This document shows positions 1 through 34,695 of a stretch of DNA of 34,695 nucleotides, one piece after another. The notes beneath the pieces are model-generated. The model was not told where the DNA came from and searched no databases. It worked only from the letters and a program-made list of their open reading frames with translations. Made by a program: the position numbers and the translations under genes. Positions within the stretch are counted from its first letter, which is position 1; each line of letters begins with the position of its first letter. Source of the stretch: Fidelibacterota bacterium (GTDB lineage: Bacteria > Fidelibacterota > Marinisomatia > Marinisomatales > TCS56); the NCBI GenBank assembly GCA_043822705.1, contig JBDRBK010000135.1, positions 1-34,695 on the forward strand. Reading direction: 5' to 3'.

Positions 1-148
1 TCATGGTTCCTCTATTGCTTGAGGAAATGGTTCAGGCCATGATTGTAATGCTCCGTCAGCTACGCTCACGCCATATTACAATCTTATTGCTATAGCTTAT
101 TAAATCCTACAAAACACGACAAGAATTAAAAATCGCGCGGGGTCTAAA

Positions 149-1078
149 TTGGAGTATCTGTTAAAGAACTACATTGTGTTTTATGATGAAATTACCTTGC
201 AAAATGGTCGATTTACTTGCACTGTGGGAGAAACAGGTGCAATTGATATGTTTGTTCCGATAGATCAAATTGATAGAACTAAAATACGATATTTTAAACC
301 AGGGGAAACCTTTAAATTGTTAATTGGTCCTATAGGTGAAGTACCCACTCAGGAAGTTTTCGGTGGTCGGGCAATTGCTTATTATGAAGTTGACTATTTC
401 CCAATTTTGAATGATGCTGAGATATCTAATGAACCTTATCTTAAGTGGATAAATGTAGATTTAAATGATCAAGATAAGAGAACTGCAAAAGAAGAGATTA
501 AAAAAGATAAAGCTGATTTAGAAAACATAGAGGGATTACCAGACTTTCGGCTATATAAAAATAAGATAATTGAAGCTTTTTATTTTGATTCATTGCTAGC
601 GTTTAGGTTAAATAAGTCATTTTTAGTGCATAAAAACATTTACCCTATTATTGATAAGAAAAATCAAAACATACAGAGATGGTATCCTTCAATTAATAAT
701 TTATTTTTTAGTAATTGGATTAAACTTGGACTGCCAGATTTTGGCAATTCTTCTTGGGAAAAAGTACATGAATTAAGACAATCAATAATTGGAAAAGATT
801 TTCGTCGGATGATATCAGACATTTCTATTCGTGTATATAACGAAATGTTCAATCTTAAGAATGTTAACGATCTAGCCAATCTAATTAACCAAGAATTCAG
901 CAAAGAGTTAATTAATGAGGTACAAATGCGAATGAAAACACAAAGCGAAATTGTACTTAATTCTGCTATTAATATGATACCTTATGGTTCTGTCATATCA
1001 GTAGCAAAGGATATTAATGATTTTCTTAATGATAAAACTAGCTGGGTTTCATTATTGTCAAAGAGTTTTTCTCTCTAA
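149..1078 (+). CDS. AT-rich hypothetical protein, probable integron gene-cassette ORF; 5' end uncertain
   Basis: 309-aa ORF with TTG start; the frame is open back to TAA at 101-103 with no ATG. Hand-counted GC is 18/60 (481-540) and 13/60 (661-720) versus 42/60 in fadN (1561-1620). Stop TAA lies in a TAAC attC-like R'' box. Confidence 0.7.
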   Translation: MEYLLKNYIVFYDEITLQNGRFTCTVGETGAIDMFVPIDQIDRTKIRYFKPGETFKLLIGPIGEVPTQEVFGGRAIAYYEVDYFPILNDAEISNEPYLKWINVDLNDQDKRTAKEEIKKDKADLENIEGLPDFRLYKNKIIEAFYFDSLLAFRLNKSFLVHKNIYPIIDKKNQNIQRWYPSINNLFFSNWIKLGLPDFGNSSWEKVHELRQSIIGKDFRRMISDISIRVYNEMFNLKNVNDLANLINQEFSKELINEVQMRMKTQSEIVLNSAINMIPYGSVISVAKDINDFLNDKTSWVSLLSKSFSL

Positions 1079-1158
1079 CAACTACTACACGAGACGTTTT
1101 TGGAATTGAAAATTTGAAATTGAAAAATACAAGCGCCCGGTGAGTTTGACTGTTAGCA
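1073..1158 (+). mobile_element. Integron attC-like recombination site (imperfect)
   Basis: R'' CTCTAAC (1073-1079); L'' ACT[A]CACG (1084-1091); L' GGTGAGT (1139-1145); 6-bp spacer; R' GTTAGCA (1152-1158). Length 86 bp. L''/L' pair with one bulged base. The R''-L'' spacer is 4 bp rather than the usual 5, and the R boxes deviate from strict RYYYAAC/GTTRRRY. Confidence 0.55.
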
Positions 1159-1205
1159 AAACTAACTACTAATAGTACTTTTTCATTCAATAAGACATGC
1201 AAGGC

Positions 1206-1241
1206 AAAAAGAATACCACCCGTTTCACCGGGTGGTATTCT
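1206..1241 (-). terminator. Rho-independent terminator of the fad operon
   Basis: 13-bp stem AGAATACCACCCG / CGGGTGGTATTCT with a 6-nt loop, followed on the minus strand by a T-run (plus-strand AAAAA 1206-1210); downstream of the fadN stop. Confidence 0.8.
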
Positions 1242-1249
1242 CTATTTAA

Positions 1250-1287
1250 GAAGGGCGCTGAAAATAAGGTAGGACTCAGCGCCCTTC
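1250..1287. repeat. Inverted repeat (12-bp stem) in the fadN 3' UTR
   Basis: GAAGGGCGCTGA (1250-1261) and TCAGCGCCCTTC (1276-1287), 14-nt loop. Confidence 0.65.
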
Positions 1288-1309
1288 GTCGACTCGTTGG
1301 GGAGGAAAG

Positions 1310-3655
1310 CTAATTTCTGAGCGGCTTGCCCGTTTTCAGCATGTGCTTCATGCGGGCCTGTGACAATGGCTCCCCGGCCAGTGACACGAAGGCCTCCCGC
1401 TCGATATCCAGCAGGTACTGTTCATCGACTTTTTTGGTCAGGCCGGCACGGTCGCCGCCGGTGAGAACCCAGGCCAGTTTCTGGCCGATCTTCTCGTCGT
1501 GGTCCGACAATTTGCCCTGCATCTTGAAACCCTTGATCGCCAGGTTCATGGCGGTGCGGCCGCCGGCGCCGGGCAGTTTGATGTCGTCCCGGTAAACGGG
1601 CGGCTGGTAGCCTTCGGCCAGTTCCAGCACCTTGTCCTTGGCGACCTTGATCAGGTGCTCGCTGTTGAGAACGATCGTATCGGTTTTAAGGAAGTAGCCC
1701 ACATATTTAGCCTCTTCGGCGCTGGTGGCGACTTTGGCAAAACCGATGGTCTGGAAGGCGTTCTGGGCGAGCTGGAAGGGGCTCTGTGGTTTTTTACCGG
1801 CATTGGCCAGCAGGTTCAGCAGCAGCCGCAGATTGCCGCCGGCCCCGGGGATCAGTCCCACGCCGACTTCCACGGCGCCGATGTAGGTTTCGGCGGAAGC
1901 CACGCGATGGGCGGCCGGGGCGGTGATTTCGAAACCGCCGCCCAGACAGAGCTGGAACGGCACTGCCACCACCGGCGCCTTGGCGAAGCGAATCCGCTGG
2001 GCGATATCCTGGAATAGTTTGCTGGTCTTTTCCAGGTTGTCGTATTCGCCGTTTTCGGCGTAGCCCAGGATCAGCGCCAGGTTGGCCCCGACCGAGAAAT
2101 TACCGTTCTGGTGACCCAGCACCATACCCTTGTAGCGGCCGGTTTCCAGCAGATCCAGGCCCTGGTTGACCATATCGAGGATCGAGCCGTCGATCGGATT
2201 GAAACCGGGCGTCAGCACCGAATGGAATTCCACATCGATGACGCCGTCGCCCAGGTCGATCAGGCTGGCGCTCCAGCCGCGCTTGATCAGGTTGCCCTTC
2301 TGCTTTTCCAGATTGAGGAAAATCGCCTTGTCGGACAGCGGCACGGCGGCGGATTTTTTAACCGGCAGGTCGTAATAGGTCTTGGCGCCGTCTTCGAAAT
2401 TGTAGAACGAAGTCCGGCCGCCGGCCAGCATTTCCGTGACCCAGGCCGGGACCGCCTTGCCCTCGGCTTTCATCCGCTCCACCGAGCGCCGCACGCCGAT
2501 GGTGTCCCAGGTTTCGAAGGGGCCCAGCTCCCAGCCGTAACCCCATTTCATGGCGTTATCGATATTGACGATATCGTCGCTGATTTCCGGGATGCGTTTG
2601 GCGGAGTAGATCAGGGTGGCGGCCAGAATTTCCCAGAAGAATTTACCGGCCTTGTCCTCACTGTAGGTCAGGGCGGCGATTTTCTCACCGATGGTCTGAC
2701 GGTCTTTAGCTAGCCGGAAGCCATCGAAACGGACCTGCTTCTGGGGTGTATATTCGCCGCTTTGCAGGTCGATCGAAAGGATATCCTTTTCGACTTTTTT
2801 ATAAAAACCGGCCTTAGTTTTCTGCCCCAGGTTGCCGGCGTCGATCAGGTTTTTCAGCACGGCGGGCACCTGGAACAGGTTCCGTTCCTCGTCACCGGCG
2901 CCTTTGTCGTAGCTGGTCTGGGCCACGTGCGCCAGGGTATCCAGTCCCACCACATCAGCGGTGCGGAAGGTGGCGCTCTTGGCCCGGCCGACGATCGTGC
3001 CGGTGAGCTTGTCCACTTCTTCCACCGTCAGGTTCATCACCTGTGCCTGCTGGATGGTTTTCATCATCCCGTAGACGCCGATCCGGTTGCCGATGAAGTT
3101 GGGCGTATCCTTGGCGTGCACGATGCCTTTGCCGAGGACATTCTCGCCGAAATCGGCGATAAAATCATAGACCTCCTGGTCGGTCTGCTCACCCTTCACC
3201 AGTTCCAGCAGCCGCATATAGCGCGGCGGGTTGAAGAAGTGGGTGATCAGGAAGCGGCTGCGGAATTTTTCCGGCAGCGTGCCCACCAGATCGGCCAGGG
3301 GAATGCCGGAGGTGTTAGAGCTGATGATGACCGTATCCTTGAGATGCGGAGCGATGTTGCCGAATACCTTCTTCTTGATATCCAGGCGTTCGGCCACCGC
3401 TTCCAGAATCCAGTCGGCTTCCTTCAGCAATTCCAGGTGGTCGTTGTAATTGCAGGGCTTGATCAGTTCGGCGTTTTTCGGTTTGTAAAGCGGGGCCGGC
3501 TTCAGTTTGCCCAAAACCTCCACGCCCTTCTCAGCCAGCTCCTGGCTGATGTCGAACAGCAGCGAGGGGATGCCGGCGTTGGCCAGGTGACCGGCCAACT
3601 GGGCGCCCATGACTCCCGCGCCCAGGACGGCTACTTTTTCAATTTTGTTGGACAT
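1310..3655 (-). CDS. fadN: 3-hydroxyacyl-CoA dehydrogenase / enoyl-CoA hydratase (FadN/YusL-type)
   Basis: N-terminal Rossmann GAGVMG, SNTSGI, catalytic HFFNPPRYMRLLE, NFIGNRIG; C-terminal crotonase domain (LGGGFE, VEVGVGLIPGAGG) ending TGKPLRN. Confidence 0.93.
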   Translation of the reverse strand: MSNKIEKVAVLGAGVMGAQLAGHLANAGIPSLLFDISQELAEKGVEVLGKLKPAPLYKPKNAELIKPCNYNDHLELLKEADWILEAVAERLDIKKKVFGNIAPHLKDTVIISSNTSGIPLADLVGTLPEKFRSRFLITHFFNPPRYMRLLELVKGEQTDQEVYDFIADFGENVLGKGIVHAKDTPNFIGNRIGVYGMMKTIQQAQVMNLTVEEVDKLTGTIVGRAKSATFRTADVVGLDTLAHVAQTSYDKGAGDEERNLFQVPAVLKNLIDAGNLGQKTKAGFYKKVEKDILSIDLQSGEYTPQKQVRFDGFRLAKDRQTIGEKIAALTYSEDKAGKFFWEILAATLIYSAKRIPEISDDIVNIDNAMKWGYGWELGPFETWDTIGVRRSVERMKAEGKAVPAWVTEMLAGGRTSFYNFEDGAKTYYDLPVKKSAAVPLSDKAIFLNLEKQKGNLIKRGWSASLIDLGDGVIDVEFHSVLTPGFNPIDGSILDMVNQGLDLLETGRYKGMVLGHQNGNFSVGANLALILGYAENGEYDNLEKTSKLFQDIAQRIRFAKAPVVAVPFQLCLGGGFEITAPAAHRVASAETYIGAVEVGVGLIPGAGGNLRLLLNLLANAGKKPQSPFQLAQNAFQTIGFAKVATSAEEAKYVGYFLKTDTIVLNSEHLIKVAKDKVLELAEGYQPPVYRDDIKLPGAGGRTAMNLAIKGFKMQGKLSDHDEKIGQKLAWVLTGGDRAGLTKKVDEQYLLDIEREAFVSLAGEPLSQARMKHMLKTGKPLRN

Positions 3656-3667
3656 GATTTTCTCCCC

Positions 3668-4798
3668 TCAACGCTTGATGATGGTGGCGATGCCCTGACC
3701 GGAACCGATGCACATCGTCGCCAGTCCGGTATGGGTATTCTGCTGTTCCATCACATTGATCAGCGTCGTCAGGATGCGGGCGCCGGAGCAGCCCAGGGGA
3801 TGGCCCAGGGCGATGGCGCCGCCGTTCAGGTTGATTTTTTTCGCATCCCAGCCGCCTTTGCGAATTACATACAGGGATTGGGCGGCGAAGGCCTCGTTCA
3901 GTTCGATCGTGTCGATGTCGCCGATTTTAAGCCCCGCTTTTGCCAGTGCTTTTTCCGTGGCGGGCAGGGGACCGGCGCCCATGCGGGTCCAATCCACCCC
4001 GGCCACCGCCCGGCTGACGATCTCGGCGCGGATTTGCAGGCCATGTTTTTTGGCGAATTCATCACTGCAGACGATCACCGCGGCGGCGCCGATGGAGATC
4101 GGGCTGGAGGTGGCGGCGGTGATTGAACCGCCTTCGAAAAAGGCCGGTTTCAGTGACTTGATTTTTTCCACATCGGGTGTCCGGGGACCTTCATCCTTGG
4201 TCACGGTGGCTTCACCGTAAACATCGATGGGGACGATTTCGTTCGTGAAATTGCCGGTGGCCTGGGCCTTCAGGGCCTTCTCATGGGAGGCGATGGCGAA
4301 TACTTCCTGGTCTTCCCGGCTGATATTCAGGTCGTTGGCCAGGTTCTCAGCGGTTTCGCCCATGCCGATGTAAAATTCCATTTCCGCCAGTTCCGGGTGG
4401 AAATCGGGGCTGAAGCCGCCCATCGGCACCGAGAACATGTCCTCCACACCGACGGCGATGCCGCAGTCGATATCACCGGCGACAATGGCGGTGCTGAGCT
4501 GGTGGACCGCATCCATCGAGGAGCCGCAGAAGCGGTTGGTGACCTTGCCGGGCACTTCCTTGGGCAAGCCGGCCAGGATGCCGACCGAGCGGCCCATGAT
4601 CATCCCCTGGGGGCCTTCCGGGAAGGCGCAGCCGAGGCTCAGATCTTCCACCAGTTCTGGTTTCAGCTTGGGATTGCGAGCCAGCAGCGCTTTGACCACC
4701 TGGGCCGCCAGATCGTCGGCACGCATGCCGACCAGTTCGCCGTTTTTAATTCCGATGGGCGAACGCATCACATCAACGATAACGGATTTCTTACTCAT
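3668..4798 (-). CDS. fadA: Acetyl-CoA C-acyltransferase (3-ketoacyl-CoA thiolase)
   Basis: NRFCGSS active Cys, NEAFAAQ, GGAIALGHPLG and MCIGSGQG motifs. Confidence 0.95.
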   Translation of the reverse strand: MSKKSVIVDVMRSPIGIKNGELVGMRADDLAAQVVKALLARNPKLKPELVEDLSLGCAFPEGPQGMIMGRSVGILAGLPKEVPGKVTNRFCGSSMDAVHQLSTAIVAGDIDCGIAVGVEDMFSVPMGGFSPDFHPELAEMEFYIGMGETAENLANDLNISREDQEVFAIASHEKALKAQATGNFTNEIVPIDVYGEATVTKDEGPRTPDVEKIKSLKPAFFEGGSITAATSSPISIGAAAVIVCSDEFAKKHGLQIRAEIVSRAVAGVDWTRMGAGPLPATEKALAKAGLKIGDIDTIELNEAFAAQSLYVIRKGGWDAKKINLNGGAIALGHPLGCSGARILTTLINVMEQQNTHTGLATMCIGSGQGIATIIKR

Positions 4799-4807
4799 GA
4801 TTCCCTC

Positions 4808-6595
4808 CTAAAATGGATAACGTTGTTGGGCATAGATAGCTTCGGCGATCTGCCGCTTGAGCCCAAGAATATCGGTTTTTGGTAACATGTGGCGCTGGAA
4901 GGTCCGCAGCTTGGCCATCACCTCCTGGGGCAGGTTACCGCGGTAGACGCCGTTCCAGCCGGCCAGGGCCATGTTCATCAACTGGATCGAAACTTCGGCG
5001 GCATGCACGCGGGCGATGTCGACCAGGGTCTGGTTCATGCCGCTGGCGGCGATGACCTGCCGGACCCGGCTGATGGTACTGTCGGCGGTGTAGATCAGGG
5101 TGAACATGTTGGCCAAAATTTCCATCAACTGCTGCTGGTGCTTAAGATCCTGCCCGTATTCGCAGAGCGCCTCGTTGAACAGGCTGGCGGCCAGCCGTTT
5201 GCCGGCTTCGATCGACTTGATTTCATCGGCGCACAGGCCGTCGGCGGCGATTTCCTCGTCGCCGTTCAGGAAGGCCTCGATCGTATTGATGTAATCGCGG
5301 ACCGGCAGCTCTTCCATCAGCGCTTTTTTCATCATGTAACCGGTGATGATCTGGCGGTTGATCTCGTTGGTGCCTTCCCAGATCCGGTCGATACGGGTAT
5401 CGCGGAAGGGTGCGGCCATCGGGTATTCTTCGCTGAAGCCGTAGCCGCCCAGAATCTGGATGCCGGTGTCGGCACAGAAACCGAATGATTCGCTGACATA
5501 GACTTTGGCCATCGAAGCTTCGATGGCGAAGCGCTCGGTGGCCTCGCCGGCCTGCAGGTAGTAATCGGGAGCTTTTTTGTCCAGTGTGTCGATTTCATCC
5601 TGGATCAGGCCGATGGTGCGATAGGCCATGCTGTCGGAGGAATAGGTGCGGATCACCATATCGGCCACCTTACCCTTGATGGCGTCGAAATGGGCGATCG
5701 GCTGTCCGAACTGCCGGCGTTCCAGCGCATATTTCACTGCTTCGCCGATCACGCCCTTGCAGCCACCCAGATCGGCCGCGGCCAGCTTGAACCGTCCCAG
5801 GTTCAGGGCATTGAAAGCGATCGTGGCGCCTTTGCCGACTTCATACAGCAGGTTCCCAACCGGTACCTTGCAGTCGGTGAATTTCAGTGCGACCGTTGAT
5901 GAACCCTTCATGCCCATCTTTTTTTCTTCGGGGCCGATCTCAAAACCGGGCATGCCGCGTTCGAGGATGAATGCCGAAAATTTCGATCCGTCGACCTGGG
6001 CGAATACGGTAAATACGGTAGCCCAGCCACCATTGGTGATAAACTGTTTTTCGCCGTTCATGATATAGTGTTGGCCGTCCTCGGACAGGATCGCGGTGGT
6101 CTTGGCCGACAGGGCGTCGGATCCGGAGCTGGGTTCGGTCAGGGCATAGGCGCCCATCCATTCGCCGGACCCCAGTTTGGGCAGGAATTTGGCTTTCTGT
6201 TCCGGTGTTCCGAACCAGACGATCGGCAGCGAGCCGATGCCGACATGAGCGGTGAAGGTGGCGGTGAAAGAGGCGTCGTAACCGCCGCTGAGCGCTTCCA
6301 CCACCAGGGCCGAGGTAATCTTGTCCAACTCCATACCGCCATACTGCTCCGGTATGTCGATCGATAAAATGCCCAGTTCGCCCAGTTCCTGAAACAGTTC
6401 AAAGGTCAGCTCTTTATTGAAGGCATCGAGCTTCTCTCGGTTGGGGCGGATCCGCTCGGCCGCGAAATCGCTGACCATCTGTAAGATTTCTTTCTGTTCA
6501 TCATTGAATTTTTCCCGGATGAAGACCGGTTTCGATCCAATGGATTCCGTCAAAAACCGACCGCCGGTGTTGCGGTAGGTCAGGTTGTCACTCAT
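4808..6595 (-). CDS. fadE: Long-form acyl-CoA dehydrogenase (FadE/YusJ-type)
   Basis: YALTEPSSGSDA, NGEKQFITNG, ERRQFGQPI, QILGGYGF, RIWEGTNEINR. Start placed at ATG 6595, which has GGAGG upstream and overlaps the tetR end. Confidence 0.93.
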   Translation of the reverse strand: MSDNLTYRNTGGRFLTESIGSKPVFIREKFNDEQKEILQMVSDFAAERIRPNREKLDAFNKELTFELFQELGELGILSIDIPEQYGGMELDKITSALVVEALSGGYDASFTATFTAHVGIGSLPIVWFGTPEQKAKFLPKLGSGEWMGAYALTEPSSGSDALSAKTTAILSEDGQHYIMNGEKQFITNGGWATVFTVFAQVDGSKFSAFILERGMPGFEIGPEEKKMGMKGSSTVALKFTDCKVPVGNLLYEVGKGATIAFNALNLGRFKLAAADLGGCKGVIGEAVKYALERRQFGQPIAHFDAIKGKVADMVIRTYSSDSMAYRTIGLIQDEIDTLDKKAPDYYLQAGEATERFAIEASMAKVYVSESFGFCADTGIQILGGYGFSEEYPMAAPFRDTRIDRIWEGTNEINRQIITGYMMKKALMEELPVRDYINTIEAFLNGDEEIAADGLCADEIKSIEAGKRLAASLFNEALCEYGQDLKHQQQLMEILANMFTLIYTADSTISRVRQVIAASGMNQTLVDIARVHAAEVSIQLMNMALAGWNGVYRGNLPQEVMAKLRTFQRHMLPKTDILGLKRQIAEAIYAQQRYPF

Positions 6596-7205
6596 TGTTG
6601 AGCCCTCCGTGGTCATCCTTGACCAGACCGGTCAGGATGAAGTTGGAAATGGTTTCGATGTACTCAGTTGCCGTAACATCGGGCACATCGAAGATCGTGA
6701 ACCAGATAATTCCTTCGATATTGACCATAATCGACAGGGCGGCGATTTTGGTATCAAGGAGGTCGAATTCCCCCAATTCGACCCCCCTGCGCAAAATGTT
6801 TTCGATTAATTTCAGAAATTCGGAATATACTTTCTGCATCTTGACCCGGACATCCACGTCGCGGGATGCCAGGGACCAGAATTCCATCAGTGCTTTGAAG
6901 GGGCGGGGATTAGTCTGGTACTGATTGGCAAAGAAGTGGAACAGTTCCCGGAGCTGGACTGCGGCCGGCTGGTTGTCTTCGACGATGTGATTGAGCGTGG
7001 CGCTGTAGCGGAAGACCCAGTGATTGACGAGTGAAAGGTATACTTCCTTCTTTGACTTATAGTACCAGTAAATGGCTCCCTTACTCAGTTGGGACGCTTG
7101 CACAATGTCATCCATCCGGCTGCTTTCATAGCCCTTCTCGACAATTACGTCCAGGGCAGCCTCCAGAATTTGCTCGCGGCGCTGATTTTCTTTGGAATTA
7201 GCCAT
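6588..7205 (-). CDS. TetR/AcrR-family transcriptional regulator (probable fad operon repressor)
   Basis: N-terminal HTH ILEAALDVIVEKGYESSRMDDIVQASQLSKGAIYWYYKSK; first gene of the operon. Confidence 0.92.
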   Translation of the reverse strand: MANSKENQRREQILEAALDVIVEKGYESSRMDDIVQASQLSKGAIYWYYKSKKEVYLSLVNHWVFRYSATLNHIVEDNQPAAVQLRELFHFFANQYQTNPRPFKALMEFWSLASRDVDVRVKMQKVYSEFLKLIENILRRGVELGEFDLLDTKIAALSIMVNIEGIIWFTIFDVPDVTATEYIETISNFILTGLVKDDHGGLNNE

Positions 7206-7212
7206 TGTATAA

Positions 7213-7226
7213 ACCGACTGGTCGGT
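7213..7226. promoter_or_regulatory. Putative TetR operator
   Basis: Palindrome ACCGAC-TG-GTCGGT between the -10 box and the tetR start codon. Confidence 0.75.
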
Positions 7227-7228
7227 CC

Positions 7229-7257
7229 ATTTTATAAAGAAGGGCTTTTATTGTCAA
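7229..7257 (-). promoter_or_regulatory. Sigma70 promoter of tetR-fadE-fadA-fadN
   Basis: Minus strand TTGACA (7257-7252), 17 bp, TAAAAT (7234-7229). Confidence 0.8.
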
Positions 7258-7333
7258 GCAAAATCGGATATCCCGGAGCGAATTCCGACGAATTTCCACT
7301 GGTGAAATTTGCTGATTGATGGAATGTTGATAT

Positions 7334-7362
7334 TTGCCTATGACCTGTCTTGTGAATAAACT
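7334..7362 (+). promoter_or_regulatory. Sigma70 promoter, probably giving a leaderless mRNA for 7369..7764
   Basis: TTGCCT (7334-7339), 17 bp, TAAACT (7357-7362), 6 bp, ATG 7369; no Shine-Dalgarno. Confidence 0.5.
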
Positions 7363-7368
7363 TTTGCC

Positions 7369-7764
7369 ATGCCAGTAACCACTTCCTTTAACAAAGACCA
7401 GGGTTTTATCTATCACCTGCTCACTGGTGATATTACCCAAAAAGAGATTATTACGGCATTTGATAACAGTCAGACCTATCCCGACCTGGCGGCGGATACG
7501 CACGTGATTTGGGAATTCCAAAATGTTCGGTTGCCCAAATTATCCGAGACGATCAGCCATGTCAAAGCGATCGCCAATTATGTCAAAAACAGCCAGTCAC
7601 TGAAACGGACCGGTTTCAAAGTAGCCCTGGTGGCCGATAATGATCTGGTATTCGGCATGTCGCGGATGTATCAGTCCGTAGCGACTTTCCTGCCGGTGCA
7701 ATTCATGGTTTTCAGGAAATATGAAGCGGCTGAAAACTGGGTGCAGGGACAGGATCAGGAATAG
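7369..7764 (+). CDS. STAS/SEC14 (SpoIIAA-like) domain protein
   Basis: 131 aa; typical pattern G.IT..EI ... KVALVADNDLVFGMSRMY ... VFRKYEAAENWV. Confidence 0.7.
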   Translation: MPVTTSFNKDQGFIYHLLTGDITQKEIITAFDNSQTYPDLAADTHVIWEFQNVRLPKLSETISHVKAIANYVKNSQSLKRTGFKVALVADNDLVFGMSRMYQSVATFLPVQFMVFRKYEAAENWVQGQDQE

Positions 7765-7845
7765 AAGAGCCCGCGTTCAGCCTTGACCAGCCGCATGTAA
7801 AATGGTTTGATTTAAAGTCCAGCAGGTGTGCCTGGGCAGGAAATT

Positions 7846-9285
7846 TTAGATATCGTAATGTATTGCCAGCAAGTGCCGGAAAGCACCACGCCGGGTAACA
7901 CCGGCTATTTTCTTCGGATGCTGAAATTTGATCGGACTGTCATCGGCGCGTTTCAGAATCGGCGGGAAGAATCCGAACTCGTAGCCGACGGTGAAATGAC
8001 CGAATTGCCTTTGCGCGCCGGCGATGATCTCGAACAGGTGCAAATAGTATCGCAAAGGATAATCGATCGGCATTGAGGCCAGGTCGAATTCCAGCCGGGC
8101 GGTACCTTTCAACCGGAAATCATAATACCCGTGATAATAACCGGTACTGGTATGGAAGGTGTATTTTAATCCTGACCAGCGATAACCGATCTTTATGTTC
8201 TGGCTGGTTACCGGGCCTGCGATTTCGACACCGGCCGCATGCGCTACCGGCAATATATAACGACCCAACACGGGAGTAGTCAGGTCCGCGCTGGCGGAAA
8301 TATTGCTGTAACCTAAACCAATTGAATAATTGAAATTGTTTTTCGTACCATCGATTTTGATTGCGCCGCCGGTACGATCGCCAGTGATCCAGCCCAATTC
8401 CCGGAAATCGGTGATAATTCCCTCGGCTAACTGATTGGCAACATCGATTTCCAGGGCTGTTTTAAAAATCGTGATGGCAGGAGTCATATCGGATCGGCTG
8501 GCGCCAACTCCCATTTCCAGAACTTGATCCAGAAATTTTCCCTTGCTGGTGACGGTCCGGAGGCCGGTCAGTTGATCAATATTGGATGTATTAGTATAAC
8601 ACAGGCGCGTGTCGAAAACCATTTGGGTCCGGCAGTAGTTTAAATTCAGTTTATATTCGTTAGAAATCGGCAGTGTGGCGAAGAACCGGGGCTGGAAATG
8701 GCTGATCGAAATTTCCAGATCCAGATCGCGGCCAAAAGCAGGCTCGAGATAATTCAGAAAATATTTATTCAGGTTTTTATCATCGGAAACGGGATAGTTG
8801 TTAATCACCAGTGGTGTTTGACTGGTATTACCGGCCGTTTGCAGGCCTCCACCCAGCAGCAGATTATTATTGGTGAGCGCCGCGAGCAGGGAAGCGTTCC
8901 AGCCATTTTGCCGGTAGTGTCCGGTAATCGAACCGGCTTCCTCGCGATTCTGGAAATCGGAAACCGGGCTGCCGGCCCTGATGGTGAAACCGTAATTACA
9001 TATGTTCCCCGGCCGGATATTCGTGAAACCGGCAATTCTTTCCCAGTTCTGGCAAGCGACAATTTCCTTACCAGTCAGGGTCTGGCGGTAATAATCATTG
9101 ACACTGTGACTGATGAAATATTCCGTTCCTGATTGATTCAGCCGGGCAATCGTGAAACGCTCCAGGCGGTAATCATTCAGAAGTATCGGCAGAAGCTGAT
9201 AGAAATTCTGCGCGCTGGTCGGTATGGTGGATTGAAATAAAAGCCAGAGGATAATTACTATCCTCTGGCTGGTCAAACGATTCAA
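7846..9285 (-). CDS. Hypothetical exported protein, probable outer-membrane beta-barrel
   Basis: 479 aa, TTG start; signal peptide (IVIILWLLFQSTIPTSAQ); many Gly/aromatic alternating strands (YSIGLGYSN, FTVGYEFGFF); C-terminal HLLAIHYDI; 14 bp downstream of the T9SS cargo gene. Confidence 0.6.
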   Translation of the reverse strand: MNRLTSQRIVIILWLLFQSTIPTSAQNFYQLLPILLNDYRLERFTIARLNQSGTEYFISHSVNDYYRQTLTGKEIVACQNWERIAGFTNIRPGNICNYGFTIRAGSPVSDFQNREEAGSITGHYRQNGWNASLLAALTNNNLLLGGGLQTAGNTSQTPLVINNYPVSDDKNLNKYFLNYLEPAFGRDLDLEISISHFQPRFFATLPISNEYKLNLNYCRTQMVFDTRLCYTNTSNIDQLTGLRTVTSKGKFLDQVLEMGVGASRSDMTPAITIFKTALEIDVANQLAEGIITDFRELGWITGDRTGGAIKIDGTKNNFNYSIGLGYSNISASADLTTPVLGRYILPVAHAAGVEIAGPVTSQNIKIGYRWSGLKYTFHTSTGYYHGYYDFRLKGTARLEFDLASMPIDYPLRYYLHLFEIIAGAQRQFGHFTVGYEFGFFPPILKRADDSPIKFQHPKKIAGVTRRGAFRHLLAIHYDI

Positions 9286-9299
9286 TTTGTTAGTTGTAA

Positions 9300-11672
9300 T
9301 TACTTCAACAGCATTACTTTATGCGTTCGGGACTGGTTTTCAAAAGTTACGCGATAGAAGTAAACACCGGAGGGCTGGCTGGCTGCATTCCAGGGAATCA
9401 GATTGTACCCGGCGCTCATCTCCCGGTTCAACAGTGTGGCGACCTTCACACCCAGCAGATTGTAAACACTGACGTCAGCCGCGCCGGCCTGAGGCAGGTC
9501 GAAGCTGATCCAGGTGACCGGATTGAACGGATTGGGATAGGCCGCCCGGACGACAAAGCTCCGGGGAAGCGCCGGCAGACCACCGGGAACAATATCCAGT
9601 TTATAGCGATCCGGGAATACGCCACCCAGGGTGCTGTCGGTCCCCAGAATGAAGTTCTTCCACATCACCAGGAAACTGGCCGGTGGATTATCGAACCAGG
9701 CGGATAGATTCGTGCGCTCGCCATCGATGATCGTTACCGAATCCGGATAGGCGAAATCCTGCCAGACTTCGTAGGTGGCGTCATCCATTTCTTCCATATC
9801 GGCGATGAATTGCAGGCCGTCCATGTCGAAATCCGTCTCGTAAGGTTGCATGGCGCGCGCAAGGTCCGTCATCAAGGCGAAGAATTCGTTGATTTCCGCC
9901 AGTCCCTCTTCCAGCATATCGCCGGCTTCGATAAAGCGCTGGACACCGAGCGGTGTGAGCGTCAGAAATGCCGGGTTGGACAGTTCCAGCAATTGAACCA
10001 AATCGGTATCGCTCTCGACTGTACTGAAGTCCAGAACGGTGGGATCGAGGTCGAGGATAAAAATATCATCCAATTCAGCGTACAGGGCGCTTACACCGTC
10101 GATTACCAGCTCAATTCCGGTTTTAGCGACGGCCAACTGTATTTGTACGATTTGTACAAGCGGTACCGGGATATTGATGATTTCAAACTCACTGGCTGGT
10201 CCGATAATATACCGACCAAGTCCGTCATCGGCGGTTTTGACCAGCGCCACGAAATGCGCCGGCCGATCGGCATCGGTGAAATATGACAGGTGCTCGTCAA
10301 TCATATCCAGGTCATCGAGGAAATTGACTGCTTCCCAATCGTAATAATAGGTCAAGCTGTCAATTCTGCCAGCATCCAGGTAATAAAAAATATCATCGAT
10401 TATCTGAGCCTGATCATTAATCAATTCAAAGGTCTGAATCAGGGCAAGACCCAGGTGGGCATCCGGATCGGTGGGATCGGTCATCCCCAGTTTTAGTGAC
10501 CACATTGCCTGCAGTGCATCCAGGCGCAGATCAAAATCATTTTCATTGTCCCAATTATTAACGATTACGTCGGGACTCAGCAGGCCGAGAGTTTCCGAAT
10601 CGAGGCCGTACGGGAAGATTCCACCGAAAATGTAAGCGGCTGGTGTTGTCGAGCGGTAGAAATCCCAGTAAATATTCGGTAGACCATCTCCAGGCAGGTT
10701 CTGGATTATCGCCAGCGGCTTGATGGTTTTCCCTTCCGCTTCCGGTCCGAATTGGTATTCCTCACCGGCCAGCAGTAAATCCAGTTCGGTCAAGCCTTCC
10801 TGAATTGAGTCGATCGGAGCGGTGTCAATTTCAAATGGTCCGAATGGTTGGGTCGTGAGGATTACCTGCAACGTGTCCAGTAATTCCGACAGGTTGTTCA
10901 GTCCGGTCCTCAGGTGAGCGATCCCCGGCATCACGTCGCCGCCGGTGATAGCCATGACCGAATCCATCCAGGAACCAAACTGGTCGAAATTATTTCCGAT
11001 TTCATCACCGATTTCCTGCAGATCTTCGATATGATCGAATAAAACCCGGTCGAAGATGAATGTGGTATCGGGAAAATCGGCGGCCAGTACCTGCAGTGCG
11101 AAACTGAAATCGGCGGTACTGTTAAAGATCGAATCGATATGGCTGCTGAAATTCTCATTGGTGAAATTGAAATCGAGGTCGGAGAAAAATTCATCGACGA
11201 TCGTTCCGAAGTCGTTGAAATTCGTATCCAGTTCGTCAAATTTCAGATCCATGAAATCCCGGAAAGCAACGTAATCGCCGTTGTTGAAAAAATCTGTCAG
11301 AGCGGGAATTACCGCATTAATCTGGAACGGATCCAGGATCGGGATAATATCATCTCCGATTCGATCGCCAATAGCAATCAGATTATTATCGATCGATTCC
11401 ATGACCGGTTCCAGTTCCGTTATCATCGTGTCGCCGTCGACATGGCTCCAGGCGAAAGCCATAATTGCCAGACCCATATGGGCCCGCATGACCGCTTCTT
11501 CGTCAACGCCGAGATAGATGTCCACCAGCCAGTTGGCCTCTTTATTGACCAGATAGTTAATATAGTCAACCGTAATATCTTCGGTCAGAACCAAGTCCGG
11601 CGCCGGCTGGGCGGCCAGATTCAGTGCCAGCGTCAAAAAGATTATTGTGGTACAAAATCGGTTTAACTTCAT
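9300..11672 (-). CDS. Secreted acidic protein with T9SS type-A C-terminal sorting domain
   Basis: Signal peptide MKLNRFCTTIIFLTLALNLAAQ (ATG 11672, AAGGA upstream); C-terminal AYPNPFNPVTWISFDLP...YNLLG...SGVYFYRV...KVMLLK. Confidence 0.85.
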   Translation of the reverse strand: MKLNRFCTTIIFLTLALNLAAQPAPDLVLTEDITVDYINYLVNKEANWLVDIYLGVDEEAVMRAHMGLAIMAFAWSHVDGDTMITELEPVMESIDNNLIAIGDRIGDDIIPILDPFQINAVIPALTDFFNNGDYVAFRDFMDLKFDELDTNFNDFGTIVDEFFSDLDFNFTNENFSSHIDSIFNSTADFSFALQVLAADFPDTTFIFDRVLFDHIEDLQEIGDEIGNNFDQFGSWMDSVMAITGGDVMPGIAHLRTGLNNLSELLDTLQVILTTQPFGPFEIDTAPIDSIQEGLTELDLLLAGEEYQFGPEAEGKTIKPLAIIQNLPGDGLPNIYWDFYRSTTPAAYIFGGIFPYGLDSETLGLLSPDVIVNNWDNENDFDLRLDALQAMWSLKLGMTDPTDPDAHLGLALIQTFELINDQAQIIDDIFYYLDAGRIDSLTYYYDWEAVNFLDDLDMIDEHLSYFTDADRPAHFVALVKTADDGLGRYIIGPASEFEIINIPVPLVQIVQIQLAVAKTGIELVIDGVSALYAELDDIFILDLDPTVLDFSTVESDTDLVQLLELSNPAFLTLTPLGVQRFIEAGDMLEEGLAEINEFFALMTDLARAMQPYETDFDMDGLQFIADMEEMDDATYEVWQDFAYPDSVTIIDGERTNLSAWFDNPPASFLVMWKNFILGTDSTLGGVFPDRYKLDIVPGGLPALPRSFVVRAAYPNPFNPVTWISFDLPQAGAADVSVYNLLGVKVATLLNREMSAGYNLIPWNAASQPSGVYFYRVTFENQSRTHKVMLLK

Positions 11673-11817
11673 GGTAAATGTCCTTACTGACAATTATCTG
11701 TTAATCAGCGGTTTGTTACTTCCCTGCAAAGATGCTTATCTTAATATGGATCAATAGCATATTCGTAACACCCATATTTGAATTTATACAATAATACGAT
11801 CAATTGAATTAACAATA

Positions 11818-11833
11818 TGTGATGAATGCCACA
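11818..11833. promoter_or_regulatory. CRP/FNR-family binding-site-like sequence
   Basis: TGTGA-tgaatg-CCACA (9/10 match to TGTGA-N6-TCACA) with AT-rich flanks; class-II spacing to a minus-strand TATTAT -10 at 11796-11791. Confidence 0.5.
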
Positions 11834-11910
11834 ATATTATTGGGCAGATGAATATTCGGGAGGATGCTTCCACCGGAGGCATAGATTTGTTAAAATTTGG
11901 ACGAAAAAAC

Positions 11911-12600
11911 ATGGATAAAACAACAATTATCAATCAACTTCCAATCACCGGCCGGCGATTTCTAAAGGAACTGGAATTGAATAACGACCGGGTCTGGTTC
12001 GAAAAACATCGCCGGGAATATGAAGATTCTCTACTGAATCCAGCCCGGGATCTGGTTGTCGCCCTGGGTGCACGGTTGCGCCAGTTGTGCCCCGATATTG
12101 TCGCCGATCCGCGGGTCGACCGTTCCATTTTTAGGATCAATCGTGATGTCCGCTTCAGCAAGGACAAATCTCCTTATAAAACCCATCTGGGAATATTTTT
12201 CTGGGAAGGTCATGCCCCTAAAATAGAAAACTCAGGCTACTACTGGCATCTGGAAGCGCAGGAGCTGTTCTTTGGAGCCGGATTATATATTTTCCCCAAA
12301 TGGGCGCTGGAACGTTATCGCACTGCCGTCAGTGATGAGCAGAAGAACCTGAAATTGGCTGAAGCGATTGCCGGGGTCCGGGAACAGGGCGGCGACATCG
12401 GCGGTGAGCGCAGTAAACGTTTCCCGGTCGGCTATGGCCGGGATGTGACCGAACCGGAATTGCTACTGTATAAAGGCATCTACAGTCTATACCGGATAAG
12501 TGATTTTGATATGATCAGGAATAAAGACCTGGTCGAATTCAGTTACTCGATATTCCGGAAACTTGCTCCTGTGCATGAGTGGCTGCGTTCAATCCTTTGA
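11911..12600 (+). CDS. DUF2461 family protein
   Basis: FLKELELNNDRVWFEKHR and SIFRINRDVRFSKDKSPYKTH signatures; alternative start 11848. Confidence 0.9.
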   Translation: MDKTTIINQLPITGRRFLKELELNNDRVWFEKHRREYEDSLLNPARDLVVALGARLRQLCPDIVADPRVDRSIFRINRDVRFSKDKSPYKTHLGIFFWEGHAPKIENSGYYWHLEAQELFFGAGLYIFPKWALERYRTAVSDEQKNLKLAEAIAGVREQGGDIGGERSKRFPVGYGRDVTEPELLLYKGIYSLYRISDFDMIRNKDLVEFSYSIFRKLAPVHEWLRSIL

Positions 12601-12728
12601 TTCAATTCGATAACTGATTTGTCTGCCCCACAAAGCAGCAACAGTTCGCCCCGAACATACTCCACAAGGTGCCTTCCTTCGAGTGGGATTGATTTGTAAT
12701 TTATTTCCAATATTAAATGGTGGTGCCA

Positions 12729-13487
12729 ATGATTACATGGGCAATTACACGCCTTCCGGCGGAAAACCTGGGACTGGGACTGACAACGGCGAATCTGGGA
12801 TCGCCTGATTACGCTGTGGCACTCCGGCAACACGCTGCCTATGTCGCTGCATTGAAGGTTATCGGACTGGAGGTCACGGTATTAGAACCGCTGCCGGATT
12901 TTCCTGACGCCCATTTCGTCGAAGATACGGCGGTCGTCTTTCCGGAACTGGCGGTCATCACCCGACCAGGTGCGACGGCGCGCCGGGGTGAAATTGAATC
13001 GATGGAACCGGTCCTGGCCCGCCACCGGCCCACGGTTCGGATAACGGCTCCTGGTACTTTGGACGGGGGTGACGTACTGACAATCGGCGACCGCGTGTAT
13101 GTCGGTCTGACCGATCGTACCAACCAGGCCGGATTCGAACAATTGCGGGACTTGTTGAAGCCCTACGGTTATAACTGCCACGCGATCCCGGTGGCGGCGG
13201 GTCTGCATCTGAAATCCAGCGTGAATTATGCCGGCAAAAACACCTTGCTGGTCACCGCAGCGCTGGCTGATTGTCCGGAATGGTCCGGTTATCAGCTGAT
13301 CGTGACTGCCGCCGGGGAGGAGTATGCCTGTAACACGTTGCTGGTTAATGACCATTTGCTCACCCCCGGTGGTTTTCCGAATACCAACCGTCAACTGGCG
13401 GTGCTGGAATTGCCGCTAATCAAGCTGGACATGAGTGAGATGCGCAAAATGGACGGCGGGTTGACCTGTCTGTCACTCCGATTTTAG
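12729..13487 (+). CDS. Dimethylarginine dimethylaminohydrolase (amidinotransferase superfamily)
   Basis: FPDAHFVEDTAV, ITRPGA..RRGE, TLDGGDVL, LHLKS and KMDGGLTCLS (Asp-His-Cys triad); alternative start 12717. Confidence 0.9.
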   Translation: MITWAITRLPAENLGLGLTTANLGSPDYAVALRQHAAYVAALKVIGLEVTVLEPLPDFPDAHFVEDTAVVFPELAVITRPGATARRGEIESMEPVLARHRPTVRITAPGTLDGGDVLTIGDRVYVGLTDRTNQAGFEQLRDLLKPYGYNCHAIPVAAGLHLKSSVNYAGKNTLLVTAALADCPEWSGYQLIVTAAGEEYACNTLLVNDHLLTPGGFPNTNRQLAVLELPLIKLDMSEMRKMDGGLTCLSLRF

Positions 13488-13497
13488 CGATTGTAGG

Positions 13498-13968
13498 ATG
13501 AGGCCAGCGCTATCTGTGCTCCTGCTGATCGTCACCAGCCAGTTACTGTCGGCAGGTCACTGGGAGGTTACATTGACATCCGGGGAGAAATTTCCTCGGG
13601 TAAATGGTCTGCGGCTGGACCAGACCATCCTCTATCTGGTGCCGGAAAACCCGGCCCCGGATGATTTGCCGATTCCGGTATATCTGGGAGATCTGAAAAC
13701 CGTCCGGCGCGTCCGGGATAACCGGTGTCTGACGTTGGTGGCCTGCGGCTGTTTTGGCCGGCTGCTGGGGCAGTTTGTCGTCCCGGAGTTCATTGACTTG
13801 AATGAAACCGGCAGGTTCGGCATCCGGGAAATGGGCTGGGCCGGTTCAATTGCCGGCAGCCTGCTGGCCCTGGCGGTGTCCGGCCGCCGGGTTGACCTCT
13901 CCCGCTGCGCCCTCGATGAACGGAAAATAATTATCGATAAATTTATTCTACGGGAACGATTTCGCTGA
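13498..13968 (+). CDS. Hypothetical exported/membrane protein
   Basis: 156 aa; signal-peptide-like N-terminus, Gly-rich hydrophobic C-terminal segments; AGG upstream; sits between DDAH and ygbA. Confidence 0.6.
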   Translation: MRPALSVLLLIVTSQLLSAGHWEVTLTSGEKFPRVNGLRLDQTILYLVPENPAPDDLPIPVYLGDLKTVRRVRDNRCLTLVACGCFGRLLGQFVVPEFIDLNETGRFGIREMGWAGSIAGSLLALAVSGRRVDLSRCALDERKIIIDKFILRERFR

Positions 13969-13989
13969 TTGCGAATTACCTGCCCAAAC

Positions 13990-14358
13990 ATGATCAGACA
14001 TCGGAAATCCCCCGGCACGGTCGAGCTGCGCACGATCCGCGTGATGATCGCCATTTACTGCGGCCCGCATCACAAATCCGACACTGGTCTCTGCAGCGAC
14101 TGCCACGGACTGTTCGAATACGCCAGCGCCCGGCTGGATAATTGTCCTTTCGGTGCAGCCAAACCAACCTGTCAGAACTGCCCGATCCATTGCTATAAAC
14201 CGGAAGTGCGGGAGCAGGTGCGCGCGGTGATGCGCTTCGCCGGCCCCCGGATGTTGTGGCGCTACCCGTTGCTGACGATCCGGCATTTGTGGCATAATCG
14301 TAAACGCATACCGCTAAAAACCGGCAATTCCGTCGGTTCCGGTAGCGAAACAGGTTAA
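13990..14358 (+). CDS. ygbA: YgbA family (nitrous-oxide-stimulated promoter) Cys-rich protein
   Basis: E..TI..MI.IYC, LCSDC, RLDNCPFG..KPTCQNCPIHCYKP and VMRFAGPRML; alternative TTG start 13969. Confidence 0.88.
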   Translation: MIRHRKSPGTVELRTIRVMIAIYCGPHHKSDTGLCSDCHGLFEYASARLDNCPFGAAKPTCQNCPIHCYKPEVREQVRAVMRFAGPRMLWRYPLLTIRHLWHNRKRIPLKTGNSVGSGSETG

Positions 14359-14456
14359 ATCCGGACGGTCTGTTCCGGTTCATAGAAGGGTGCGGACAGG
14401 GAATATTTTGTCTATGCCGACGGGAGTGAAATTCTTGAGATATTCCGGTGATTGTA

Positions 14457-14485
14457 TTGGAAGCGTGTGTTCAAAATGGTATAAT
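14457..14485 (+). promoter_or_regulatory. Sigma70 promoter of the gdhA operon
   Basis: TTGGAA (14457-14462), 17 bp, TATAAT (14480-14485), with TGn extension. Confidence 0.65.
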
Positions 14486-14547
14486 TTCAAACAGGACATA
14501 CGGACTTTTAACAACTCAATACTGTTCATTAACAATAGGACTAAGAG

Positions 14548-15834
14548 ATGAAGAGCGGAGCCTACAATGCCTTCGAAATGGCACAGGCGCAGTTTGACAA
14601 GGTAGCCGAATTGATGAATCTGGACGCCGGGACCAGGGCGCTGCTGCGTCGTCCCCTGCGGGAGTATCATTTCAGCATCCCGGTGCGCATGGATGACGGA
14701 CCTGTTCAGGTTTTTCAGGGCTTTCGGGTGCAGCATAATGATGCCCGCGGTCCGGGAAAGGGCGGGATTCGTTTCCATCCCATGGAAACAATCGATACCG
14801 TGCGCGCCCTGGCCACGTGGATGACCTGGAAAACGGCGGTCGTGGATATACCGCTGGGCGGCAGCAAGGGTGGTGTCGTCTGCGATCCCCATAATTTAAG
14901 CGACCGCGAACTGGAGCAGATATCCCGCAACTGGGTCCGCCAGATATCTCAGAACGTTGGTCCTTTATTGGATGTACCGGCCCCCGATGTGATGACGACC
15001 CCCCAGATCATGTTATGGATGCTGGACGAATATGAAGTTCTGAACCGTGGCAGATACCCGGGCTTTATTACCGGCAAACCGGTGGGGAGCGGCGGTTCCC
15101 TGGGCCGGACCGAAGCAACCGGCTACGGCGTAATATTTACCCTGCGGGAAGCGCTCAAGGAAAAAAATATCGCTCCCAAGGATACCATTGCCAGTGTACA
15201 GGGATTCGGCAATGTGGCCCAATACGCCATTCGTTTGTACAAGCAGATCGGCGGCCGAGTGATTGCGGTGTCGTGCTGGGACCAGAACGAGCAGAAATCC
15301 TACACCTACCGGAAACAAGAAGGTATCGACCTGGATGCCCTGTTGAAAATCACCGACCGTTTCGGCGGCATCAAGAAATCCGCAGCCGTGGAACTGGGCT
15401 ACGAAGTTCTGCCCGGTGAAGCCTGGCTGGAACAGGAAGTGGATATCCTGATCCCGGCCGCCCTCGAAAACCAGATCACGATCGACAATGTCGAACGGAT
15501 TCACCCGCGGGTTAAAATTATTGCCGAGGGTGCCAACGGTCCTACTGCCCCGGATGCCGATACGGTTATCCATCAGCGCGGGATTTTCATGATACCTGAC
15601 CTGCTGGCCAATGCCGGCGGTGTCACCTGCAGCTATTTCGAGCAGGTTCAGAGCAATCTGAACTATTTCTGGGAAAAAGACGAGGTACTCAGCAAGCTGG
15701 ACGTTAAAATGACCAGCGCCTTTATCGCCGTCAGCGACCTGGCCCGGAAAAGGAATCTGTACATGCGCGATGCGGCCTTCATGATTGCGGTGGCCCGCGT
15801 GGCCCAGGCTTGTAAAGACCGTGGTTGGGTCTGA
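14548..15834 (+). CDS. gdhA: Glutamate dehydrogenase (Glu/Leu/Phe/Val dehydrogenase family)
   Basis: GPGKGGIRFHP, MTWKTA, PLGGSKGG, DVPAPDV, ITGKP, GRTEATGYG, QGFGNV, EGANGP, NAGGVTCSYFE. Confidence 0.93.
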   Translation: MKSGAYNAFEMAQAQFDKVAELMNLDAGTRALLRRPLREYHFSIPVRMDDGPVQVFQGFRVQHNDARGPGKGGIRFHPMETIDTVRALATWMTWKTAVVDIPLGGSKGGVVCDPHNLSDRELEQISRNWVRQISQNVGPLLDVPAPDVMTTPQIMLWMLDEYEVLNRGRYPGFITGKPVGSGGSLGRTEATGYGVIFTLREALKEKNIAPKDTIASVQGFGNVAQYAIRLYKQIGGRVIAVSCWDQNEQKSYTYRKQEGIDLDALLKITDRFGGIKKSAAVELGYEVLPGEAWLEQEVDILIPAALENQITIDNVERIHPRVKIIAEGANGPTAPDADTVIHQRGIFMIPDLLANAGGVTCSYFEQVQSNLNYFWEKDEVLSKLDVKMTSAFIAVSDLARKRNLYMRDAAFMIAVARVAQACKDRGWV

Positions 15835-15909
15835 TCCAGCCGGAATTGAATAATACGGTCCGGCCGGAGGAAATCGTCGTTCCGCCGGACATTCACCGAG
15901 GAGGTGACG

Positions 15910-17667
15910 ATGAGTGAACCCAAACCGGTGGGTCCGCATCCCGGGGTTCCCTTCGAGCGTAAGTTTTTCGATGCTGAAGCTGATTTCATGACAATCGGGG
16001 CTGCTGCCGTAGGCGGAAAAGCCCAGGGTCTGGCCTTTGTCAGCACGATTCTCGAATCCGATTTCGAGCGCGCCGCTTTCCCCGATTTTTCCGTTGCCAT
16101 TCCCCGGATGGCGGTGCTTGCCACCGATGTTTTCGACCTGTTCATGGAGCGTAACGGCCTGAGGGAAGTCGCCGGTTCCGACCTGCCCGACGACCGCATC
16201 GCCCATGCCTTCCTGAAGGCGGAGTTCCCGACCGAGTACCTTGGTGATCTGCGCGCCTTGATCAGCAAGATCAACCAGCCGCTGGCCATTCGATCCTCCA
16301 GCTTGCTGGAGGACGCCCTGCACCATCCTTTCGCCGGTGTCTACGGGACAAAAATGATCCCCAACAATCAGCCGGATATCTCCAGCCGTTTCCAGCGGTT
16401 GATTGAGGCAATCAAATTCGTGTATGCCTCGACTTTTTTCCGTGAAGCCAAGGCCTATATCAGTGCCACCAACTGCCGCCCGGAGGACGAGAAAATGGCG
16501 GTCATCATTCAGGAGGTAGTGGGGCGGCGCAGCGGTGACCGCTTCTATCCGGCGATTTCGGGCGTAGGCCGGTCCTTCAATTATTATCCGGTCGGTAAAA
16601 TACGGCCGGCGGACGGAGTAGTCAATCTGGCCCTGGGGTTGGGCAAGACCATTGTCGATGGCGGTCGCTGCTGGAGTTATTCGCCGGCCTTTCCGCGGGC
16701 CAACCCGCCCTATGGCTCCCCTCGTGACCTGCTGAAACTTACGCAAGTTGATTTTTTCGCCGTTAATATGGGCAAGCCGCCCGCCTACGATCCGATCCGG
16801 GAAAGCGAATTTCTGGTGCAAAGCGGGCTGGAAGAGGCCGAGAGCGATGGTAATCTGAAATTGATTGCCGCCACTTACGATGGCGCCTCGGATCGGGTAG
16901 TTCCCGGTATCGGTCAACCGGGACCGCGGATCATCAATTTCGCGCCGATCCTGCTCTATGAACAATTACCGCTCAACAACCTTGTCCGACATCTGCTGGA
17001 ACTGAGTCGCGAGAAAGTCGGCGCCGAAGTAGAAATTGAGTTCGCCGTGGATATCGATCCGCAGCGGAAAGAGCCGGCGCGACTGGGTTTTCTTCAGGTC
17101 CGTTCGCAGGCCAGCTCGACCAGCAAGGTGACTATCGACCAGGCAGCGCTTGCCGCGCGGGAAATTGTAGTATATTCGGAGACGGTACTGGGCAACGGCG
17201 AAATTGACAATATTCACGATATTGTCTATGTTCGACCGGAACTGTTCGCCGCCCGTCATTCGCCGGCCGTTGCCGCCGAGATTGAGGAATTGAACCGGAT
17301 AATGGTAGCCGCCGCCCGGCCCTATCTGTTGATCGGATTCGGCCGCTGGGGCAGCAGCGATCCGTGGCTGGGAATTCCGGTCAATTGGGGCCAGATTTCC
17401 GCCGCCCGGGTGATCGTGGAAGCAACGCTGCCGGAGATGAATGTGGAGCCGAGTCAGGGGTCGCATTTTTTCCATAATCTGACTAGTTTCAGCGTACCCT
17501 ATTTCTCCGTTGCGCATGGTTCGCGGACCGCCCGGATCAACTGGCCGTGGCTGGAACACCAGGCGGTGGTCAGCGAGTCCCGGTTTGTCCGCCTGGTTCA
17601 TTCGGACCAGCCGCTGACGGTGCAAGTTGACGGATTACAGGGTTTGGGAGTAATACATCATGGTTAA
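15910..17667 (+). CDS. PEP/pyruvate-binding (PPDK_N, ATP-grasp) domain protein A; not a complete PEP synthase
   Basis: GGKAQGL, AIRSSSLLED..FAGVY, MAVIIQEVVG, GLGKTIVDG, EIEFA..FLQVR; C-terminal GRWGSSD and PSQGSHFF. RBS GAGGAGG before ATG 15910. Confidence 0.85.
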   Translation: MSEPKPVGPHPGVPFERKFFDAEADFMTIGAAAVGGKAQGLAFVSTILESDFERAAFPDFSVAIPRMAVLATDVFDLFMERNGLREVAGSDLPDDRIAHAFLKAEFPTEYLGDLRALISKINQPLAIRSSSLLEDALHHPFAGVYGTKMIPNNQPDISSRFQRLIEAIKFVYASTFFREAKAYISATNCRPEDEKMAVIIQEVVGRRSGDRFYPAISGVGRSFNYYPVGKIRPADGVVNLALGLGKTIVDGGRCWSYSPAFPRANPPYGSPRDLLKLTQVDFFAVNMGKPPAYDPIRESEFLVQSGLEEAESDGNLKLIAATYDGASDRVVPGIGQPGPRIINFAPILLYEQLPLNNLVRHLLELSREKVGAEVEIEFAVDIDPQRKEPARLGFLQVRSQASSTSKVTIDQAALAAREIVVYSETVLGNGEIDNIHDIVYVRPELFAARHSPAVAAEIEELNRIMVAAARPYLLIGFGRWGSSDPWLGIPVNWGQISAARVIVEATLPEMNVEPSQGSHFFHNLTSFSVPYFSVAHGSRTARINWPWLEHQAVVSESRFVRLVHSDQPLTVQVDGLQGLGVIHHG

Positions 17668-20428
17668 ATCAAATTCATCGGTCGATCAGATTATCGATGC
17701 TTTGCAGGAACGCTCCAAAGAATTATACTGCCTGTATCAGGTCGAGGAATTGCTGCGGAATTATAATGAACCGACGGAGACGGTACTACAGTGGGTGGTC
17801 CAGATAATCCCGGCCGGCTGGCAGTACCCGGACCTGTGTCAGGCGCTGATCGAATACGATTCCCGGATTTATGCCACGAACAATTTTGAAGCGACTGCCT
17901 GGCAGATCGAGGCACCGATCCGTGTACACGATGAAGACCTGGGGCGGGTGGTGGTCAATTACCGTTCGACCGTTCCCGACGAAGATAACGGTCCGTTCTT
18001 CAAGGAAGAAAAAAAATTACTCAAGGCCATCGCCGAACGGATCAGCAATTTTGTCATGCACCAACAGCTCAAGCAGATCAAGCAGGAGTTGAGTGAAGTC
18101 AGGGCCGGCCGGCGGAGGATGGATGACCGGGAAACACTGATCGTCACGGAATTGCTGTATCGCACCGATACCGATTTGTTCCTGCGGATTGCCCGCAAAA
18201 TGCTGAATTTTCTATGCCGCAAGGGCATTCCGGAAGCGGAAGCGATCCTGCACGACCTGAGTTCTGACAAACTGATCAGTAACAATGCCAGAATTCTGGG
18301 CTCTAATCGTCCCACCAAACCCAAGGCCAAGAAAAATATCATTGAATTAAGCAAACTGACGTTTGATATTGCCGGCCGTTTCCTCAGCGACGAGGATATC
18401 ATCGATCGCATCCAAAACTGGATTCACGAGGACAAAATCAATTTTTTGATCAAATCATTGAACGATCCGCACAGCACTATCGATGAAATTGCCGACGATT
18501 TTCGCCGCTTCCGGCAACTGGAAGTCCGGGAGAATATCCGGGTCTCGGAACATACCCTGCGCAGTATCCGGGTTCAGGCGATTCAACGGCTGTTGACCGA
18601 ACAGACCGGTTACGTCACGGTCGCCAAGGAATTCATTGAAATGGATGATCTGGCCGGTCTGATGGAGCGTCTGATTTATCCGGTCAACAGTCACGGTCAG
18701 TTGGGCGGCAAGGGCGCAGGGATGTTTCTGGCATCCCGGATCGTCAAGCGATTGAGCCGTAACTATCCCGGACTGAAAAACGTACGCACCCCCAAAACCT
18801 GGTACATCGCCTCCGATGGTCTGATCCGCTTTCTGTACCATAATGACTTGCAGGATATAGTCAATCAGAAATATAAGGATATCGACCAGATCCACCAGGA
18901 ATATCCCCAGATCATCGAGATTTTCAAGAATTCCAAATTTCCGCCCGAGATGGTGCAGAAGCTGGCGGTCGCGCTGGATGAATTAGGCGATGTGCCGATC
19001 ATTGTCCGCAGCTCCAGCCTGCTCGAAGACCGGCTGGGGTCGGCCTTTTCGGGCAAATACGAAAGTTTGTTTTTAGGCAACCAGGGCAACAAGAAGGACC
19101 GCCTGGCCGCCCTGCTGGACGCGATCGCTGAGGTTTATGCCTCGACTTTCTGTCCCGATGCCATTGAGTACCGGACCGAGCGCAATCTGCTCGATTCGCA
19201 AGAGCAGATGGGCGTCCTGATCCAGGAGGTGGTGGGTCGGCGGGTCGGGCCCTATTTTCTGCCAGCCTTCGGTGGCGTGGCCCTCAGCAACAATGAATTC
19301 CGCTGGTCCCATCGGATCAAGCGCGAGGATGGTCTGATTCGGCTCGCTCCGGGGCTGGGTACCCGGGCAGTGGACCGCCTCAGCGACGATTACCCGGTCC
19401 TGATCGCACCGGGCCAGCCCGGTCTCCGGGTCAACGTTTCGATCGACGAAATCGTGCGCTACTCGCCGAACAAGATCGATCTGATAAATCTGGAATCCAA
19501 TTCTTTCGAAACCGTCGATCTGAAAAAGTTTATCCGTGATTACGGCGAAGATTTTCCCCCGCTCCAGAATATGATTTCGATCCTCCGCGATAATCATCTG
19601 CGGCCGCCGTCCCTGCTCGACACCGATCTGACCGAGGTCGAGGTGGTGGCGACTTTTGACGGCCTGATCAAGAACACTTCCTTTGTGGCCGACATCCGTG
19701 AAATGCTGCTTGGGCTGCAGGACAGTTTGGGCTTTCCGGTGGATATTGAATTTGCCTCGGACGGTGAAAATTTCTATTTGCTGCAATGTCGGGCCCAGAG
19801 TTACAGCAAGCTTACGCAACCGACCGAGATACCCAAGAATATTGACGTAAAATCAATCCTGTTTTCAGCCAAACGCTATATCTCCAACGGCTACGTTCCG
19901 GAAATCACTCATATCGTGTATGTCGATCCCAACCGTTACAGCGAGATTGGTGAGCGCGATATCATGCTGCGGGTCGGAAGGGCGGTCAGCCGCCTGAATC
20001 TGGAACTGCCGAAGCGTAAATTTATCCTGATGGGTCCCGGTCGCTGGGGCAGCCGTGGCGATATCCGACTGGGGGTAAGCATCACCTATTCCGATATCAA
20101 TAATACGGCGGTCCTGATCGAAATCGCCCGTAAAAAAGGCAATTATCTGCCGGATCTTTCTTTCGGCACCCACTTTTTCCAGGATCTGGTCGAGTCGGAA
20201 ATTCGCTACCTGCCGCTCTATCCCGATGATCAGGGAATCCAATTCAACGATGCCTTTCTGCTGGAATCGCCCAGCATTCTGACCGCTCTGCTGCCGGGCT
20301 ACGAGGCCTTGCAGGATATCATTCGGGTGATCGACGTTCCCCAGGTCACCGGGGGACAGATACTGCGTATTTACATGAATGCCGACCGCGATGAGGCACT
20401 GGCCGTTTTGGTTTCCAAAGATAACTGA
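17660..20428 (+). CDS. PEP/pyruvate-binding (PPDK_N, ATP-grasp) domain protein B with N-terminal GAF-like sensory extension
   Basis: N-terminal LQERSKELYCLY; GGKGAGM, IVRSSSLLED..FSGKYES, MGVLIQEVVG, GLGTRAVD, DIEFA..YLLQCR; C-terminal GPGRWGS and LSFGTHFF. Overlaps the upstream gene by 8 bp. Confidence 0.85.
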   Translation: MVKSNSSVDQIIDALQERSKELYCLYQVEELLRNYNEPTETVLQWVVQIIPAGWQYPDLCQALIEYDSRIYATNNFEATAWQIEAPIRVHDEDLGRVVVNYRSTVPDEDNGPFFKEEKKLLKAIAERISNFVMHQQLKQIKQELSEVRAGRRRMDDRETLIVTELLYRTDTDLFLRIARKMLNFLCRKGIPEAEAILHDLSSDKLISNNARILGSNRPTKPKAKKNIIELSKLTFDIAGRFLSDEDIIDRIQNWIHEDKINFLIKSLNDPHSTIDEIADDFRRFRQLEVRENIRVSEHTLRSIRVQAIQRLLTEQTGYVTVAKEFIEMDDLAGLMERLIYPVNSHGQLGGKGAGMFLASRIVKRLSRNYPGLKNVRTPKTWYIASDGLIRFLYHNDLQDIVNQKYKDIDQIHQEYPQIIEIFKNSKFPPEMVQKLAVALDELGDVPIIVRSSSLLEDRLGSAFSGKYESLFLGNQGNKKDRLAALLDAIAEVYASTFCPDAIEYRTERNLLDSQEQMGVLIQEVVGRRVGPYFLPAFGGVALSNNEFRWSHRIKREDGLIRLAPGLGTRAVDRLSDDYPVLIAPGQPGLRVNVSIDEIVRYSPNKIDLINLESNSFETVDLKKFIRDYGEDFPPLQNMISILRDNHLRPPSLLDTDLTEVEVVATFDGLIKNTSFVADIREMLLGLQDSLGFPVDIEFASDGENFYLLQCRAQSYSKLTQPTEIPKNIDVKSILFSAKRYISNGYVPEITHIVYVDPNRYSEIGERDIMLRVGRAVSRLNLELPKRKFILMGPGRWGSRGDIRLGVSITYSDINNTAVLIEIARKKGNYLPDLSFGTHFFQDLVESEIRYLPLYPDDQGIQFNDAFLLESPSILTALLPGYEALQDIIRVIDVPQVTGGQILRIYMNADRDEALAVLVSKDN

Positions 20429-20565
20429 CCGGTTTGCCCGTCGGTATGAAGGGTTGTTGTGGTTTGCGGCGTAGCGCAAACCGGCACAAGTGCCCGGTAG
20501 GTGCGAAAAATTATTGTCAAATAACCATAACTGCGGATTCACTTAAATTCCCAAGGGACTGCCTG

Positions 20566-21255
20566 ATGAAATTGAAAATATCGAAACTGATTGTGGCCGC
20601 TGCTGCACCGCTGCTTTGGCAGAATTTTGCGTTGGCCGCGGATAGTCCGGCCGGACAAGCGGCGCCGGAATTGGTGTTTACCGTGGATATGAGCGAAAAC
20701 CGCTGTCTGCTGGGAATCTGGCTCGAGCAACCCGCCGGCGAATTTGTGGAGACGGTTTTTGTCAGTAATAAACTGGGGCAGAAGGGCCTGGCGAACCGGG
20801 GCGGCGCCATTGATGATAAAAAAGGCGGCTCCCGGATCAGTTCGCTGCCGGTCTGGGCGTACCACCGCGGCATTGATTACGGTAATGGAAATTTCAACCC
20901 ACCCAAGGATCGGCCCCTGCCGGACGCCGTTTCCGGGGCCACGCCCCGGGCCGGTGAATTTACCTGGTCCTATCGGCCGGAGACGGCGCTGCCTTATGGC
21001 AAGTACTATTATTTTGTGGAAGTTAATAAAAGTTTTGACAACAACGACCAGCACAATTATTCCTGGTATCGGGGACAACCATCGGTGATCTGGCGCGGTG
21101 AGCTGATTTTAGGTGAGCAATCTTCCGTCACCGCCGCCGCAATCATCGGTCACGGCCACCCGGCCGGCGCCGATGGCTCGATCAATCCTGATATAGCAAC
21201 GTTGACCTCGGCGCTGGACCTGATCCACGCCGTAAATGTGACCATTATTCCCTGA
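20566..21255 (+). CDS. DUF2271-like exported protein with DAVSGAT flavinylation motif
   Basis: Signal peptide MKLKISKLIVAAAAPLLWQNFALA; IWLE..AGEFVETVFV, LPVWAY, PDAVSGATP, YFVEVN, GQPSVIW. Confidence 0.7.
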   Translation: MKLKISKLIVAAAAPLLWQNFALAADSPAGQAAPELVFTVDMSENRCLLGIWLEQPAGEFVETVFVSNKLGQKGLANRGGAIDDKKGGSRISSLPVWAYHRGIDYGNGNFNPPKDRPLPDAVSGATPRAGEFTWSYRPETALPYGKYYYFVEVNKSFDNNDQHNYSWYRGQPSVIWRGELILGEQSSVTAAAIIGHGHPAGADGSINPDIATLTSALDLIHAVNVTIIP

Positions 21256-21267
21256 CCGGAGCAGCGG

Positions 21268-22095
21268 ATGGACCGTAATTCAATCCCCCAGGTATTCGGA
21301 ACGCACAAGCCGGTGGTGGGCATGATCCATGTGTCGGCCCTCCCGGGGACGCCCGGCTACGGCGGTGACATGAAAAATATTATTGCCGGTGCGGTGAGTG
21401 AAGCGCGGCAGTACCGCGACGCCGGCATCGATGCCCTGGCCATCGAAAACATGCATGATCGCCCCTATCTCAAGCGTGCAGTGGGGCCGGAAATTGTCGC
21501 TGCCATGGCGGTGATCGGGTATGCAGTGAAACAGGCAGCCGGTTTGCCCACGGGGATTCAAATCCTGGCCGGCGCCAATCAGGCGGCGCTGGCAGCCGCG
21601 CTGGTAGCGGGCCTCGATTTCGCCCGGACCGAAGGCTTTGTTTTCGGTCACCTGGCCGATGAAGGTTTGATCGAATCGGACGCCGGCGAATTGTTGCGGT
21701 ACCGCCGGCAGATCGGCGCCGACCATATCCCGCTGTTGACTGATATCAAGAAAAAACACAGCTCGCATGCGATCACGATGGATATTGATATCAGCGAAAC
21801 TGCCCGCGCTGCCGAATTTTTTCAGAGTGATGGTATTGTGATCACCGGTAGTTCTACCGGCCGACCGGCTGCTATGGAGGAAATTGTGGCGGTGCGGGAA
21901 GCGATTGACCTGCCGGTATTCGTCGGCTCCGGAATCACCGCCGAAAATGTGAACGATTATTTACCGATCTGCGACGGGCTGATCGTCGGATCATATTTAA
22001 AAGTGGATGGCCGCTGGTATAATCAGCCGGATAGTGTTCGGATCGGTCGCCTGTTGACGATCGTTCATGAATTTCACAATCGTCGGACCGACTGA
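21268..22095 (+). CDS. BtpA/SgcQ family TIM-barrel protein
   Basis: VGMIHVSALPGTP, IENMHDRPY, DIKKKHSSHAIT, VITGSSTG, VGSG, IVGS. Confidence 0.92.
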   Translation: MDRNSIPQVFGTHKPVVGMIHVSALPGTPGYGGDMKNIIAGAVSEARQYRDAGIDALAIENMHDRPYLKRAVGPEIVAAMAVIGYAVKQAAGLPTGIQILAGANQAALAAALVAGLDFARTEGFVFGHLADEGLIESDAGELLRYRRQIGADHIPLLTDIKKKHSSHAITMDIDISETARAAEFFQSDGIVITGSSTGRPAAMEEIVAVREAIDLPVFVGSGITAENVNDYLPICDGLIVGSYLKVDGRWYNQPDSVRIGRLLTIVHEFHNRRTD

Positions 22096-22109
22096 GCGGC
22101 CCCGGGGAT

Positions 22110-22436
22110 TTATTCTATCGATCTGGTGAGTTTTACGGCCGTTCCATAGACCAGTAATTCGGCTGTGGAGGCCAGGATCATCGATGTCTGGAAACGAATC
22201 CCGACGATGGCATCGGCCCCCAGATGCTGCGCCTGCAAAATCATCCGTTGCAGGGATTGCTCCCGCGACTCCGCCAGCATTTTGGTGTATTCCTTGATTT
22301 CGCCGCCGATGAGCGTCCGCAGACCGGCCATTATATCACGGCCGATATGCCGCGCCCGGATGGTGTTACCGACGACCGTTCCCAGATGTTCGGTGGTCCG
22401 GTAACCAGCGATGGTTTCGGTGGTGGCTAATATCAT
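22110..22436 (-). CDS. YbjQ/UPF0145 family protein
   Basis: MILATTETIAG, GRDIMAGLRTLIGGEIKEYT, GADAIVGIRF, YGTAVK. Confidence 0.93.
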   Translation of the reverse strand: MILATTETIAGYRTTEHLGTVVGNTIRARHIGRDIMAGLRTLIGGEIKEYTKMLAESREQSLQRMILQAQHLGADAIVGIRFQTSMILASTAELLVYGTAVKLTRSIE

Positions 22437-22645
22437 TTATCCACTTTTTTCAGCGCGTCGGCTTCCGGATCGTCCCGCCGCTCATTATAAATTGCTATCA
22501 AAATCATCACCAGGCCGACCAGGATTGCCAGCAGGGCCAGCCCCAGTAAAGGATTGCTGACGATAAAACTGATTATTTTACCGATGAAGACGACGATGAA
22601 TAAAATCGCTCCACCGATGGTCAGATAAATACCGGTCTGTTTCAT
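22433..22645 (-). CDS. Small two-helix membrane protein
   Basis: 70 aa with two hydrophobic segments; AGGAG RBS; 4-bp overlap with the ybjQ-family gene. Confidence 0.75.
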   Translation of the reverse strand: MKQTGIYLTIGGAILFIVVFIGKIISFIVSNPLLGLALLAILVGLVMILIAIYNERRDDPEADALKKVDK

Positions 22646-22896
22646 AATGTCTCCTCAGAAAATTGAAACCGTTCCCGATGGTCCAAGCCGCTGCTTGACC
22701 AGAAAGACAGTACTGAAAATAGCACTATTTGATCTAATTCTTCTGCAAGAAAATCAATGATTTTACTGCGCCGGTAGTGGCTCGCACGCCTGCCGCGATG
22801 TCAGTCGGACAATTCGCTCGTGATTTACCAATCGGTACCGGCAATTGTTTTATAGTAAATTGACTGTGGAAAATCTGGATTTAAATCGGAGGTAAT

Positions 22897-23211
22897 ATGA
22901 AACGCTATTTAGCGGGAATTGCCACGGGAGCCCTGGTGGCTATATTGACGTTGATCTTTTTGGGAGCCCGGCCGGCGCCGGATGATTCGGTTAAATTTTA
23001 TATCGAGCGCCTGGAAACGCTGATGAAAAATGAAATTGCCAAAAACCAGGATAACGGGCGTTATCAGTTGCAGTCCTTTGCCATCGACCGCACCCACTGG
23101 CATTATGTGCTGGATACGGCCACCGGCGAGCTGTACCGACTCGAATTGAACCAGTCTCCGGCCAACAGTAAATGGGTCCTGTTGACTGAAGCCAATTTTA
23201 CCCGGCCGTGA
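22897..23211 (+). CDS. Small exported hypothetical protein
   Basis: GGAGG RBS; N-terminal signal/anchor; GRYQ...VLDTATGE small beta-domain pattern. Confidence 0.8.
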   Translation: MKRYLAGIATGALVAILTLIFLGARPAPDDSVKFYIERLETLMKNEIAKNQDNGRYQLQSFAIDRTHWHYVLDTATGELYRLELNQSPANSKWVLLTEANFTRP

Positions 23212-23214
23212 TCG

Positions 23215-23511
23215 ATGATGCGGTATAATATGCTGAAAGGTCTGCTGGCCGCGTTTATCCTGGCGGCCACCGTACTGTGGAGCCCCGGTTGCGACAACGA
23301 AGCCTGCGGCGACTGTGGCGGCGGTTTAATCGACGGATATTTTTACAAAAAAGTCACGACCGAGGACCTGGGTTTCATCGGTAGCGAAAACGATAATATC
23401 CCCGACCTTGAGCTGGATGCCTGTATTCGTTTCCAATTTGATCTTAATAACGAGATCAATGTGGAATCGGTCAAAGTTGTCGATGATTGCTGTTGCGAGA
23501 TTTACCTCTGA
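23215..23511 (+). CDS. Small acidic Cys-rich putative lipoprotein
   Basis: Signal peptide ending SPG-C; CGDC, a single internal C and C-terminal CCCEIYL; starts 3 bp after the upstream gene. Confidence 0.7.
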   Translation: MMRYNMLKGLLAAFILAATVLWSPGCDNEACGDCGGGLIDGYFYKKVTTEDLGFIGSENDNIPDLELDACIRFQFDLNNEINVESVKVVDDCCCEIYL

Positions 23512-23518
23512 CCAGTCC

Positions 23519-24157
23519 ATGATAATTGAAACCCTGCAATTAGAGGCCTATCCGGTCAAAGCAATTATCGGCCTACACGGCTGGAGCGGCGACGAACAGT
23601 CACTGTTGCCGGTGGCCCGGGGGGTACGCTGCCGCGAAGCCCACTGGCTGCTGCCCCGGGGGCCCTACCCGGCGCAGGACGGCGATGGATTCGCCTGGTT
23701 TGCCGGATCGGACCGGCGCACCTGGCAGGCCGACCGGTCCTTTATCCTGCTGGATGAATTACTGGCCGGCTTGCGTGAGGACGGTTTCGCTGCCGCCGAT
23801 ATATATTTTTGCGGCTTTTCAATGGGAGCCTGCCTGGCGCTGGAATATGCCCTGCGGTTACCGCATGCATTGGGTGGCATCGTGCCGATCGCCGGATTTA
23901 TCCGTGATCCGCAGATGCTGGCGAAAGCGGCGACCGCCGCCAGCCGGGCCACGCCGGTGCTGCTGCTGCACGGCGCCGAAGATGAAATTGTACCATCGGA
24001 GTCCAGCCAAACCGCATATCAATTTTTAAAGGATCGCGGGCAGCCGGTAACGCTCGAACTCTATCCTGCCGCTCACAAAATTCCGGTCGACCGGTTCGGA
24101 TTGATCCGCGGTTTTATCGCCGGTGACAGCGTGCCGGTCGCCGCCTCCGCCCCTTGA
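23519..24157 (+). CDS. Phospholipase/carboxylesterase (alpha/beta hydrolase)
   Basis: LHGWSG, GFSMG nucleophile elbow, HGAEDEIVP, AHKI (Ser-Asp-His). Confidence 0.9.
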   Translation: MIIETLQLEAYPVKAIIGLHGWSGDEQSLLPVARGVRCREAHWLLPRGPYPAQDGDGFAWFAGSDRRTWQADRSFILLDELLAGLREDGFAAADIYFCGFSMGACLALEYALRLPHALGGIVPIAGFIRDPQMLAKAATAASRATPVLLLHGAEDEIVPSESSQTAYQFLKDRGQPVTLELYPAAHKIPVDRFGLIRGFIAGDSVPVAASAP

Positions 24158-25347
24158 TGGGGAAATCTGATATGGCTACCGTACATCCGCTGTTGGACCG
24201 GGAAAAACAACAACAGGCCCGGCGCTACGAGCAGGAAAAACGCATCCTGGGACTGACCGATTCTCTGATTTCGCTGGCACTGCTGCTGGCTGTCTATTTC
24301 AGCGGTTTTTCCCACAGGCTGGCCCATCTGGCACCTGAACAGCCGGTGGTTGCGGCTTTCCTGATTTACATTGTTGTTTTAATAATTATTTTCACCCTGG
24401 CCGAACTGCCACTGGGCTATTTTTCCGGATATGTTCGGGAGCGGCACTGGGGCTTCTCGAATCAGACGCCCGGGGCCTGGCTGGTCGACCAAGTCAAAGC
24501 ATTGGGCCTGAGCCTGGTACTGGCGCCGCTGCTGCTGGGCCTGCTGTTCTGGATAATGGCTGTCGCGCCGATCTGGTGGTGGCTGTACACCGGTCTGGCC
24601 ACCGCCCTGGTCGGAGTCGTTTTCACCACGATTTTTCCGGTGCTGATCCTGCCGATTTTCAATAAATATACGCCAATCGACGATGATGAACTGACCGGGC
24701 GCCTGGAAAGGATTTTGCTGCAGGCCGGACTGAAATCCAGCGGTTTCTTTATGGAAGACCTGAGCCGCCGGACCAAGAAAGAGAACGCTTTCCTGGCCGG
24801 GTTGGGACGTACCCGGCGGGTGGTCCTGTCCGATAATCTGCTGCGGAATATGTCGATGGCGGAAATCGAAGTGGTGATCGCCCATGAAGTCGGACATTAC
24901 CGCTATCGGCATATCTGGAAGAACCTGTTCGTCGGAACGCTACAGCAACTGATAGTGTTTTTCCTGTTGGATTGGCTGATGCGGACGCTGTTTTCAGCAT
25001 TCCCGGGTCCGACCCGCTGGAATCTGACCCTGTTCCCGGTCTTTGTCCTGCTGATGGGCGCTATCAGCGGATTCCTGTTCGGTCCGCTGGGGAATGCTCT
25101 GTCGCGCCATTTTGAACGGCAGGCCGATCGTAGCGCCCTGGAGCTGGTCCCGGACCGGCGATCGTTCCTGGCGGCCATGGCGGGCCTGGCCAACCGTAAT
25201 CTGTCCAACGCCTATCCGGCGCGTTGGATCAAATGGCTGTACTATTCCCATCCGCCGATCGGTGAGCGACTGGCGGCGGGAGAGGCTTATCAAGCGAGTA
25301 GCAACCCGGATGTAAAAATCAACCACATAAGCACTAAACTGTCATGA
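24157..25347 (+). CDS. Ste24-type M48 membrane zinc metalloprotease
   Basis: Multiple TM helices; ILPIFNKYTP, NAFLAGLGRTRRVVLSDNL, AHEVGH, SRHFERQAD, YSHPPIGER. TGATG overlap with the esterase. Confidence 0.93.
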   Translation: MGKSDMATVHPLLDREKQQQARRYEQEKRILGLTDSLISLALLLAVYFSGFSHRLAHLAPEQPVVAAFLIYIVVLIIIFTLAELPLGYFSGYVRERHWGFSNQTPGAWLVDQVKALGLSLVLAPLLLGLLFWIMAVAPIWWWLYTGLATALVGVVFTTIFPVLILPIFNKYTPIDDDELTGRLERILLQAGLKSSGFFMEDLSRRTKKENAFLAGLGRTRRVVLSDNLLRNMSMAEIEVVIAHEVGHYRYRHIWKNLFVGTLQQLIVFFLLDWLMRTLFSAFPGPTRWNLTLFPVFVLLMGAISGFLFGPLGNALSRHFERQADRSALELVPDRRSFLAAMAGLANRNLSNAYPARWIKWLYYSHPPIGERLAAGEAYQASSNPDVKINHISTKLS

Positions 25348-27374
25348 TGCGAAAATTAATAATCATTGCCCTGATAACATTATTAGGTCAACCGGCCGCC
25401 GGTAAAGCTCGTATGACCTTCGAAGATTTATACGGTTTTCCCCTGATTAAGAACCTGGCCCTGTCACCCGACGGTAAGACGCTGGCACTGACGATTCAGG
25501 TCAATGATATACCCGGCAATCGTAAGCTGGAATCGATCTGGATGATGAAAACCAACGGCCGTGACCTGCGCCAGGTTTCTCCGGCAGGTTACTGGGCCTG
25601 GAAACCGCGCTGGTCCGCCGACGGCCAGTCGCTGGCCTATCTGCTGGCGGGAAGCACCGCCGATGAGGTCTGGGTTTATAACAAAGTCAGTGGTGAAAAT
25701 TCCCGGTTAACCGGATTTGCCAGCGATATCACCGATTTCATCTGGTTCCCGATCGGTGGCTGTATCCTGTTTGCTGCGGAAACCTTTACTGAATGTGGCA
25801 CCGATGCCGACTGTATCCGGCGCCAGGTTTTAAACCGTGCCGGTCAATCCGCCAGCGGCCGGACCTACGACCAGTTGCTGTTCCGCCATTATAAAACCTG
25901 GGAGAACGGCGCCGTATCACATGTTTTCCGGCATGATTTTGCGACCGACAAGATTATTGATCTGACACCGGGGACTGACGATGCGCCGGGCTTGTATCTG
26001 GGAGGGAATTGCGATCTGGCGGTTCACCCCGCCGGCAGCCTGGTGGTGTTTACGATGAATACCGATTCGGTCCTGGCGATCAGTACTAATAATGATATAT
26101 TTACTGTCAATTGTGACGGCACCGCCCGGAAGCGGGTCAGCGCGGGAAAAGGCAATGACACCGACCCGCGCTTCTCACCGGACGGCCGTTATCTGGCCTA
26201 CGCCCGGATGGCGCGGGCCGGGTATGAATCGGATCAGTGCGACCTGGTTATAGTCGATATGGAAACCGGCGCTGAGCGCAATCTCACGGCCGCACTGGAC
26301 CGTTCCGTGGATGAAATCATCTGGAGTACTGATTCGCGCTCAATTTACTTCAATGTGGGAGACCGGGCCCTGACAACTCTCTACCGGGTCACCCTGGAAG
26401 ATGGGAAAATCACCCGGTTATTCGGCGATATATTTTTCGAATTCCTCAATGTCTCCGCCGATCAGCGCTACCTGTACTGTTCCGCCAGCGAACCGCACCG
26501 TCCGCCGGAAGTGTACCGGGTCGATCTGAAAAATGGTGCGTTGAAACAATTGACCAGCTTCGGCGCCGATCTGGTGGAAAAAGTATCAATGTCTCCGGCC
26601 GCGACCTTCTGGTTCAGCGGCGCCGACGGCGACAGTGTGATGGGTCTGTTGACCTATCCGCCGGATTTCAAGCCACAGAAGAAATATCCCCTGGTGCTGT
26701 TGATCCATGGCGGTCCCCAGGCTTTGTGGTATAAATATTTCAATTTTTACGGCTGGAACACCCAATTGCTGACGGCCCAGGGCTATATCGTCGCCCAGAT
26801 CAATCCCCATGGCTCCGGCAGTTACGGCATAAAATTCAAGGAGGCGGTCAGCGGCGACTGGGCCGGCCGCGATTTTACCGACCTCATGCTGGGACTTGAT
26901 TATCTGATTGCGACCCAGACTGCCATCGATCCCGACCGGCTGGCGGCCCTGGGTCGGTCCTACGGCGGCTACATGATCAACTGGATCAACGGTCACAGCG
27001 ACCGCTTCCGCTGCCTGGTCACGATCGATGGAACCTTCGATAAAATTTCATCCTACTATTCCACCGAAGAACTGTGGTTCCCGGAATGGGATTTTGCCGG
27101 AACGCCTTGGACCAACCGCGAGCTTTATCTCGAGCGGTCGCCGTCGACCTATGTCGAGCACTTCCGGACTCCGACCCTGGTGATTCACGGCGGACTGGAT
27201 TACCGGGTCGATCCTGCCCAGGGCCTGAGCGTATTCACCGCCTTGCGGCGGCGGGGGATTCCGGCGCAGTTGCTGTATTATCCCGATGAAGGCCATTCGA
27301 TCCTGAAATTGCAGAATCTGAAACAGTCCTACCAAGTCCAACTGGAATGGCTGGCACGCTGGCTGAAACAGTGA
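25344..27374 (+). CDS. Exported S9-family peptidase (DPP5/acylaminoacyl peptidase-like)
   Basis: Signal peptide, beta-propeller repeats (SPDG), IHGGPQ, GRSYGG, DYRV, DEGH. Confidence 0.93.
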   Translation: MMRKLIIIALITLLGQPAAGKARMTFEDLYGFPLIKNLALSPDGKTLALTIQVNDIPGNRKLESIWMMKTNGRDLRQVSPAGYWAWKPRWSADGQSLAYLLAGSTADEVWVYNKVSGENSRLTGFASDITDFIWFPIGGCILFAAETFTECGTDADCIRRQVLNRAGQSASGRTYDQLLFRHYKTWENGAVSHVFRHDFATDKIIDLTPGTDDAPGLYLGGNCDLAVHPAGSLVVFTMNTDSVLAISTNNDIFTVNCDGTARKRVSAGKGNDTDPRFSPDGRYLAYARMARAGYESDQCDLVIVDMETGAERNLTAALDRSVDEIIWSTDSRSIYFNVGDRALTTLYRVTLEDGKITRLFGDIFFEFLNVSADQRYLYCSASEPHRPPEVYRVDLKNGALKQLTSFGADLVEKVSMSPAATFWFSGADGDSVMGLLTYPPDFKPQKKYPLVLLIHGGPQALWYKYFNFYGWNTQLLTAQGYIVAQINPHGSGSYGIKFKEAVSGDWAGRDFTDLMLGLDYLIATQTAIDPDRLAALGRSYGGYMINWINGHSDRFRCLVTIDGTFDKISSYYSTEELWFPEWDFAGTPWTNRELYLERSPSTYVEHFRTPTLVIHGGLDYRVDPAQGLSVFTALRRRGIPAQLLYYPDEGHSILKLQNLKQSYQVQLEWLARWLKQ

Positions 27375-27384
27375 AGACTTTTAC

Positions 27385-27413
27385 TTGCCAGTGAGTATTC
27401 GACTTGGTATAAT
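27385..27413 (+). promoter_or_regulatory. Sigma70 promoter of amrS-amrB
   Basis: TTGCCA (27385-27390), 17 bp, TATAAT (27408-27413), with TGn extension. Confidence 0.7.
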
Positions 27414-27424
27414 TCGATGGACCG

Positions 27425-28495
27425 GTGAACAACCGCACGGTCTGTGATAATTCTATGATAACAGATGTAGCACCTGTCGCCCGCTGGTGGGTTAAGCAGG
27501 AGAACGGCCGGATCAGGTGTACCCTGTGCCCACGTTTCTGTGAAATTCCAGCCGGGTCCCGGGGTTTCTGCCAGGTCCGGCGTAATTTAAACAACGAGCT
27601 GGTCAGTACAGCCTACGGTCGCTCGACCGGTTTTGCGGCCGACCCGATCGAGAAGAAGCCGCTGTATCATTTTTATCCGGGATCGACCGTGTTAAGTTTC
27701 GGCACCATCGGCTGCAACCTGGGCTGCAAATTCTGTCAGAACTGGCAGATGAGCAAAAACCGCGACGACCGCCACATGCCGCAACTCTTCACGCCGGAGC
27801 AGGTTGTTCAGTTGGCGATTGACCGTGGTTGCCAGGGGATTGCTTACACCTACAACGACCCGATTATTTTTGGCGAATGGGTCATCGCTATTGCCGACCG
27901 CGCTCGCTCGGCGGGCCTTAAAAATGTTCTGGTATCGAATGGCTATATCACCGCCGAAGCCCGGGAGGATATCTATCGCCGGGCCGATGCGATCAATGTC
28001 GACCTGAAGGCATTCAGCAACGATTTTTACCGGCGGCTGACCCTGTCGAAGCTGGCGCCGGTGCTGGATACGCTGCGCTGGCTGGTACGTGAGACCGCCG
28101 TCTGGGTCGAAATAACCACCCTGGTGATTCCCGGCGAAAATGACAGTGAAGTCGAATTACGGGAGCTGACCAGGTTTGTTGCCGGCGAACTGGGACCCGA
28201 TATACCGCTGCATTTTTCCGCTTTTCACCCCGATTTCAAGTTGCACGATCATTCCCGGACACCGCTGACTACCCTGACCCGGGCCTATGAAATCGCCCGG
28301 ATGAACGGTCTGAATTATGTCTATCTGGGAAATGTCGACAGCGCCACCGGACGAAATACGGTTTGCCATCATTGCGGCAGTGTCCTGATCGAGCGACGTT
28401 ATTACCAGGCATCGGTTAGCGGTTTGCGAGATGGCGCCTGTGCCCATTGCGGACAATCCGTGCCGGGTTGGTTTGGCTCCGGGGTGCGGTCATGA
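27425..28495 (+). CDS. amrS: AmmeMemoRadiSam system radical SAM enzyme
   Basis: CTLCPRFC, DPIEKKPLYHFYPG, CNLGCKFCQNW, FSAFHPDFKL, C-terminal CxxC pairs; start GTG 27425 or ATG 27455. Confidence 0.92.
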   Translation: MNNRTVCDNSMITDVAPVARWWVKQENGRIRCTLCPRFCEIPAGSRGFCQVRRNLNNELVSTAYGRSTGFAADPIEKKPLYHFYPGSTVLSFGTIGCNLGCKFCQNWQMSKNRDDRHMPQLFTPEQVVQLAIDRGCQGIAYTYNDPIIFGEWVIAIADRARSAGLKNVLVSNGYITAEAREDIYRRADAINVDLKAFSNDFYRRLTLSKLAPVLDTLRWLVRETAVWVEITTLVIPGENDSEVELRELTRFVAGELGPDIPLHFSAFHPDFKLHDHSRTPLTTLTRAYEIARMNGLNYVYLGNVDSATGRNTVCHHCGSVLIERRYYQASVSGLRDGACAHCGQSVPGWFGSGVRS

Positions 28496-29340
28496 AGCCG
28501 GTTCGGTTGCCGGTGGCCAGGAATTTTTATTCCGGTAACTGCCGCATGCAAATGGATGATTTTCTGACTGGTTTTAGAAAACCGGCGGCTATTCCGGATC
28601 GACCGCTGGCCGCCGTGGTGCCCCACGCCGGCTGGCTGTACTCCGGTCGCACCGCCGCCCGGACGCTGGCCTGTCTGGCCGGCCGCGTCAAGCCGCAGAC
28701 GGCAATCGTATTAGGCGCCGACCACAGCGGTGTTTACCGGCACACCGTCTATCCCGAGGGCGCCTGGCAGACGCCGCTGGGCGAATTGGCGGTCGACAGC
28801 GACCTGGCGCTGCTTATCTGCGATAATCTGCCCGAACTGCTGTTGGCCGACCCGGATGTTCATGCCGGGGAACATTCCATTGAAGTGCTGACACCCATGC
28901 TGAAATATTTCTGGCCCGAGCTGAAATTTGTGCCCATTACTGTCAAGGTGGCGGCGGACAGCCTGGATTTGGGGCAGCGGATCGGGGACCTGGTGAATCA
29001 GCGTGACGACATCATCGTGCTGGCCAGTTCGGACCTGACCCATTATGGTCGGGGCTACGATCTGGCGCCGGCGGGAAGCGGCGCCGCCGGGTTGGAATGG
29101 CTGATTGCCAACGACCGGCGGATGATTGACACGATCTGCGGTGGTGCGGCAGCGTCCGTTTTGCCGGAGGCCCGCCGCCAGCGGAATGCCTGTGGCGCCG
29201 GCGCCATCACAACCCTAATGGGACTGGCCGACCGGTTTGGTCGGGACAAGGGTTATCTGATCGAGCATACCACCAGTCATGGTGACCGGCCACCGGAGCG
29301 TTTCGATTATGGCGTGGGCTATGCCGGAATTATATTTTAA
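28492..29340 (+). CDS. amrB: AmmeMemoRadiSam system protein B (MEMO1 family)
   Basis: PHAGWLYSG, WQTPLG, EHSIEV, SSDLTHYG, NACG, VGYAG; ATGA overlap with amrS. Confidence 0.92.
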   Translation: MKPVRLPVARNFYSGNCRMQMDDFLTGFRKPAAIPDRPLAAVVPHAGWLYSGRTAARTLACLAGRVKPQTAIVLGADHSGVYRHTVYPEGAWQTPLGELAVDSDLALLICDNLPELLLADPDVHAGEHSIEVLTPMLKYFWPELKFVPITVKVAADSLDLGQRIGDLVNQRDDIIVLASSDLTHYGRGYDLAPAGSGAAGLEWLIANDRRMIDTICGGAAASVLPEARRQRNACGAGAITTLMGLADRFGRDKGYLIEHTTSHGDRPPERFDYGVGYAGIIF

Positions 29341-29451
29341 ATCAATCCCGCCGGAATCTCAGCTAGAGTACCGGTCTACTTAAATTTTACCGAACAGCTT
29401 GCCTGCCTGTTCCTGGCGGATTCGCATCAGAATTGACCGGTGACAGTCGAT

Positions 29452-29814
29452 TTACGATTGTTCCCCATCAATCTCATCCAATAGCGCCACGGCCCGGCGT
29501 AGGTGCGGGATAACGATCGAACCGCCGGCGATCAGGGCAACGTTGAAGGCTTCCATGAGACTCTCACGGTCAACCCCCAGCTCGCGGCAGCGGATCACGT
29601 GGTAGGCAATACAATCATCGCAGCGCAGTACCGTACTGGCCACCAGTCCCAGCATTTCTTTGGTGGTCTGCGGCAGGCGGCCGTCTTCATAAACCCGCGA
29701 ATCCAGACCGAAGAAGCGTTTGGTGTCCAGGTTACCGGTTTCCAGAATACGCTGGTTCATTTTTTCCCGAAAGTAGCGAAATTCTTCCAGGCGGGACGAT
29801 TTTTTCTTGCTCAT
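29452..29814 (-). CDS. Carboxymuconolactone decarboxylase / AhpD-like protein
   Basis: KEMLGLVASTVLRCDDCIAYH (CxxC) and GGSIVIPHLRRA. Confidence 0.92.
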   Translation of the reverse strand: MSKKKSSRLEEFRYFREKMNQRILETGNLDTKRFFGLDSRVYEDGRLPQTTKEMLGLVASTVLRCDDCIAYHVIRCRELGVDRESLMEAFNVALIAGGSIVIPHLRRAVALLDEIDGEQS

Positions 29815-29827
29815 GGTATTTTCCTGT

Positions 29828-30100
29828 TCACCAGTAACGTTCCAGATGAAGGTTACCGGGGTTTTTACGCGAATGTTCCTGGTCCCCCTCGATGGTCAGT
29901 TGTTCGGCCATATGGTCGATCATCCCGGGATTGCCGCAGAGAAAAACATGGGTGCCGGCGGCCGTCGGTGGGTGCGGCCAGTCCCGGGCGAAGGAACGGT
30001 CCTTCTAGACCTGCAACGCACCTGTTTTGGGCACGACCCGTAGAATGATCAATTCCGGGGTCACTTCAATTTTCTGGCTGACCAGTGCGTTCAAATCCAT
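29828..30100 (-). pseudogene. fpr: Ferredoxin--NADP+ reductase remnant (large internal deletion plus in-frame TAG)
   Basis: Hand translation from ATG 30100 (AGGAA upstream): MDLNALVSQKIEVTPELIILRVVPKTGALQV*KDRSFARDWPHPPTAAGTHVFLCGNPGMIDHMAEQLTIEGDQEHSRKNPGNLHLERYW*. The FNR N-terminus and C-terminal FLCGNPxMI...ERYW are present; the FAD/NADP core is absent. TAG at 30007-30005. Confidence 0.8.
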
Positions 30101-30119
30101 GGTGTTTCCTGCGCTGATT

Positions 30120-30641
30120 TTATTCCTGTTGCAGACTGTCGATCATTTTGTATCCGACCAATAAATCCTGGCTGCTGTTCCCGAATTTAAACTGGCCGGC
30201 CTCGGTAAAAATAAAACCCCGGCGACGGTACCAGTCATGAGCCAAATGATTATTGACCATCACATCCAGCCAGATTCGATCAAAGCCCAACTGACCAGCA
30301 GTGATGGCCTGTTCTTCCAGCAGCCGTCCACCAAGTCCCAGACCGCGATACTGCGCCAGAACGTGCAACGACAGGACGTGGAAATGGTTTTTGTCGGGAT
30401 GAATTTCGGCCAAAGCGTAGGCCACAATAGTCTCATCGGCCAGGCCGAGCCGGCCGTACTGCCGCGGGAAGCGTTCCCGCAGTTGCCACAGGGAATAGTG
30501 CTGCCGGTGGCAGAGCTCGATATCCGCGGCCGACAGGAAATCGCCGTAGGCGTCGCGCCAGGATTGAAGGGCGATCGCCCGGATCGTTTCCAGATCGCCG
30601 ATCCGCCAGGGACGGGTAGTTATTTCAGTGTTTTTTCTCAT
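30120..30641 (-). CDS. GNAT family N-acetyltransferase
   Basis: SWRDAYGDFL, LHVLAQYRGLGLG acetyl-CoA loop, IWLDVMVNNHLAHDWYRRRGF. Confidence 0.9.
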   Translation of the reverse strand: MRKNTEITTRPWRIGDLETIRAIALQSWRDAYGDFLSAADIELCHRQHYSLWQLRERFPRQYGRLGLADETIVAYALAEIHPDKNHFHVLSLHVLAQYRGLGLGGRLLEEQAITAGQLGFDRIWLDVMVNNHLAHDWYRRRGFIFTEAGQFKFGNSSQDLLVGYKMIDSLQQE

Positions 30642-30649
30642 CTTTTCCG

Positions 30650-30666
30650 CCGGTAATTATTACCGG
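30650..30666. promoter_or_regulatory. Perfect 8-1-8 palindrome just upstream of the GNAT operon (possible operator)
   Basis: CCGGTAAT-T-ATTACCGG, 8 bp from the GNAT start codon. Confidence 0.4.
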
Positions 30667-30934
30667 AACCGGCAGTGCCCGGAAAATTCATCCTGCCCGG
30701 CTGGCCGCGGTCCGGGGTGAAATATACGCTTAATTCGATATGTATCGTATACGGAAGTGTCTGATTCTGCGCCGACCGGCATGATTATTGTGGTTTTTTG
30801 TGACTGTGAATATCGCTGCTCATTTATGTAAATTCCCTATGTTAGCATCCGCTGGGTACAGGAAACATGACACCTGGTGCCTGCTATTACCATCTAATCA
30901 GCCGCAGGCGGTACGGTAGAGAGGATTTTATTAT

Positions 30935-33298
30935 TTGGATCGTATAAGCGATTTACTGCATCAGATCGCGGGACTGGAGCAACGCGTCCGGGCCAGTGAA
31001 GAACGCTACCTGAGCGTGGCCGAGAATTCGCCGACCGGAATCCTGATCACCAACAACAGTTTTCAACTGGTCTATGCCAATAAGCGACTGAGCACTATCC
31101 TCGGCTATTCCTTCAGTGAGCTGATCGGTATGGATTTTCGCGAATTGTTGGATGACGACAGTCGGGAACTGGTGATCGAGCGTTACCTGCGCCGGCAGCG
31201 GTTGGAAGAAGTCCCCTCCCAGTACGATTTCAATATCATCTGTAAGAATGGCGAACGTAAACGGGTCGAGGTAAACAGCGCCATCCTGCATGATGACGAA
31301 GGACGGATATATACGGTAGCCCATCTGCTGGATGTTTCCGACAGTTGGCAGGCGATCATGCTCCAGTCAGCCGTATTTAAAATATCCGAAGCAGTCAGCG
31401 CCACCAAGGACATGCCCAGCCTGTTTCAGTCGATCCACCGCATCATGGGGTCGATCCTTGATGTTACCAATTTTTTCATTGCCCTGTACGATGAGCAACA
31501 GCAATTAATTACTTTTCCGTATTTCATCGATGAAGTCGACCCGCCGCCGGAGCCGCAGAAATTTGGTGACGGGCTCACCGAATACATCATCAAAACCGGG
31601 GAACCGTTGTACGTCACGGAAGCGGGCATTTACGAGCTGGCACAAAACGGTAAAATCGATCTGTTGGGAACGCCATCGATAATCTGGATGGGCTCGCCAT
31701 TGCGGATCGAAAACCGGATCATCGGCGTGGTCGTGGTCCAGACCTACCGTGATGCCGCCCTGTACAACCGCGATGATCTGCATATCCTGAATTATGTCTC
31801 GGAACAGATTGCCACTTCGATCCGCAACAAGCAGGCCGAAGAAGCGCTGAACGTTGAGAAGTCGCATTTTGAAGGACTGTTTCAGACTTCTCCGGAAGCG
31901 ATCGTGCTGGTGGACCGGAGCAGTATCATCCGCCGGATCAACAGCGAATTCACGCGCTTGTTCGGCTATACGGCGGCCGAGGCGATCGGAAAAAATATCG
32001 ACAATCTTATCACCGATGCCCAGCGGTTCGAAGAGGCACGTGCCACCACCCGCAAGGTGGCCGGCGGTGAACGCATCCGCTTTGAAACCATCCGCTTCCG
32101 CAAGGATGGCAGTCCGGTACATGTTTCAATTCTCAGCGCTCCGGTCGTGACCCATGAGGGCTCCCAGGCCGTATATGCTATCTACCGGGACATTACCGAG
32201 CGCAAACAGGCTGAGGAACTGATCAAGGCCTCCGAGGAGAAATACCGGTTGCTAGTCGAATCCGTGAATGACGCCATTGTGATCAGCCAGCATGACAAAT
32301 TTATTTTCTTCAATCGCCGTTTCATGGACATGCTGGGGTACTCCTACGAAGAGCTGCAGACCAAGGACTATCGTGAAATCTACACCCCGGCGGGGATTCA
32401 AATACTCCAGGACCGCAAGCGATTGCGCGATCGCGGGGAACCGGTCCCGGACCGTTATGAAACATCGTTCAAAAAGAAGGATGGCACGGTAATCAATATC
32501 GAAGCCCATGTGGTGATCATCGACTATCACGATGACGCAGCCACGTTTGCGGTGCTGAATGACATTACCGAGCGCAAAAAGGGTGAGCGCAAGCTGATCG
32601 CATCGGAAAAAAAGTACCGCCAGCTTTCCACTCAATTGGCTCATACCAACGATTTCAAGGACCTGCTCTTGGATGTCATCACCCATGATTTAAAGAACCC
32701 GGCCGGTGTCATCAGCGGCATGGCCGAGTTACTGGAGTCGGAGTATCCCGAACTGGCCGGTATCGATATAATCCGGGAATCCAGTAACAATCTCCTGAAA
32801 GTCATCGAAAATGCCGTGACCCTGTCCAAGGTCACCATCGGCGAAGAGATCGACCGCGAGCAAATCGACCTGACTGATTTGATACGGACCATCGCCAGGG
32901 AATTTTCCCAGAGCCTGAAACAGGCCGGCATGTCGATCACGGTAAATATTGACGAACCGCTGCCGGTACTGGCCAATCCGATCATTGCTGAAGTATTCAG
33001 AAATTATATCAGCAACGCCATCAAGTATGCCGCCGCCGGTGGTGAAATCAGCATTACCGCCCAGGAGGATGCGACCGCGGTGACTATCCGCGTCAATGAT
33101 TTTGGTACTGTCATCCCCGAAGCGAGCCGGCACCAGATATTCGGCCGTACCGTGCAACTGGCCCGTGAGGAAAAGCGCGGTCGCGGTCTCGGTCTGGCGA
33201 TTGTAGATCGAATTGCCAAAGCGCACAAGGCCGCGGTCTGGGTCGAGCCGAACCGACCGACCGGCAATTCCTTCTGTCTGAAGATCCCAAGAACCTGA
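30935..33298 (+). CDS. Cytoplasmic PAS-GAF-PAS-PAS sensor histidine kinase
   Basis: Three PAS/PAC repeats (DITERK), GAF (WMGSPLR..IIGVVVVQ), H-box THDLKNP, N-box NYISNAIKY, G2 GRGLGL. TTG start with GAGGA RBS; no TM segment. Confidence 0.92.
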   Translation: MDRISDLLHQIAGLEQRVRASEERYLSVAENSPTGILITNNSFQLVYANKRLSTILGYSFSELIGMDFRELLDDDSRELVIERYLRRQRLEEVPSQYDFNIICKNGERKRVEVNSAILHDDEGRIYTVAHLLDVSDSWQAIMLQSAVFKISEAVSATKDMPSLFQSIHRIMGSILDVTNFFIALYDEQQQLITFPYFIDEVDPPPEPQKFGDGLTEYIIKTGEPLYVTEAGIYELAQNGKIDLLGTPSIIWMGSPLRIENRIIGVVVVQTYRDAALYNRDDLHILNYVSEQIATSIRNKQAEEALNVEKSHFEGLFQTSPEAIVLVDRSSIIRRINSEFTRLFGYTAAEAIGKNIDNLITDAQRFEEARATTRKVAGGERIRFETIRFRKDGSPVHVSILSAPVVTHEGSQAVYAIYRDITERKQAEELIKASEEKYRLLVESVNDAIVISQHDKFIFFNRRFMDMLGYSYEELQTKDYREIYTPAGIQILQDRKRLRDRGEPVPDRYETSFKKKDGTVINIEAHVVIIDYHDDAATFAVLNDITERKKGERKLIASEKKYRQLSTQLAHTNDFKDLLLDVITHDLKNPAGVISGMAELLESEYPELAGIDIIRESSNNLLKVIENAVTLSKVTIGEEIDREQIDLTDLIRTIAREFSQSLKQAGMSITVNIDEPLPVLANPIIAEVFRNYISNAIKYAAAGGEISITAQEDATAVTIRVNDFGTVIPEASRHQIFGRTVQLAREEKRGRGLGLAIVDRIAKAHKAAVWVEPNRPTGNSFCLKIPRT

Positions 33299-33348
33299 TT
33301 ACTGGTTATTTGTCGCACCGGAAATCCGGAATCAAGCATTTACCGATA

Positions 33349-34695
33349 ATGCAGCACAAGAACGAAACGAAATTGAAAGAAAATACAACATCTACCGGTT
33401 TCTCAGGCGGTCAGCAGGTACTAATCGTTGAAGATGACCCCAATATACTGGCCCAGTTGGCGTTTCATCTGAACAGTGCCGGCTATCAGGTCGATACCGC
33501 CACCGACGGTGATGTCGCCATCAATAAAATTAATAATGACCAGAAATACGATCTGATCGTCCTGGATATCATGATGCCTCGGGTGACCGGGCTGGATGTC
33601 TGCCGGGCGGTCCGGAAGCAGTATAACCTTTACGAATTACCGATTCTGATTTCATCCGCTCTGTCGGAATCTCAGGATGTGGTCACCGGTCTGGAAACCG
33701 GGGCTAATGATTATATAACCAAGCCCTTTCAGCGAGTCGAACTGTTGGCCCGGGTAAAGAACCTGCTGTCGCTAAAACACATGAGCGATCTAGCGCGGGC
33801 TAATGAACAACTGGCCACCAACCGAGCCCTGTACGACGGGTTGACCGGGCTGCCCAACCGGACGTCGCTGTACGGCAAATTGCAGGAAGCGATCATCGAA
33901 GCCAATCGGGAGAATACGGCGATCGGGACGATTTTTGTCAATATCGACCGGTTCAAGTCCATCAATAATTCCATGGGCCATGCCGTTGGCGATATTTATC
34001 TGCGTGAAATCGGCCAGCGCCTGCGCGAGCATGCCGGCCCCAACGATATCGTGACGCGCTTGTACACCGATACATTCGCCGTCGTCAAACCACGGATCAA
34101 ACGGAATGGCCGGGAGAAGGTTATTCTGGCCGAATATGCCCAGGAAATTCTACAGTTGATCAATGAACCGATCATCGTAAATCAATACGAGTTGAGACGT
34201 ACCGCCGGTGTCGGTATTTCGCAATATCCGGAAGGCGCCCGTTCCGTTGATGAAATTCTACGTTTCGCCGATTCGGCTATGTACTATGCCAAGGCCAAGA
34301 GCACTAATTCCTTTATTTTTCACTCCAGCGAGGTGCATCTGAACGAAACCGAAAAATTCGCCCTCGAACGGAAAATCAAACAAGCCCTCAAGAATAATGA
34401 ATTTGTCATGTACTACCAGCCCCAGATTTCCGTAACCGACGAATCGATCGTCGGGGTGGAGGCGCTGATCCGCTGGAACCATCCCAAGGACGGCCTGATC
34501 TCGCCCACTAAATTCATTCCGGTAGCGGAAGAGACCGGCATGATTATTCCCCTCAGTCGCTGGGTTCTGGAAACCGCCGCCCGCCAGAACAAGACCTGGC
34601 AGAAGCTGGGCCTGAATCCGATTCGGGTCGGCGTTAATCTTTCACCCCAGCATTTTTACACACCGGGACTGATTGAACAGGTCGATGGAATAATC
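33349..34695 (+). CDS. REC-GGDEF(degenerate)-EAL protein, probable c-di-GMP phosphodiesterase; truncated by window end
   Basis: Not in the ORF track because no stop falls in the window. Hand translation: VLIVEDD...LDIMMP...DYITKPF (REC); YDGLTGLPNR...FVNIDRFK...GHAVGD...RLYTDTF (GGDEF-like); YYQPQ...GVEALIRWNHP...FIPVAEETG (EAL). Confidence 0.9.
   Translation, partial: MQHKNETKLKENTTSTGFSGGQQVLIVEDDPNILAQLAFHLNSAGYQVDTATDGDVAINKINNDQKYDLIVLDIMMPRVTGLDVCRAVRKQYNLYELPILISSALSESQDVVTGLETGANDYITKPFQRVELLARVKNLLSLKHMSDLARANEQLATNRALYDGLTGLPNRTSLYGKLQEAIIEANRENTAIGTIFVNIDRFKSINNSMGHAVGDIYLREIGQRLREHAGPNDIVTRLYTDTFAVVKPRIKRNGREKVILAEYAQEILQLINEPIIVNQYELRRTAGVGISQYPEGARSVDEILRFADSAMYYAKAKSTNSFIFHSSEVHLNETEKFALERKIKQALKNNEFVMYYQPQISVTDESIVGVEALIRWNHPKDGLISPTKFIPVAEETGMIIPLSRWVLETAARQNKTWQKLGLNPIRVGVNLSPQHFYTPGLIEQVDGII

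Follow-up and report, generated by a model that had tools for sequence, protein, structure and literature searches.

Two PEP-synthase-like proteins without a pyruvate-binding barrel, encoded beside glutamate dehydrogenase, as a candidate post-translational control unit

The central result of this study is that a glutamate dehydrogenase gene (gdh) in a Fidelibacterota bacterium is followed by two related genes, here called A and B. As shown by computation, their products combine an intact PEP-synthase-type ATP site with a docked, swivel-like domain that carries an invariant histidine, and possess no acceptor domain in cis. We lean towards an interpretation in which A and B are histidine autokinases that form a post-translational control unit of the co-encoded glutamate dehydrogenase (GDH), acting at the 2-oxoglutarate/glutamate junction. 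The following features were assigned, with positions referring to the window, i.e. the whole stretch of 34,695 nucleotides that was analysed:

14457..14485, + strand: candidate sigma-70-like promoter ahead of gdh, TTGGAA-17-TG.TATAAT (by consensus only, 10/12 matches)
14548..15834, + strand: gdh, glutamate dehydrogenase, 428 aa (ORF list, family model search)
15904..17667, + strand: gene A, ATP-grasp and swivel-like His domain, without N-terminal sensor (ORF, Pfam, model)
16006..17124, + strand: ATP-grasp domain of A, PEP-synthase/RPH-type, PF01326, aa 35-407 (Pfam, model)
17116..17664, + strand: C-terminal swivel-like domain of A with GRWGS and SQGSHFF (predicted structure)
17464..17466, + strand: His521 of A (numbered from 15904), predicted phospho-His on the basis of conservation
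17660..20428, + strand: gene B, 922 aa, GAF-like module, helical region, ATP-grasp and swivel-like His domain
17660..18079, + strand: N-terminal sensor-like (GAF-like) module of B
18080..18679, + strand: helical region of B, no known family, candidate docking domain
18698..19840, + strand: ATP-grasp domain of B, PF01326, aa 347-727 (Pfam)
19805..20413, + strand: C-terminal swivel-like domain of B with GRWGS and SFGTHFF
20171..20173, + strand: His838 of B, predicted phospho-His on the basis of conservation

The layout agrees with the original prediction, as gdh, A and B follow each other on the same strand and the latter two overlap by 8 bp. Counted from the GTG at 15904, the ORF of gene A comprises 587 aa, but the ATG at 15910 is the likelier start because it is preceded by AGGAGG. 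The promoter match is weak, since the region contains 8 promoter-like sites as compared with 4.8 +/- 2.3 in shuffled sequences. An E. coli-type NADP GdhA can be excluded for the window GDH, which scores highest on the archaeal-type GdhA model, yet below that model's cut-off. It contains a segment (about aa 244-296) that is conserved within its clade and unlike other family members.

A and B are paralogues (27% identity over 547 columns, E 6e-40) and have PF01326 as their sole Pfam domain. All PEP synthase/PPDK nucleotide-binding motifs had been predicted to be retained, and each could be located, both in A (GGK37, RSSSLLED130, IQEV202, GLG245, IEFA378, LQVR397) and in B (GGK349, RSSSLLED450, IQEV521, GLG565, IEFA696, LQCR708), so that the Lys, Arg, Glu, Gln and Arg motifs of the ATP-grasp domain are present. 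The catalytic residues Lys22, Arg117 and Thr136, described for rifampin phosphotransferase (RPH) in PMC4844700, correspond to invariant K, R and T/S in the family alignments. RPH, which likewise has a C-terminal swivel His, is also the best structural match for the ATP-grasp domain. The predicted lack of the pyruvate-binding barrel holds, as neither PF02896 nor PF00391 was detected in A or B by Pfam search, and a motif search found no T[SG]H in either protein. A and B thus resemble PEP synthase (PpsA, 2ols) and PPDK in their ATP-grasp catalytic residues and in the position of the second domain, and differ from them in having no barrel, no TSH or regulatory Thr (Gly being found at -2 from the His) and scores far under the family cut-offs.

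While the ATP-grasp and C-terminal domains had been recognised from the outset, the GAF-like module and the helical region of B had been missed. The module also occurs in HisKA sensor kinases, in one to four copies on proteins of a further subtype (C, see below), and fused alone to a nucleotidyltransferase; its GAF label comes from one weak Pfam match (E 0.088) in a homologue. Searching the ESM Atlas with residues 140-340 of B gave matches limited to the family's own clusters.

The C-terminal domain shared by both proteins shows the expected GRWGS and G[S/T]HFF motifs (GRWGS480 and GSHFF519 in A, GRWGS794 and GTHFF836 in B). Its predicted structure (pLDDT 95.8) retrieves PPDK first in Foldseek (E 0.015), and structure comparison aligns it with the His-carrier domains of PPDK (2fm4 and 1vbg, Z 6.9, rmsd 3.6-3.8, 116-122 residues), with pyruvate kinase (2e28, Z 6.8) and with RPH (5hv1, Z 6.7), the last being equalled by a DRTGG domain. 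The best matches overall (Z 6.7-6.9, rmsd 2.9-3.8, 107-122 aligned) are middling, and the domain models as a swivel beta/beta/alpha fold at this level. The full model of A (pTM 0.88) aligns with PEP synthase 2ols in a single piece (Z 25.5, rmsd 4.3, 360 aligned, model residues 17-585 on chain residues 4-466). About 350 residues align with PPDK 1dik and 1kbl, reaching residue 508-510, and both domains superpose together on these three and on 5hv3, but not on 2r82, 1vbg, 1vbh and 5jvn, where the alignment to the A model stops at residue 400-402. In the model, the C-terminal domain is thus docked on the nucleotide domain as in PEPS and PPDK, in the latter case in nucleotide-side conformers only.

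The histidine is retained in 124/124 alignment rows and in 153/154 domain copies (representatives at 50% identity); these counts were not taken from another set that had been filtered on K and H, where counts of both residues are circular because they served as the filter. The family consensus is SxG[ST]HFF. In the domain model, the residue (His117) opens a helix (116-124), and by eye the spacing of the flanking GxG and DGxxG agrees with PPDK. The C-terminal domain exceeds the PPDK swivel domain by about 50 aa and carries an invariant Arg. Sequence profiles gave no confirmation of swivel homology: hhalign against 27 PPDK swivel domains was not significant (probability 0.2), and the histidines stayed unpaired when an alignment was forced; a search of PDB sequences with the C-terminal profile (hmmsearch) gave chance matches only (best E 0.044), and ESM Atlas matches were confined to the family's own clusters. 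The motif T/SxxGGxxxH, published in PMC12167813, is not retained. Equivalence to the PPDK histidine is therefore suggested by the model, as profile comparison detects no swivel homology. The original proposal of a diverged phospho-His site is supported by fold, docking position and the near-invariant His, and is qualified by the absence of a significant profile match. Given a swivel-like fold, a near-invariant His, intact ATP-grasp residues and strong gdh linkage, no computed result refutes that proposal.

The statement that similar proteins recur beside gdh was borne out by the neighbourhood survey, with gdh present in 74/80 A loci and 40/44 B loci. Natural A-B fusions (P0121-P0123) are in line with a predicted heteromer, but an obligate A/B heterodimer can be dismissed, since A occurs in only 24/44 B loci and 16 of the 44 have B and gdh without A. 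A close orthologue of the window GDH was found in 10 of 151 genomes of the phylum, belonging to 4 genera, and all 10 possess both A and B; computation thus shows that A/B are co-inherited with this one GDH clade. The family as a whole occurs in 126 of the 151 genomes and comprises 2,451 representatives at 50% identity, in three subtypes (A, B and C), each found next to gdh genes that represent two GDH families. In the neighbour survey, A and B have no recurring response regulator near them, and apart from GDH and a phosphoesterase their loci supply no substrate-binding domain, either as a fusion or as a separate gene. Complex prediction for GDH with A (571 aa, 53-row alignments) scored 0.01, a value that is uninformative either way.

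An unanticipated feature of the family is a nucleotidyltransferase layer, which was overlooked in the original view of the system together with the phosphoesterase, the GAF-like sensor and the receiver-domain subtype. B of the window ends about 140 aa before most of its homologues, which continue into a C-terminal nucleotidyltransferase domain with GS-x10-DxD (64/66 assessable B homologues). This domain is absent from the window B and no orthologue of it was found elsewhere in the genome, nor was the partner phosphoesterase (calcineurin-like) found there. An assembly artefact is ruled out, as two runs of one study cross the stop codon without gaps, and the short end is common to related strains. 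The phosphoesterase occurs in 77/110 loci with the nucleotidyltransferase domain and in 0/19 without. The domain is missing from 17 of 63 B-like metagenome loci (from an alignment-based scan, a single-B-protein scan having returned nothing) and from most C loci.

Subtype C, which has receiver domains, adjoins a second gdh in this genome. It is present in 39/41 genomes of a Bacteroidales-type order, and is near gdh in only 12/30 loci of that order. BT1972 is probably the Bacteroides member. In published fitness data its only cofitness partners of at least 0.8 are korB and korA (2-oxoglutarate synthase, 0.82), not the gdh BT1970; the supplements of PMC13508794 and PMC9758874 hold nothing on BT1970-BT1973, and a DUF5752 control search had no match in B. 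thetaiotaomicron and is uninformative. Judging by its title, the 1996 paper of Baggio and Morrison reports genes downstream of gdhA that act in trans on GDH activity. No family description or biochemical data were found in the literature searched, where subscription papers are poorly covered.

In the mechanism that we propose, the ATP-grasp domain of A and B would cleave ATP to AMP with phosphorylation of the swivel His, a step that is quite likely by analogy to PEPS, RPH and VadK. The N-terminal module of B would read a metabolite and thereby determine the phospho-state, and B, with assistance from A in loci that encode it, would alter GDH activity; taken together, these steps seem to us somewhat probable. 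Least certain is how the signal arrives: the phospho-state might gate binding, as proposed for VadK, which is a tentative option, while passage of the phosphate to GDH itself appears rather doubtful. The nucleotidyltransferase/phosphoesterase pair would be a second layer in most relatives that was lost in this genome. Regulation of GDH through a partner protein, at the post-translational level, has precedents in GarA/PknG, GltAB on GudB, Thermus GdhA/APRTh and Caulobacter GdhZ-KidO, none of which is known to use an ATP-grasp/swivel-His protein.

The closest precedent is VadK (Rv1127c) of M. tuberculosis which, according to PMC13400623, derives from PPDK, autophosphorylates on His422, co-precipitates with PrpC/PrpD and acts without transcriptional change, its gene adjoining the metabolic genes affected. 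By that description, VadK and A/B share an ATP-grasp plus His domain, the lack of a pyruvate barrel and a location next to metabolic genes. They differ in that the ATP-grasp domain of A/B is nearer to PEPS/RPH (Z 25-27) than to PPDK (Z 17-18), VadK being compared by description only; the His domain of A/B has lost GGxTSH and escapes PF00391; and the family adds a paralogue pair, sensor and receiver domains, a nucleotidyltransferase and a phosphoesterase, with GDH as partner.

The linkage of this family to gdh across many bacteria points to an undescribed control of the glutamate/2-oxoglutarate junction. If the family controls GDH, gut and environmental anaerobes would possess a post-translational nitrogen switch, and the old Bacteroides observation of a trans-acting gene required for GDH activity could be tested directly in a strain that is tractable and already has a mutant library. 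The window locus is a useful minimal version because the nucleotidylation layer is missing. A far-reaching variant, which we regard as speculative and improbable, sees widespread non-GHKL histidine kinases derived from PEP synthase that pass the beta-phosphate to the swivel His and on to GDH (with an Asp relay in the receiver subtype), tuned by metabolites and nucleotidylation, and equates them both with the 1996 trans-acting GDH factor of B. thetaiotaomicron and with the principal nitrogen switch that many anaerobes operate after translation.

Of the alternatives, the best surviving, although fairly unlikely, places the proteins in 2-oxoglutarate/glutamate metabolism as a dikinase for small molecules or a ligase that depends on ATP, modelled on HpeHI, RPH and PigC, where the phospho-His would activate a metabolite that binds to the extra GRWGS and SxG[ST]HFF surfaces or to a partner enzyme (GDH, CoA transferase or 2-oxoacid:ferredoxin oxidoreductase); one version would drive high-affinity reductive amination on GDH. 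The nearest solved ATP-grasp domains (RPH, PEPS, HpeI) are consistent with this, as are the korAB cofitness, the extra length and invariant Arg of the C-terminal domain, and CoA-transferase and 2-oxoacid oxidoreductase genes flanking 4/20 C-type loci. Two-component dikinases (HpeHI, CreHI, phenylphosphate synthase) do exist, and their acceptor site may be located on a separate protein (PMC12167813); unlike these, A and B each combine ATP-grasp and His in a single polypeptide and lack the acceptor site instead, with no RIF-binding-type domain, as known from RPH/HpeHI, in cis or among recurring neighbours. The absence of a substrate-binding domain besides GDH and the phosphoesterase argues against this alternative, as do the sensor, receiver, nucleotidyltransferase and phosphoesterase modules of the family, which are characteristic of regulatory proteins.

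A phosphorelay with a target other than GDH is unlikely; here the His would signal to the Asp of the C receiver or to KorAB, and gdh would be a co-regulated neighbour. The second receiver domain of C retains E, D244, S278 and K297 in 52/52 rows, C is often far from gdh, and both the korAB cofitness and the occurrence of the B module in HisKA kinases would fit. However, receiver domains are absent from A and B and no response regulator recurs nearby, the two proteins co-occur strictly with their GDH clade in the phylum sample, and the receiver Asp could equally take its input from an ordinary sensor kinase.

GlnE/GlnD exert nucleotidylation control of nitrogen enzymes, and in members of this family, too, a nucleotidyltransferase of the pol-beta type is encoded next to an enzyme of nitrogen assimilation and co-occurs with a hydrolase; the differences are that the nucleotidyltransferase is minimal, the phosphoesterase is separate and calcineurin-like, and both are absent in this genome. 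It is very improbable that such a system is the core, with the nucleotidyltransferase writing, the phosphoesterase erasing and the ATP-grasp/His part sensing, the window copy being a decaying remnant. The near-universal domain in B homologues, its tie to the phosphoesterase and a stand-alone sensor-nucleotidyltransferase plus phosphoesterase between two C genes (L291) speak for it. Yet A and B of the window, where both parts are lost, are full-length with every catalytic residue, and the short B end shared by related strains and the domain-free metagenome and C loci also count against it.

Finally, an ordinary or split PEP synthase with its barrel supplied by another gene, as suggested by database names such as 'phosphoenolpyruvate synthase' and partial NCBIfam matches, is rejected: these matches reach 21-59 bits against cut-offs of 598-883, no barrel gene recurs across 80 loci, and no free barrel exists in the genome, its sole PF02896 barrel and sole PF00391 domain residing in one complete 914-aa PPDK. 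Metabolic reconstructions are misled where members of this family are labelled PEP synthase.

The glutamate dehydrogenase gene (gdh) is followed on one strand by two genes, A (587 aa) and B (922 aa), which overlap each other by 8 bp, and the ORF coordinates agree with the original prediction in this respect:

gdh: 14548-15834, same strand as A and B, ORF
A: 15904-17667 (likely start 15910), same strand as gdh and B, ORF
B: 17660-20428, same strand as gdh and A, ORF

All the PEP-synthase/PPDK motifs quoted for A and B were found in the window sequence. The two proteins are 27% identical over 547 columns; the sole Pfam match in each is the ATP-grasp domain PF01326, and scores against the NCBIfam PEP-synthase models are far under the cut-off, which bears out the earlier view that they have no pyruvate barrel and are not PEP synthases. 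Nor are they halves of a split PEP synthase, since the only PF00391 (swivel) and PF02896 (barrel) matches of the genome lie in one complete 914-aa PPDK encoded elsewhere.

The expected adjacency to gdh holds among the best-matching homologues. In the best 80 of 487 GTDB loci centred on A, gdh occurs in 74 and B in 76, with a same-clade gdh directly upstream in 73; the 4 loci without B all stop at contig edges. The best 80 of 618 B-centred metagenome loci include 44 with at least 2.5 kb upstream, of which 40 have gdh and 24 have A. A close GDH orthologue is present in 10 of 151 genomes of the window's phylum, all 10 with A and B (one further genome has A and B at a contig end), but as these belong to 4 genera they are not independent. 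One GDH segment (about aa 244-296, WDQ...ITDxFG...GYE...W; window 15277-15435) is conserved in the A/B-linked clade, differs in other family members and is a candidate site for docking or modification.

A third subtype, C (about 1,000 aa), carries two receiver-like domains, a DUF5752-like domain, an ATP-grasp domain and the same His domain as A and B. The window's genome encodes one in the form usual for the phylum:

C-type paralogue, 999 aa: L001:3330-7814 region (G000:C73), convergent with an NADP-type gdhA, receiver-receiver-DUF5752-like-ATP-grasp-His domain

With 1.5-kb flanks, gdh lies alongside C in 18 of 26 loci of relatives; it does so in 16 of 20 wider loci (two of these 20 are B-only), some of which are gdh-C-gdh-C-gdh arrays. 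Linkage is not universal: in a Bacteroidales-type order, where 39/41 genomes have C, only 12 of the 30 loci obtained have gdh near it (for 20 of the 30, as much as 8 kb was inspected again). L145, L150, L143 and L146 are arrays with as many as three gdh genes, belonging to two families and alternating with C-type genes in the first two arrays, and the C-type/gdh loci L147, L156, L157 and L158 are flanked by alanine dehydrogenase-like, acyl-CoA hydrolase/transferase and 2-oxoacid:ferredoxin oxidoreductase genes.

The motif G[S/T]HFF (A His521, B His838) had been proposed as a diverged phospho-histidine site, a view favoured by modelled fold and docking and by near-invariance of the His, but not by profiles. 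A C-terminal domain model built from 94 aligned domains (pLDDT 95.8) had PPDK as its first Foldseek match (E 0.015); the phosphoryl-carrier domain of PPDK on its own came fourth. In a wide VIA structure search, ranks 1-4 were His-carrier domains (2fm4 and 1vbg, Z 6.9; 2e28, 6.8; 5hv1, 6.7), a DRTGG domain tying at Z 6.7 and enzyme I domains coming next. These scores are middling, and superposition of the full-length A model (pTM 0.88) is the stronger result. It aligns in one piece with PEP synthase 2ols (Z 25.5, rmsd 4.3, 360 residues, model 17-585 on chain 4-466), rifampin phosphotransferase (RPH) 5hv3 (Z 26.2, 347 residues) and PPDK 1dik/1kbl (about 350 residues, as far as residue 508-510), whereas alignment with PPDK 2r82, 1vbg, 1vbh and 5jvn stops at model residue 400-402. 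We take the former to be structures whose His domain is at the nucleotide side, and the latter to have it on or towards the pyruvate side, as is partly visible in the entry titles; this pattern places the modelled domain in what would be the swivel position for ATP engagement.

When profiles were compared, 27 PPDK swivel domains gave no significant match, and the histidines stayed unpaired in a forced alignment. The motif T/SxxGGxxxH, as given in the accessible part of PMC12167813, is not retained. The His opens a helix in the model, with flanking GxG and DGxxG elements in register by eye, and is kept in 124/124 related rows and in 153 of 154 domain copies (best 150 of 2,451 representatives). 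Residues described as essential in RPH (Lys22, Arg117 and Thr136; PMC4844700, accessible part) have invariant K, R and T/S as their counterparts in the family. From domain position, His conservation and these intact residues, autophosphorylation of the His in A and B can be inferred with good reason.

That A and B form a heteromer is supported as regards joint action, by A-B fusions with linkers in three separate representatives (P0121-P0123) and by locus L071, where the reading frame continues from A into B, but pairing is not constant, B occurring with gdh and without A in 16 of the 44 metagenome loci (from the best 80 of 618). C fills A's slot in L216 and L219, and a midpoint-rooted FastTree tree of 41 cores places A within the C group (support 0.77-0.87), with B apart. 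A is best seen as a C-type protein from which the receiver domains have been lost, with an accessory role.

Typical B homologues (about 1,060 aa) have at their C terminus a nucleotidyltransferase of the pol-beta type with GS-x10-DxD, found in 64 of 66 GTDB B loci with room to judge. A calcineurin-like phosphoesterase accompanies 53/64 GTDB loci with the nucleotidyltransferase versus 0/2 without, and 24/46 versus 0/17 metagenome loci (pooled Fisher p 3e-9, overstated because of kinship); the two are presumably writer and eraser. With the queries used, no phosphoesterase was found in the window's genome (93% complete), in two genomes with a short B or in one with a long B. In two runs of a single study, contigs continue across the stop of the window's B without a gap. 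In this genome the nucleotidyltransferase-phosphoesterase layer appears to be gone and the kinase cores are intact. B residues 1-140 are found again in HisKA kinases and on C proteins, the latter with as many as four copies, and are therefore probably a sensor, for which a GAF label derives from one weak match. At L291:2408-4046, between two C-type genes, a stand-alone 265-aa protein combining this module with the nucleotidyltransferase is followed by the phosphoesterase. The module also occurs in proteins within gdh/C or gdh/A/B clusters (L156:15481-17295, L158:2424-4235, L190:7950-9839); the L156 protein, a HisKA-HATPase sensor kinase, is a candidate for the input that reaches the receiver Asp of C-type proteins.

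As the most likely mechanism we favour, with some caution, one in which ATP would drive His autophosphorylation of A and B, the sensor would set its level, and the phospho-state would alter GDH activity, by phosphotransfer or by phospho-dependent binding. The closest precedent, going by the accessible part of PMC13400623, is VadK (Rv1127c) of Mycobacterium tuberculosis, which is barrel-less, autophosphorylates at His422 and binds methylcitrate-cycle enzymes encoded nearby, phosphotransfer to which is not described in that part. The A/B family may work in like manner, but it appears to be of separate origin, its His domain is recognised by no library, and it has added sensory layers. An activity as small-molecule dikinase or ligase is unlikely, though to be taken seriously; rather doubtful is a relay in which the His would pass its phosphate to some other enzyme or to a receiver Asp, a reading favoured by C's second receiver domain, which keeps Asp, Ser and Lys in 52/52 rows. 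Nucleotidylation as the core mechanism is improbable, and PEP synthase activity, given the NCBIfam scores and the confinement of PF02896 and PF00391 to the PPDK, is scarcely credible.

A fragment of about 3 kb downstream of gdhA was reportedly found by Baggio and Morrison in 1996 to be required for active GDH in E. coli; we take BT1972 of Bacteroides as a candidate for it. BT1972 is annotated as PEP synthase/PPDK and, going by locus tags, has a glutamate dehydrogenase on either side, BT1970 and BT1973 (Liu et al. 2021, PMC8121099, accessible part). Among the rows listed there, its only partners with cofitness of at least 0.8 are korB (0.824) and korA (0.817), encoding 2-oxoglutarate synthase, and BT1970 is not one of them; korAB itself patterns with genes of amino-acid biosynthesis and with one for a CoA transferase. 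Annotation, position and the C-type nature of Bacteroidales proteins of about 990 aa named PEP synthase suggest that BT1972 is a C-type member. If so, its cofitness hints at a tie of the family to 2-oxoglutarate/glutamate supply, and would agree equally well with a regulator of GDH, a regulator of KorAB or a metabolic enzyme, with polar effects possible. Our literature searches found no paper on the A/B/C family. This analysis adds the two-domain superposition, counts for the coupling of nucleotidyltransferase and phosphoesterase, the weaker gdh linkage in Bacteroidales and the cofitness lead from BT1972.

Downstream of B (20434-22095), genes for a DUF2271-like putative exported protein (weak match) and a BtpA/SgcQ family member showed no recurrence in homologous loci. 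A PAS/GAF histidine kinase and, after it, a receiver-GGDEF-EAL protein (30935-34695) gave no sign of connection to the gdh unit. The first kilobase has 32% GC (about 55% elsewhere) and contains a 309-aa ORF without Pfam match (149-1078). Next comes a fatty-acid beta-oxidation cluster led by TetR (1310-7205; acyl-CoA dehydrogenase, thiolase, 3-hydroxyacyl-CoA dehydrogenase/hydratase), then a 479-aa ORF without Pfam match (7846-9285) adjoining the gene of a 797-aa protein that bears a C-terminal sorting domain for type IX secretion (9300-11693).
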